From positions 424,242 through 488,241 of the forward strand of contig CAZALK010000001.1 of NCBI GenBank assembly GCA_964486045.1: a stretch of DNA of 64,000 nt. Direction: 5' to 3'. The notes below the pieces were generated by a model that had not been told where the DNA came from, did not search any database, and saw nothing but the letters and a program-made list of their open reading frames with translations. The translations under genes and the position numbers were made by a program. Shown here in pieces: positions 1-64,000 of the stretch; within the stretch, counting starts at the first letter, position 1; each line of letters begins with the position of its first letter. The stretch comes from an uncultured archaeon (GTDB lineage: Archaea; Asgardarchaeota; Lokiarchaeia; Sigyniarchaeales; SOKP01).

Positions 1-260
1 TTACCCGTATTTACCTTTGCAAAAATATAATCATTCCGATATTTGTTATGTATTCTTTCAAATATTGGTAAAAATGCTTTGCATGGGCCGCACCATTCAG
101 CCCAAAAGTCTAATACCATATTTACATTAGGATAATCATCTAAAAATCTGTTAATTTCTTTAAGAAATCCAAAATCTAAAATCTTTTTAGGTGCAATTTG
201 AGTGTTTTCTAATACTTCTGACTTTAACGTCTCAAGGATATCTGTATCATTTTCAAACAT
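1..260 (-). CDS. trxA: Thioredoxin (3' end runs off window)
   Basis: Manual minus-strand translation MFENDTDIL...MVLDFWAEWCGPCKAFLPIF...IFAKVNT contains the WCGPC active site; alternative ATG at 266. Not in the ORF track. Confidence 0.9.
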   Translation of the reverse strand, partial: MFENDTDILETLKSEVLENTQIAPKKILDFGFLKEINRFLDDYPNVNMVLDFWAEWCGPCKAFLPIFERIHNKYRNDYIFAKVNTG

Positions 261-624
261 AATCATAAAATCTCATTATGCAATTGATAATTTTCTAATA
301 AATAATTTACAATTTGAAACAAATTTGACTTATTATATTAATATTGTAACTCTACATATAAATATGTGGGTAAATTTTCCACATAGTTCTAATGTAATAG
401 CCATTGTGGTTATAGATTTCGAATTTGTATAAAATTGGATTAAGGATTTTATCGATAAAGACTAATCTGAAGATAAGGTGATATTATTATTGATCATTTT
501 ATTGTTTTTCCTCAATTTTGGGTGGGACAATTTCAGTTTTCAATATACTTTCTTGTATATTTTGAAAATTTTCACCTATTGATTTTATATCAAAAAACAA
601 AAAATAAGAGAAAAATGAATTATT

Positions 625-684
625 TTATTCAGATATAATTTCAAATACCATCTTCTCAATTATGGGCTTTTTGGTGTACTTGTT
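625..684 (-). pseudogene. 3' fragment of a JAB/MPN paralog
   Basis: Reads NKYTKKPIIEKMVFEIISE*, versus DKRYTKKPVIEKMVFEIISE* at the end of 1228..1716, with synonymous differences. Confidence 0.75.
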
Positions 685-1227
685 TAGATGTCGTTTTTCT
701 TAGTGTTCAAAAAATCTTCTAATTCTGTTATCATTTCTTCTGTTGAAGAAAAGCTGTTCGAAAGAACAAAGTATACATATTTATTACCCTACACTAAATA
801 TTTTTTCTTGCAATCGCAGAAACAGAATGATAACATCCCTTTTCATATCAAAATAAATGAAGGACTAAGGGAGCTATGGTTAATAAAATATTTCCCCTTT
901 TTCTTCTCCCACTTAATATTAACTCTAAGTGCATTAGGTAGTGAACTTATATTGATATTAGGTTTATTTAAGATGACAGTGAGTAATGACATTAGAAAAA
1001 CTTTGACTTTTCCCCCAAATTTTGAATATTTATAATCCTTCAAATTTGAGGTTTCTTTAGTTTTAAAATGAAATGTTGGTTGAGTTTGTAATAATATTTT
1101 AATTATGGAGCATTCATTAGTGCCCTTAATTTCTCTTTATATGCACAGAGCCTGAGCCTAATTTAAAGAAAAATATAAATTTTATGGTGTATTTATTCTT
1201 ACTTGAAAGACTTGAGATGGTAAAAAT

Positions 1228-1716
1228 ATGAGTATGGCAAAAGATTTTCGTTATTTAATACCTGAGAGTTTGTATCAAGAGATTACACAAAAATGCACCG
1301 ACGAATATCCTGCAATCTGTCATGGATGGATTTTTGCTGAGCGTAAAGAGAATTTCGGCATATGTAGTAAATATATTATGAATCCCGACTTACGTAAGAA
1401 TAAAGTTCATATTAAACCAAGAAGTTGGATGAGATATAAGAAATCCAAGATATATAACATGCGGAAATTCAAGCAGGAGCTCGCAGTGGACATCGTATGG
1501 CAATTCCACTCCCATCCAAGTGGAAATCCTAAACTACACGCTATAGACAAGAGGATCCTGAAATACTTGTCCAATGGCGTTATGATTATTATAATCCCAG
1601 CCGTTCCAGATAAAGAACCAGAACAGACCGCACACCTCTTAGGCTGGTACTATGACAAGCGATACACAAAAAAGCCGGTTATAGAGAAAATGGTATTTGA
1701 AATTATATCTGAATAA
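1228..1716 (+). CDS. JAB/MPN (JAMM-like) domain protein, atypical motif
   Basis: WQFHSHPSGNPKLHAID matches HxHx7(S)x2D with S->H; the upstream catalytic Glu is not obvious. Confidence 0.75.
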   Translation: MSMAKDFRYLIPESLYQEITQKCTDEYPAICHGWIFAERKENFGICSKYIMNPDLRKNKVHIKPRSWMRYKKSKIYNMRKFKQELAVDIVWQFHSHPSGNPKLHAIDKRILKYLSNGVMIIIIPAVPDKEPEQTAHLLGWYYDKRYTKKPVIEKMVFEIISE

Positions 1717-1891
1717 AACACATTTTTTTAACCAAAATCTTAAGTGTATTGGGTAGTGAACTTATAAAAACTTCAAAATCAAACTAAAATCAAAATTTTT
1801 CTATTTTTTTCTATATCAAATTACAAATCAAATTACAAATCCATGGTCAACCTAAATTTTAAATAAGTATGAAATTATTTATGGTATAGCA

Positions 1892-3100
1892 ATGAAGGAA
1901 TATCGCATAAACCAGTTTCTCTCAGTGCGATTGGAGAGAGAGCCTTGGGTTGAAAAAAAGACCATGATATACGTGGCGGGACAACCGTTTATTCAGTGTA
2001 AATCCCTTCTTTTAAATATTCCTATTTCTGAAATCGCCACATTTGACGAGATAGAGTCTATTGACGAAGCTGCAGAGAAAGCGAATGTTTTCGTGGAAAA
2101 AGAAATGCAGAAAATTGAAATTACTCCCGAAGTGGAGTTCTGGGGACATTGCTCTAATTTACAAGTGTGGTATGAGAATGGGTATGATACACATCTTCTT
2201 CATTCCAATATTGCCTTTCCACTGTTGGGCAAGTTGAGTGAGGTAGGAGATCCCCTTGCCAAAAAAGTATTTCAAAAAGAGATATTTAAGCGGTATGAAG
2301 AGGGAACTGAAAAAACTCGAGAGTTTATAAGAAACGGAGGTGTTTTGAACTATTTACCAATAGAGGAGCAGATGAACTTGTTACTGGATACCGAGAATTT
2401 AATAGCTTTAATGGAAATAGCCGAAGAAGTATGGCCTGAAATCGACATTTATGAGATAGTTCAAGATCTGATAAACGAAGAAAGAGTAAAATTAGAGAAT
2501 AGGAGAGTTATAAAGTTAGATTTCTCTGGTTTAAGCTTAGAATTAGTAAAATTTCCAAAAGCAATTCTGGATCTCGAATCTCTAAGGTATTTTGTTTTTG
2601 GTGGGAATTATATTACAGAATTACCCGAAAATATTAATAAATTAAAGAATCTTAAAGAATTAGAAGTGAGTTCTAATAAACTAACCTGCTTACCAAAATC
2701 AATTTGTGAAATAACATCGCTCGAAAAATTGTGGTTAGGTGAAAATAAAATCCATAACTTACCTGAAAATATTGGAGATTTTACTAATTTAAAAACATTA
2801 GACTTAGGATTAAATCAATTAAAAGAACTTCCAGAGTCATTTTCTAAATTAATATCACTTGAAGATCTCTCTCTTTCAAGTAATAAATTGCAAGCTATAC
2901 CAAAATCATTTTGTAAACTAAAATCTCTTAAACGGCTTTCTATCTCAAGTAATATCCTAAATAAACTACCAGAATGTATAGGGGATATGCCTTTACTCGA
3001 ATATTTAGATGTTAGTAGCAATCCACTCGCAAACAACCTAGAAACTGTAGAAAAATTAAAAAAGTCTAAAATAAAAAAAATAGATGGAATTGGAAATTAA
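1892..3100 (+). CDS. Leucine-rich repeat protein (Lokiarchaeia-type)
   Basis: ~7 LxxLxLxxNxLxxLP repeats; N-terminal EFWGHCSNLQVWYEN motif typical of Lokiarchaeia LRR proteins. Confidence 0.9.
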   Translation: MKEYRINQFLSVRLEREPWVEKKTMIYVAGQPFIQCKSLLLNIPISEIATFDEIESIDEAAEKANVFVEKEMQKIEITPEVEFWGHCSNLQVWYENGYDTHLLHSNIAFPLLGKLSEVGDPLAKKVFQKEIFKRYEEGTEKTREFIRNGGVLNYLPIEEQMNLLLDTENLIALMEIAEEVWPEIDIYEIVQDLINEERVKLENRRVIKLDFSGLSLELVKFPKAILDLESLRYFVFGGNYITELPENINKLKNLKELEVSSNKLTCLPKSICEITSLEKLWLGENKIHNLPENIGDFTNLKTLDLGLNQLKELPESFSKLISLEDLSLSSNKLQAIPKSFCKLKSLKRLSISSNILNKLPECIGDMPLLEYLDVSSNPLANNLETVEKLKKSKIKKIDGIGN

Positions 3101-3319
3101 ATTAACGAACTTATCGAGTTAACTCCTGAATTTTAGTCTTTAAGCCAAATCCAAGCCTAAACACCCTGACAAGGTCTAGGGCGTCATCGAGCATATAGAT
3201 TGGCCAGCAATCCTCAAAATTCCACACAGTATGGCCGTCTTTTTTATTCCATTGTGCTTGCAACGTGTTGTAGATCTGCTCACAAGCTTTGAAAAGAGCA
3301 AATTAGGCATTAGTGCAAA

Positions 3320-3438
3320 GTGTAATCTCTTGATACAAACTCTCAGGTATTAAATAACGAAAATCTTTTGCCATACTCATATTTTTACATCTCAAGTAGG
3401 AATCTATGTACCATAAAATTTATATTTTTCCTTAAATT
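3320..3438 (-). repeat. Inverted copy of the promoter and first 20 codons of the JAB gene
   Basis: Reverse complement of 3321..3380 is identical to 1228..1287; upstream AAAAATATAAATTTTATGGT is also shared. Confidence 0.9.
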
Positions 3439-3555
3439 ACGGGAGAGCTCTTTAGATATATAGAGAAAATAAAAAAACATTTATTTTGCTAGATATAATC
3501 TATTTTTATAGATGTAAATTTTTCAACAAAATGAAAAAAAAATTATTTTAAATCA

Positions 3556-3657
3556 GCAGATGTAGCCTAGCTGGTAAGACGCTGGCCTTGAGTATCTTAT
3601 GCAATCAAGCAAGCCAGTGCGCGGAAGCGCTCGGGGGTTCGAGTCCCTCCATCTGCG
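3556..3657 (+). tRNA. tRNA-Ser(TGA) with 19-nt canonical intron (3593..3611)
   Basis: Acceptor GCAGATG/CATCTGC, G73, long variable arm, GGTTCGAGTCCC T-arm; BHB with CTTG/CAAG central helix at position 37/38. Confidence 0.92.
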
Positions 3658-3683
3658 TATTTGAATTAATGGTATTTTTTAAA

Positions 3684-3757
3684 GGGCTATTAGCGCAGGC
3701 AGGTAGCGCAGCAGGCTCTTAACCTGACGGTCGGGGGTTCGATTCCCTCATAGCCCG
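3684..3757 (+). tRNA. tRNA-Lys(CTT)
   Basis: GGGCTAT/ATAGCCC acceptor stem, CAGG-CT-CTT-AA-CCTG anticodon arm, GGTTCGATTCCC T-arm. Confidence 0.95.
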
Positions 3758-3855
3758 TATTAATTCTTTTTTATGATATATTAATAATACTTTGTTATAA
3801 CCTAATTAGATTAGTTTACGAAATAAGAAGAAGTAAAGTCTATATACTTTTAGCC

Positions 3856-4848
3856 TTAAAAATACTGGAATAATATTTCAAAATCAGAAAAATCAAATGG
3901 TTTTAATATATATCCATCTGCTCTAGTTTCAGCCATTTTCTTTTCGACTTCAGACCCGGGAATAGCTGTTAGCAAGAAGATTGGTACTTCTTTATATTTA
4001 TGATGATCTTTAATCATTTTGCAGATTTCATAGCCTGAGATATCAGGCAAAATGATGTCTAATAAGATCAATTTAGGTATGCCTCCTCTTATTTCCTCTA
4101 AACCCTTAGTACCACTCACTACCCCCTTGCATTTAAAACCCTTACTTTCAAAGTAACTTGTTAATAACCGGATAGTGGCAAGGTCATCTTCAATAAGCAA
4201 AATATCGTACTGATGTTCAACGTCTTCTGTTTTAATATTATCGAGAATAGTAATAATTTTGTTCTCAAGCAGCATAGACTGGTCGAAAATGTTCTTTATA
4301 GTTGATAGCACATCCGGTTCTAATTCTTCTTTATAATTCTCTAAGAGTAGTTGACTGAAACCTTTTATAGTTGTTAGTGGTTCCTTTAAAGCATGTGATA
4401 TATTGGAAATTGTTTTTTCATTCATCCCATGTAATCCCCCACTTAAAAAATCGGATTTTTGTTCAATATAATAATCAACACTATCTCTTATTAATGCAGA
4501 AATTGTTGAATATTCATGGGAATTCTTGAAATCTTGCCATTTTGCTTTTGTATCTTCGGATACGTAAAGGGATATTCTTTCTTTATCCCTATCATAAATT
4601 TTTTCACCTTTTAACCATTTCTTAAATCCCTCTGTTATAGAACCACGCCATATAGCGTATTTGTCTGTTCTATCTTGGTATAATACCATCAACTCTTTTA
4701 TCTTTTCGCTCTTTAAATCTATTTTAGCTATATCCTCATCTGTGAAACTTAATTTTTCTGAATCATCTTCTAAATCTTTAGAGCTTTTACTGTTAGATTT
4801 GCTTTTTTCTCCCGGAATTTCTTTTTCCTCTCTTTCTTTTTTAAACAA
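3856..4848 (-). CDS. RHH-HisKA-receiver hybrid response regulator
   Basis: RISLYVSEDTK...ISALIRDSV (RHH); ISHALKEPLTTIKGF (H-box); LLIEDD...LLDIILP...KPF (REC); no HATPase domain. Confidence 0.85.
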   Translation of the reverse strand: MFKKEREEKEIPGEKSKSNSKSSKDLEDDSEKLSFTDEDIAKIDLKSEKIKELMVLYQDRTDKYAIWRGSITEGFKKWLKGEKIYDRDKERISLYVSEDTKAKWQDFKNSHEYSTISALIRDSVDYYIEQKSDFLSGGLHGMNEKTISNISHALKEPLTTIKGFSQLLLENYKEELEPDVLSTIKNIFDQSMLLENKIITILDNIKTEDVEHQYDILLIEDDLATIRLLTSYFESKGFKCKGVVSGTKGLEEIRGGIPKLILLDIILPDISGYEICKMIKDHHKYKEVPIFLLTAIPGSEVEKKMAETRADGYILKPFDFSDFEILFQYF

Positions 4849-5137
4849 TAACTTTATTTATCTATTTAATATAACAAATAATTGTAATTTCAATTTTGTA
4901 TACTATTAATTAAAATTGATAACCGTAGTTGTAATTTATTCCTTTTTTTATAAAATTTATCATTCAGAAAATGGTTGTTTACAATATTTTGTATTTTCTT
5001 ATCAATTTATATATCTTACTTAAGTTAAATGATATAAATATTATTGTATTATCCCTTTAAAAAGACCAATTTATATACGTATAAAATAAGTAAAGGAGCT
5101 TTCAATTACTAATTTTTTAAAACCTAAGAATAATTGA

Positions 5138-6031
5138 TTATTTTTCTTCCTTCCTCTTGTTGTTTAAAATTTCGAAGATTACTTCAAAATCAGAAAAATT
5201 GAAAGGTTTTAAAATATAGCCATCCGCTTTAGTTTCTTCCAAATTCTTCTCTACTTCAGAACCCGCTATCGCTGTTAAGAAAAAGACAGGAATATTCTTA
5301 TATTCTTTATCAGATTTAATTGTTTTACAAATATCGTACCCACTCAAATCTGGTAAAATAATATCTAACAGTATTAGGTTTGGAATAGCATTTCCTAACT
5401 CTTCTAATCCTTTCGAACCACTAACAACTCCTTTACATTTATATCCTTTACTTTCAAAATAACTCTTAATTAGACGAATTGTTGCAAGATCATCCTCTAT
5501 CAATAAAACCTCATGCTCAGGTTCAACCTTAATGTTGTCTAAAATACTAATTATTTTATTTTCAAGAAGAACACTCTGCTCAAATATATTTTTTACAGTT
5601 TCTAGAACTTGGGAATTTAATTTTTCTCGGTAATTTTCAATAAGTAATTGCGAGTAACCTTTAATTGAAGTTAAAGGCTCTTTTAAAGTATGAGAAATGT
5701 TAGAAATTGTCTTAGGATTTAACATGGATAAATTGTGATCACCTTTAAACCCTTGACTTTCAATATATGACTCAACAGCTTCCCTTATAAGCTTCGAAAT
5801 AGTGGTGCCATCACTTTTAGTATATTCTAACCATTTAGCTTTAGTATCATCTGATACGTATAGTGAAATTCGCTCTTTTTCTCTATGATAAATTTTTTCT
5901 CCCCGTTGCCACTTTTTAAATCCTTCTGTTACGATGCCACGCCATACGGAATACCTTCCAGTTTCATCCTCATAACGATTCATTTCTTCAGTCTTCTCTA
6001 TGGAATTATTATCTATTTTTATAAAATCCAC
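5138..6031 (-). CDS. RHH-HisKA-receiver hybrid response regulator (tandem paralog)
   Basis: Same architecture and high similarity to 3856..4848; frame stays open upstream of the GTG. Confidence 0.85.
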   Translation of the reverse strand: MDFIKIDNNSIEKTEEMNRYEDETGRYSVWRGIVTEGFKKWQRGEKIYHREKERISLYVSDDTKAKWLEYTKSDGTTISKLIREAVESYIESQGFKGDHNLSMLNPKTISNISHTLKEPLTSIKGYSQLLIENYREKLNSQVLETVKNIFEQSVLLENKIISILDNIKVEPEHEVLLIEDDLATIRLIKSYFESKGYKCKGVVSGSKGLEELGNAIPNLILLDIILPDLSGYDICKTIKSDKEYKNIPVFFLTAIAGSEVEKNLEETKADGYILKPFNFSDFEVIFEILNNKRKEEK

Positions 6032-6862
6032 GTCATCTAGTTTAGTTTCAGATTTGTCTGATGATTTCTCTTGGTTCCTTTGAGGAGGAATTTTTTGACC
6101 ACTAAATGCTGTAATTAGATGTTGTTGAACACTTAATAAAAGAACTTGTATTTAATGTTTTTTTATTAGGTAATAATTACGAGATGGCAATATGAATAAT
6201 AAAAAAGTAAAGATTTTTGACTAAAATTTAGAACATCCGAGTTTTGTGGTAAAAACATCATTAAAAATAAATATAGTTATTACATTGAAGATATAAAAGT
6301 TTTTTTTATTATATTTGAATGATCAATCAAACTCAAAACAGGTACTAAGTTGACACGTGTTTTGAAATCTCAATTGACTTTTTTTGATGTTTGGAAAAAA
6401 AAAGTTATTTTATATATTTGATTTGGTTTTAATTGCTTAATTCTTGGTTCGGTATTAAAACCTTCGTGAGTAAAAAACATTTCTCTAATTTCTTCATTAT
6501 CATTTTTGATATTTATTATATCAATTTCTTTCATTAGAAAATTACGTCTTTTAAATTTCTATGCTTTAAAATTACATTCGATGTTCAATCTGTTTAAAAT
6601 TAATAATTTAATAATCTACAGATCAATTTATTGTTGATACTTATTATTTATTAATTCCATAGAGCTGTATCTAACAAATATGATTGTTGAGATTTTCTTA
6701 ATAATAATGCCCTTTCAATTATCTTTAAATATTTATTTAGGTATACAAAAAGATTTATAATTCTCAACTTTCATTAATTTATTGTAGTTATCTTTTGATT
6801 TGAGATAAATCATTGTATTACTCAAATCCTTTATGTCATGGGTTTTTTAAGAGAGATATAAG

Positions 6863-7315
6863 ATGAAAGTAAATAAGATACTGATTAAGCCTAATAAAAT
6901 TGGAATAGATTTAATTCTATGTCCTAAAACAAATCTGTATTTGCAAGACTTGTATTGCCGTAGATGTTCATATTATAAATTAGATAATGAAAAATTCGTT
7001 GAGTGCACTTTTACAGGACATAGATATGGCAAGTCTGATCCTATTAAAGATAGAATAATTCAAAATCTTTCAAGTTCATTTATCACAGAACTTCCTATTG
7101 ATAATAACTCTAATATCAACAATGTTAATATTGAAAATAGAATGAACAATTTTACAGAAAGGCTCCAAAATTCTAAATCACTTAACGCTAAAAATGAATT
7201 GAAGAAAGATCTCTCTCAATATATGAAAAAAACAAATCTCTCTACAAGATTAGAGAGGATTAAAAAAATTTCTTTAGAAACTGAGGAAGATAGTGTTGGA
7301 AGTTCCCATATCTAA
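6863..7315 (+). CDS. Hypothetical protein with Cys cluster
   Basis: 150-aa ORF with CP...CRRC...C. Confidence 0.6.
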   Translation: MKVNKILIKPNKIGIDLILCPKTNLYLQDLYCRRCSYYKLDNEKFVECTFTGHRYGKSDPIKDRIIQNLSSSFITELPIDNNSNINNVNIENRMNNFTERLQNSKSLNAKNELKKDLSQYMKKTNLSTRLERIKKISLETEEDSVGSSHI

Positions 7316-7884
7316 ATCCTTAATTCTAAATATTTCTAAATGCATTTCTTACTTTTTACACAAATAAATATTGCAAGCTTTTTTTACCACAAATAGTAAT
7401 TTATCCAAAAGTGCTGAAAAAAGGTATAACAAGTCTTTTTACCAAAATATAACTTTAAAAATATAAAAAGTTCTTAACAATTTAGTGTTACAAAAATGTC
7501 TTTGCCCCTTTTTTAACCCGAAAGCCCGACGAATTTCATTCTTCCAGTGAGTTTTTACCAAAAAGATATAACATATACTTAATATGATGTTATTTCAATA
7601 TTAACTCAATAATGCTTTTTTACATTGTTAATTCTATAAATATTACAACAAAAAAATTTTACCTAGACAAATTGTTATACAAAAGATGATTCATATATAA
7701 AGGAATTTTTATAACGAAAACATTTATATATGAAATAGTGATCTATTATTATAACCAAAAAAAATTTGAATACCAAATTTCTATTGGTGTACAAAAAAAG
7801 GATTTTTTGGTAGTGTGTGAAAAAATAACGATTATTAACATAAAAAAAAATTTAAACATAAGATTTGGGAAAAGGTAAAGAAAC

Positions 7885-8775
7885 ATGGTCGTAGAAATAA
7901 TTCCACAGACAAGTTTTTGTCCTGAGTGTGGCGGGGGTACTATATCTATCCACCAAAGAGGGGAGACAGTTTGCCAACAATGTGGTTTGGTTGTAGGTGA
8001 GAAAGAAGTAGACATTTCTCATAGTGGCATAAGAGCCTATTCAAAGCAGGAGAAGGATAAAAAAGAACGGACAGGCTGCCCTATATCTATTTTAATGCCA
8101 GATATTGGGTTGAGCACTATAATTGATAGAACTAAAATTAAAAATCCAGATTTGAGGAGAGCAGCTAAATGGAACACGCACTTATCATGGGAAAAGAGGA
8201 ATATGCTTATAGCCATAACTGAATTGAAGAGAATTGGCGGCAATTTAAATTTTCCTGAGCGTGTGAAGAAGGCAGCAGTTCGTCTTTACAAAGAAGTATT
8301 TAAAAAGAATCTATTAAGGGGTCGGTCTATAAACGGGATGATCGCGGCGTGTGCGTATTATGTATGCAAGAAAGAGCGAGTTCCAATAACCCTTCAGGAG
8401 ATATTAGGTGAGGCATCGATTAATGATAACATAGTGAAGAAATGCTATAAAATTTTAGTACGAGAGCTGAACTTGAAATCTCCGCATATCGATCCAGTTG
8501 CGCTAATTCCGAGGTATTGTGCTGATTTAGGGCTAGATATCCATGTAGAGAAGGAAGCAGTTAAAGTATTAAAGAATTTTATTGCGACAACTTCTATTTG
8601 CGGAAAAGATCCAAAAGGGTTGTGCGCAGGGTCTATTTATTTAGTCGCAAAGCTAAAAAACAAAAAAGTAAGTCAAAAGGATATTTCAAGAGTTATCGGA
8701 GTCACTGAAGTAACTCTTCGTTCAAGATATAAGGAATTTTTACAACATATTAGTTTCAATTTTAATACAAACTAA
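7885..8775 (+). CDS. tfb: Transcription initiation factor IIB
   Basis: CPECG..CQQCG Zn ribbon, two cyclin repeats, GVTEVTLRSRY HTH. Confidence 0.95.
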   Translation: MVVEIIPQTSFCPECGGGTISIHQRGETVCQQCGLVVGEKEVDISHSGIRAYSKQEKDKKERTGCPISILMPDIGLSTIIDRTKIKNPDLRRAAKWNTHLSWEKRNMLIAITELKRIGGNLNFPERVKKAAVRLYKEVFKKNLLRGRSINGMIAACAYYVCKKERVPITLQEILGEASINDNIVKKCYKILVRELNLKSPHIDPVALIPRYCADLGLDIHVEKEAVKVLKNFIATTSICGKDPKGLCAGSIYLVAKLKNKKVSQKDISRVIGVTEVTLRSRYKEFLQHISFNFNTN

Positions 8776-8955
8776 TTATTTTATTTTTCTTTTTTATAGG
8801 GTATAGGGTAAGGTTGAAGGTTAGATTTCCGAACTTAAATGAAATTGTTTAAGTTTTATTGAACCTTGAATGTTTTGTTACTTGTTTTGTTACTCTCGGT
8901 AAAATAAGTTATCGCTAAAAGATTGATTGAAGCGTGAGTTTTAGAGTTTTTTAGT

Positions 8956-9675
8956 TTAGTTTTGATGTCCAGTTCTTCTCGCTGCTATTTGTCCAACCTT
9001 TCTACCTGGGGGAGCATTACGGGATGTCGTTGTTGATTTATGTGGTGACTGTTTTGCTCCACCGCCATAAGGATGAGATACTGCATTCATAGCTACACCC
9101 CTCACCACAGGCCACTTCTTTGCTTTTGATTTTTTGTAATGAAATTTATTTCCAGCTTTAAGGAAAGGTTTGTCTGTACGACCTCCACCAGCAACTACAC
9201 CAACAGTAGCTAAGCATTTTTCATGTATCCATTTAGTTCTCTTCGAACGAAATAAGAGCTCCACTTTATTTCCGGATTTATTTCTCACAATTGCCGCAAC
9301 TCCAGACGCTCGTGCGAATTTTCCGCCGTCCTGAGGAGAAGACTCAATATTAAAAACTAAGGTTCCAAGTGGTATTTCTTTTAGTGGTAAGACATTTCCA
9401 ACTTTAATTTCAGTTTCGGAAATAGTTTGGATAAATTCATCCCCTTCAAAAATTCCTTCAGGTGGAAGCCATAATGATTTTTTACCATCTTTGTATTTAA
9501 TTAAAGCAACTGGGGTACCTCTTCCGGGAGAGTGTAAAAGTTCAATTACCTTAAATCGAAATTCATTTTGTCCTTCTAAAAATGGGCGATATTTTACAGC
9601 ACCTATATGACGATGTGAAGGAGATCGAAATGGTAAACTTCCTCGACCTTTTCGCTGAGCAAGTATTCGTTTTCC
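8956..9675 (-). CDS. rpl2: 50S ribosomal protein uL2
   Basis: MGKRILAQRKGRG...WPVVRGVAMNAVSHPYGGG...PPGRKVG; start taken near the MGKR Met rather than the TTG at 9690. Confidence 0.97.
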   Translation of the reverse strand, partial: GKRILAQRKGRGSLPFRSPSHRHIGAVKYRPFLEGQNEFRFKVIELLHSPGRGTPVALIKYKDGKKSLWLPPEGIFEGDEFIQTISETEIKVGNVLPLKEIPLGTLVFNIESSPQDGGKFARASGVAAIVRNKSGNKVELLFRSKRTKWIHEKCLATVGVVAGGGRTDKPFLKAGNKFHYKKSKAKKWPVVRGVAMNAVSHPYGGGAKQSPHKSTTTSRNAPPGRKVGQIAARRTGHQN

Positions 9676-9809
9676 CATAAAACTACACAATATTTTGTTG
9701 ATGTGAATTTAAATTATTTCAACTATAAATTTTTTATCATTTTTGGGAAGATTTGATGTATAGTACATGATTTTAAGTTTTCTTGCTATTTCCTTAAGGA
9801 AAAAAGATT

Positions 9810-11168
9810 TTAGAGTTTATTATTTCTGAGAAGATCATCGATATTATAATTAAACGCATTAGGTAGTTCTCTCTCTATAAATTCTCCCGCGATGTTTTGA
9901 AGAAGCAAGTCTTTAATTTCTTCTGGATTATTTGTCTGCCCTAGCACCCAACCTAGCTTAGCATACCCAACTTCTGGCAATAGATTCCTACCGGGGATAA
10001 CACCCATATTTTGTAATTGTCTTCCAGTAGAATATACATTCATTCCCACAAAACCGTGTAGAGTTTGAGTAGTCATAAGAATGGTTATTCCTTCTTGAAT
10101 TGCTCTTTCGATCGAGTCATAGAGGGTTGTAGGTACATGACCTAATCCAGTTCCGGCTAAAACAATTCCTTTGTATCCTTTGTCAGTGAAAAAGTCGATC
10201 AATTCATTGTTAATTTCAGGATATGAATAAATAAGAGTGATTTTCTTTTCGAACTTCGTATTTGCCTTTGTTTCTGATTTGGATCTTTTTCTATAATCTT
10301 GAGTAAACATTTTAATTTCTCTATTTCTCACCATTCCTAATGGAATACTATTAATTGTTCTAAAAGTGTCTCTAACAGAAGAATGCATTTTTCTTACTAG
10401 TGTTCCTCGGTGGATTAAAGCATAGTCGTGAGATGAAGATCCCATCATTGATACAACGACTTGAGCGATATCAGAATTAGCAACGGTAGCAGCATTGATT
10501 AAATTTAAAGCGGCATCGGAGGATGGTCTATCAGAGCTTCTTTGACTTCCGACCAATACTACAGGAATTGATAAGTCCTTGAGCATAAATGACAAAGCAG
10601 CGCTCGTAAAAGACATCGTGTCTGTACCATGCCCTATCATAATTCCATCAACACCAGAATTGGCGGCATCCTCAACTTTTTTTGCTAATTTCTGCCAATA
10701 TTCATGCTTCATATTCTCTGATAAGATTTCAAAAACCATTTCACATTCAAGATTACATATTTCAGCTAATTCTGGAACAGCACTAAATAATTCTCCTGGT
10801 GTAAAGGAAGGAATTACTGCACCGGTTGTATAATCTAATCTTGAAGCGACTGTTCCACCAGTCCCTAAAAGCATTACATTAGGGAGTTCTTTATTTTTTG
10901 GAAATTCTTTCTTGGGGATTTTATAAAGTGCTTCTCTTTTTCCAATTTTTTTTATTTCTTTTATATCTGATGCTCTGATACCGATATTATAATTGTTTTC
11001 TAACTTTATTTCAATGTATTCTGGAGCGGAGTATTCTGTTCTTGGTAATACAATACCTTCATAGTCTGTCTTTTCTGTTTTAATTTGAATAATATCCCAT
11101 ATTTCAACATTATTGTTCTCTAGGAGTTTTTTCCCTTTTCCCTTATAACCTTTTAACTTTTCTATCAA
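9810..11168 (-). CDS. gatD: Glu-tRNA(Gln) amidotransferase subunit D
   Basis: GTGGTVASRLDYTTGAV, HGTDTM and SQRSSDRPSSD asparaginase-like motifs. Confidence 0.96.
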   Translation of the reverse strand: MIEKLKGYKGKGKKLLENNNVEIWDIIQIKTEKTDYEGIVLPRTEYSAPEYIEIKLENNYNIGIRASDIKEIKKIGKREALYKIPKKEFPKNKELPNVMLLGTGGTVASRLDYTTGAVIPSFTPGELFSAVPELAEICNLECEMVFEILSENMKHEYWQKLAKKVEDAANSGVDGIMIGHGTDTMSFTSAALSFMLKDLSIPVVLVGSQRSSDRPSSDAALNLINAATVANSDIAQVVVSMMGSSSHDYALIHRGTLVRKMHSSVRDTFRTINSIPLGMVRNREIKMFTQDYRKRSKSETKANTKFEKKITLIYSYPEINNELIDFFTDKGYKGIVLAGTGLGHVPTTLYDSIERAIQEGITILMTTQTLHGFVGMNVYSTGRQLQNMGVIPGRNLLPEVGYAKLGWVLGQTNNPEEIKDLLLQNIAGEFIERELPNAFNYNIDDLLRNNKL

Positions 11169-13088
11169 TTATTTCAACTCCTTCATTTTCTCATTTATAG
11201 CACTATTTAGTTCTCTTGAAACTACAGCCCCGTCTATTTTACCTCTGACTTTTTTCATAACTTCTCCCATTAAAGGCCCTTTTGCCCTCATTTCTTTTTC
11301 TTTTATTAACTTAATATTGCTGTTTACAATTTGAATTATTACTTGCTTCAAGTCTTCTTCTGTTATGCTTCCTAACTTTAAATTTTCTTTTATTTGCTTG
11401 ATAGATAGTTCCGGAGATTCTGCTTTTAAACTCATAAATTCTTCTACTGCTTCCTTACTGATTTCTTTGTTTTTTAAAAGGGTAAAGAGATTTATATAGA
11501 AATTTTCATCTATATTCTCAACTGTTTTCCCCTCTCTCCTTAAAGCCTTCGTAGTTTCTAGTAGAGTAGTAATAATAAGTGAAGGATTCTCTGAATAAAT
11601 TGTGATTAAATTATTGAATATTTTGATATTTCCTGTAAAAATCAGCTCTTTTATCAATCTTTCCTCTGTTTTGAATTTTATTGAATAATCTTTGATTAAA
11701 TCCCATGGATATTCAGGGAGATTTTTTGAAATTTCATCAATATCTTCTTCAGTATTCATAATTGCTTGTGAATCTGTGTCTGGATATAATCTTGCCCCTC
11801 CGTGTAACTCTCGCAAAAATTCAGTTTTTCCGTTTTCAAGAGCTCTTCTAGTTTCGGGAGGAACTCCTTTGAATGCTTCCTTTACCCTATTAATAGTCAC
11901 TATGAGAGCCTTCTCAATTTCTTTTTTAGTTCCTAATATCAAAACAAAGCAGTCTCCATCTCGTGAATCTAATTTTTCTTTAATTTTTAAAATATCATCA
12001 TCTGGGATTTTATAATTCTTTAAATCTTCATCGGAATGTATAATTCCTTTTAAACCAGAGATTAACGTGACTTTACTACTAATTTCAGTGCCAAACCGGT
12101 AATCTTTCATTAATTCTTTCCCAAATAGACCTTGAAATCCAATAAAGTTAATCCCAAATAATTTTTTCCCTGATTGAATCGCTTTAGAGAGAAAGTTTGA
12201 TTTAGAATTTTTCATTAAATTAGTAAGATCAACAGGATTTTCTGAAATACTCTTAGGGTTTAAGTTTCTTTTCTTTAATTCATCTTTGAGTTCAATTAAT
12301 TTTAACTGTCGTGAAATTTCATTAATAATTAAGACTGGGATCCAGTCTAGTTTTTGGACCCCTTTAATTTCAATTCTGGTTCCTGCTGCAATACTGACAT
12401 TAATATCTTGTCTAATCGATCCAAGAACCTTCTTTACTTTTGTTGACCATAATAATAATCCAATTCTTTCAGCAGTTTCTCGACATTCTTCAGGATTACG
12501 TATATCAGGCTTAGTAGTAACCTCTACCAATGGAATTCCAAGACGATCTAATCTGAAAAAGTTAGTTTTTTTCTCTGTTTTTATTTTCCTTGCAGCATCT
12601 TCTTCTAAGCTTAATAGATCTATGCCTATTTTTTTTCCATTCTCTAACGTAAGAAATCCGTCGGTCCCAAGTATCATTGTACGTTGAAACCCACACGGGA
12701 CACTCCCATCAAGGTAATTTTTTCTACAAACATGCATCTCTTCAATGATATTTGAATTAAGAAGTAAGGCAATTTCTAGCGCAATTTTTCTAGCTTCTGT
12801 ATTACACTCAAAAGGGGGAGTTTCATCAATTTCGTAAGTACATACGACATCATTGTAACCTTCATAAACAATGCCCATTCCTTTTTGGTACTCAGTTAAC
12901 ATTGCTTTATCATAATTACCTAGTTCTCCAAGGACAGGACGCATAGTTCGCTTAACAGTAAAATCTGGTTCTCTAGTACCTTGGAGATTTGAGGGACACC
13001 GACAAAATAACTTAGTATCCGTGTCTAATTGCTGGTGAATCTCAAGCCCGCACTTAAGCCCCAGTTTTTCATAATTAAACTCTTCCAT
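11169..13088 (-). CDS. gatE: Glu-tRNA(Gln) amidotransferase subunit E
   Basis: GLKCGLEIHQQL, DGSVPCGFQRT, RLDRLGIPLVE, GGARLYPDTD. Confidence 0.96.
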   Translation of the reverse strand: MEEFNYEKLGLKCGLEIHQQLDTDTKLFCRCPSNLQGTREPDFTVKRTMRPVLGELGNYDKAMLTEYQKGMGIVYEGYNDVVCTYEIDETPPFECNTEARKIALEIALLLNSNIIEEMHVCRKNYLDGSVPCGFQRTMILGTDGFLTLENGKKIGIDLLSLEEDAARKIKTEKKTNFFRLDRLGIPLVEVTTKPDIRNPEECRETAERIGLLLWSTKVKKVLGSIRQDINVSIAAGTRIEIKGVQKLDWIPVLIINEISRQLKLIELKDELKKRNLNPKSISENPVDLTNLMKNSKSNFLSKAIQSGKKLFGINFIGFQGLFGKELMKDYRFGTEISSKVTLISGLKGIIHSDEDLKNYKIPDDDILKIKEKLDSRDGDCFVLILGTKKEIEKALIVTINRVKEAFKGVPPETRRALENGKTEFLRELHGGARLYPDTDSQAIMNTEEDIDEISKNLPEYPWDLIKDYSIKFKTEERLIKELIFTGNIKIFNNLITIYSENPSLIITTLLETTKALRREGKTVENIDENFYINLFTLLKNKEISKEAVEEFMSLKAESPELSIKQIKENLKLGSITEEDLKQVIIQIVNSNIKLIKEKEMRAKGPLMGEVMKKVRGKIDGAVVSRELNSAINEKMKELK

Positions 13089-13573
13089 TTTAAATCACAT
13101 ATTAATTAATTTCTCAAGATTTTAATGGATCATTTTCAAAAAAAGTTTGGGGTATTATGATAACTCGGTCTTTAATGATGTTCCCGTTTTTCTTCTCCCG
13201 TTGAATATTAATTCAAATTGCCTTAGGTGATGAACTTAAAATGAAAAAAAGAAAAGGTTGTAAGAATATTTTAGAATATAAGTAGAAGGAGTTACCCCTA
13301 ACCGATAAGTACTACTAAGCTTGTGGAAGAGAAAAAAAATCATAATAGGGTAGTGGGGTAATAGATTTCTTAGGGCTTTCTTATGATTTATGAAGAAAGA
13401 CAGATGAAAGAAATTAGGATTTTTTTTAACCTTATTTTTAACCTTAATAAATAATCTTAGTGTCTAACTTCTCATTAAAAATTTAAATTCACAACCCAAT
13501 GAACTTACGGAAATTAAAAAATCTTCCAAGAGAAAAAAATTATTTTTTCTGGATGAAAGAGGCAACCTTCTTA

Positions 13574-14281
13574 TCATTCAAAATTGTTTTTAGGTCTTTC
13601 CCTTCCTGACGGCTTCCCATCCTTCTCCCTCCTCTTATTATTATCTGTTTCCTTAAATACATTCATTAAATCTTCTGGAGTAATTTTTGAGGCTCTATCG
13701 AGATCTTTCTCCTGACGTAGACTTATCGTTCGAAATCCTAAATCATAACCTTCTTTATCTCTTCCGTATTCTTTGATCAAAGTCTTCCAGAATCCGATTT
13801 TTTCATCTCTTAAGGATTTTAGGACGTCTTTTATACACCGAATTGTCAATTCAAGATCACCCTCATACCCTATATCAAACTTAAGAGGAGTTAATGCATT
13901 TTGATGCACTCCCTCTACCAAATCGCTGGGTAAATAGAATTTGTACTCCTGTAACTCGCTTAGATGATTATTTAATGAATTTTCGAGACTCCTGCTCTCA
14001 TTAAGATCATCCAAACCAAAATTTTTAAATAGCGTATTAACAATATTCCCAAAGTCATCCTCAGATTCTTGAGAGTAATTATCTGTTAAGGCCTCATTTT
14101 TTATCAGATTAAAAAGCCCAAAAAAAATCTTGCGGCAAAGCTTAGAAACATGATGTACAAACGCCCAACTCTCATTAATAGACAAATCTCGATGTGAATG
14201 ACTACTTTCAGCAGTAATGCTAACTTTATATGCACCCTCGGTAAAAGGTGATATTCCTTCTTTCTCTTCCATTCTTATCAC
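13574..14281 (-). CDS. Hypothetical protein
   Basis: 235-aa ORF, no recognised motif. Confidence 0.6.
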   Translation of the reverse strand: MIRMEEKEGISPFTEGAYKVSITAESSHSHRDLSINESWAFVHHVSKLCRKIFFGLFNLIKNEALTDNYSQESEDDFGNIVNTLFKNFGLDDLNESRSLENSLNNHLSELQEYKFYLPSDLVEGVHQNALTPLKFDIGYEGDLELTIRCIKDVLKSLRDEKIGFWKTLIKEYGRDKEGYDLGFRTISLRQEKDLDRASKITPEDLMNVFKETDNNKRREKDGKPSGRERPKNNFE

Positions 14282-14333
14282 AATATAAATAATTATAATT
14301 TATGTCTCAATTTAAGCTACCTTTAAGGAAATG

Positions 14334-15410
14334 CTATTTCAAGTAATAAATTCCCTCAATTTCGGAGAGTTCTGAAGATTTTGAGAGATAATCAAACAAG
14401 TAATGTTTTTGTTCTTTATTTTTTTCGATTACTTGCTCAACCCGAAAGGATAGGTTCTTAATATTCTCAATTCTAATCCAATGTAGCTTATTAAAGAATA
14501 GTAATATTTTTGCGAAAAATTCTTCCTTCCTTCCAAATTTTCGTAATTGAATCTCGATATTCTTAATCCATTTATTAAATGCTATTTGATTTTTGAAGGA
14601 TATAAATATCTCATTATCCTCAGCTAACTTCATCCATAAATAAAAGTCTTTATCATCAAGCATTCTATTGTAATTTGTTATATAATCTACATTCTCTTCT
14701 ATTAGTTTTAGTCTTTCCTTCTTTGCTAGTTCCTCTTTATTAAACAAAAGATCTGTTTCAATGAGTTCAAATCTACAATAATAATCGTCCGGAGAATAGA
14801 TAAAATCTGTTACCCGAATACCTAATATTGCAAAGATAGCAGCGAAAAACTTACAGTTTTCAAAATGAAGATTCCTGTATTTTCCTATAAACTCCAGTGT
14901 TCCTCTAGCTGGTGCATTATTTTTACCTAAGTTCATTTCAATTCTCATATCTTTTGATACATTGGTCTTCGCATAGCGACTCCGTATCCTTTCGAAAAAA
15001 ATTTCGAGATCCTTAAAATTATGTGATCTGACTTCTCTTTTAAACATATCTAGATACATTAACAAAAAACGGGTATTGAATTCAAACGAAAAGGGGGAAT
15101 AACGATGGTCCTCTACAACCATTTCATAAAGCGGAATTGTAGCTTGAAAGGTAAACCGATCAAAAAATTTTTTAATTTTTTTATCTTCAATTTTTTCAAG
15201 ATCGTCTAGGGTCTTACCTTTTTTATATAGGCTCAAAAGTTTTTCCATAACATATCCATAGAAAGCTGAGACACTTTTGAACCTATCATCTTCTTGGTTT
15301 TTTTGGTGATTTACGTGTACATGCCTAATTATCCAATCTTTAAGCGCAGGACTAATAGAAATTGTTTGTTGTGCTGTTTTTTTATTTGAAAGGAATTTTT
15401 TTGATGACAT
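14334..15410 (-). CDS. Hypothetical protein with N-terminal RHH-like segment
   Basis: 358 aa; QQTISISPALKDWI...SVSAF; paralog of 15760..16839. Confidence 0.7.
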   Translation of the reverse strand: MSSKKFLSNKKTAQQTISISPALKDWIIRHVHVNHQKNQEDDRFKSVSAFYGYVMEKLLSLYKKGKTLDDLEKIEDKKIKKFFDRFTFQATIPLYEMVVEDHRYSPFSFEFNTRFLLMYLDMFKREVRSHNFKDLEIFFERIRSRYAKTNVSKDMRIEMNLGKNNAPARGTLEFIGKYRNLHFENCKFFAAIFAILGIRVTDFIYSPDDYYCRFELIETDLLFNKEELAKKERLKLIEENVDYITNYNRMLDDKDFYLWMKLAEDNEIFISFKNQIAFNKWIKNIEIQLRKFGRKEEFFAKILLFFNKLHWIRIENIKNLSFRVEQVIEKNKEQKHYLFDYLSKSSELSEIEGIYYLK

Positions 15411-15759
15411 GATTAATAAAATAAAATTTTAACTAATTATTAAATATTTAGTAGATAAGATTTGCTAAATTTTTTAATTCATATTTCTCATTGATTAAGA
15501 AGATTGAATATTTACCAATTACCAAAATACATATTATCCATTACAATATTTTCATTATAAATTTCTTTACATTCACTTTTTTAACATATTTTTTCCATAT
15601 TTAAGATTTTTTAATCCTATCATATTACTTTTTAAAGAAATTAATATGATTAATAATTAGACAACAAAATCAAGGGGAATGACGGGATTCTTTAAGAAAA
15701 TTAAGACAAAAACCAGGGAATAAAAAAACAGGAATATAAAAGGTTGAGATCTATTTTCT

Positions 15760-16839
15760 CTATACCTCTAATTCCTTTTTTTTTAAATAATGCTTTCCAT
15801 TTGCTTCTGTAACAGAAGAATGCTTTGATAGGGAATTTAATAAAAATTCAATTTCATTTTGATATTTCATTTTGGATAATCTAATTTGAAATACCAACTC
15901 TTTCTCATTTTCAATTTCGATCCAATGAAAACTCTCAAAAAGCCTTAACATATTAAGATGGTAATCGTCTTTTTCCCCGAATTTCTCAATTTCACTTTCG
16001 ATTAAATTTACCCATTCCTGTTTTGTTTTTTCATTAATAAATGAGATTATAGCATTCTTATCTTCAGCAATTTTCATCCATAGGTAATAATCTTTATCCT
16101 CTATTATTCTTTTGTAATTAATAAGATAAGATAGATTATGTTCTATCACCTTGATCCTTTCTCTTTTTGCAAGTTCTTTTCGATAAGTCAAATCTGTAGT
16201 TTTTACACTAAACCTACAATAATTATTTTTTCTAGAATACATTAAATTAGTTATTTTTACTCCTAAAAGGCCGAATACGGCAGCAGACAATTTAATATTC
16301 TCAAAACTTAATTCTTTATATAGTCCAGTATACTCAAAAACTCCAGTCAGATTTTCACTACCTTTTCCAGTAAAAAGATCTAACTTGAATTCTTTAGAAA
16401 TATTGTTGGAAAGAATATAGTTTCTCATCCTATTGAAAAAGTTTTTAATACTCTTAATATCATGTACATCCATCTGGGATGTCCACAACCTTCTTAATGT
16501 ATAGAAAAAAAAGGGATTCTTTTCTATAGTAGGATTAGAGTAGCGATTTGGACGAACAGAAGGTTCGTAATAAGGAATTAGAGCACTAAAAGATACTTTT
16601 TCAAAAAAGTCTTTCATTTCACTATCAACAAAACTTTCAAAATCATCAAGTGTTTTTCCTTTATCAAAACAATCAAGAGATTTTTCCATGATACTAGTAT
16701 AAAAAGCTGAAATGCTTCTAAACCTTTTATCATTAGGATGCTTCTCATGATTAACCATGACGTATTCTTCAATTCTCCCTTTAAGTTCATGACTAATAGA
16801 AATTGTTTGTTGAGATGTCTTTTTTTTGATTGATGACAT
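15760..16839 (-). CDS. Hypothetical protein with N-terminal RHH-like segment (tandem paralog)
   Basis: Shares QQTISIS, KGKTLDD, YCRF and YLWMKxAED with 14334..15410. Confidence 0.7.
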   Translation of the reverse strand: MSSIKKKTSQQTISISHELKGRIEEYVMVNHEKHPNDKRFRSISAFYTSIMEKSLDCFDKGKTLDDFESFVDSEMKDFFEKVSFSALIPYYEPSVRPNRYSNPTIEKNPFFFYTLRRLWTSQMDVHDIKSIKNFFNRMRNYILSNNISKEFKLDLFTGKGSENLTGVFEYTGLYKELSFENIKLSAAVFGLLGVKITNLMYSRKNNYCRFSVKTTDLTYRKELAKRERIKVIEHNLSYLINYKRIIEDKDYYLWMKIAEDKNAIISFINEKTKQEWVNLIESEIEKFGEKDDYHLNMLRLFESFHWIEIENEKELVFQIRLSKMKYQNEIEFLLNSLSKHSSVTEANGKHYLKKKELEV

Positions 16840-17177
16840 TTTTTTGCCGATAACCCTATTTTTTGACTTGATATATATTATTATCTATTATATATTAAGT
16901 TATAAAAAAACCGAAATTTTTAAATAAAAGTAGAAATAGTTAACCACTTTTGTTTTTAGATGATACAATTTTACCAAGAAAAGTTGTAATAACTTAAAAT
17001 CTCCACGGGACTAAAAATAATATCTGGTTTCAGACTTTGCAGTTTTCAAATCCTAATACTATTATTTATATATAAGTTTAATAGAGAGAAAATTAGAAAA
17101 AATTCCTTGAAAATTAGGGGGAGGGAGTAAAATCTTATTTATCTCTTCTTTAGGAAGTATTTAAAAAGGAATATTCA

Positions 17178-18803
17178 TTAAAGAAGAGATTTAGAAACAT
17201 ATACTCCATCTAATTTATATCCTAACTCATAGAACCAATCTCTAACACCAATTCCGCTAATTACTGCTAACTTCTTGGCGTCAAAATTCTCAACAGATAT
17301 TTTTTCAGCCTCTTTCATCAATAATCTACCAAATCCCCGATGTTGGATTTGAGAGACTCGATTTGGCTTAAAATCTTTGGGAACCAACTCTCCGACAACT
17401 TTAATTTCCCTAACAATTAAAGTCCTTCCATCATTTAATTCTGTTCTGTGAGCGAATTTAGACGGTTTTCTTAAGCGTAAATAACCTAATAAATTTCCTT
17501 CATTTTTATTTTCATAAGAAAGGAAGACTTCATCACCTTGAGAAGCTTTATAATCTTGTCTATAGAGTTTCATTTGATTCAGAGATATATTATCAATAGT
17601 TTGATTTCTAGTAGTTATCCCATATTCTCTACATCTTATGCAATTACATTTCTTTCCTGATTTTTTTAACCTTTCATGGACGAGTTGCCTTAGATTGCTA
17701 TTTTTGCAACCAGCTTGTATCAAAGTGGCAGGAATATCTCTCATAATTCTTTGAATTCTTACATAAGAAGGAATTTTTTGTTTCACATTTGCGATCAACT
17801 CAATTAGTTCTTCTGTATCATATGGTTCATACTTTCCATTCTCCCACCAATCATATAAAACCGTTCCTTTAATTACCAGACAAGGATAAATTTTAAGCAT
17901 ATCAGGTCTGTATTGTGGATTGGAATAGAGAGTATTAAATAATTCGATATCTTTTGAATAGTTGCTCCCCGGAAGGTTTGGCATAATATGTGCGTTAACT
18001 TTTAATCCTGCATCTTTTGCGATTCTAATCGCTTCAATACTGTCAATTGAGGTATGACCTCTTTTAACCAATTTATAAATATCATCATAAACAGTTTGTA
18101 TGCCTAGTTCAACTCGGGTTGTTCCATAGCTGAGCATTCTGTCGACATGATTTTCTTTACAATAATCTGGTCGGGTTTCAATGGTAATTCCTATAACTCT
18201 TCTTTTGGAGCTTTCAGCGAGTTTTTTAACCTCTTCCAAGTTTATTGCTCGTTGTTCAATGGCTCCCTCAAGTGCACCCTTAATGAAATTTTGTTGATAC
18301 TCGAGATCTGTAGATAAGAATGTGCCACCCATACAAATAAGCTCAATTTTGTCTACACTATGACCGATGGCTTCCAAATCTCTGATCCTACTTTGAACTT
18401 GTTTATAAGGATCATAATTATTATGAATAGATCTCATGGCTGCGGGTTCTCGACCAGTATAGGATTGAGCTACTTTTTCACCTGGTTGTGAATCTTGTCC
18501 AGGACAGTAAATACAATTTCCTGGACATGGAAGTGGTTTAGTCATTATTGCTATAACAGAGACGCCAGATAATGTTCTAGTAGATCTTCTTTTCAGAATC
18601 GGGAGAACAATTTCTTTTTCGTCTGGAGTTGCATAATCCAAGATTGTCGCATTCTTAATAACTTTTTTGTAGTTATATCTTTTTCCTATTTTACCTTTAA
18701 TATTAGTAATTTTATGGCGCTTAGTTTTTGGGTTTTTTATTAGATAATTTATTACTTCCCTTGAAATTTTTCTTGCGTTGTCGTTATTTGTTGAGTCACT
18801 CAT
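17178..18803 (-). CDS. elp3: tRNA uridine(34) acetyltransferase Elp3
   Basis: RTLSGVSVIAIMTKP, CPGNCIYCP radical SAM motif, C-terminal GNAT QHRGFG, ISGIGVR. Confidence 0.96.
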   Translation of the reverse strand: MSDSTNNDNARKISREVINYLIKNPKTKRHKITNIKGKIGKRYNYKKVIKNATILDYATPDEKEIVLPILKRRSTRTLSGVSVIAIMTKPLPCPGNCIYCPGQDSQPGEKVAQSYTGREPAAMRSIHNNYDPYKQVQSRIRDLEAIGHSVDKIELICMGGTFLSTDLEYQQNFIKGALEGAIEQRAINLEEVKKLAESSKRRVIGITIETRPDYCKENHVDRMLSYGTTRVELGIQTVYDDIYKLVKRGHTSIDSIEAIRIAKDAGLKVNAHIMPNLPGSNYSKDIELFNTLYSNPQYRPDMLKIYPCLVIKGTVLYDWWENGKYEPYDTEELIELIANVKQKIPSYVRIQRIMRDIPATLIQAGCKNSNLRQLVHERLKKSGKKCNCIRCREYGITTRNQTIDNISLNQMKLYRQDYKASQGDEVFLSYENKNEGNLLGYLRLRKPSKFAHRTELNDGRTLIVREIKVVGELVPKDFKPNRVSQIQHRGFGRLLMKEAEKISVENFDAKKLAVISGIGVRDWFYELGYKLDGVYVSKSLL

Positions 18804-18870
18804 TATTCAAGATGGATTATTAAGGCATCAGAAAAAAATTTTTACAAATTCCTTCTAATATTGGTGGAAA

Positions 18871-19749
18871 TTATTTTATCATGATTTTTTTACCTGTGAA
18901 ATCTCGTCGATACTTCCCCAAATCTTCCATTCTTCTCAAATCTTTAGATCTAAAAACAGGTCCATCCTTACAAACTAATAATCCTAATGGATCTATTGAA
19001 CATAACCCGCATAAACCACACCCACATCTCATTATTCGTTCGAGACTAGCCTGAAGTTCAATATCATATCTTTCACATATCTGGAATATCTTATAAATCA
19101 TTTTTTCGGGACCACAAGCATATACTATAATGTTGGAAATTTCATTTTTTGTATATTCATTAATTAGGCTTTCTAATCTTTTAGGAGCACGACCTTTAAA
19201 TTTAGAATTATAAAATTTCTTAACTGAAGACCCACCAATCTTAGCATCATCAAACTCTACACATAGGTTGATATCCGATTGACTAAGATTAAAATTTAGA
19301 AAATCCTCTACAAAAATGGCTTTGGATTCATCTTCTATAGCATTAATAAAGTGAAAAGCAATTTTGGAGGCATTTAATTTAGTAGCGAGGTATTTAAGCG
19401 CAGCATTCCCAAGTCCACCTCCGACTAATATAATATTTTTAGATCCATTATTTGGTAGTTTAAAATAATTACCTAATGGTCCTCTAACACCGATAAAGTC
19501 ACCTACTTCTAAATTATGTATCGTATTTGTACAATCGCCCACATTTTTTACTGTAATAGCCCAATTACCATTTTCATCAAAATCTGATAATGACATTGGA
19601 ATTTCATCGACTCCTGGTACCCATATCATGACAAATTGTCCTGGTTTTGGGGTTTTTGCATTAAAATTATTGAATGTAATGGTTTTTACCCCAACACATT
19701 CATCAATTATACTTTCAATTCTCACTGTTTTTATGGTGTTTTCAGTCAA
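18871..19749 (-). CDS. pyrK: Dihydroorotate dehydrogenase electron transfer subunit
   Basis: PGQFVMIW, RGPLGN, MRCGCGLCGLC...VCKDGPVF. Confidence 0.92.
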   Translation of the reverse strand: MTENTIKTVRIESIIDECVGVKTITFNNFNAKTPKPGQFVMIWVPGVDEIPMSLSDFDENGNWAITVKNVGDCTNTIHNLEVGDFIGVRGPLGNYFKLPNNGSKNIILVGGGLGNAALKYLATKLNASKIAFHFINAIEDESKAIFVEDFLNFNLSQSDINLCVEFDDAKIGGSSVKKFYNSKFKGRAPKRLESLINEYTKNEISNIIVYACGPEKMIYKIFQICERYDIELQASLERIMRCGCGLCGLCSIDPLGLLVCKDGPVFRSKDLRRMEDLGKYRRDFTGKKIMIK

Positions 19750-20668
19750 AATCGGGCACCTTTTGAGTTTTAAATTGATGGGATAAACCCTTAATATCCT
19801 TTATGGATTTGAATTTATTCTCTTTTAGATAATTAATTATTCCTTTATTAATTTCTGAAATAATTTCTGCACCATTATATAATGCGGTTCCAATTTGCAC
19901 CGCTGAAGCTCCAGCAAGAAAAAATTCCACCACATCCGCCCATGAATCTATTCCTCCACACCCTATAATGGGTATCTTTAAAACTTTATATAAATCATAA
20001 ACTTTTTTCACTGCAATTGGATGAATTGCTTTCCCAGAGAGGCCGCCACTTCCATGTGATAAAATTGGTCTTTTTGTGTTAATATCAATTTTCAATGCTG
20101 CTACTGTATTTATCGCTACTACTCCATTAGCACCTCCGTTTTCAGCCGCTATGGCTATTTCTTCAATATTTGTAACATTCGGGTTTAATTTGACAAAAAG
20201 AGGTATAGAAATCGTTTCTTTTAGAAATTTGATAAGTTCATTGGTTAAGTCTTTGTCAATGCCTATTGATGAAACTTCAGCATGTGGGCAAGAAATATTA
20301 ACTTCAATGGCATCTGCTCCAGCTTTTTCAGCCTTAGTTGCCACTTCGCAATAGATTTCGTTAGTCTCTCCAAACACACTTACTATTAGTGGAATGTTGT
20401 GATTTTTTATTTCCTTTATTTCGGAGACAAAATTTTCTATTCCAGGATTACCCAAACCAACTGCATTCATAAAAGTACCTGGATAGATCTCAATAATCGA
20501 GGGATTTTTGTATCCCTTTCTAGGTATAGGCCCTATAGATTTAGTAGTGACTGCACCTGCTCCGGAATCAATGACTCTTTTCATTGAAGAATAAGATACT
20601 CCCAGAATACCAGATGCTAAAATGATCGGAGATTTTAACTTTAAACCAGCGAGATTTATTTCAAGCAT
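19742..20668 (-). CDS. pyrD: Dihydroorotate dehydrogenase (class 1B)
   Basis: ILASG, TTKS, NISCPH, KLNPN, INT, GGLSG. Confidence 0.95.
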   Translation of the reverse strand: MLEINLAGLKLKSPIILASGILGVSYSSMKRVIDSGAGAVTTKSIGPIPRKGYKNPSIIEIYPGTFMNAVGLGNPGIENFVSEIKEIKNHNIPLIVSVFGETNEIYCEVATKAEKAGADAIEVNISCPHAEVSSIGIDKDLTNELIKFLKETISIPLFVKLNPNVTNIEEIAIAAENGGANGVVAINTVAALKIDINTKRPILSHGSGGLSGKAIHPIAVKKVYDLYKVLKIPIIGCGGIDSWADVVEFFLAGASAVQIGTALYNGAEIISEINKGIINYLKENKFKSIKDIKGLSHQFKTQKVPDFD

Positions 20669-20688
20669 TTTTTTAAGAAAATAATGAT

Positions 20689-20706
20689 TATAATGTTATA
20701 ATAATT
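20689..20706 (+). repeat. Candidate attL
   Basis: TATAATGTTATAATAATT, 17/18 identical to 48015..48032; AT-rich, so a chance match cannot be excluded. Confidence 0.55.
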
Positions 20707-21167
20707 CTTTAAAATGGATTATAATTATCCAAAATACCATAAAAGCACTTTCATCTTAACCAAATCTTAATTATAATTAATATATTTTATTTAATATATC
20801 TTTTGATTTATTTAATTCTATAAAATAATTTTACTTCTTTAAGTTAATTAATATAGATTAACTTCACTAATAAAAATTTAAAAAAGAATCTTTAAATTTA
20901 TAACCGCAATAAAACCTTCTATAAACATAAAAAATTTATTAAATTTCTAAAATCTTTGATCTCTTCTAATAGTTTCTTGCTTCAAAATAAATATTTAATA
21001 GAATGACTTTCAACTTGGTTCTCACACTTTTTAGTAAAAAATAAAGGAGTATTAATTCTTAAATTTATAATTATGATTTCAATAACTGAATATATATAAT
21101 ATTTATTTCTCATTAGTAAATCATTATAGTCCATAAATTTATATTGATGAATTTCTTATATAATCAT

Positions 21168-21254
21168 AGAAACGGTCAGAGGGATGTGGGTTTTACTCAC
21201 TAACCTCAATCGCTGATTAGTAGAGATAATTATTTACTTTAATTATCCTCTACT
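21168..21254 (+). ncRNA. Candidate structured RNA adjacent to the DUF3800 gene
   Basis: GC-richer island with nested stems TCAG/CTGA, GAGG/CCTC, GTGGGT/ACTCAC, followed by hairpin AGTAGAG-ATAATTA/TAATTAT-C-CTCTACT. Confidence 0.5.
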
Positions 21255-22045
21255 TACACTAATTTTTCCTGTATTATATCTAAGTAATCATTAGGATAAA
21301 TTTTCAATCCTTTTTGAAGACAATCGGGATATTTACGAAATTTATTTTTGATTAATTTGAAACAAATTTTATTTATTTCATCTAATTCCTCTGATCCTTC
21401 GCCGTAGCAAATATGTCTTAACCATCTTCTAACACAAAAAGCTACATTATCAGCTATTTGAATTCCCATGCTTTCCTTAGATTTTAGGAAATATATCTTT
21501 GGTACAATATTCCTTATTTTTATATAACTAGGATGTTCTTTTGAATAAATTGCTTTCTTTAATATATCTAATTTGTATTTATTCCATTCACCCTCATCAT
21601 CCATAAAAATAGTTAAAAAATCACATCGAGTTAATTCTTGAACAAACATTTGTAATCTTTCAATTAACATTAAATTAGCCCAAAATCTAGGATCTTTACC
21701 TTCTTCTAAATCCTTTTTAAACAGGGCTACAGAAATGATTGTAAGATTTAGACTTTCGATTATTTCAAGTCTTTTTTTATAGATCTCTAATCTTTGTTCA
21801 TAAGTTAATCGTTTAAATTCCTTTTTAATCTTATCTTTCTTTTTATTTTTTAATAACTCTTTGACATGGAATTCAACATCAGAATTTAATTTATATTTAA
21901 ACACTAATTGTTCCCTAAAATTAGACATTATAGTATCGATTTGTTGAAAATCCTCTTCTTTAATTAAAATTGCAGTCATTGAAAAAATCTTACTTTCATC
22001 ATTCATATGAGGAGATCCTGATTCATCTATGTATGCTAAGACCAT
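21254..22045 (-). CDS. DUF3800-family RNase H-fold protein
   Basis: N-terminal AYIDESG, EFH, C-terminal SKESMGIQIADNVA. Confidence 0.85.
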   Translation of the reverse strand: MVLAYIDESGSPHMNDESKIFSMTAILIKEEDFQQIDTIMSNFREQLVFKYKLNSDVEFHVKELLKNKKKDKIKKEFKRLTYEQRLEIYKKRLEIIESLNLTIISVALFKKDLEEGKDPRFWANLMLIERLQMFVQELTRCDFLTIFMDDEGEWNKYKLDILKKAIYSKEHPSYIKIRNIVPKIYFLKSKESMGIQIADNVAFCVRRWLRHICYGEGSEELDEINKICFKLIKNKFRKYPDCLQKGLKIYPNDYLDIIQEKLV

Positions 22046-22394
22046 TTTTTAGTTTTACTTTTATTTTATTAGAATATCTATCTCTTTGAATTAAATAATT
22101 AATAAAAATATAAATTTATAAATTTAAATGATTTCATTTTAAGAATTTATTAAATTGGTCTAATTTTTGTATACTCTTTTTATTTTCACATATTGTTTCC
22201 TTTAACTTTTACCTATGTTTAACCCTTTTCCATATAAAAATTTAGTAGGTAAAATTTCACACTTAAAAGGGCTAAATAAAACACCTTAATAAATAGTAGT
22301 ATAATTAGAATTTTACCAGAAGTAAAAAAATAAATTTCATTAATTTGAAATTACTAGAACATTATTTTACATCTTTATAATTTTTTTATTGGCG

Positions 22395-22837
22395 TAACAT
22401 CCTGACTTCTATCATTATGAGAATCCTTCCTATTTTTAAAATAGGATGGAAGAAGATAACACAGAGAAAGTGTCTAATCATTTCAATTTGAAATTGAAAT
22501 GAATTATTTATATGAGGATCCAATATTAGTTCAAATAAGATTGGATCTTTAACACAGAGAAAGTGTCTATACATAAAAGGCAAGTAAAAAAATTGCTTAA
22601 AAAAAAATTTAAAGCAATTTCAAATTAAATATAATTTAATTTCCACTCAAAACATTCACTCTATCTATATATTTAATACTATACCCTAAGAAAATGTAGC
22701 AGATGTGGTTGTTTATAATAAATAATTAATTAAATAAAAACAAATTAGGTTTAGGTAAAACCGTGTTTATAGTTTCTATAAACAAGGGTTCTTTGATTAC
22801 AATACTTCTTATATCTCCTCTTCCCATCTGGCAAATT
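22395..22837 (+). repeat. Modular non-coding block, copy 1 (modules A-B-B-C-D-E)
   Basis: Modules recur in inverted orientation at 26258..26648 and partly at 34158..34252. Confidence 0.8.
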
Positions 22838-23100
22838 GATCAGTAAAAATATGTTAGTTTACTGTTATTATTAATATATTTATTTTACTTGCGATTTGCT
22901 TGATTTTCTCGGAGTCTGAAGACGGGAAAATTTCCCTTCCAATTCTTTTTTTATGAGAATACTCTCTTTTCTCATGAGATTTGTGGGCATATTCTCTTTT
23001 TTAAGGGATAATCCCTTTTTTTAAACCTCTTCATACAATAAATCCCTTTATTTTAAGGGAATATCCCTTTTTCCTGCTAATTGGCTGAAACAAAATTAAT

Positions 23101-23208
23101 ATGGAAGGGGTTAGTTGGAAGGATATAGCATTAGGGTGGATACATAAACCTAAACCTAAACTTAAATCAAAACCAAAACCAAAATCAAAACCAAAAATCG
23201 AACAATAA
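23101..23208 (+). CDS. Small basic KP-repeat peptide (35 aa)
   Basis: Manual translation MEGVSWKDIALGWIHKPKPKLKSKPKPKSKPKIEQ*. Confidence 0.35.
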   Translation: MEGVSWKDIALGWIHKPKPKLKSKPKPKSKPKIEQ

Positions 23209-23304
23209 TAATGTTTCTTTTTTTATAAAAAAAAAAACATTATTATTGATATTTTTTTAAAAATTTAAAAAATATAAAAATAAATAAAAAAAAGGTAATA
23301 AAAT

Positions 23305-23499
23305 ATGGAAAATAAAAATATTAAGATAGAAATGATTTCAATAGATGCTATAACTATTGATACAACCCAAGCAAGAAGGGGGGCATGGGAAGATGATGAA
23401 AAAGATAAAACATTAATAAATTCAATTAAAGGAATTGGATTAATTTATGATATTATTGTTAGACCTACCGATAGTGAGAAATATAATGGAAATTTTTAG
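23305..23499 (+). pseudogene. Truncated ParB/Srx N-terminal fragment
   Basis: ISIDAI..QAR...LINSIKGIGLIYDIIVRP; stops before the GxRR motif. Confidence 0.65.
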
Positions 23500-23549
23500 A
23501 AAAATTGATAATTAACTAAAATATAAAATAAACAAAAGGAGATAAAAAA

Positions 23550-24851
23550 ATGATAGAAAATATTCCTTTAGATAAATTAGTTGAAAATGATTATAACCCT
23601 AGAAAACATTTTGATGATGCTGCTATACTTAGATTATCAGAAAGTATTAATGAAATCGGTTTAGTGCAAGCATTAACTGTTAGAAAGATAGATGGAGAAA
23701 AATACGAAATTATTTGTGGTATGAGGCGATTCAAAGCAATAAATTTAATTCTTTTGGATTCTATTCCATGTTTAATAGTTGAAGCAACAGATCAACAAGC
23801 GAAATTACTTGCTTTAACTGAAAATCTCGAGAGGCAGAATTTAAACCCGATTGAAGAAGCCAGAGCATTTGTTAATATTTTAGATTGGAATCTTTTAAAT
23901 TTGAAAGATACAAAATATCAAAAAGGTATGGAAAAAAAAATAAAAGAATTAGGAAAAAATATAGGAATGAGTTCTGTAACTATTTATAATAGACTTAATT
24001 TGTTATATCTTCCAAAAGAAGTACAAGTTATGGTAGAAAATTATAATAGAGAAGCAAGAACAGGAATATCACAAAGTGCAGCATTAGAAATTACTAAATT
24101 AAAAGAAATTTCTAATGAAAAACAGCGATTCACGCATATGATTGATTTAGCAAAAACTTTTGATGGTGATATCAATAATCTTAAAGCACGAATAAAAAAT
24201 ATTTTAGAAAATATTAAAAAAACAGAAGATGTAAAAGAAAAAAAACTAGAACAATTAAGAGAATTATACGAACAAGCTATAAATGAATTAATAATAGTTT
24301 TCAATGAATCTATTGAAAAATTATTCCCTGAAGATATTGGAGAATACGAAAGTAATACAGAAATTGAAACTGCTTTAGCAAATAGCTATTTAGAATTAAC
24401 CAAATCTAAAGAAATAACTATGAAAGAAGATATTGAAAAAGATGAGGATGAAGAAAATATCAAATTTGCAATTAGTTTTTATGAGATGATTCATGATTTT
24501 TTAGAAAAATTTAAAAAAGACACACAATGGGAAAAATTACGAGAAAAACAAATTTCAATAGAAGATAAAATGGATAGATTATCGATTCATCTTCAATATG
24601 TAAAAGAGTCCCCGACTGATATTTGTGTTTATTGTGGAGCGGGTATAAATATTAATAAAATGGTAAAACAATTAAAAGAATATAAAGAAAAATTGATAGA
24701 AATAAATAATCACAAAAAGATTATAGATAAAGAAAAAAATAAAATTTCGACATGTGCAAGAAATTTAAAGAAAAAAATTGAATTTTATATTTCTAAAAAG
24801 GAATTTTACGAAGATTTAAAAAAACAAATGGAGGATGAGATTAGTATATGA
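23550..24851 (+). CDS. parB: ParB/Spo0J family protein with C-terminal coiled coil and CxxC
   Basis: NPRK, GLVQALTVR, CGMRRFKA, ENLERQNLNPIEEA, HTH; ICVYCG between heptad-rich helices. Confidence 0.9.
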   Translation: MIENIPLDKLVENDYNPRKHFDDAAILRLSESINEIGLVQALTVRKIDGEKYEIICGMRRFKAINLILLDSIPCLIVEATDQQAKLLALTENLERQNLNPIEEARAFVNILDWNLLNLKDTKYQKGMEKKIKELGKNIGMSSVTIYNRLNLLYLPKEVQVMVENYNREARTGISQSAALEITKLKEISNEKQRFTHMIDLAKTFDGDINNLKARIKNILENIKKTEDVKEKKLEQLRELYEQAINELIIVFNESIEKLFPEDIGEYESNTEIETALANSYLELTKSKEITMKEDIEKDEDEENIKFAISFYEMIHDFLEKFKKDTQWEKLREKQISIEDKMDRLSIHLQYVKESPTDICVYCGAGININKMVKQLKEYKEKLIEINNHKKIIDKEKNKISTCARNLKKKIEFYISKKEFYEDLKKQMEDEISI

Positions 24852-25543
24852 GTGAAGAAACAGTAGAAAGACGGGAATTTATAACTTTAATGTTAGATTA
24901 TGATGTTGGATTAGAAAAATTATTAAATACAAATTTAGAGAACGAAGGAATTGCAATATCTTCTTTTAATACTCAAGGAAGTAGTATTACTAGTGCAGAT
25001 GAAATAATTCCTGAAGGAGTTTTTATTATTAGAAGAACTATAGGAAATAAGTTTTATATGACTCGACAAACCATAAAATCAAGTAGAATTAATACATTAG
25101 ATATTATGAAAGAGGACTTTCAGAGAATTAGAAATAGAGCTTTACAAAATGATCCTACATTTGCAGGCAGAATATATTTTAATTCTATTAGCTTAGTAGA
25201 TATTGGGGATGAAACACGAATCCCTAGAATGGTAGTATTTACTAAAAATATACATTTAAAAGAAGAAGCACTTAGACGATTATTAATAGGAAAAAGTCAA
25301 ATGCCATTAGATGTTTTAGGAATATATAATTGTATTATAGACCCTGTCACAGGTGAATGGATAAAATTAAGAAGTCCCATAACACCTTTTCCTCAAAGAA
25401 TCGAAGCTTTAGATGTTTTGCATTATACTCCAAATGTTTTTAATTCTGATCTAACAAAAGCACGAAGATGTACAGGAGTAATGAAAGATGATAGAATTTT
25501 CGTAGCAGACAGTTGTGAAGAAATACCAAAAGATGTAATATAA
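24848..25543 (+). CDS. Hypothetical protein translationally coupled to ParB
   Basis: ATGA overlap with the parB stop; 231 aa. Confidence 0.75.
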   Translation: MSEETVERREFITLMLDYDVGLEKLLNTNLENEGIAISSFNTQGSSITSADEIIPEGVFIIRRTIGNKFYMTRQTIKSSRINTLDIMKEDFQRIRNRALQNDPTFAGRIYFNSISLVDIGDETRIPRMVVFTKNIHLKEEALRRLLIGKSQMPLDVLGIYNCIIDPVTGEWIKLRSPITPFPQRIEALDVLHYTPNVFNSDLTKARRCTGVMKDDRIFVADSCEEIPKDVI

Positions 25544-25567
25544 CAATCGACTTTTTATAAAGAAATA

Positions 25568-25696
25568 TTACATTTCTTCTATTTCTGTTAAGAATTCTTC
25601 TGGTTCTTCCATTAATCCTTTTGCTATTTGACTTACAATCTTCTTTAAATTATATAATTCTTCTTCTATTTTATCTAATCGTTCTTCAATGGTTAT
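25568..25696 (-). CDS. Small coiled-coil ORF or gene remnant
   Basis: ITIEERLDKIEEELYNLKKIVSQIAKGLMEEPEEFLTEIEEM*, ATA start after AGGT. Confidence 0.3.
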   Translation of the reverse strand: MTIEERLDKIEEELYNLKKIVSQIAKGLMEEPEEFLTEIEEM

Positions 25697-26257
25697 TTTT
25701 AAAACCTTTTAATTTATGTAATTTTACATTATATAAATATTCTTTAAAAATTTTTTATAATTACTTAACTCTTACACCACATTTAAGAGTTTCTCAATCT
25801 AAAATAAATATTTAAAGTAATCCATTTCTCTACTATTTTTATGAAAAAAAAATTGGAAATAAAGGGCACCTTTATTTCAACAAACATTGCAATTGCAATG
25901 TTTTTAGGGATTCCCTGAAAACCACCAATTCCCTATAAACTTTTGGACCAAAAGTTTCAACAAACAAAAAAATTTTTTGTTTCGACAAACACTAATAATT
26001 AGTGTTTTAACAAACTATAGAATTTCTCAATAATTTTAAGATATAAAGTTGAATCTATAGAGTTTCTCAATAGTTTCAAAAATTCAAATTAAAACTATTA
26101 AATATTTAATAGTTATTTTGAAAAAAAATTAGGATGGAGTGAGGGTATATCGAAATTTAACCCCAAAAATATATTCGCTGTTATTGGACATTTAAAATTG
26201 GATAGTAAAGATACTGATGCACAGAGGAAAATTATATCTGATTTAAAAAGGGTTGTA

Positions 26258-26648
26258 GAGATATAAGAAGTATTGTAATCAAAGAACCCTTGTTTGCAGA
26301 AACTGCATACAAGGTTTTACCCAAACCTAATTTGTTTTTATTAGATTAAATATTTAATATAAACTACCACATTTACTACATTAATTTGCCAGATGGGAAT
26401 AAGATCTTAAAATCCATGGTTTCTTTAGTACTAAAGAAATCCAGGTTTCAGAAAACCTTGGTAACTTTAGTACTAAAGTTACTAAGGTTTTGGAACATAT
26501 ATGAAGACAATTAATTTAGACACTTTCTCTTCTATTCCTATGAAGATACCATCCTTAAAACTTCTCTATATTGTCTTTTAAAATCCTTAGTAATTTTACT
26601 AGTAAAAAGACCAATATTTTATAAATTATGATGGAAGTCAGGATGTTA
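26258..26648 (-). repeat. Modular non-coding block, copy 2 (inverted; A-B-E-C-D)
   Basis: Reverse complement matches modules of 22395..22837. Confidence 0.8.
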
Positions 26649-27162
26649 TGGAATTAAAAAAATTAATTTCGTACTTTTTAAAGAGGAAAAGAATGGATTA
26701 AAATTTTTAATCCATCCTTTTTTTTTAAGAAAAAAACGCCTTTAAAAAGTTTAAAGGCGTTCTTTGTTTTTGTGTAAATTTCGTTTTAAATTTTTTCTTA
26801 AACGAAACTTTCATCATTTCAACCATTTAATTTCAAATTAATTGGTGTTGACAGTAAAAAATATGCTATAAATTTAGGAATTGATTTTGCGAATTATGTA
26901 AATTTAAATAGTTATTTGAGATGTATATAAATTTATATACAACTTTTTTTAAAAAATATAACACCCATGGGTGGTATTTTCCATCCTAAAAATAAATAAT
27001 TAAATATCTTCCCTATTTGTTATTACTTTTATCTATATTTTATCCAATAAGATATAAAATCCTTTTCACACATTTTTTTATATATAAGCATTATTCTACT
27101 TCACCTATTATATTATAGACTGAGAGGATTATTAGTTAGGTGTGTGAAGTGTGGGATTTTTG

Positions 27163-27217
27163 GAAACTATAATAAAACTATAAGGAAACTATATAGAAAC
27201 TATATTAAAACTATAAT
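27163..27217 (+). repeat. Five tandem 11-bp iteron-like repeats (candidate origin)
   Basis: gaaactataat/aaaactataag/gaaactatata/gaaactatatt/aaaactataat, followed by an AT-rich tract next to the helicase gene. Confidence 0.65.
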
Positions 27218-27496
27218 TAATATTTCACTATTTCGCTTATTATCTTCTTATTTTAATTTAGATGATCAATAAAAAATTAATTTTATTTAAAAATTTATAT
27301 ATGATCATCAAAATAAAAAAATAATATATAATACATAAAAAATATATACATATTTATTTTTAGATCATATATATTTATATTCTCAAAAATAGTTTTAAAA
27401 ATTGATAGGTAAAATTAATTATATTAATATCTTATATATGTGAGATATTAAAAGAAGGATTATAGTTTTAATATAGTAGGTTAGAGGTGGTTGTTA

Positions 27497-29782
27497 TTAA
27501 TATTTAAAATCTCCTTCCATAGCTTTCTTTTCTTCTTCGGTTAAATCTATACTTATACCAGAATCATCACTTGATAAAAATTCTCTTTTTATAAATATTA
27601 CTGCTCTTGATTTATCTATAGTTCTATAAGTATGTTCTATCCAATGTTTATCTTTTGCTGGTAATGCTTCTCTTAACTCTCCTGCTAACCCTTGAAGACT
27701 TCTTTTCCCTTCCCCATTTAATTTTAATAAAATATTAAAATCTCCTTTATTCTCTTGCGTAAAATAATAATCTCCTTTTTTATTCATTATAAGTTTATGA
27801 TTAATGTATCTTTTATCTTTTATTCTTGAAACTCTAGTAGTTTTTGTTTCTTCTTCTTCTTTTCCTTCCTTTTTCTTTATAATAATTTCCTTTTCACTAT
27901 ATATGATTTCTTCTTCATAATCTCTCGCTCTTCTACAATAATAATAAAATATTTGTAATATTGTTTTAGTTAAATTTTCTCTTGAACTCATTAATTTATT
28001 TGTTATATTATCTTTTTCTAAAATAATATCAAATGCCTTTTCAAATAGTTTAATACCAAACATAATAATCTGAAATATTTGTATTAATCGAGGATAACTA
28101 CCTAATAATTTTATTTCATCTTTATATTCCTCTTTAATAGATTCAAGTTGTTTTTCAACATCATTATTAGTCCAATCTTTAATTATATCATAAATTAAGC
28201 TAAAAAGTTTTATTTTTTCTAAAATTCTTTCTGCTTCTAACCATTTTGGATCAAGTGATAATATATCTGATGTATTAAAGAATAAATTAATAGATTTAGA
28301 ATTATAAGCAAGGTCAACAAATTCTTTAATAATTTCATTTGTATCTATACCAAGTGGTGCAGACATAAGACTTGATTGAGCTATATGAACTCCGTCTTTC
28401 TTCATCCTGTCTCTATAAAAATCATTAGTTGCCATTTCTTTTAAAATAGATATAGTATACTCATTTACTTTTTTAACTTCTTCAAAATGAGCGGGAAAAG
28501 TAGAACTAGTTATAATACCTGTTATTCGAGACGGTGAACTAAAATCACCAGAAGAAAATGGTTTATCATATATTTTATAGAATAATGTAGTAAAGAAGTC
28601 AAGAATTGCTGATTTACCTGTTTCTCTTTCACCAATTAAATTAAGTTGAGGAAATATTTTTAATATTTTTATAAAAGCCTTCCTAAAGGGTGCAGCCATT
28701 GACCAACCAATAATGATTGCCAGATTTATTGGTTTCATTTTTGTTAATTTAATAAATTTTTTCATCCATTTTCTTATTTTTAATTTTTGAGGCTTTGTAT
28801 ATTTTGCATATATTTTTTTAGCATTTTTATATGCCATAATTTGATAATGATTTGTTAATAGTATAGCCCATCCTTTTTCTTCTTCTGTTATAGGTAAAAC
28901 ACACCCATTATCAAATCCTATTGCAAGTTTAGCTGTTCTTGGTTCAAAAATGTCATCGGCACTATTAATTACCTTTTTCATTATATCTAATCCAAATCCT
29001 CCTTTATATATATCATAATTTAAAATAGAAAGTATCTCTTTCTTGCTTTGTGTATAATGAAAACGATTATTATATTTGAATGTAAATAACATTTTATCAT
29101 TTTTTTCATCATAAACTTTATACAACATTTCTAATTTTCCATTTAGAATTTCTGTTATACTTTCACTGAGTATACCACCAATTTCAATTTTCTTTAAATG
29201 ATATATTTTTTTATCAGTTATTATAATTGAATTTCCATCATAAGGTATAGTATCTATTTCAATTCCTTCTAATGTTTCTACTGATGCTGATGATGATGGT
29301 ATTATTGCTGTTGTTCTTGGTGTTTTTAGTGTTTTTTTTATTTCTTTTTCTTTATATTTTTCTCTCTTTCTTATTCTTATCCAATCTGCTTCAAAAGTAT
29401 CACCCACATATTCAAAATAATCATCTTTTAAATCTATAACTCTTTGGATAATAAAGGTTTTAACTGTTTTTTTAAAAGATGGATTAGCCTTAAGAGTTTC
29501 TGTTATAGCTGTATCAATATCATCAAATGATTCTATTGCATCTATAAAAGATTTTATTTTTTTAATATCTACTTTTTCATCGGGATCAATTTTAAACTTT
29601 GTACTACCAATTGTTAATTTCCTTGGTTCATCAGATGCAAGCTTAACATTTTTCTTCTTAGGAGCAGGTGTAGATAGTCTTTCTTCAACTGTTTTACCTT
29701 TAGAAGATTCTCGTCTACTTTCTAAAAATTCTTTGTCTTCAGCTGTTAAACCTTTATCTTCAGTCTTTTTTTCCTCTATCAT
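27497..29782 (-). CDS. DUF927/Cch-like replicative helicase (P-loop ATPase)
   Basis: IIGWSMAAPF..FPQLNLIGERETGKS (Walker A), PAHFEEV (Walker B), R..MKKDG. Confidence 0.7.
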   Translation of the reverse strand: MIEEKKTEDKGLTAEDKEFLESRRESSKGKTVEERLSTPAPKKKNVKLASDEPRKLTIGSTKFKIDPDEKVDIKKIKSFIDAIESFDDIDTAITETLKANPSFKKTVKTFIIQRVIDLKDDYFEYVGDTFEADWIRIRKREKYKEKEIKKTLKTPRTTAIIPSSSASVETLEGIEIDTIPYDGNSIIITDKKIYHLKKIEIGGILSESITEILNGKLEMLYKVYDEKNDKMLFTFKYNNRFHYTQSKKEILSILNYDIYKGGFGLDIMKKVINSADDIFEPRTAKLAIGFDNGCVLPITEEEKGWAILLTNHYQIMAYKNAKKIYAKYTKPQKLKIRKWMKKFIKLTKMKPINLAIIIGWSMAAPFRKAFIKILKIFPQLNLIGERETGKSAILDFFTTLFYKIYDKPFSSGDFSSPSRITGIITSSTFPAHFEEVKKVNEYTISILKEMATNDFYRDRMKKDGVHIAQSSLMSAPLGIDTNEIIKEFVDLAYNSKSINLFFNTSDILSLDPKWLEAERILEKIKLFSLIYDIIKDWTNNDVEKQLESIKEEYKDEIKLLGSYPRLIQIFQIIMFGIKLFEKAFDIILEKDNITNKLMSSRENLTKTILQIFYYYCRRARDYEEEIIYSEKEIIIKKKEGKEEEETKTTRVSRIKDKRYINHKLIMNKKGDYYFTQENKGDFNILLKLNGEGKRSLQGLAGELREALPAKDKHWIEHTYRTIDKSRAVIFIKREFLSSDDSGISIDLTEEEKKAMEGDFKY

Positions 29783-29912
29783 TCTTTTTCTCTTCCTCCA
29801 ACTTTAATACATAATACTCTACAGCCCTAAGTATAAATTGGGTCATAGTCTCTAATTCATTTTTAAGTATTTCAGCCCTATCTAATATATTTTTACTAAA
29901 AAGTATATTCAT
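29760..29912 (-). CDS. Small RHH-like protein
   Basis: Manual translation MNILFSKNILDRAEILKNELETMTQFILRAVEYYVLKLEEEK...; GAGGT upstream. Confidence 0.55.
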   Translation of the reverse strand: MNILFSKNILDRAEILKNELETMTQFILRAVEYYVLKLEEEKKNDRGKKD

Positions 29913-30021
29913 TCTAATAATACCTCTTCTTCTCTATTTTATTTTCTTTAAATTTATCCCTAAAATGATTAAAAATTTTTTTAAAACAATCATAAGAACC
30001 AGAATACCTATAATCTCTTAA

Positions 30022-30432
30022 TTAGTTCATTAACTCTTGAAAAGTTCCCATATAAACTGATTCATTTATCATTATGATAAATACATTTTCATCATTTTCT
30101 CTTTTAAAACCCAAAAATTGAAATTCTCCCTCAAATATTTGATGGCTATGTCCTCTTTTCTGTGTAATTCTATAAATTCCATCTCTTCTAATTTCTATAT
30201 AATGTGGATAAAAATCTATAATTTCTAATATTTTATTTTTACATTTTTTATTATTTAATTTAGTCTGAAGATAAAATTGCTCTTTATAAGATATCAGTTT
30301 AATCATTAAACTATCTATTCCATCACATAGAACATTTCTGGAAAATATAGGTATAGAATTAGTATATTCTCCTAATTTATCAAATCCATTTATCTTTATT
30401 GATAAATTGTATTTTCCTATTTTATTTATCAT
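30022..30432 (-). CDS. Hypothetical protein
   Basis: ORF coupled by ATGA overlap to 30429..30788. Confidence 0.55.
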   Translation of the reverse strand: MINKIGKYNLSIKINGFDKLGEYTNSIPIFSRNVLCDGIDSLMIKLISYKEQFYLQTKLNNKKCKNKILEIIDFYPHYIEIRRDGIYRITQKRGHSHQIFEGEFQFLGFKRENDENVFIIMINESVYMGTFQELMN

Positions 30433-30788
30433 TTTTTCACCATATCACACAATTTATTTTCAATAAATTTGCTTAAGAGTTTCTGAATAATATCGATGCT
30501 TTTAAAAACACTTTTAATTCCAAGGCAGACCCATCTCCGTATAAAGATAACAAAAGAAGCAGTATTAGATCCTTCCTCTTGGATAATGTTTAAGCTTATA
30601 ATTAAATCAAATTTTAATTTTCTCTTAAAACATCTCTTTTTCATATATAATGAATAGTTAGATTGGATTTCCTTTTTAAATTGCTTATAGGTTTTTAAGA
30701 TATTGGTTTGATTACAAATTTCGATATTATTATAAACTTCTACTAATTGTATATCCAGAATAAATTTACTCTCCCTATTTGGAGGCAT
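30429..30788 (-). CDS. Hypothetical protein
   Basis: 119-aa ORF in a minus-strand operon. Confidence 0.55.
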   Translation of the reverse strand: MPPNRESKFILDIQLVEVYNNIEICNQTNILKTYKQFKKEIQSNYSLYMKKRCFKRKLKFDLIISLNIIQEEGSNTASFVIFIRRWVCLGIKSVFKSIDIIQKLLSKFIENKLCDMVKK

Positions 30789-30790
30789 TT

Positions 30791-30949
30791 TTATTCCTCA
30801 ATTTTTTTAGAAAATATTTTATGTCGTATAAAAGTAGAGAGAGGTACATCTCCAGCCCTTTTTTTTAATTCTTTCTTTTCATCATTGGTAAGATATACAC
30901 AACAGTAAGCATTACGTTTTTCACTTTCTAATTTTCTTGTGTTTGCCAT
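30791..30949 (-). CDS. MobC-like ribbon-helix-helix protein
   Basis: Manual translation MANTRKLESEKRNAYCCVYLTNDEKKELKKRAGDVPLSTFIRHKIFSKKIEE*. Confidence 0.65.
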   Translation of the reverse strand: MANTRKLESEKRNAYCCVYLTNDEKKELKKRAGDVPLSTFIRHKIFSKKIEE

Positions 30950-31218
30950 ATTTTAAAAATACCTATTTTTATAGTTTTTATATATATCAAATGTAATTTA
31001 ACTTAATATTTAAATGGAATTATTTTCTCTGTCAATTTATTGATTCCACTTATTTAATTAATTATTTTTTATTATGGGACTATTAGATGATTATTAAATA
31101 ATTATTAGTTCGTTATTAAGTGATTATTAAGTGAAGAAAAGATATAGAAATGATTAGGAGTTAATTTGTCTATTAAAATTAAAAAGATATGAGGATGAAG
31201 CAGCGAAACAAAAAAAAT

Positions 31219-31422
31219 TTAGATTTTATAATTCATTAACTTATTTATTATACTTATTAGATCTCTAAAAGTGTTTTTATTATCCTCTGTTAAATTATGT
31301 TGCTTTAGTTGATTCTCATAAAATTTTATAGCCGATTGTGCAACTGGCACAAAATAATTTTTATCATAGTTAGGTTGCTTCCAGGTACTCATATCCACAG
31401 GTATTTTTTCAATCTGTTCCAT
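31219..31422 (-). CDS. Hypothetical protein
   Basis: Tightly packed operon ORF. Confidence 0.55.
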   Translation of the reverse strand: MEQIEKIPVDMSTWKQPNYDKNYFVPVAQSAIKFYENQLKQHNLTEDNKNTFRDLISIINKLMNYKI

Positions 31423-31425
31423 TTT

Positions 31426-41773: not shown

Positions 41774-41976
41774 TAATCCCCCGCCTCTTTCATTGTTCCT
41801 TTTGGAACTAGAACAGGATCACTTGGATCTTTATTAAATAATCTCATAATTTTTCGTCGCTTTTTATTTGTACCATGCTCTAATGCCTTTGTATGAAGTT
41901 CCATTGTTTGTTTATATAAATCATAGAGCTTATCTTTCTTTTTATTTATACTTGTAGTTCTATCAATCACCATCAC
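41773..41976 (-). CDS. Hypothetical protein
   Basis: Coupled ORF with GGAG upstream. Confidence 0.55.
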   Translation of the reverse strand: MMVIDRTTSINKKKDKLYDLYKQTMELHTKALEHGTNKKRRKIMRLFNKDPSDPVLVPKGTMKEAGD

Positions 41977-41995
41977 TATCTCCTCAAAATAAATT

Positions 41996-42349
41996 TTAAT
42001 TATTTATGATTTCTCTAAAATCTTCTAAACTCATTCTTTTTCCATTTATTATTTTATAATTTTTATTACTATACTTAGATATGACATTAGCCTTCATAAG
42101 AGAATTAGTAAAACGATTAAATTTACCTATCAATGTTCTTACTGCTTTTTGATATATTATTTGCTTATGTAGTGCATTCCTAAGATAAGATATACCATAA
42201 TTTTTTACTAAATATTCTCTTGCAATCGTTTTATACTTAAAGTATGTATGTTCACTAAGATAATTATATAATAATAAAGTTATGTCATCAAAACTTAATT
42301 TACTAATATTCTCCTCTAATTTTTTAATTAATAATTTATTCTCCATCAT
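41996..42349 (-). CDS. Hypothetical protein (wHTH-like)
   Basis: Resembles the N-terminal part of 42346..42942 (FN..NSL..AN.I.K.S). Confidence 0.6.
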   Translation of the reverse strand: MMENKLLIKKLEENISKLSFDDITLLLYNYLSEHTYFKYKTIAREYLVKNYGISYLRNALHKQIIYQKAVRTLIGKFNRFTNSLMKANVISKYSNKNYKIINGKRMSLEDFREIINN

Positions 42350-42942
42350 AATAAATCAAAATCATTTTTTGAATTTATTAATTGTAATCTTTCAACTATA
42401 ACCTTAACTTTTTCACCTTTTTTCAAATTATATTTTCTTATTAACTCTTTTGTAATATAAATATAGGTATAGCCCCAACTTTTACCTTCACCGGCACATA
42501 GTATAGTTAGTTCGAATTGTATCGCACCATTGCCAAATTTATCCTTTTCTTTTATTTTACCATTACCATTAGCTAAATATTCCTTCACTATAGCACTTTT
42601 TATGATATCTATATTTATATTAACTCCTCTAATCTTCTTATAAAATGTGCTACTATCTTTTCTGATCATATTTGCGTTCACTAATGAATTAATTAGCTTA
42701 TTAAACACATTTGAAATATTAGCGAACAATCGTAAGCAGAATTTATCATTTTTTTCGTAAAGTATGAAATGTTTTTCAGAAAAATACCCTTTCGCAATCA
42801 TTATTACTTTAAAAAAATTAATCTTATTAATATAATCGGCAAAATAAACCATTAAATCAAATATATTCAGATTTTTATAAATCTTCTCATACCTTTCTAT
42901 TGTTATCAATAATCTTTTCTTCCTATTATTTAATTTTATCAA
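42346..42942 (-). CDS. wHTH-like plus C-terminal AbrB-like domain
   Basis: YIYITKELIRKYNLKKGEKVKVIVE. Confidence 0.6.
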   Translation of the reverse strand: MIKLNNRKKRLLITIERYEKIYKNLNIFDLMVYFADYINKINFFKVIMIAKGYFSEKHFILYEKNDKFCLRLFANISNVFNKLINSLVNANMIRKDSSTFYKKIRGVNINIDIIKSAIVKEYLANGNGKIKEKDKFGNGAIQFELTILCAGEGKSWGYTYIYITKELIRKYNLKKGEKVKVIVERLQLINSKNDFDLL

Positions 42943-43101
42943 TTTTCGTCATAATAAAATTTTTTTAATGTTTTGAATTTTTTATATAAATATTTTAATT
43001 TTTCCTGATCCGCAATTTTTTTTAATTTTTTTAATTTTAAATCAAGATGTTCCAAATCTTTTTTTGCCTTTAATATTTTTAAATCTTTTTTCGTCATTAT
43101 T

Positions 43102-46032
43102 TTATTTTTTTCTTTTTAATTTGCTTCTTAATTTTCTGTTAATCTTACTCCTATCATTTATTGTATTTTTGCCCTGAGTTACCTTCCACATTAACGCATT
43201 CTGATTAAATCTGACTTTTTTAAATTGCCATCTATTATTTAAAAAATTAAAAATAATATATATACCAACACAAATTGTAATAAACCAAAACCACGTCTCT
43301 AAATTAACAGTAATAGGCTTTGGAATCTCTGGAACTTCCGTTTTGTAAAAACCAAATTCAATAACTTTGTAATCATCTGTTAATTTTACATTTTTTTCTT
43401 TAATTAGATCTCCATTATTTTCATAAGCTGAAATTGTATAATTGACATCTTTTATCATTCTCATCTGAATTCCAGCGGTCGATCCTACGATAAACGAAAT
43501 ATTCGAACTACCTCTTTCTATTTCAATTTTAATCGTTCTATTAAAATTATTTACAACAATCAACGTATAAACTTCAACTTGTATATCATATTCATAAATT
43601 CCTGAAGTATTAATATTGCTATCGTACAATGTATATCCAAAATAGTCCTTAACTACTAAATTTATTATCATATTTTCAATTCTGTTAAATCCAAAATCAG
43701 TACGATTATTGTCTATATAGAATTTAAATGTATTTTCATATATTCCTAATCCATCATAATTATAAATTCCAAAAAATACATTTTTAGGATATTCTGGTGT
43801 TATGGTTGGTGTTCCAAACGATTCTATATGACTATTATCTGTCAGATTTATAATTCTCGAATCATATAACGTTGCATTTGTGAAGTAAATAGTTATATTA
43901 TATTCTACGTTTGGAAGGAATCTGTAAGTTAACCCAAATTGTTTTGGAAGTATCTGTTCCATCCACACACCCGAACCTACTTGAGTAATGTTTACGATAA
44001 TATCTTCATAAGTAAATTGATTTAAAATAATTAAAGAATAAATTTCTATAAAAATATTATATTCAGAATAAGCAGAAGCATCAATAGTGTCATTTGCTAA
44101 TGTATTATTAAAGAAATCCAAGATTAAAAGATTTGCTGTTTCAGATTGTATTATATTTCGACCAAAATCTTTTCTTACACCATTTATATAAAATCTCACT
44201 AAATCATGGTCTATTCCTAATCCATCATAAGTAAATAATCCAAAATAAATTTGGTAATATGTAGTGTTTATAGATATTATTTTATGTGTTGTAAATTCAA
44301 ATTCTAAACTTCTTGGATAATTATCCTCATGATTTGTATAATTTAAAATATAATTCCCTGTAGCAATGCTAAATTCAATAATTTCAATAGGGAAAATATT
44401 GCCTGATTTTTCAATACCAGAATTATTGTTTTTTAATATATAATCAGCATATTCACTTGCCTCATTTTTTATTTTAAGAGAATATACATTTAGAGTAATA
44501 TCTATAAAAGTCTCTTCATAACTATCATAATCTTTTATTAAAATATCAAAAGAGTCATAGATTTTAAATTCTATTAATGTATCATCATCTACATATAAAA
44601 TATGACTTGATAACCGTTCATTAGTGTAGGTAAAATTATCTAAAGTGTAATTAATATATGTAGTAAATAAATTAAAATCTAAATATTCATTATTAGAATC
44701 ATAATACGTTAAATAAACAATTTCAGAATCAATTCTTTCATAAATTAAAGTCTGTAATGTAGATGAAGTTGTTATATATTTAGTTTCCATTAATTCATTT
44801 CTTTCATAGATTTCTACTGTATAGTTATGTGGATAACCAATATCTAATTGTTTTCTTCCATTTGGTTCTACATAATAAACTATAGTTTCAGCATAACCTC
44901 TTTTAATTACTATTGAATCCACAATTAAATTCTTAGTATCATCAAATATTCCAGTAAATTCTAATTGGTCAACCGATATATTGGAGCCTATTGTAAAGGT
45001 TTTAGTTCTTGTGGAGAAATCTCCATTACCCTGACTTGAAAGAATATAACTTGCTTGTTGAATACTATTATTTCTTAGATTTAAATCAATTCTATTTGTT
45101 GAGCTTGTATTAAATTTAACTTCAATTTTATCTCCTTCCTGTAAAGTTAAATTAAGATTATTTAGACTTCTTAAAGTTAAGGTTTCTGTTTCATTAGTTT
45201 GCATATAAATCAGATTATTTCCTTGGTAGTTTTTTGAAATATGCCAAGCAGATATATTTCCTTCAAAATTTACGATAATTTGAGAAGCTTCAATTGTAAA
45301 AGTAAAATCTCTAAGATGTTTTGTAGTTATTTCAAGTGTGTTAATATCAGCATCAGTTAAATTTAAATCTGACCATCCTCCTGCGTATTTCCACACAAAA
45401 CTAGTAGAAGAAAACCAAGAATATATAGGATTTGTTGTTCCTGGAAGATTACCCGATACCTCTAATTGATTTGGTCCTGCATAAATTGTTTTATGATAAA
45501 TTGGATATATTATCTGAATAACCTTTCCTGAATCATAAGCAGATAAATTTATATTATCAAATGAATATATATCTGTTTGACCAGTTGTACTACTTATTAC
45601 TCGATTTCCATCAAATCCTACAGTACTTGGATAAATTACACCATCATCTAACTCATCGGCATGAACAGCAGGTGCAACAGGAATATCCCATTCATCAGAT
45701 ATATCTCCATCAGGTTCTATAACTATTGTTTCTTCAGTATATTCAGCGACACCAGAATAATTCATAAAAAGATAAGTAGGTGGTGCACCAATAAAATACC
45801 TTTCACTAACTCCATACAAACTCCAATTATCTGAACCTGCATCAAATGTTTCATTATAAAGATAATTATAACCAGCTGTTTCATTTATAAAATCCCATCG
45901 TGTAGATAAATCAGATTCACTAATGATTTCTATATTAGGAGTTTGTGCAAAGCCGTTACTAATAAAACTTGAAAAAGATAATATAAAAATAAATAAACAT
46001 AAACTTGAGCTTATTAACTTCTTATTTTTCAT
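43102..46032 (-). CDS. Large secreted, C-terminally anchored surface protein (adhesin/spike-like)
   Basis: Signal peptide, many N-x-S/T sequons, ~3 internal repeats (FG..YDGLGI...FYI...R.DFG.N), single C-terminal TM and basic tail. Confidence 0.8.
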   Translation of the reverse strand: MKNKKLISSSLCLFIFILSFSSFISNGFAQTPNIEIISESDLSTRWDFINETAGYNYLYNETFDAGSDNWSLYGVSERYFIGAPPTYLFMNYSGVAEYTEETIVIEPDGDISDEWDIPVAPAVHADELDDGVIYPSTVGFDGNRVISSTTGQTDIYSFDNINLSAYDSGKVIQIIYPIYHKTIYAGPNQLEVSGNLPGTTNPIYSWFSSTSFVWKYAGGWSDLNLTDADINTLEITTKHLRDFTFTIEASQIIVNFEGNISAWHISKNYQGNNLIYMQTNETETLTLRSLNNLNLTLQEGDKIEVKFNTSSTNRIDLNLRNNSIQQASYILSSQGNGDFSTRTKTFTIGSNISVDQLEFTGIFDDTKNLIVDSIVIKRGYAETIVYYVEPNGRKQLDIGYPHNYTVEIYERNELMETKYITTSSTLQTLIYERIDSEIVYLTYYDSNNEYLDFNLFTTYINYTLDNFTYTNERLSSHILYVDDDTLIEFKIYDSFDILIKDYDSYEETFIDITLNVYSLKIKNEASEYADYILKNNNSGIEKSGNIFPIEIIEFSIATGNYILNYTNHEDNYPRSLEFEFTTHKIISINTTYYQIYFGLFTYDGLGIDHDLVRFYINGVRKDFGRNIIQSETANLLILDFFNNTLANDTIDASAYSEYNIFIEIYSLIILNQFTYEDIIVNITQVGSGVWMEQILPKQFGLTYRFLPNVEYNITIYFTNATLYDSRIINLTDNSHIESFGTPTITPEYPKNVFFGIYNYDGLGIYENTFKFYIDNNRTDFGFNRIENMIINLVVKDYFGYTLYDSNINTSGIYEYDIQVEVYTLIVVNNFNRTIKIEIERGSSNISFIVGSTAGIQMRMIKDVNYTISAYENNGDLIKEKNVKLTDDYKVIEFGFYKTEVPEIPKPITVNLETWFWFITICVGIYIIFNFLNNRWQFKKVRFNQNALMWKVTQGKNTINDRSKINRKLRSKLKRKK

Positions 46033-46064
46033 TTTAATTATACCTCTCTTTTATATTTCTCATT

Positions 46065-46280
46065 TTAATATGATTTAATTTTTTTAATCACATAATATAT
46101 CAAAAAACTTACAATTACACTTACTAATAAAATTTCAAACCATATCTCATAAAAAAGATTGAAATGGGCTCCAACCCATCCACCATTAAATAAAGCATAA
46201 ATCAACATAGGTAAGAAAAGAACCCAACCACCTATTCCTAAAAACCATGCTATAATATCAATCATTTTTATTTCGGTCAT
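46065..46280 (-). CDS. Small two-helix hydrophobic protein
   Basis: 71 aa, two TM segments, basic C-terminus. Confidence 0.65.
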   Translation of the reverse strand: MTEIKMIDIIAWFLGIGGWVLFLPMLIYALFNGGWVGAHFNLFYEIWFEILLVSVIVSFLIYYVIKKIKSY

Positions 46281-46443
46281 TTTTATCCCCTTTTATAATT
46301 TCTTCAAATTTATCAGGATTTTTCATATAATAATTAATTAAATTTCTCATAATCTTTGAACGAGATATCCTAAATTCCCATTTCTTATCTTCTATAAATT
46401 TAATCTGTTCACTATATAAATGAAAGGATGTTGATACTGCCAT
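46258..46443 (-). CDS. RHH/CopG-like regulator
   Basis: STSFHLYSEQIKFIE...ISRSKIMRNLINYY. Confidence 0.7.
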   Translation of the reverse strand: MAVSTSFHLYSEQIKFIEDKKWEFRISRSKIMRNLINYYMKNPDKFEEIIKGDKNDRNKND

Positions 46444-46654
46444 CGTATTTATTATTTTTATAATTAATTATTTTCCTATTATTTAATTGATCGTTTTTAT
46501 AATATTTAAATGGAATGCCCTAATTCATAGAATCCATATTTTACATGAATTAGATTAAAGATATAATAAAATTAAAGAATGTTATACAAGTATACCTAAA
46601 ATAAATATAAAATATTAATACAAAAACAAGGTTTAAACAACGATCCAAAAAAAA

Positions 46655-47953
46655 TTATTTTTTAATATTATCAAATTCTGCTTCTATTGCTTCCTTATAA
46701 GCTTCAGGAGGAATTCTCATATTTTTTTTAATCCATTTCAATTCCTTATCAAACTGTACTCTAATATCTCTCAATTCACTTAGAAAATTATTTTGTAATT
46801 TATGTAATTCTTCAGATATCCTCTCATTTCTATCTTTTATTTCTTTATTTTCTTGTCTTAGCTCCTGAACTTCATATGGTTGAATTATAGATTCAACACC
46901 CATCTGTTCTATATCTTCTTCATTAATAATATTTCCACATTTCCAACAGAATAGATTTTCTTGACGATTTTCTGCTTCACAAATCCTACATTGTTTTGCT
47001 TCTTTTAGTTCAGGTTTAGAAATTTCAACAACATTATTAGTCATGATATCAATTATATCTTTATCAACTAAATGGAAATATATTTTTGCCATAGTAGAAT
47101 CAGCAGACCAACCAGCAAACTTTCTAATTTGAGCTTCATTTAACTTAGTTCTTGCTAATTCAGTTAATCTTGAATGCCTAAATAGATGAGGATTAAGTTT
47201 CCTTCCTTTCCATTGTTTTGGATATTTTTTAATCAATTTTTTTAATATAAAAATCAAGTAGTTATTCACAGTAGTATTATTTTTAAAATCAAACAGCTTA
47301 TTTTCTGGTTCAAAATCATTAATTCCAGTATATTCTTTTATGTATGATGTGGCTTCAATTACAGGAACATCCCTTCCATAAGTTTTTGATTCTGATATTT
47401 TTAAAATAGTATATCCACGATTAAACCTAATATCCTTCTCTCTAATGTTAAGAGCTTCATCTATTCTTAATGCTCCTTCATATAAAATCATAAATAATGT
47501 TTTATATTTAAGATTACTGTATTTTAAAATTTGCTCTAAATCTTCTCTTGTTATTAAATCAATTTTGCTAAGTTTTTTGGTTTTTCCATTCATTTTACTT
47601 GGAAATAAATTAAATAAATCATTTCTTTCAGAATATTTTAGATATTTTTTAATTCTATTAACATGCATTTTTTGTGTGCCATTTGAAAGGTTATTCCACC
47701 AATCAGAATCAAGAAAATCTTTAATATCCTGTTCAGTAAGCAAACCTATATTATTATGTTTTAAATTAAAGTCTTTATTTTTTGCTCTCCAGCTTTCATT
47801 TCTCTGCTTATCAGTTTCAAATAATTTACTAATAGATATTAAATGGTTTAAAATTGTTCCATCAGTAGAACCTTTTAACTCTTTGTAGTAATAGTTTTCT
47901 ATATTATTATCCTTAGATTTTAATCTTTCCAAATATTTATTATAACTATCCAT
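46655..47953 (-). CDS. Tyrosine recombinase/integrase with C-terminal Zn ribbon and coiled coil
   Basis: GALRIDEAL (R), SKT (K), HLFRHSR (HxxR), AGW, KIYFHL (Y); CRIC..CWKC. Confidence 0.95.
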   Translation of the reverse strand: MDSYNKYLERLKSKDNNIENYYYKELKGSTDGTILNHLISISKLFETDKQRNESWRAKNKDFNLKHNNIGLLTEQDIKDFLDSDWWNNLSNGTQKMHVNRIKKYLKYSERNDLFNLFPSKMNGKTKKLSKIDLITREDLEQILKYSNLKYKTLFMILYEGALRIDEALNIREKDIRFNRGYTILKISESKTYGRDVPVIEATSYIKEYTGINDFEPENKLFDFKNNTTVNNYLIFILKKLIKKYPKQWKGRKLNPHLFRHSRLTELARTKLNEAQIRKFAGWSADSTMAKIYFHLVDKDIIDIMTNNVVEISKPELKEAKQCRICEAENRQENLFCWKCGNIINEEDIEQMGVESIIQPYEVQELRQENKEIKDRNERISEELHKLQNNFLSELRDIRVQFDKELKWIKKNMRIPPEAYKEAIEAEFDNIKK

Positions 47954-48014
47954 AATCGATCATATAAAAAAAATTTAAATATTTAAATGTAATTGATAAT
48001 TATAATGATTTTTA

Positions 48015-48032
48015 TATAATTTTATAATAATT
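48015..48032 (+). repeat. Candidate attR
   Basis: TATAATTTTATAATAATT, 62 bp upstream of the integrase start; 17/18 match to 20689..20706. Confidence 0.55.
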
Positions 48033-48070
48033 ATTAATGACGAAAAAATGTCTCTGATTTTCTCGTAAAA

Positions 48071-49273
48071 ATGAAGTCATATATAGCAGATACTTTAGTC
48101 GGGATTTTCTCATTTGATGACTCCGGAAATATTTTGAATTTTATCGATTTTGAAAATAACAACCAAAAAATTATCCAATTTTATATTGATATTGATAATG
48201 ACATTATTCAGAGTATGTATGAAGAATTTTTATCTGAATTGAAGAATTCTGGTTTTGATAAGTTTGTATTTGATAACAAGAAATTACAAACACTAACAAA
48301 ACAATTAGGATATAATACATTGTTAGAAGCTGGTTCACTCGAACTTAAAAATTTTCGTTTAAATTTAGAAACTCAATTAAAAAACATGGGTATAAGTAAA
48401 ACTAAAGAGGAAATTCTTACACAATACAAAGAAATCAACGAGGAATTAACTAAGAAAAAAGTAAGTCAAGCAAGTGGTCATTCTGATAATATAATTATTC
48501 AGATCATCGGTACACTAGATATAATCAAAAAATCCATAAGCTTGTTTTCAAGTCAACTCAGAGAATGGTACGGTTTACATTTTCCAGAATTAACTGATAA
48601 AATCGTAGAAGACAACATGCTATTAGCAAATTTGGTTTCGAAATTAGGAGCTCGAGATAGATACACTTACGAAAATATTGAAGAGAATTTTGAGTTAAAT
48701 GGAAAAAAAATTAAGGCTTTACAGAGATTTGCTTTAAATTCTATGGGAGCAATCTTTGATTTAGGAATGGTCCAAGGTTATGCGGATCAAATCATTTCTA
48801 TAGATTCTTATAGGGGAGATTTAGAAAATTATTTAGCAGATTTAATGGAAAAATTTGCTCCAAGCACAAATGCGATTATCGGATCATTAATAGGCGCTAA
48901 ACTGATAGCCAAAGCAGGTAGTATGAAGAAATTGGCTTATATGCCAGCGTCAAGAATACAATTACTAGGAGCTGAAAAGGCGCTTTATCGTTTTCTCAAA
49001 ACTGGGGAGAAGAGACCAAAACATGGTTTAATATTCCAATGGAATAAAATAAGGTCAGCAAAAGCGCATCACAGAGGGAAAATTGCTAGAGTTGTTGCGG
49101 GAAAATTAGGTGTTGCTATAAAAGTTGATTATTTCAACGGAGAATTCATAGGAGATAGGTTAGGTAAAGAAGTAGAATTGAAAATAAAAGAAATTGAAAC
49201 TAAGTATCCAAATCCACCTAAAAAAGCAGAACCTGTAAAAAGCAAGAAAAAAAAGTCAAAAAAAAGAAGATGA
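48071..49273 (+). CDS. nop5: Box C/D RNP protein Nop5 (Nop56/58)
   Basis: LREWYGLHFPEL, PASRIQLLGAEKALYR, PKHGLIFQ. Confidence 0.96.
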   Translation: MKSYIADTLVGIFSFDDSGNILNFIDFENNNQKIIQFYIDIDNDIIQSMYEEFLSELKNSGFDKFVFDNKKLQTLTKQLGYNTLLEAGSLELKNFRLNLETQLKNMGISKTKEEILTQYKEINEELTKKKVSQASGHSDNIIIQIIGTLDIIKKSISLFSSQLREWYGLHFPELTDKIVEDNMLLANLVSKLGARDRYTYENIEENFELNGKKIKALQRFALNSMGAIFDLGMVQGYADQIISIDSYRGDLENYLADLMEKFAPSTNAIIGSLIGAKLIAKAGSMKKLAYMPASRIQLLGAEKALYRFLKTGEKRPKHGLIFQWNKIRSAKAHHRGKIARVVAGKLGVAIKVDYFNGEFIGDRLGKEVELKIKEIETKYPNPPKKAEPVKSKKKKSKKRR

Positions 49274-49291
49274 GGGATTTTTTTTTAGAAG

Positions 49292-49990
49292 ATGGCACAA
49301 ATAGAAATTAGAAAACACCCAAAATTTTATAACGTTTTTATTTCAGGGTCCAAAGAAAAATTGAGACTCTATACAAGGAATAGTGACAGGGGAAATAGAG
49401 TTTATGGAGAAAGATTAATTCAATATAGAGAAAATGAATACAGGGAATGGGATCCATTTCGGAGTAAATTAGCAGCCATAATTTTAGAAAACCCTCTCAA
49501 AAATTTTTTATCGGCTGACATAACTTGTTTATACTTAGGAGCTTCTTCTGGAACTACCATTTCTCACCTTTCCGATATACTAACAAGTGGAATTATATTT
49601 GGTATTGAATTTGCAGAAAGAAGCATTAGACAGTTAATCCAAAATACATCCCGAAGGAAAAATATTATCCCAATATTTGCTGATGCTCGTTATCCAGACA
49701 ATTATGCGAAATCAATATTTTCTACCATGGATATAATTTACCAGGATATATCTCAACCCAACCAAGCAGAAATTGCTTTAAATAATTGTAATTATTATCT
49801 AAGTGATAATGGTTTATTAATCCTAGCAGTTAAATCTCAATCTATCAATAGTATTCAGAAATCGGAATATGTCTATGCCCAAGAAAAGACGATTCTGGAA
49901 GAAGGAGGTTATGAAGTAATTGAGAGTGTTAATATTCATAAATATGCGGCAAATCATAGTGTGTTATTAGTTAAAAAAAGGCACGGTTAG
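49292..49990 (+). CDS. flpA: Fibrillarin rRNA 2'-O-methyltransferase
   Basis: VYGER, YREWDPFRSKLAA, LYLGASSGTTISHLSDI, QDISQPNQ. Confidence 0.96.
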   Translation: MAQIEIRKHPKFYNVFISGSKEKLRLYTRNSDRGNRVYGERLIQYRENEYREWDPFRSKLAAIILENPLKNFLSADITCLYLGASSGTTISHLSDILTSGIIFGIEFAERSIRQLIQNTSRRKNIIPIFADARYPDNYAKSIFSTMDIIYQDISQPNQAEIALNNCNYYLSDNGLLILAVKSQSINSIQKSEYVYAQEKTILEEGGYEVIESVNIHKYAANHSVLLVKKRHG

Positions 49991-50676
49991 AAAAAATCAT
50001 TAATTTTTTTGTTTACTAATTCTTCATTTACTAAATTCTTTGTAGTTGCCCAAGTTTTCCTCGCAATGGAGGGTACTTTCTGGTTTTTTCTAATCCAATC
50101 CCGAAGAAAGTTAATAGTTTTTTTATCAGAAGGGTATCCCGAGCCGAAGTCTCCATATTTTTCCTTTAGTTCATCAATTAATGAGTCTCTTTTATCTTTG
50201 GCAATAATTGAAGCTGCAGATACTATAGGAAATAGGTCATCAGCTTTATGCTTTGAAATAATTTCTTTTGGATTATAATTTAAAAGATTGAGGATAGATT
50301 GTGCGAATCTTGCTTCATTTACATCAACAGCGTCAATATAGATAGAATCAGGTTTTAACTCCCTAATAATTTCAGCCATTTTCAGCTCCTCCAGTTTATT
50401 CAGAGTAATTCTTTTTTCTTCTCTTTTATCAATTTCATCGGGAAGAACAACAATAACTTTAAAAGAATAACAGGACTCCTTAATTAACTTTGCTAATATG
50501 CTCCTCCTTTTAGTAGTTAATTTTTTAGAGTCTTTTACACCGATTTTTGTTAAATAAGATAAGCTGGATTCCTTAAAACATACACCACATAAAACAAGAG
50601 GTCCAATTACGGGGCCTTTTGGCATATAATCCAATAAGGATTATATTCTACCAGCCTCGTCAATACCACAAATCAT
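49987..50676 (-). CDS. rnhB: Ribonuclease HII, split by a 30-nt intron (exon 1 50648..50676, exon 2 49987..50617; 219 aa)
   Basis: Exon 1 MICGIDEAGR follows an AGGAG RBS; exon 2 has GPVIGPLV..GVKDSKKL..YIDA..KAD..VSAASIIAK..GSGYPSD. Confidence 0.93.
50618..50647 (-). other. Predicted bulge-helix-bulge mRNA intron in rnhB
   Basis: UGGU/GCCA 4-bp helix, AG^A and AA^A 3-nt bulges, 9-bp AUAUAAUCC/GGAUUAUAU stem, in-frame UAA. Confidence 0.85.
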
Positions 50677-50689
50677 TTTTTATTTCTCC

Positions 50690-51691
50690 TTAAGAATCTT
50701 GGATGAGATCAATGAATTCTTCTTCATCATTCACTTCTTCCAAATTTCTTATTTTTACAATGTGTATATCGTTTCTTTTTGGAATTCCGGGTATTCTAAT
50801 ATTATTATCAATGATATAAAGCGCATTTTTATGAAATAAATCATTAAACATCTTCATGCTATTAAAATTCATCTCATTGATGGTACTCTGCTCTTCGGAA
50901 ATATTTGAAAAAAGTGGATAAAATCCGCCCTTTTCAATTTGTTCAAGCGAGGAAAATAATGATAATTTGAAAGGAACTGTACGCTTTTTATACCAATAAG
51001 AAGACAATCCTATGTCATCAATAATTGTTTTTATGTGGGATTCAAATTCACTTAACTCTTTTTCTTCAGAAATTTCTTTATCAGATATCTCGTTTTTAAT
51101 ATTCCATTTAAAAACGTTGATTTTTTTGAATATAGCATTATTTTCCAAAATACTTAAAATTTTTTCGGCCATTTTTTCAGATGGGCACATACTTTCATTT
51201 TCGTATGCACTTACAATTCTCTTTGCTACTCCTAATTGTTCTGATAACTCTTTTCTTGTAATAGATTGTTCTTCTCTTATTTGTTTCATCAAATTTCCAT
51301 TCAAATATATGACACCACCCCCTCTGCGTGCAAGAATATGGGGAAAAATATTATTAGTAAGAATCTTCTCAAAAGTTTTAAAAGTTATGAATGGTAAACC
51401 GTTCCTTATATATATTGTATTAACTTCTAACTTTTGATACCTGTTTCTAATTCCTATTAATAACGGTTTGGATTTTAATATGAGAGAAAATGATTTGATG
51501 TCTTGGATTATGTCCGGATTTATATTATCAATATTGGGAAAAACTTTCACGCTAAAAACTGAATCGTCTTTTTTGACTAATAAATCAAAACAAAATTTGC
51601 TCTTTTTAGTAGCAAAATTTCCTAACACAAAGGTCTCAAAATTAGCTTTTTTCAGCAAATTGTTAATTTTTTCAATTACAGTGTCAGTCAT
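50690..51691 (-). CDS. Conserved archaeal Cro/XRE HTH transcriptional regulator (COG1395-like)
   Basis: CFDLLVKK..VKVFPNID, ARRGGG, REEQSITRKELSEQLGV..VSAYEN. Confidence 0.85.
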   Translation of the reverse strand: MTDTVIEKINNLLKKANFETFVLGNFATKKSKFCFDLLVKKDDSVFSVKVFPNIDNINPDIIQDIKSFSLILKSKPLLIGIRNRYQKLEVNTIYIRNGLPFITFKTFEKILTNNIFPHILARRGGGVIYLNGNLMKQIREEQSITRKELSEQLGVAKRIVSAYENESMCPSEKMAEKILSILENNAIFKKINVFKWNIKNEISDKEISEEKELSEFESHIKTIIDDIGLSSYWYKKRTVPFKLSLFSSLEQIEKGGFYPLFSNISEEQSTINEMNFNSMKMFNDLFHKNALYIIDNNIRIPGIPKRNDIHIVKIRNLEEVNDEEEFIDLIQDS

Positions 51692-51907
51692 CTAATCCGA
51701 TTACTTAAAATGTTAAGTTATAAATAAATTTTTTTTATGATGTTAATGTGTGCCCACATTTTTAAATTATTTCAGTTTTGGTGATTTTCAATACAATATC
51801 GAAGAGATTTATAAAATGTAATGAGAGTATTTTTGATTTAATAAGGATTTTAACTGATAAATAATTTAAAAACATATTTAAACGAACTATATAGAAGTTG
51901 ATGTTTT

Positions 51908-53152
51908 ATGTTAAAGGTGACTAAAGCCGGTTTTTTACCGATAGAAAAAAGTGAATTTCCGGAGCTTGTTGAAAGGAAAGGTATTGGACATCCTGACACA
52001 GTATGTGATGCTGTTGCTGATGCTTGCTCGAGAGCCTTGTGCGCTTATTATCTTGAGAATTACGATCGTGTCTACCACCATAATGTTGATAAAGCAGCTC
52101 TTGTTGGAGGAACCGCTAAACCTGAATATGGTGGGGGTTTAATTATTCAACCGCAATATTTTTTAATTGTTGGAAGAGCAATAAATCAGATCCTTATAGA
52201 TTGTGGAGATGGTAAAAATAAGCTTGAATATATTCCGGTTGCTACTATCTGTATTGAAACACAGAGAAGAATTTTATCCGAAATATTCAGAAACCTCGAT
52301 TTGAATAGAGATATTCAGTTTGATTATGCAGTTAGACCAGGATCGATAGATTTAACAGGAGTTTTTGATGAATCCCATCATACTAATGATGTTCCACTTG
52401 CTAATGACACTAGTTTCGGAGTAGGCTATGCCCCGTATTCTGATGTTGAAATAATTGCTTTAGAGGCTGAAAAGATGATTAATTCAGATAAATTCAAGAA
52501 GAAATGTAAAGGTTCCGGTGAGGATATTAAAGTAATGGTACAGAGAATTGGAAATGAAGTTGGAATAACAGTAGCGGCAGCTATGGTTAGTAAATACATA
52601 GAAGACGCAAGTGAATATGTTAGTTATACTAACCAAATTAGGGATTCTGTTCTAGATTTAGCCTCAGATATCATTCCAGGACGAGATGTGACTTGTCAAG
52701 TAAATGTGGCGGATAACATTGAGAAAGGTATAATGTTTTTAACCATCACTGGTAGCTCAGCAGAAGCGGGAGATGATGGGGAGGTAGGACGTGGTAACAG
52801 GTCTAATGGACTTATAACTCCTTGCAGAACTATGAGTTTAGAGGCGGTTTGTGGAAAAAATCCAATTAATCATGTAGGAAAATTGTATAATATACTAAGT
52901 ACGGAAATTGCAAGAGAGATTTTTCAACGAGGTCAAGGTGATATAATTGAAGCTCAAGTGAGGTTACTCTCTCAAATAGGTCGTCCTATAACTGATCCGT
53001 GGGTGAATTCTATCGAATTAATTCCAGCAGAAAATGTGAATTTTGAATCAATAAAAAAAGTAGCGGAAGAAGTATCAGCAGAAAAACTAAGTAAAGAGAG
53101 CTTCCTCGACCTAAGAAAAAAGCTCATAGCTGGGGAAATTCAGGTATTTTAA
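51908..53152 (+). CDS. mat: Archaeal S-adenosylmethionine synthetase
   Basis: [46 protein letters not shown]. Confidence 0.96.
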
Positions 53153-53256
53153 AATTTTATTACACAAATTTAAATTTTTTTCTCATTTTTTATAAAATAT
53201 ATTTATGCATTATTCTTCCTAATTACTAAAAAAAACTTTTTTAAAGTGATAATTGA

Positions 53257-53517
53257 GTGGGATTAGACAAGTGGCTTAAACCAGAAGAAGAAGGTAAAAA
53301 ACCAAACAGAAAAGATACTGCCTCAGCAAAAGAGAAAAGAAGTCCCGATGAAAAAAGTATAAACGTAGATCCTAAAAAAGTATACAGTACTCTAACAAAA
53401 TATAAACTTACCTGTACAAATTCAAAATGTAAATACCAAAAGACGATTATGAAAAAGCAACTCACAGAAATGGATAAAATTTGTCCAAGATGTAGAAAGG
53501 AAATGAAAAATAAATGA
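53257..53517 (+). CDS. Small Zn-ribbon protein
   Basis: CTNSKC...CPRC. Confidence 0.65.
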   Translation: MGLDKWLKPEEEGKKPNRKDTASAKEKRSPDEKSINVDPKKVYSTLTKYKLTCTNSKCKYQKTIMKKQLTEMDKICPRCRKEMKNK

Positions 53518-53550
53518 GTAATTAATTATTTTTTTTTCAAATTCGTGAAT

Positions 53551-53805
53551 TCAAACATCTCTTTCTTTGATGTGGATCTCGGGAAGATTCCCCAGATCAA
53601 ATTCAGCCTCGCAATTTGGACATGTATTAGGTTTTTTGCTATATTTTAAGATGTAATAAACGATAAACCCCACACCTAAGGTTAGGATTACTAAAAAACA
53701 GAGCAGTTCATGATATTGATGTTCAAAATTCTTACGTCGTAATACAACTTCACGCTCACATGTAGGGCAATACACTGTTCTCTTTACTTTTCTCGTATGT
53801 ATCAA
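53551..53805 (-). CDS. LITAF-like zinc-ribbon membrane protein
   Basis: CPTC - hydrophobic segment - CPNC. Confidence 0.65.
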   Translation of the reverse strand: MIHTRKVKRTVYCPTCEREVVLRRKNFEHQYHELLCFLVILTLGVGFIVYYILKYSKKPNTCPNCEAEFDLGNLPEIHIKERDV

Positions 53806-53857
53806 CCCATTTTCTAAACAAGTTATTAATATTTATTTTAAATAAATTGAACTCTAA

Positions 53858-54058
53858 TTAACATAAGGATAACTCAATTTCTTTTATATTTTTCGCTGGT
53901 GTTCCAATATTAACAGAATTTTTATCAAGGTATTGATAACTCTTCGTATCACTTTCCCTTCCTAAAATTTCGTTCTCTTCAATTATTTTGCTATAATAAA
54001 TCGCATTATTCGCGCTCTTTGTAAATCTATCTCTTTGGAAAAATGATATTTTCAACAT
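53858..54058 (-). pseudogene. Possible hexapeptide acyltransferase C-terminal remnant
   Basis: NSVNIGTPAKNIK resembles the xxxGxPA(K/R) tail of left-handed beta-helix acyltransferases. Confidence 0.35.
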
Positions 54059-54336
54059 TTTAAAAAAATTAAGATTTTAATAGAACTATCAATACGGAAA
54101 CTGATTTGAGTGTAATGAAAATTAGCAGGAATTGTTTTGCAGGATATAAAATTGACGATAAACTGGAATATCTTGAATTAAAAAGGCATATTGTCAATAT
54201 TAAAATGCTATTGAAATTGGTAAAAATTATAAAATTAAGGATATTTAGTATGAATTAAGCTTTTTTATACTCGATTCGACCAAAATTTATAAATTAGGGG
54301 AAAGATGTTATGGGGAAATAGGAGATTCTTATTTTA

Positions 54337-54489
54337 TTACTTAAATCCGATAAAGACTTTCTTTTCTTCCTTCTTTTCTTTTTTTTCACCAGAAGACAAT
54401 AAGTTCCACGTATTATCTACCCCTAATTCAGTAAGTTTTTGTCTTTCTTCTTCTATTAGTTCTTCTTCCTTTTTTTTTTCTTCACTCAT
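54337..54489 (-). CDS. Small charged protein (50 aa)
   Basis: Manual translation MSEEKKKEEELIEEERQKLTELGVDNTWNLLSSGEKKEKKEEKKVFIGFK*. Confidence 0.55.
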   Translation of the reverse strand: MSEEKKKEEELIEEERQKLTELGVDNTWNLLSSGEKKEKKEEKKVFIGFK

Positions 54490-54675
54490 TACATTCAATT
54501 ATAAATCTTTTGACTCTACTTATTTAGTAGACCTCACATTTATAAAATTTGGGGAAAGAAAAGGTAAAAATTAGAGATAAAAAAGAATCTTTAACATTCT
54601 GAATAAAGTTTTAAATTTGGAATTTAATAATTTATTAAAAAATTATACTTAAATAAAATATAATAGGGAAAAAGA

Positions 54676-55635
54676 ATGGCAAATTGTGCTCACTGTGGGA
54701 ATGAAATCATGGGAGAACCTATTTATTGCAACAACTGTGGACAAGATTATTGTTCTTTGCATAAAGAACCAATAGATCATGAATGTAACATTGTTAGGGA
54801 AAGTTTAAATGCACAACAAATACAGCAGGCTACTTCTTCCTATGCGGATATAAATCACGTTTCACCTACTCAAAATGAGCAAGAATATCAACAAACCCCT
54901 CCTGGTATAGCTCGTGGAACAACAGACGGAACTTATACATGGTTTCGACAAGAAACCCATGTCCCTACAAATGCTTTTGACCCCAATTCGGGGATTAAGT
55001 TTAAGGGAATCCTACTTCCACATTTATCAGAGTTAATCCATCTTATAATTGCCTCAATTTTGATATTTATTATAGGAATTATGATCTTTTTTAAAACTTC
55101 AGGTTTTACTTGGCCCACTTTTATGCTAGCAGGAATTTATATGACTGCTTTCCTTTTCCATGAATTTGGACATCGACAAGCAGCTGTCCGCTTTAAATTA
55201 CAAACAAAATTTAGATTACTTACATTTGGGATGTTTTTAACTATGTTTTCGCTTATTGCTGGCTTAATGCAATTACCAGTACCATCTCTAGCTTTACCAG
55301 GCGCTGTAGTGGTATTAGGATTAGAAAAAGTTAGTAAAAAAACAGGGTTATGTAAAGCGGCTGGACCAGTAGTAAATCTTGTTTATGGTATTGTTTTATT
55401 TGTAATCTCATTCTTAATTCCAGTTTATCCATTAAACTATCTCTTTGTGATTTCTGCTTATTTGAATTTTATGTTAGGCGCTTTCAATATGCTCCCTGTT
55501 GGTATTTTAGATGGACAAAATATTTTAAAATGGAATAAAAAAGTATATATCCTCTTAGCGACATCCTTAGTGGGACTTTTAATAGTGACATTAGTATTAA
55601 CACAAATCCCGGAGTTGCAACTGCTCTATCAATAG
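54676..55635 (+). CDS. AN1-type Zn finger fused to M50 (site-2) intramembrane metalloprotease
   Basis: CAHC..CNNCGQDYCSLH..HEC; HEFGH, AGPVVN, FNMLPVGILDG. Confidence 0.85.
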   Translation: MANCAHCGNEIMGEPIYCNNCGQDYCSLHKEPIDHECNIVRESLNAQQIQQATSSYADINHVSPTQNEQEYQQTPPGIARGTTDGTYTWFRQETHVPTNAFDPNSGIKFKGILLPHLSELIHLIIASILIFIIGIMIFFKTSGFTWPTFMLAGIYMTAFLFHEFGHRQAAVRFKLQTKFRLLTFGMFLTMFSLIAGLMQLPVPSLALPGAVVVLGLEKVSKKTGLCKAAGPVVNLVYGIVLFVISFLIPVYPLNYLFVISAYLNFMLGAFNMLPVGILDGQNILKWNKKVYILLATSLVGLLIVTLVLTQIPELQLLYQ

Positions 55636-55845
55636 AAATAGGTTCAAATCTCATTTTATTAAAAGAATATTTATCGTTTGAAGAATGAAATTAGGGTTTT
55701 TAGGGTGTATAAAGAAATTAAAAGAAAAAATGAATAATAATAACCTAAAAAATTATCAAGGATTATACTTTTTTAGAATTATACTATTGGATCTTTTTAT
55801 TCATTCTAAAAAGAAAACGATACAAAAATTCATCTGTGATTTAGA

Positions 55846-56793
55846 TTGACGTATTGCGAATTCTGTGGTGATCAAATTGGTTATCTACCTTTTAATTGTA
55901 AATATTGTGGCGGAACTTTTTGTAAGAAACATAGATTGCCTGAAAATCATGAATGCACATTTGAATTGAAGCATGTACCAATTGAACCTGCAACTCCAAG
56001 AACCTCAAAGAATCGTTATCAAGATGTAGATTTTAAAAAAGTTACTTCTCCAGAATATTTAAATCATGGACCTAAGGTATTAAAGAAATATTTAAAAAGA
56101 CAAGAACGAGAAAAACGAAAAACTCTGAAATCTTATGAGAGCAGCCAAAAATCTTATAACAGACCAACTCAATTTTCAGGTACGAAGACCTTATTTTTAA
56201 TGATAATTCTTTTTTCAATTCTTGGAATTATTTTTAGCCTTAATGAGTTTACTCGATATATATATATGAGTTTGCATAGTTTGATTTTTGATTTTACCTA
56301 CCACACATTATTTACAAGTCTTTTTACTAGTGATACAAGTTATCTTGGGTTATTCTTTTTGGTGATAATGTTAATGTTTCTCTATATTATGGCAAGAAAC
56401 ATCGAGGCAAGAAAGGGATCTAAATTTTTGTTTAAGCTCTACATTATTAGTAGCCTATTTTCTGTATTGTTTTATATCATATTGAGATTATCTCTGCATT
56501 TTTATATGCCAATAGAGTTATTTTCGGTATATGTTGGGTTTGCTTGGGGGGGAATATTAGGAATATTATCATACTCACTTTTTCCAATAATGAATCAGCA
56601 AATTACTGCTATGATGTACTTTCTTCCAATTAAATTGAAAGGCAGAACATTTTTGTATATCATCATATTATTTAGATTATTACCGGGTTTATTGCTTGCT
56701 ATTAGCAGTCCTATATATATATTGTTCTATTTACCAGATTTAGGTGGGATTTTGGGAGCTTATGTACTATACAGAACCCAAGTAGGAAGATAA
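55846..56793 (+). CDS. AN1-type Zn finger fused to rhomboid-like domain (probably inactive)
   Basis: CEFC..LPFNCKYCGGTFCKKHRLPENHEC; TLFTSLF; GFAWGG and PDLGG in place of GxSG and HxxG. Confidence 0.75.
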   Translation: MTYCEFCGDQIGYLPFNCKYCGGTFCKKHRLPENHECTFELKHVPIEPATPRTSKNRYQDVDFKKVTSPEYLNHGPKVLKKYLKRQEREKRKTLKSYESSQKSYNRPTQFSGTKTLFLMIILFSILGIIFSLNEFTRYIYMSLHSLIFDFTYHTLFTSLFTSDTSYLGLFFLVIMLMFLYIMARNIEARKGSKFLFKLYIISSLFSVLFYIILRLSLHFYMPIELFSVYVGFAWGGILGILSYSLFPIMNQQITAMMYFLPIKLKGRTFLYIIILFRLLPGLLLAISSPIYILFYLPDLGGILGAYVLYRTQVGR

Positions 56794-56895
56794 GTAAATT
56801 GTTCACCTTTTCTTTTAAATACATAAAAATTATCTATGAGAATGATTTTATTAATGTAATTCATCTGATTTCAAAACATATATAAAATCTAGATA

Positions 56896-57552
56896 ATGCC
56901 CAACAAAGAAATCTCAACCGTTATTGAGTTAAATGAGGATTTACTTGCCAATAACGATAGATTAGCACAGCAAAATAGTAAGGTTTTAAAGGAACTTAAA
57001 ATAAAATCCATTGATTTTGTGGGAGCTATTGGAGCGGGAAAAACAGCAATTATTGAAGCTATAGTAAAGAGAATTTCAGGGAAATACCGAATCCTCGTAA
57101 TTAATGGTGATGTGACTACCAGAATTGATGCTGATAGGATAAGTAACCATGGTGCTACTACAATTCAAATTAACACGGGTCGGGAATGCTCATTAAATTC
57201 GTATCATATTTCTCAAGTTATAAAAAATTACGATTTAAATGAAATTGATATACTGTTTATTGAGAACGTTGGAAATTTAATTTGTCCTTCAGATTTTATC
57301 CTAGGCGTGGATAAAAGAGTTATTATCGTTTCTATTACTGAAGGTCCATGGGTTGTACGTAAACATCCAATGTTATTTAAATCTTCAGATGTAGCTGTAA
57401 TAAATAAAATAGATTTAATAGATGTAATGGATGTGAACATAGAAAAAATGATAGAGGATGCTGAAAAGATCAATCCTAATCTAAAAATTTTTACCACCAG
57501 TGCGTTAACTGAGGAAAATATAGAGAAGCTAATAAATGAGTTATTAGTTTAA
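56896..57552 (+). CDS. hypB: Hydrogenase nickel-incorporation GTPase HypB
   Basis: GAIGAGKT, QINTGREC, ENVGNLICP, NKID. Confidence 0.92.
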   Translation: MPNKEISTVIELNEDLLANNDRLAQQNSKVLKELKIKSIDFVGAIGAGKTAIIEAIVKRISGKYRILVINGDVTTRIDADRISNHGATTIQINTGRECSLNSYHISQVIKNYDLNEIDILFIENVGNLICPSDFILGVDKRVIIVSITEGPWVVRKHPMLFKSSDVAVINKIDLIDVMDVNIEKMIEDAEKINPNLKIFTTSALTEENIEKLINELLV

Positions 57553-57616
57553 ATTAATAATAAAAGTGAAAGAAAATAATATAATAATTAAGTAAAAAAG
57601 TTCTGATGGATATATC

Positions 57617-58033
57617 ATGTCATTTAGACAATATAACACGGAGTTAGGAACTCTAGTAGAAAAAATCGTCAAAGTATATATTGATAAGGATAAATTTTTC
57701 GTTGGACAATTAAAAGGAATTTCAGAAGATTCAAACCTTATTCTTATTAATGCAAAAAATGAAAAAAATAAAGTATTTCCAAAATTGTTTATAAGAAGTA
57801 ATTTTTATAATTTTGTAAGTTTAGAAGAAGAACCATTCCCTATGGTTGCACTGAGCGACCGGATAGCCACTGTTTTCTCTAAGGGACATGTAAATTATAT
57901 TGAAGATCAAAATATAATCTCGATATTAAGTGGTAAAATCGTTGTGGACGAACATGGTGTGAAAGGGACAGGGCCTAGCGCTGAAAGGGTAAAAAAAATT
58001 TATGAACAATTTAAGATGGATCTAGAAGATTAA
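57617..58033 (+). CDS. Lsm/Sm-like protein with C-terminal extension
   Basis: VKVYID..FVGQLKGI...NLILINAK..LFIR Sm1/Sm2 pattern. Confidence 0.8.
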   Translation: MSFRQYNTELGTLVEKIVKVYIDKDKFFVGQLKGISEDSNLILINAKNEKNKVFPKLFIRSNFYNFVSLEEEPFPMVALSDRIATVFSKGHVNYIEDQNIISILSGKIVVDEHGVKGTGPSAERVKKIYEQFKMDLED

Positions 58034-58061
58034 CTATAGTTTTCAAATTTTTTAATTTATT

Positions 58062-58568
58062 TTATTCTTTAAACAATTCTAATAAATTCTTTAGTTGGAT
58101 ACCTGGAATTATATTTTTCATAATCGCCTTCCCTAATGGTGCTACTTTTATTATTCCTAGCTCTTCAAACTTTCTTAAATAATCATTCTCAATTAAAAAT
58201 TGGATATCTGTATCCCAAATTTCATTAAACATTTCTTTAAGATCTTCAATTTTTATATTCTCATCTATTTCTTTGCTTAAAGCTAAAATTAAAGCTAAAG
58301 ATCCGTATTGAGAAGGTGAAACTTTATCATCTTTACCCTCAGAAGTTAAAATATAAAACCTCTGTTCAAGAAATGTTGTTTTAATTAGTTCAAACCCAAT
58401 ATTCTGTAAATTTACATAAATATCGCTCATTATTAGTTCAAAATCAAAATCTTTGCTCAAATTTTTAAGATCTTCTTCTCTAATCATCATTTGAGGATTT
58501 GTTAAAATGATTTTAGTAATATTTTTAATAGCTTCTTCAATATTTTCTAGTTCCATTTTTAAAATCAC
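58062..58568 (-). CDS. Tandem winged-helix KITE-like protein (Nse3/MAGE/ScpB-like)
   Basis: LQNIGFELI....FYILT, YGSLALILAL, FLIENDYL..VAPLG; coupled to an SMC-like gene. Confidence 0.55.
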   Translation of the reverse strand: MILKMELENIEEAIKNITKIILTNPQMMIREEDLKNLSKDFDFELIMSDIYVNLQNIGFELIKTTFLEQRFYILTSEGKDDKVSPSQYGSLALILALSKEIDENIKIEDLKEMFNEIWDTDIQFLIENDYLRKFEELGIIKVAPLGKAIMKNIIPGIQLKNLLELFKE

Positions 58569-60190
58569 TAACTTTCTTGAATTGTTATTACATTTAAGTT
58601 TTTAATTTCTTTTTTCATCTCTAAATTTGAAAGAAGAAATATTAAGTTAAATCCTAAGAAATCTTCCCGGGCAAACAGAGGAAGTATTTTTTTAATAGTT
58701 CTAAATATAGAACCTGCTTTATTAAAATTGCTTGGGATAAATAAATTTGAAAAAATTATATTATTATTTTTTAGTTGAATTTCTATTGATATGAAATATA
58801 TTATGATGAAAAAAATCTTTTCTGGAGTAGTTAATTCCCCGAAAGTGATTTGATTTTTATTATTTCGAGTGAATGACAGCTGAATATTGAATATTTTATT
58901 ATTATCACTTAAAAGCACTTGGAAATGTGATTGTAAATTTATTTTTGACGAAAAAATGTTAATAATATCTTCAAGATCGTTAATTATAATCTCTAACTTT
59001 TGAAAAGATTCAAAAATCTTTTCAAATTCACTTTCATTTTTCCTTAATTTAACTTCATTTTCTATTACACTTGCTGTGTCATTAATCTGATTTAATTTTT
59101 CAATTATACGAGATAAATCCCTCGGATTTTGCGAGTTAATTAAATTATTGGGAATTGATATGGATTTTAGCTCAGAGCTCGTATTGTTAATCTCTTCTTC
59201 GATTTCTTGGATTGATCTAAAGGATTTTAAATCAATTTTTTCATAGTCAGGGTAAGAATCTTTTTCTTTCTCCTTGATTTTTTCTTTTACCTTACTTTTT
59301 AATTCCTCTATTTTATTTGCATCATTCTTTATTAAATCGTTAAGTTTTTGATAATCATGCTTGTATGTCTGATAAAGAGGGTTGAACTCTTCATATTTTA
59401 AGTTTATTTCACTTAATTTTAAGCTCAGTTCCTTGATCTCAATTTGTGCGTCTTTTGCTTTCTTTTGGAATAATTTGATTTTTTGAGCGTTAGATAAATT
59501 ATCATCAATTTCTACTTTTCTCTCTGATTTTTCTTTCTGATTTATAGAATTCCCAGACATCTCTCGAGTTATTTTATTAATGAGGCTAAAGCTATCCTTT
59601 TTTAATTTTGTTAATTCTTGTATCCTTGAGGTATACCCTATTATTGTTTTTGTAAATTGATCTTTTTGATTTTTTCGTTTAACAAAATCCTCTTCTAAAT
59701 ATTTTAATTTCTTTCTGTTGCTTCCCATTGACTTATCTAATTTTTGTAGTAAATCTGTTATAGCTGTAATATCACTAAATTGTTTATATCTTTCTGTAAT
59801 TTCTAATTCTTTTGTCAGTTGTTCTTTTTTTTTTTGAAACTTATTGACTTTGAACAACAGAATCAAGGTTTGAGTAAATTCATTGTAATGAGAAAGGATC
59901 TCAAGATTTTTTTCTAGAATGTTATTAAATTCTTCAAATATGTTCAATAATTCAAGAGATTTCTTTAAATTACTGAATTTACCAGATCCTTTTTGATAAA
60001 CATTGATAAATTTCTCTAGTGAGATTAAATGTAAATCTTTTAAAATTTCGGAGAAAGCTTCATTTTTAAAATTTTCAGCTAATTTTCCTTTAAATTTTCC
60101 CTTAATTAAAGTGAACCTTTCTTGAATTGATATCTCCTTTGAACCAATAGAAACTTTAAAATTTTTTGTCTGAATTTTAAAACACTTTAT
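58568..60190 (-). CDS. Degenerate SMC/Rad50-like coiled-coil protein
   Basis: Frame open upstream of the TTG at 59947 (IKCFKIQTKNFK..FTLIKG); long coiled coil; ELTTPEK at the ABC-signature position. Confidence 0.6.
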   Translation of the reverse strand: MKCFKIQTKNFKVSIGSKEISIQERFTLIKGKFKGKLAENFKNEAFSEILKDLHLISLEKFINVYQKGSGKFSNLKKSLELLNIFEEFNNILEKNLEILSHYNEFTQTLILLFKVNKFQKKKEQLTKELEITERYKQFSDITAITDLLQKLDKSMGSNRKKLKYLEEDFVKRKNQKDQFTKTIIGYTSRIQELTKLKKDSFSLINKITREMSGNSINQKEKSERKVEIDDNLSNAQKIKLFQKKAKDAQIEIKELSLKLSEINLKYEEFNPLYQTYKHDYQKLNDLIKNDANKIEELKSKVKEKIKEKEKDSYPDYEKIDLKSFRSIQEIEEEINNTSSELKSISIPNNLINSQNPRDLSRIIEKLNQINDTASVIENEVKLRKNESEFEKIFESFQKLEIIINDLEDIINIFSSKINLQSHFQVLLSDNNKIFNIQLSFTRNNKNQITFGELTTPEKIFFIIIYFISIEIQLKNNNIIFSNLFIPSNFNKAGSIFRTIKKILPLFAREDFLGFNLIFLLSNLEMKKEIKNLNVITIQES

Positions 60191-60198
60191 ATTTTTAA

Positions 60199-61239
60199 TT
60201 ATTGTTCCTCAAAATGATCTTTATAATGCCGGTATTCTTTTTCTTTTTTTCTTTTTCTTTCCCTAACAAGATCTAGTGGATCTTCTTCATCATCTTTTTG
60301 AATTAAGTATTTATCAGCAAAAGTTTTGTTAAATTTTGATTTAAATTTTTCAATTTTTTCTGAAATTTCTTTGCTGATTTCTATTTCTTTAACTTTTTTG
60401 CCGTTCTTAGTAGTAAAATTTAATTTTTCCCTGTATTTCTTACGTCTCTTTCTATCGAATTCACTATCAGATAGCTTCAAATAATCATCATATGTTTCCT
60501 TATGTTCTTCTTGTTTTTTTTTTAATTTTTTAAATTCTTCTTTTTCTTTTGTTTTTTTTACAATTTCTCTTTTTACCTTCAATTCCTGTTGAGTTAAATT
60601 TTTCTCAATTATTTGAAGAAATTCCTTAAATGACAACTCCTTATCTTCTAAAAAGTTTTTCTTATATTCTTTGATTAATAATGCATCTGTGCCTTTAGGA
60701 ATTTTACTGACTTCTAATTTCAGTTTTTCCTGTACTACTTTTACATAATAAAATTCAACCTTTTTCAAAATTGTCAAAAATAATGAGTTCTGATGCAAAG
60801 AATCCAACATTTCAAACCATTGAGAAACTTCCAAAGAAGGAGTGTAGGAAATTTTATGAATTAATTTACTAATCTTTCTATTTTCAATCAGAAATAATCC
60901 TATTTTTCTTAATGGATCTTCGTTTAATTTTAACTTCTTTATTTTTTCTTGGTTAATCTCCTTGTACTTTCTAATCAACCCCTCTTGAAAATATAACAAT
61001 CTGCTTACATTTTCCTTTGCAATTTTTTGTAGTTTATTTCTTGTAATTATCAACAAATCATATAATTCCTCAACTTGGGAAAGAAATTTTTCTTCTGAAA
61101 AACTTTCCATTGCTGATTGTTTCCATGTTTCGACTTTTAACGATTGATTGGTTAATTGGTGAACTTTAGACTGGAGCACGTCGATAGAAGAGGTAAGCTC
61201 CTTAATTTTTTCAAGATTAAATACTTGATTTTCCATCAT
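60199..61239 (-). CDS. Coiled-coil hypothetical protein
   Basis: 346-aa Lys/Glu-rich ORF. Confidence 0.75.
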   Translation of the reverse strand: MMENQVFNLEKIKELTSSIDVLQSKVHQLTNQSLKVETWKQSAMESFSEEKFLSQVEELYDLLIITRNKLQKIAKENVSRLLYFQEGLIRKYKEINQEKIKKLKLNEDPLRKIGLFLIENRKISKLIHKISYTPSLEVSQWFEMLDSLHQNSLFLTILKKVEFYYVKVVQEKLKLEVSKIPKGTDALLIKEYKKNFLEDKELSFKEFLQIIEKNLTQQELKVKREIVKKTKEKEEFKKLKKKQEEHKETYDDYLKLSDSEFDRKRRKKYREKLNFTTKNGKKVKEIEISKEISEKIEKFKSKFNKTFADKYLIQKDDEEDPLDLVRERKRKKEKEYRHYKDHFEEQ

Positions 61240-61263
61240 TAATTATCTTTGGATTTATTTTCA

Positions 61264-62373
61264 TTATATTTCTGGGGGTGAAGGCAAATTTTTTCTTACT
61301 TCCTTTGAATTGTTGGTTCTTCGGGCAAAAATTCTATCGCTACTCATTACGTCCTGTCTTTCTACATGAATAGCAGTGCCACCGACTAAACTTAACGAGT
61401 TATAAAAAATATCATAAGTAAGAAGCTCAGTATTTATTGCTTTAAACAGTGCAACTTTTGTTCCTCTTTCAATATCTGAACCGGAATATCCAAAAGTCAA
61501 TTTTAAAAGACCTTCTATTTTAATTTTTTTAGCAATCTCACTCCAAAAAAGATCACCATCGAACTCAGAAATTATACTCCCTAGTTTTTTTTCTAAATTT
61601 TTTTTTATCGTTTGAATTTCGTCATATTCAGCATTTAACTTCGTAAATATTGAGTTGTCTATCCCTATTTTTGCATCCTTTATTTTATTGATGAAAGATT
61701 CAAGTATTTTTTTTCGCAAGCGGTAATTAGGAAAGTCGAAGCTGAAATGGAAGGTGAAACGACGCCATATAGCGGAATCAAGTTGATGTTGATGATTTGT
61801 AGCACCAAATATCGCTAAAGGTACTCCTTCATAATTAACTCTGTCAATAACTTGAAGAAAGGAAATTACTGCACGCTTAATTTCTCCAACCTCGTGAATG
61901 TTTGATCTTTCAGAGCCAACTGCGTCAATTTCGTCAAAAAAGAGAATAAAAGCCCCTCTCTCCTTTGAAATTTCTGCAGCTAATTCAACCACATCTCTTA
62001 TATTCTTTATTGTATCACCTAGTAGTGGAGATACAAGTCGATCAGATTCTACTATGCATAAAGGAATATTATATTTCTTGGCGAATCCTCTTGTTAATGA
62101 AGTTTTACCTGTGCCTGGAGGACCATATAAAAGGACTGTTAAATTGGGATTTAATTTTGTTTGTTTTAATTGTTCCATAAATTCGTCATATTTCATCAGA
62201 GCTTTAAAAAAATCGTCCAATAATTCTTTTTTAACTTCATTTCCTAAAATATCTTCTACGGATTCTTTGATATCAGAGGAAAAATATACAGCACCATATT
62301 TACCAAGACGTTCCTTAATAATTTCATCTGTAAAGGTAATGTTTAATCCATTTTCTTCTTTTTGCTTGCTAAT
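61264..62373 (-). CDS. AAA ATPase
   Basis: GPPGTGKT, FFDEID, ATN..LDSAIWRRF, YSGSDIE; frame open to 62379, start uncertain (ORF track gives 62220). Confidence 0.9.
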   Translation of the reverse strand: MSKQKEENGLNITFTDEIIKERLGKYGAVYFSSDIKESVEDILGNEVKKELLDDFFKALMKYDEFMEQLKQTKLNPNLTVLLYGPPGTGKTSLTRGFAKKYNIPLCIVESDRLVSPLLGDTIKNIRDVVELAAEISKERGAFILFFDEIDAVGSERSNIHEVGEIKRAVISFLQVIDRVNYEGVPLAIFGATNHQHQLDSAIWRRFTFHFSFDFPNYRLRKKILESFINKIKDAKIGIDNSIFTKLNAEYDEIQTIKKNLEKKLGSIISEFDGDLFWSEIAKKIKIEGLLKLTFGYSGSDIERGTKVALFKAINTELLTYDIFYNSLSLVGGTAIHVERQDVMSSDRIFARRTNNSKEVRKNLPSPPEI

Positions 62374-62396
62374 TTTCGTTCAACTATTTTTGTATT

Positions 62397-63701
62397 TTAT
62401 TTTTTATTTCTTTTATCAAATTTTTTACAAAAACTACCAATTTTATTAATGAAATCTTTAATGTTATCAATTTGAGAGCCAATAAAATTGAAAATTTCCT
62501 TGCGATATTGAACTGAATCCCTAATTTTCATTTTATCAACTCCTAAATAATTGGGAAAACATATGAGTTTCATTAGATAAGGGAGAATTTTCTCATTTGT
62601 TTGTAAGTCTTTAAAAATCGTATAAAAAATATTCTCGTTAGATAATTTCCATTTTAAAATACCCATATAAATTAAAAAAGCAAAATTCATTGAAATCCAA
62701 TTTACTAATTCTTTTGAAAGAAATCCTCTTCGTTGAGATGAGAATGCTAAGTAATAAATAATTAGTGTTTCATTGCTGAATTGAGGTAATAGCCTTATGG
62801 TTCCATCTGATTGTTTATTTTCACGTAAGAAATTATTTTCCAAAAGAATATTCACAAAATCTTCATGTGGTGCAAGGAAAATACCATCAATTAACCTTAA
62901 ACCTAAACGTTCAGCAATTTTTTCTATGGCATCTTCCTCAGGATTGGCAATTGACTCAATATAAGGCAAGAATACATCATTTTTTAAAATCATGGGGATT
63001 TCATGGTTTTTCATTTCAGGGAATTCTCCAAAATTTGGATCTAAATTGTAAAGAGATGTTATATTATTAATAATTTGATATATTTTTGGGGATATTCCCG
63101 GGATTTCAAAATAATCAGAGCTCTCTAATTTTTCCCTGTAATAAGTATGAGGTTGTAATATATGTCGTTGGCATTCATAAAAATCTCTGGAATTATTTAA
63201 TAATTTCTCATAAATAATTGCTAAATTTGAACCTCTTGGAAATATTTTTTCTTCGATATATTTTACTAATTGATATAAGTATGTGTTTTCGATATCGTGT
63301 TCGTCAGGGTTGGTTATATGCTGTAAAACGTTTAAAGCATTAACAGACTCATGGAGAAACTCTATAATATAATCTTTAATATCAATTATACGAATATCCT
63401 CTCGATATTTAATAATGAAATCTTTAATTATTTCATACACATTTGATCTATACATGGCAGAAAATTCTGATAAAGCTCTTACTTTTCTAACACTTCTTTT
63501 TTCTTCTTCTTGTAGGATTTTATCTAGAATTTCTGTGTCTAATAACAAATCTGGATCTAATTCTATGATAATTCTTCTAGTTTCTCTCAAAATAGGCCGC
63601 ATATGACTTATAAACGTTAAATATCTCGGAAGAATATCTGTCCATTTTTCCCTCTTTCTTCCAGGTTTTCTAGTTCTAATACTTTTTTTTTTATAACTCA
63701 T
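62397..63701 (-). CDS. Conserved hypothetical protein
   Basis: 434-aa ORF in operon. Confidence 0.8.
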   Translation of the reverse strand: MSYKKKSIRTRKPGRKREKWTDILPRYLTFISHMRPILRETRRIIIELDPDLLLDTEILDKILQEEEKRSVRKVRALSEFSAMYRSNVYEIIKDFIIKYREDIRIIDIKDYIIEFLHESVNALNVLQHITNPDEHDIENTYLYQLVKYIEEKIFPRGSNLAIIYEKLLNNSRDFYECQRHILQPHTYYREKLESSDYFEIPGISPKIYQIINNITSLYNLDPNFGEFPEMKNHEIPMILKNDVFLPYIESIANPEEDAIEKIAERLGLRLIDGIFLAPHEDFVNILLENNFLRENKQSDGTIRLLPQFSNETLIIYYLAFSSQRRGFLSKELVNWISMNFAFLIYMGILKWKLSNENIFYTIFKDLQTNEKILPYLMKLICFPNYLGVDKMKIRDSVQYRKEIFNFIGSQIDNIKDFINKIGSFCKKFDKRNKK

Positions 63702-63727
63702 TTATAAAATGGACACCCTTTATATTC

Positions 63728-64000
63728 TTATTCTTCATCATATCCAACTAAAATTTCAGCAAAAATGGAGGAAATTTCAACAAATATGGGTATTTCTACT
63801 CTGCATAAATTTCCTAAGATCCATTTGTTTACATCTTTAATAAGAAATTTTATCTGTTGGTGAATTTTTTTATTGATTTCAGAATCTATAATTTTTGATA
63901 ACCATAGTCCCCCTCCCACTCTGTAGGCCACAATTTTAATCAACGGTCCAAATAATGGTTCCAGAACTTGTTTCATCATCCAAGATTTTGGAATAACACT
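63728..64000 (-). CDS. Hypothetical protein (probably 5'-truncated by window edge)
   Basis: Open frame continues to the window end. Confidence 0.5.
   Translation of the reverse strand, partial: SVIPKSWMMKQVLEPLFGPLIKIVAYRVGGGLWLSKIIDSEINKKIHQQIKFLIKDVNKWILGNLCRVEIPIFVEISSIFAEILVGYDEE

Follow-up and report, generated by a model that had tools for sequence, protein, structure and literature searches.

An integrated element of about 27 kb in the pyrD-nop5 promoter of a Lokiarchaeia archaeon and the two-way occupancy of its target site

The window, a 64,000-nt stretch from an uncultured Lokiarchaeia archaeon (assembly GCA_964486045.1, contig CAZALK010000001.1, 424,242-488,241), contains an element of about 27 kb (20689-48032), which is set in the shared divergent promoter of the host genes pyrD and nop5. 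Related elements occupy this promoter in both orientations, and the ends are symmetric. The two-way occupancy is a new observation that the original prediction of an integrative element had missed. The somewhat favored explanation is a plasmid-like "cryptic integrated element" of Promethearchaeota that was inserted by its integrase, whose body flips against the core, and which carries a remnant virus-like module. The mapped attB/attP pair and the intact integrase are of practical interest for marine-sediment Promethearchaeota (Lokiarchaeia), for which genetic tools are scarce. The features are listed in Table 1.

Table 1. Features of the element and its flanks, with positions in the window.
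Feature	Position	Strand	Basis or remark
Host pyrD, left flank	19742-20668	-	gene match
attL direct repeat	20689-20706	+	9-bp core spacer 20695-20703
Left terminal arm and distal motif	20704-20729	+	15-bp arm 20704-20718; 12-bp inverted repeat 20718-20729
DUF3800 protein, cargo	21254-22045	-	Pfam 9.5e-17
Outer 41-bp inverted pair	22378-22418 / 26625-26665		flanks ParB cassette
125-bp inverted repeat (89%)	22693-22817		partner 26258-26382
ParB N-terminal stub, 64 aa	23305-23499	+	Pfam 1.1e-6
ParB/Noc-like protein	23550-24851	+	part of accessory two-gene cassette
231-aa protein travelling with ParB	24848-25543	+	co-occurrence
Two perfect 20-22-bp palindromes, common center	26420-26482		putative parS-like candidates
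Candidate replication origin	27191-27480		AT-rich non-coding stretch with imperfect palindrome, directly downstream of helicase
Cch/SaPIbov1-Rep-type replicative helicase, no primase domain of its own	27497-29782	-	Foldseek 5.5e-12 to 8TCH, 2.1e-11 to 5DGK
HNH/homing-endonuclease-like and HTH protein	32121-32753	-	weak matches
Membrane protein with C-terminal zinc ribbon	33040-33708	-	sequence search
Topo VI-A-like TOPRIM protein, interpreted as Topo mini-A	34854-35966	-	PHROG 6247 'DNA topoisomerase', 2.5e-38
PCNA/sliding-clamp-like protein, lead only	36448-37350	-	ESM Atlas feature match 0.93 to cluster with 22% PCNA_N
P-loop ATPase, Zot/pI-like, with HTH and putative PD-(D/E)xK nuclease tail	39139-40671	-	weak feature match; tail by motif inspection
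4-TM membrane protein	40984-41496	-	conserved in related elements
Surface/adhesin-like protein, 976 aa	43102-46032	-	signal peptide, C-terminal membrane anchor
71-aa protein, two membrane helices	46065-46280	-	spindle-virus capsid candidate, see text
Tyrosine integrase	46655-47953	-	PF00589 2.2e-18; C-terminal zinc ribbon
Right terminal arm and distal motif	47995-48020	-	arm 48006-48020; 12-bp inverted repeat 47995-48006
attR direct repeat	48015-48032	+	9-bp core spacer 48021-48029, equal to host spacer
Host nop5, right flank	48071-49273	+	gene match

Ends, target site and integrase

The direct repeat was confirmed at its predicted position, and so was the 12-bp inverted pair. The direct repeats are equal at 17/18 positions, a match attained in only 1 of 300 shuffles of both 100-bp flanks. 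The lone mismatch is the first spacer base of attL, a G that is also found in the attP of the relative L123; the attP-derived G now lies in attL and the host T in attR. The two ends are built alike, with the 9-bp spacer followed by a 15-bp arm and then by the TTATAATT motif. The inverted pair is weak on its own because the genome holds 19 copies of its 12-mer. Its significance stems from related elements, about a dozen of whose junctions carry the motif equally far from the core, and from its absence from the empty sites scanned, and it is a candidate arm-type binding site of the integrase. The proposed flanking of the core by this pair in attP is supported by a real attP-type junction, observed in the non-chromosomal relative L123 only, whose arms are perfect over 23 bp and which agrees with the predicted attP in 30 exact bases. 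The suspected quasi-palindrome at the left site is present, but its symmetry axis was dropped since comparative data shift the axis to the right by about 4.5 bp; comparison of relatives instead defines the core as the 9-bp spacer between the inverted arms. The GC content is 25.0% within the element and 31.0% and 29.1% on the flanks.

Excision, expected to leave about 75 bp, would leave 76 bp between the start codons of pyrD and nop5 and recreate the empty site of G013. The expected adjacency of the two genes is kept in relatives, and the spacer between them is empty in 37 of the 43 congeners examined. The insertion of an integrative element in this divergent promoter is thus borne out by the repeats and the empty sites, together with an intact tyrosine recombinase beside one att site. 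The pyrD-nop5 target is highly conserved, and the insertion would leave both host promoters usable. Related elements also target a second, similar promoter, which is empty in G019 and G060. A target other than a tRNA had been put forward as a distinguishing trait. The target is indeed not a tRNA, and an Rfam search gave no match, but the unusualness did not hold, since intergenic and protein-gene sites are known elsewhere. Among the thaumarchaeal integrated elements, 15 of 68 are intergenic (PMC6563490), the Asgard provirus Fyl1 sits between protein genes (bioRxiv 2026.02.13.705702), and Yucahu-i has an AT-rich 11-bp att (PMC11529989). By analogy with these cases, a non-tRNA target is ordinary for such elements.

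The start codon of the integrase lies about 60 bp from attR. Its catalytic residues R163, K190, H256, R259, W282 and Y292 are all intact, and an invariant four-Cys zinc ribbon (residues 322-339) is followed by a coiled-coil-like tail. The integrases at the pyrD-nop5 and the second promoter share 65-83% identity. Judged by sequence, the zinc-ribbon integrase defines a Promethearchaeota family targeting the pyrD-nop5 promoter.

Orientation at the two mapped promoters

The integrase adjoins pyrD in G008, G014, G016, L119, L121, L124 and L129, and nop5 in this element and L128. At the second promoter, the sister integrases of L126 and L131-133 point opposite ways. Both orientations are therefore present at both mapped sites, which corresponds to three polarity switches by parsimony on an integrase tree that is in part unresolved and does not reject this element and L128 as one clade (p-AU 0.275). 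By the textbook rule, the overlap fixes orientation in site-specific integration, and a standard integrase should not permit both directions. Two-way occupancy of one site therefore probes this rule, with flipping attP cores on one side and a mismatch-tolerant archaeal enzyme on the other.

At the two mapped sites, core and motif are equally far apart on either side, whichever way the element faces. The integrase-end arm of this element agrees with the non-integrase arm of L121 at 15/15 positions, and its non-integrase arm matches the integrase-end arm of L129 at 13/15 positions, so that its arms track the host side and not the element end. Across the compared sequences, which are not independent, arm similarity by host side gave a permutation p of 0.06, so an arrangement of arms by host side is no more than suggestive.

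In the proposed mechanism, the integrase would bind core half-sites on either side of the 9-bp spacer and would read the distal motif, which lies on the element arms only, as an arm-type site, perhaps via its zinc ribbon. The direct repeat would rebuild a TATA-like sequence for both pyrD and nop5. Excision would yield a circle, whose replication may start at the candidate origin and use the neighboring Cch-type helicase. Since attP forms an inverted repeat with arms of roughly 25 bp around a short loop, the body could occasionally flip against the core by template switching or arm recombination, in either the circular or the chromosomal state. After such a flip, the next integration would occur in the opposite orientation with the spacer still matching the host. 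Arm homogenisation and spacer inversion have been described as effects of template switching from one short inverted repeat to the other (PMC8604942). The break points of the flip probably vary, since L128 has a hybrid arm and L131 one host-side base. As a counterpoint, the agreement of the arms with the host side could also stem from selection for promoter elements. Fast phase-variable flipping was rejected since identical elements of different samples agree in orientation, albeit in three sets only (L119/L120, L124/L125 and L131-133). Simple reversal on a 6- or 8-bp palindromic overlap was likewise rejected, as it predicts a one-base shift of the motif that is absent at the mapped sites.

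Body flipping through the terminal inverted repeats is favored, with mismatch-tolerant, IntDOT-like integration as a close rival. An orientation-tolerant integrase of the IntDOT/Tn916 type, which is possible yet less probable than the overall explanation given above, would need little or one-sided overlap identity, and its symmetric attP could go either way; later cycles of excision and re-integration would erase the reversed spacer, and the arms would converge via copying and promoter selection. With IntDOT, the opposite orientation results from an inverted overlap and both orientations from a symmetric one (PMC2817482), and the spacer of L123 holds a perfect 8-bp palindrome. In G061 and G067, relatives at about 50% identity, the ends are inverted and the spacers are not identical (4/7 direct in G061); together with the sorting of the G to attL and the host T to attR, as with a mismatched overlap, this points to a mismatch-tolerant enzyme that might reverse by itself. 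However, a reversed spacer was found at no junction of either mapped site, the arms of this element did not travel with its ends, and the motif shift of one base per side expected from palindrome reversal was seen only as one missing base in L122, whose site is unmapped. All compared sequences are metagenome assemblies, and with AT-rich inverted ends and several contigs breaking at the pyrD-nop5 site, the opposite orientation could be an assembly artefact or the insert a decayed island. This is very improbable because each orientation comes from independent assemblies (this element and L128; L126 against L131-133), the identical elements agree across samples, and integrase and helicase are intact. 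It is rather doubtful that the zinc-ribbon integrases form an Asgard family that reads symmetric arm sites, integrates either way in divergent promoters through tolerance of overlap mismatches, and is carried by an unnamed group of enveloped viruses lacking a recognised capsid, with this element as a reduced member.

Replication genes and the membrane module

Self-replication, as originally predicted, is plausible given the Cch-type helicase and the conserved candidate origin, which shares 69% identity over 287 bp with the equivalent position in the G008 element. Homologues of the helicase are elsewhere fused to Prim-Pol or DnaG-type primases, and no primase gene was identified in the element. 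The single-sequence fold of the PCNA-like protein reached a pLDDT of 31, and PDB sequence searches with helicase, ATPase and clamp were uninformative. ParB, the other anticipated replicon trait, is present, but its significance is weakened: the two-gene cassette, also found in G066 and G118, is accessory, neither of the other two complete family members has ParB, and no ParA was found among the element ORFs scanned, so that the ParA, ParB and parS trio of a ParABS replicon is incomplete. The 125-bp and 41-bp inverted-repeat pairs both flank the cassette.

The absence of recognisable virion and conjugation genes was upheld for the element's own proteins. No HK97 or double jelly-roll capsid, portal or terminase was matched in Pfam, PHROGs and NCBIfam, which argues against a tailed or jelly-roll provirus, and no VirB4/T4SS or relaxase in Pfam or NCBIfam, which argues against an integrative conjugative element. 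An enveloped-virus-like membrane module had been overlooked. The adhesin-like protein is homologous to a 1364-aa protein of L173 (7.6e-129), the Zot feature score of the ATPase is only 0.81, and 6 of 24 ATPase homologues weakly match a terminase PHROG. The adhesin-like, 4-TM and ATPase genes may be the reduced remnant of such a module, and the element is unlikely to form particles by itself.

Alternatively, the element could be a provirus or satellite of an unrecognised group of enveloped, spindle-shaped or pleomorphic-like viruses, with release through the pI-like ATPase and the 71-aa or 4-TM protein as structural protein. This is considered unlikely, although the three module genes co-occur in L173/L175 and in the second G008 element, adhesin-like and ATPase genes also occur together in G007 and G143, and the nearest named integrases are those of the pleolipoviruses ThalV2 and GacPV1 (28-29%). 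In addition, the gene order resembles the adhesin-to-ATPase block of wyrdviruses, and both Topo mini-A and PCNA have been reported from viruses and elements of Asgard archaea (bioRxiv 2021.07.29.453957). Nevertheless, no capsid or fusogen was matched in Pfam, PHROGs or against ThalV2 proteins; for a VP4-like fusogen and VP3 matrix protein, this refers to single-sequence phmmer comparison of ThalV2 gp03-gp07 at E<=0.05. The adhesin is absent from the complete relatives G008 and L121, and the element lacks several genes common to L173 and L123 as well as the basic proteins of L175. IMG/VR scans with the integrase, ATPase and adhesin, and with the WyrdV1 protospacer, found no relatives. The 71-aa protein as a spindle-virus capsid was backed by no search and had no Pfam or PHROGs match. 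The suggested comparison with CRISPR spacers was negative, as none of the 22 spacers in the one array detected in the host matched the element.

Comparison with known elements

The favored plasmid-like reading places the element close to the thaumarchaeal cryptic integrated elements, with which it shares a tyrosine integrase, short direct repeats, a frequently intergenic target, variable replication modules and the lack of a virion or conjugation hallmark. Two-way occupancy and symmetric terminal arms were not found in the available text on them (PMC6563490), and the Cch-type helicase is a further difference. By description, Yucahu-i and related elements of Atabeyarchaeia (PMC11529989) are also similar in their Asgard host, AT-rich short att and, in some elements, ParB-like genes, as is the Lokiarchaeum provirus Fyl1 (bioRxiv 2026.02.13.705702) in its Asgard host and non-tRNA site between protein genes. 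For those elements excision was demonstrated, whereas here it is predicted from sequence, and Fyl1 has a double jelly-roll capsid, which was not found in this element. The likeness to wyrdviruses (bioRxiv 2021.07.29.453957) is one of gene content and order, with a similarly arranged set of adhesin-like gene, small membrane genes and pI-like ATPase, and with Topo mini-A. In contrast to them, the element is integrated, its block is incomplete, with other genes of the L173 block missing, and no His1-like capsid protein was detected.

The element resembles CTnDOT/IntDOT and Tn916-type integrases (PMC2817482) in that it has a tyrosine recombinase, that its sites are AT-rich, that there are signs of tolerance to mismatches and that the overlap is a determinant of orientation. 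It differs in its promoter specificity, near-perfect direct repeat, lack of conjugation genes, and a C-terminal zinc ribbon in place of the N-terminal arm-binding domain. The helicase shares the replication-protein fold of SCCmec Cch and SaPIbov1 Rep (PDB 5DGK, 8TCH; Foldseek E about 1e-11) but only 10-12% identity, and it stems from an archaeal host and an element with no identified primase gene. A literature search for two-way archaeal integration or Asgard Cch helicases returned nothing relevant, which is not proof of novelty. The element points to an undescribed group of elements in Asgard hosts with a membrane/ATPase module and Cch-type helicases.

Two further classes were rejected. An Aloposon, with giant Otus/Ephialtes genes, a tRNA target and a MinD/ParA ATPase, does not fit the largest ORF of 976 aa and the ends without tRNA. 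A XerA/dif-exploiting element does not fit the integrase score of 65.6 against the XerA cut-off of 220. A separate Xer-sized recombinase match sits on C18.

Boundaries and target of the element

The 27-kb segment at 20689-48032 is confirmed as an integrative element whose general type is recognisable, and no description of its family was found in the literature. Its unusual and testable part is the combination of a symmetric attP with repeated two-way occupancy of promoter sites. The 18-bp direct repeat and the 12-bp inverted pair lie where the original prediction placed them, and the repeat's level of matching was reached in only one of 300 trials with shuffled flanks. Since the 12-mer of the inverted pair occurs in 19 copies genome-wide, the weight of the pair rests on comparison with relatives. 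The GC content falls from about 30% outside to 25% within the element.

Predicted excision sets the starts of pyrD and nop5 76 bp apart, close to the ~75 bp originally proposed, and recreates the empty site of a relative's genome, G013. The expected adjacency is also borne out: in 37 of the 43 same-genus genomes inspected, pyrD and nop5 are neighbours separated by less than 80 bp, and the quasi-palindrome between them is strongly conserved. Relatives carry the label Promethearchaeota. From its position, the site is read as TATA-like boxes set back to back in a divergent promoter. An integrase of the element's family is found there in four of the 43 genomes (the window, G008, G014 and G016), with a remnant of ~750 bp in G060 and a member of the G016 scar lineage at pyrD in G002. 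In this scar lineage (loci L064, L063 and L109 of G002, G016 and G014), the integrase is without its arm (frameshifted in G016) or gone (G002), and a very large surface-protein gene is next in place of nop5. The non-tRNA target, previously stressed as an oddity, is ordinary, as 15 of 68 thaumarchaeal elements have intergenic targets (PMC6563490), Asgard Fyl1 lies between protein genes, and Asgard Yucahu-i uses an AT-rich 11-bp att.

Positions of features in the window and in relatives' loci
Feature	Sequence	Position	Remarks
tRNA-Lys(CTT)	window	3684-3757	sole tRNA; 17 kb from the element, no relation to it
Direct repeat (18-mers)	window	20689 and 48015	17 positions matching
12-bp inverted pair	window	20718-20729 and 47995-48006	
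Nested inverted repeats flanking ParB cassette	window	22378-26665	41 and 125 bp
Related module, ~80 bp	window	34238-34334	
Cch/SaPIbov1 Rep-type helicase	window		761 aa; confident predicted fold (pLDDT 84)
Tyrosine recombinase (integrase)	window	46655-47953	all catalytic residues present
Defence-like cargo of G008 element	L061	2331-4988 and 13891-15819	TIR/AbiTii-like, restriction-endonuclease-like, AriA/OLD-type ATPase
attP inverted repeat	L123	5331-5455	reaches about 130 bp at 80% identity
Integrase-end junction, unmapped site	L122	95-135	distal motif one base nearer the core than in all others

Symmetric ends and two orientations

All junctions at the two mapped sites run from a 9-bp spacer through a 15-bp arm to TTATAATT. 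This motif was absent from the empty sites scanned and thus behaves like an arm-type site, which the zinc ribbon of the integrase may hypothetically bind. The proposed attP is supported by L123, a contig on which host genes could not be recognised and which has a joined, attP-type junction upstream of its integrase; the symmetry axis shifts by about 4.5 bp. Here, perfect 23-bp inverted arms flank a 9-bp spacer, and 30 consecutive bases are shared with the attP predicted for the element. These include the G that is the sole mismatch of the direct repeat, which suggests that this base arrived with the element and went to attL, the behaviour expected of a mismatched overlap. In two distant family members, the ends are perfect 14-16-bp inverted repeats, located upstream of the integrase and 13.9 kb downstream in L137 (G061) and 12.6 kb in L136 (G067); no direct repeat was found at these ends.

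The integrase lies on the nop5 side in the window and L128, and on the pyrD side in G008, L121, L119, L124, L129, G014 and G016, including the complete elements of G008 (15.8 kb) and L121 (about 11 kb). Read backwards, a second target is nearly a copy of the pyrD-nop5 site. It is unoccupied in G019 and G060, and elsewhere it holds sister integrases facing opposite ways (L126 versus L131-133). Parsimony gives three orientation switches on a partly resolved integrase tree. Identical elements recovered from different samples face the same way, which makes flipping look slow and not phase-variable.

The spacer matches the host in every case, and at the mapped sites the core-to-motif distance does not change with orientation, observations that disfavour reversal on a short palindrome within the spacer. 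The arm at the window's integrase end is identical to the non-integrase arm of L121 (15/15), and the best match of the window's other arm, at 13/15, is the arm at the integrase end of L129. Judged by sequence, the window's arms appear to have stayed with the host side and not with the element end, but the statistic for this pattern is weak (p=0.06), and selection on the promoter could produce the same picture. A hybrid arm in L128 and one host-side base in L131 indicate that the break points vary, as they would under template switching or recombination at inverted repeats, either of which would flip the element body against its core. For template switching between inverted repeats, homogenised arms and inverted spacers are documented outcomes (PMC8604942). 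That this route explains the orientation switch is considered somewhat probable. It is compatible with mismatch-tolerant integration as in IntDOT, where orientation is set by the overlap (PMC2817482); this rival explanation is judged less likely than the flip route, and the non-identical spacers of the inverted ends in G061 and G067 speak for it.

Integrase, replication genes and accessory modules

The integrase has an invariant four-cysteine zinc ribbon followed by a coiled-coil-like tail and scores far under the XerA cut-off. About 20 proteins with 65-83% identity make up its tight clade; the nearest named relatives are pleolipovirus integrases (28-29%).

We infer that the element replicates itself. 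The predicted fold of its helicase matches SaPIbov1 Rep and SCCmec Cch; primase fusion is frequent among the homologues and absent here. Directly downstream lies a 290-bp AT-rich imperfect palindrome, a candidate origin given its conservation in the G008 element. A Topo VI-A-like protein and, as a lead only, a PCNA-like protein extend the replication set.

ParB, emphasised in the original prediction, is present but forms an accessory cassette with a 231-aa partner, also seen in G066 and G118, and no ParA was found in the element. Apart from the cassette, no multi-gene block lies on the opposite strand, and the cassette's segment is possibly invertible or separately mobile. In the G008 element, defence-like cargo replaces the ParB cassette and the adhesin.

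The 976-aa surface protein, the 4-TM protein and the P-loop ATPase co-occur in other elements too. Their order recalls the morphogenetic block of wyrdviruses, as would suit an unrecognised enveloped provirus or satellite. That reading is unlikely, as the block is incomplete, the adhesin is missing from the other complete members of the family, and no capsid or fusogen was detected for the element, in agreement with the claimed absence of a recognisable capsid. The adhesin-like, 4-TM and ATPase genes are instead read as a reduced, exchanged module. Its fullest version, with basic and further membrane proteins, is L173/L175 (ENA ERZ23499174 scaffold_397, 40.5 kb). This scaffold encodes a Prim-Pol helicase, several Lys/Arg-rich proteins, membrane-anchored proteins, an adhesin-like protein, a CAAX protease, a 4-TM protein and a pI-like ATPase, and resembles an enveloped virus for which no capsid is recognised. 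Blocks of this kind also occur in G007:C112 and G143.

What the first reader, a model, noticed from the sequence alone, without database searches (positions are those of the whole stretch)
50618..50647. tRNA-type (BHB) intron inside the catalytic motif of an Asgard RNase HII mRNA
Seen: the minus strand reads AGGAG-n-ATG ATT TGT GGT ATT GAC GAG GCT GGT AG^A ATATAATCC TTATT GGATTATAT GCCA AA^A GGC CCC GTA ATT GGA. The conserved DEAGRGP motif is split by 30 nt containing an in-frame TAA, which is why the ORF caller produced a protein lacking the catalytic D/E. The insert forms a 4-bp helix (UGGU/GCCA) flanked by two 3-nt bulges (AGA, AAA), with a perfect 9-bp inner stem; the outer helix is weak (C-G, then imperfect). 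Cutting after the second base of each bulge, the rule for the archaeal splicing endonuclease EndA, gives GGT AGA GGC CCC = G-R-G-P exactly. Established: EndA/RtcB splice BHB introns in tRNA and rRNA; the classic protein-coding case is crenarchaeal cbf5. The tRNA-Ser intron at 3593..3611 implies the host has this machinery. Inference: RNase HII expression depends on splicing, possibly as a regulatory switch, and BHB mRNA introns may be hidden behind apparently truncated genes in Asgard genomes. I am not aware of this being described for rnhB.
Basis: partly seen in the sequence, partly recalled or inferred. Interest (0 to 1): 0.93.

Follow-up and report, generated by a model that had tools for sequence, protein, structure and literature searches.

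The report
tRNA-type mini-intron splits Asgard rnhB
The only RNase HII gene of this Asgard (Loki-type) archaeon is broken by a 30-base insert shaped like the introns archaea cut out of tRNAs, so its mRNA very probably has to be spliced; about 19 more such inserts sit in other protein genes of the same genome, whereas the papers I could search document this inside a coding sequence for only one archaeal gene (cbf5).

Summary
Observation confirmed. The 30-nt insert (50647..50618, minus strand) carries an in-frame TAA; removing it at the EndA cut sites restores DEAGRGP and a 219-aa RNase HII, the only rnhB in the genome. The insert sits at the same AG^R position in 57 of 70 loci of the host family, and inserts of 19-32 nt occupy that position in 17 Bathyarchaeia. 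All 72 scored inserts break the frame. The central helix pairs at 95% (25-52% if slid), with compensatory changes. Two relatives with an AG^U bulge fix the cut register. Spliced dN/dS is about 0.1, and flanking codons are constrained for RNA pairing. EndA (two paralogues) and RtcB are present. Nineteen more 30-32-nt BHB inserts (rpo1N, EF-2, selD, histone, cdhA and others) are supported by intronless homologues. No RNA run was listed, so splicing is inferred. The regulatory-switch idea is unsupported, and no LAGLIDADG_3 gene lies beside rnhB in 21 genomes searched. This scan has noted the rnhB intron on other DNA (15 notes) and other introns of this genome; I found no paper describing it.

The parts
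50686..50690 (-). Shine-Dalgarno-like AGGAG, overlapping the stop codon of the upstream HTH regulator gene
   Evidence: sequence
50648..50676 (-). rnhB exon 1 (29 nt: M I C G I D E A G plus AG of the Arg codon), holding catalytic D6 and E7
   Evidence: 126 synonymous vs 4 non-synonymous pooled differences
50618..50647 (-). 30-nt BHB intron with in-frame TAA (50643..50641)
50654..50662 (-). 5' strand of the outer exon-exon helix h
   Evidence: 95% of cells paired
50650..50653 (-). 5' strand of the central 4-bp helix (UGGU), exon
50647..50649 (-). 5' bulge AG^A; predicted cut between 50648 and 50647
   Evidence: register fixed by the AG^U variants L259 and L263
50624..50646 (-). inner helix h': 9-bp stem with 5-nt loop
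50620..50623 (-). 3' strand of the central helix (GCCA), intron
50617..50619 (-). 3' bulge AA^A; predicted cut between 50618 and 50617; third base is always A or G (completes Arg AGR)
   Evidence: A 63, G 9 of 72
50607..50616 (-). 3' strand of the outer exon-exon helix h
49987..50617 (-). rnhB exon 2, intact to the stop codon; spliced product 219 aa
   Evidence: (TIGR00729, E 1.1e-60, above cut-off)
50690..51691 (-). upstream neighbour: PRK04140-like HTH transcriptional regulator (not a homing endonuclease)
   Evidence: E 4.9e-52, below the curated cut-off
49292..49990 (+). convergent downstream neighbour: fibrillarin-like methyltransferase
3593..3611 (+). 19-nt canonical BHB intron of tRNA-Ser(UGA); shows that the host has BHB substrates

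Best explanation
The insert is a bulge-helix-bulge intron in the rnhB mRNA. The transcript folds into an hBHBh' motif. The host's two-subunit, probably (alpha-beta)2, splicing endonuclease EndA cuts after the second base of each 3-nt bulge, and RtcB joins the exons to give GGT AG|A GGC CCC (Gly-Arg-Gly-Pro) and a 219-aa RNase HII. Unspliced RNA gives a 11-residue peptide or an N-truncated protein without D6/E7. Shown: anatomy, conservation, covariation, selection, machinery genes. Inferred: cleavage, ligation, and which enzymes do it. The intron was probably gained once near the base of the host family and lost several times. It is one of about 20 or more 30-32-nt introns that this lineage tolerates in protein genes, most likely as constitutively spliced passengers rather than as a switch.
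For: Single rnhB in a 99%-complete genome. Insert at the same site in 57 of 70 family loci, including single-contig genomes G006 and G023. 17 Bathyarchaeia carry 19-32-nt inserts at the same site in all three length phases, with the central helix co-varying as AGGG/CCCU, GGGG/CCCC, UGGG/CCCA, CGGG/CCCG. 72 of 72 inserts break the frame; central helix 4/4 in 57 and 3/4 in 15; third base of the 3' bulge always A or G while the second base is free. Central-helix pairing is 0.95 at the proposed cuts vs 0.25-0.52 when slid by 1-2 nt; the whole motif pairs at 93% vs 28-46% slid. L259 and L263 have a 5' bulge AG^U, so only a cut after the second base restores Arg. dN/dS 0.08-0.11; exon 1 has 126 synonymous vs 4 non-synonymous differences. 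The Glu codon is GAG in 57/57 intron bearers against a 17% background. The Gly codon in the helix is never GGA in family intron bearers (5/13 in intronless) and is GGG in 17/17 Bathyarchaeia bearers vs 1/15 without. Two intact EndA paralogues, one with the Tyr/His/Lys positions aligned to solved catalytic subunits, plus RtcB. 19 further inserts of the same geometry restore intronless homologue sequences exactly, several through a split codon. Precedent: cbf5 (PMC2738675).
Against: No spliced transcript, circular intron or in vitro cleavage has been seen. Many family members have a GU-rich central helix (UGGU/GUUA is the commonest type) and 15 of 72 have a mismatch, so they need a relaxed EndA whose range in Asgard is unmeasured (bioRxiv 10.64898/2026.10.13.758758 says so). 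ViennaRNA's minimum-energy fold of the host sequence shows a 4-nt 3' bulge, because two adjacent G can each pair with the same C. The genomes are kin, so the counts overstate independent evidence.
Confidence: 0.92

Rival explanations
1. Translational recoding: the ribosome reads through the stop or hops over the hairpin (as in T4 gene 60), with no RNA cutting.
For: The host insert is 30 nt, in frame, with a stop beside a stable hairpin, and 56 of 72 inserts are 30 nt.
Against: Several family inserts have two in-frame stops, one is 29 nt, and Bathyarchaeia lengths cover all three phases. The take-off codon equals the landing codon in only 5 of 73 loci. Readthrough would put 10 residues inside the GRG motif. 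Hopping does not predict the 3-4-3 geometry or the free second base in the 3' bulge.
Confidence: 0.03
2. rnhB is a pseudogene, or makes an N-truncated non-catalytic protein from TTG/ATG inside the insert, and the hairpin is a chance insertion or terminator-like element.
For: A 215-aa ORF starts at TTG 50634. The genome also has an RNase HI-like gene (PF13456, C4:113173) that could cover part of the function.
Against: Exon 1 is under strong purifying selection and DEAG is kept in 57/57. Many relatives have no in-frame start in the insert, or have a second stop that would end such a start. There are no other lesions, and dN/dS is about 0.1.
Confidence: 0.02
3. The intron is real and also acts as a regulatory switch that ties RNase HII levels to EndA/RtcB activity.
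For: It is retained far more widely (57/70) than the genome's other introns (rpo1N 2 of 24 genus loci, moxR 1 of 17). The stop is kept in all in-frame cases, with TAA/TAG/TGA interchange and moves to other codons; shuffles give a stop in about 67%.
Against: About 20 unrelated genes carry such introns patchily, and 13 family loci lack the rnhB intron. Stop retention is also expected from shared ancestry and from selection against a faulty full-length protein. There are no condition-dependent data.
Confidence: 0.12
4. Assembly or sequencing artefact, or a DNA element that is excised at DNA level.
For: I could not lay reads on the locus.
Against: The insert is present with ordinary sequence divergence in dozens of independently assembled genomes. 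It has no second copy in the genome and no target-site duplication, and the constraints seen are on RNA pairing (G-U pairs kept).
Confidence: 0.01

Closest known systems
BHB intron in the cbf5 (pseudouridine synthase) pre-mRNA of Sulfolobales and Desulfurococcales (Watanabe 2002; Yoshinari 2006; Yokobori 2009, PMC2738675)
   Same: Short intron inside a coding sequence, at a conserved active-site motif; BHB-like boundaries cut after the second bulge base; host with a two-subunit EndA; clade-wide retention with lineage-specific losses.
   Different: Different gene and phylum. It splits the Arg codon of the GRG motif rather than the catalytic Asp codon. The same site is occupied in a second lineage (Bathyarchaeia). 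It is one of about 20 in one genome, with a stereotyped 30-nt geometry, whereas cbf5 is a lone case. cbf5 splicing is experimentally shown; this is not.
HVO_1309 5' UTR intron of Haloferax volcanii (PMC7714728; reviewed in PMC10485636)
   Same: EndA-processed BHB intron in an mRNA.
   Different: 46 nt and in the untranslated leader, so it does not break a reading frame; the host has an alpha2-type EndA.
Asgard tRNA BHB introns (bioRxiv 10.64898/2026.10.13.758758)
   Same: Same phylum, motif and presumed enzymes; repeated gains; most genomes have two EndA paralogues.
   Different: That study covers tRNA genes only (0 occurrences of 'mRNA' or 'cbf5') and likewise has no direct splicing data.
Archaeal rRNA BHB introns with LAGLIDADG homing endonucleases (own knowledge)
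   Same: BHB boundaries; recurrence at one conserved site in distant lineages resembles homing.
   Different: No ORF in the 30-nt intron, and no PF14528 gene near rnhB in 21 intron-bearing genomes.

Membership tests
EndA-spliced BHB intron | 4-bp central helix between two 3-nt bulges on opposite strands | tested here: met
   4/4 in the host; 4/4 in 57 and 3/4 in 15 of 72 inserts; 0.95 paired vs 0.25-0.52 slid
EndA-spliced BHB intron | Flanking helices h (exon-exon) and h' (intron) | tested here: met
   h' 9 bp, 91% of cells paired; h 8 pairs, 95% paired, with one bulged G after the first pair
EndA-spliced BHB intron | Boundaries after the second nucleotide of each bulge restore the mature sequence | tested here: met
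   AG^U variants L259 and L263; split-codon junctions in GH57 (A|TG), AIRS-like (A|CG), cdhA (C|AC) genes
EndA-spliced BHB intron | Structure conserved by compensatory change while sequence and length vary | tested here: met
   kin are not independent
EndA-spliced BHB intron | Host encodes EndA and an RtcB ligase | tested here: met
   two PF01974 genes and one PF01139 gene, intact; the (alpha-beta)2 assembly is inferred
EndA-spliced BHB intron | Spliced RNA or excised circular intron exists in vivo | not testable with these tools
   no RNA run was listed
EndA-spliced BHB intron | Cleavage by EndA in vitro | not testable with these tools
   needs a bench assay
Archaeal RNase HII (TIGR00729) | DEAGRG motif plus downstream carboxylates in one chain | tested here: met
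   only after intron removal; an intronless family homologue matches solved archaeal RNase HII at E 3.5e-50
Homing-endonuclease-linked mobile intron | Endonuclease ORF inside or beside the intron | tested here: not met
   neighbours are an HTH regulator and fibrillarin; no PF14528 hit near rnhB in 21 genomes; other endonuclease families were not searched
Translational bypass element (T4 gene 60 type) | Matching take-off and landing codons | tested here: not met
   5 of 73 loci match

The most novel reading that the evidence does not exclude
This Lokiarchaeia family routinely splices many essential mRNAs (RNase HII, RNA polymerase Rpo1N, EF-2, SelD, histones, CdhA, small GTPases) with its tRNA-splicing enzymes. 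It keeps gaining new 30-nt introns of fixed geometry (1 + 9-bp stem + 5-nt loop + 4 + 2) but unrelated sequence by an undescribed insertion mechanism. That would be a protein-catalysed, spliceosome-independent mRNA intron system in close prokaryotic relatives of eukaryotes, and it corrupts current Asgard gene annotation.
Probability: 0.75. Interest if true: 0.9.

Novelty: new variant of a known kind. Interest (0 to 1): 0.8.

Why it matters
Reviews up to 2023 list EndA splicing for two archaeal mRNAs, only one of them (cbf5) inside a coding sequence, and expect more (PMC10485636, PMC7714728). A family-wide rnhB intron, echoed at the same codon in Bathyarchaeia, plus about 20 introns in one genome, would make mRNA splicing an ordinary step of gene expression in an Asgard lineage. 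In practice, gene callers truncate or split these genes, so claims of missing catalytic residues or pseudogenes in Asgard and Bathyarchaeia genomes need rechecking. The predicted junctions are exact, so one RNA-seq or EndA assay can settle the matter. The stereotyped 30-nt size gives a handle on the open question of how BHB introns arise.

Tried and rejected
RNA evidence: no RNA holder was listed for window 49300-51700, so no reads were laid; this is no evidence either way. First genome scan timed out and was rewritten. Loose de novo BHB scans have a high background (138 candidates vs 104 and 117 for decoy geometries; 155 vs 120-154). Only the 30-nt, at-least-12-of-13-pairs class is enriched (19 vs 5, 6, 2), so I count only candidates supported by intronless homologues. 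Rejected candidates: C14:-84370 (a TGA at a conserved Trp in a rhamnose-isomerase-like gene), C1:+473503 (the nop5/fibrillarin gene junction), and about 25 with no spanning homologue or only a poor one. Homing endonuclease beside rnhB: not found with PF14528. Copying of the rnhB intron from elsewhere in the genome: no match longer than 15-18 nt, and the 20 mRNA introns are not similar to each other (mean 10 of 30 identical). Literature searches for an rnhB intron, or for Asgard or Bathyarchaeia mRNA introns, found nothing; the library lacks most subscription papers. The tree is the quick version with many open forks; I ran no one-clade test, so gain and loss order is tentative. Loci L038, L049, L089 could not be parsed; L259 and L263 were read by hand.

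Full report
Observation. On the minus strand the gene reads AGGAG (50690..50686), ATG at 50676, then codons for M I C G I D E A G, then AG^A, a 9-bp hairpin with a 5-nt loop, GCCA, AA^A and GGC CCC. Unspliced, it stops at TAA 50643..50641. Removing 50647..50618 gives a 219-aa protein starting MICGIDEAGRGPVIG; of 13 registers tried, only this one and its +1 twin do so. The insert folds better than all 200 shuffles (z -5.55). The downstream ORF matches TIGR00729 RNase HII above cut-off, and tblastn finds no second rnhB in the 5.18-Mb, 99%-complete genome. In the Thermotoga structure D18 and E19 are catalytic and GRG senses the 2'-OH (PMC3025331), so the insert splits the Arg codon of the GRG motif and cuts D6/E7 off from the rest.

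Host. Close homologues come from records labelled Promethearchaeota or Promethearchaeia (YT5_013, ABR03, WORC5, AMARA_1S), so the host is a Loki-type Asgard archaeon. It has two intact EndA paralogues of 201 and 200 aa. One aligns with solved catalytic subunits including the Tyr, His and Lys positions; the other lacks the His. This fits an (alpha-beta)2 enzyme, the type reported to cleave non-canonical introns (PMC5829648 abstract); the assembly is inferred. RtcB is present. The tRNA-Ser(UGA) in the window has a canonical BHB intron at 3593..3611.

Conservation in the family. All 35 genus loci examined carry an insert at the same AG^R position. In the wider family 57 loci have it and 13 do not. 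Other families of the class that I read are intronless, and no stop or late start appears among the listed hits from other Asgard families (61 weaker matches were not listed). On a quick tree the intronless family members fall in several places among intron bearers, which suggests one gain and several losses (tentative). On 30 aligned loci the full hBHBh' structure pairs in 93% of cells against 28-46% when slid, with 13 compensatory cells against a shuffled mean of 4.

A second lineage. A Bathyarchaeia contig had a different 26-nt insert at the same site (L086). Sampling 121 genomes of that class gave 110 rnhB hits, of which 17 have inserts of 19-32 nt at exactly AG^R, in all three length phases. 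Their central helix co-varies with the Ala or Ser wobble base: AGGG/CCCU, GGGG/CCCC, UGGG/CCCA, CGGG/CCCG. In the tree these genes sit among intronless Bathyarchaeia genes, apart from the Loki ones, so the whole gene was not transferred. Whether this reflects homing, a proto-splice hot spot or old origin with many losses is open.

Tests that separate splicing from its rivals. All 72 inserts scored break the frame by a stop or a shift. The third base of the 3' bulge is always A or G, as needed for Arg AGR, while the second base is free. Central-helix pairing is 0.95 at the proposed cuts and 0.25-0.52 when both are slid by 1-2 nt. L259 and L263 have AG^U as 5' bulge, so a cut one base later would give Ser; only the EndA rule gives Arg. 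Take-off and landing codons match in 5 of 73 loci, against ribosomal hopping. The spliced frame has dN/dS 0.08-0.11, and exon 1 shows 126 synonymous against 4 non-synonymous pooled differences, against a pseudogene or a truncated protein. Synonymous sites in the helices are constrained only where the intron is: Glu is GAG in 57/57 (17% elsewhere in these genes), the helix Gly is never GGA in family bearers (5/13 in non-bearers), and is GGG in 17/17 Bathyarchaeia bearers against 1/15. These counts are of related genomes and overstate independence, but the two lineages are separate.

The intron is not alone. A genome scan ranked rnhB first and a 30-nt insert in the GHFGH|IEL zinc motif of RNA polymerase Rpo1N second; Pfam positions 2-73 and 74-312 abut across it. 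It recurs in G017 with compensatory changes and is absent from 21 other genus loci. With fixed geometry, 30-nt candidates with at least 12 of 13 pairs number 19 against 5, 6 and 2 for decoys. Intronless orthologues or paralogues align without gaps across the predicted junction for 19 further inserts of 30-32 nt: rpo1N, EF-2, selD, MoxR-like ATPase, AMP phosphorylase, GH57, cdhA (two), an AIRS-fold gene, mevalonate kinase, dodecin, thiolase, a histone, three small GTPases, a LURP-one-like gene and two hypothetical genes. Support is strongest where orthologues over 75% identical were available and weaker for thiolase, histone and the GTPases (paralogues only). Most of these are patchy in the genus, and relatives have 30-nt inserts at other sites of the same genes (EF-2 in G013 and G001, GH57 in G017, LURP-one-like in G006). 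They share geometry, not sequence. This pattern fits ongoing gain of tolerated introns better than a dedicated switch in rnhB.

Mechanism, with status. Shown: anatomy, covariation, selection, machinery genes. Inferred from the known EndA/RtcB pathway: folding of the transcript, cuts after the second base of each bulge, exon ligation, and release of a 30-nt, possibly circular, intron. Not shown: any spliced RNA; no RNA run was listed. Origin is unknown. Earlier scan notes tie the rnhB intron of DPANN and thaumarchaeal genomes to a neighbouring homing endonuclease. Here the neighbours are an HTH regulator and fibrillarin, and no PF14528 gene lies near rnhB in 21 intron-bearing Loki and Bathyarchaeia genomes, so if homing brought it, the endonuclease is gone or of another family. 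Speculation from my own knowledge of yeast work: RNases H oppose RNA-templated DNA repair, so splicing-limited RNase HII could influence intron gain or loss; nothing here tests this.

Comparison and novelty. The kind is known from cbf5 (PMC2738675, which adds that introns in other protein genes had been predicted but not confirmed) and the Haloferax HVO_1309 5' UTR (PMC7714728); a 2023 review counts two archaeal genes (PMC10485636). A 2026 preprint on Asgard introns treats tRNAs only. I found no paper on an rnhB intron or on Asgard mRNA introns. The rnhB intron alone is a new member of the cbf5 kind; the number per genome, the fixed 30-nt architecture and the recurrence at one codon in two phyla make it a new variant. 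This scan has noted the rnhB intron on other DNA (15 notes) and several of this genome's other introns. I found the family, Bathyarchaeia and first genome-scan results before the first look-up and use those notes only as leads. Verdict: real, very probably spliced (0.92); interest 0.8.

Noticed in passing
G000 C13:44101-44130 (+), locus L107:802-831: 30-nt BHB insert with stop in RNA polymerase Rpo1N (GHFGH|IEL); also in G017 with compensatory changes, absent from 21 other genus loci
   Followed up: yes
G000 C13:92018-92047 (+), locus L308: 30-nt BHB insert in the EF-2 P-loop (AH|IDHGK); G013 and G001 instead have a 30-nt insert about 33 codons further on (L340, L342)
   Followed up: yes
G000 C1:759271 (+) selD; C3:187694 (+) MoxR-like; C7:186723 (-) AMP phosphorylase: 30-32-nt BHB inserts in conserved motifs; the selD insert of G014 (L170) keeps the frame open with no stop
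   Followed up: yes
G000 C22:24748 and 24549 (-) cdhA; C22:58713 (-) GH57; C5:195271 (+) AIRS-fold; C1:511008 (+); C7:62090 (-); C18:43552 (-): Further 30-32-nt BHB inserts whose removal matches intronless orthologues; cdhA has two, about 200 nt apart
   Followed up: yes
G000 C11:28707 (+) mevalonate kinase; C11:93338 (-) dodecin; C3:186175 (+) thiolase; C6:146615 (+) histone; C17:96895 (-), C1:29542 (+), C1:354340 (+) small GTPases: More inserts of the same geometry; the mevalonate kinase insert is shared by G006, G013 and G024 but not G002
   Followed up: partly
G000 C20:4147 (-), C8:23648 (-), C23:1650 (-), C1:788529 (+): Unverified BHB candidates (the first lies inside an amidohydrolase-3 gene whose two halves match adjacent profile parts)
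   Followed up: partly
L277 (G098:C1:97500-99300), L278 (G066:C2:32600-34400): Bathyarchaeia RNase HII genes with an in-frame insertion of about 200 aa after FGS ending in HN-S, resembling a mini-intein; G074 looks the same
   Followed up: partly
G000 C14:84370-84893 (-), locus L121: Rhamnose-isomerase-like gene with a TGA at a conserved Trp position and a second break: likely pseudogene
   Followed up: no
window 43102..47953 (-): 432-aa ORF with tyrosine-recombinase-like motifs (46655..47953), two small ORFs and a 976-aa secreted or membrane-anchored protein: possibly an integrated element
   Followed up: no
G000 C15:137829-137921: tRNA-Sec called by ARAGORN; two selD paralogues lie close together on C1 (757048 and 759301)
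   Followed up: no
G000 whole genome: Many tRNA genes are mis-called by ARAGORN (Pyl, Stop) with inferred introns, consistent with multi-intron tRNAs
   Followed up: no
L266 (G372:C20): Family member whose spliced rnhB reads DEAGKGP (AA^A junction), a Lys variant also seen in intronless archaeal genes (L078, L082)
   Followed up: no
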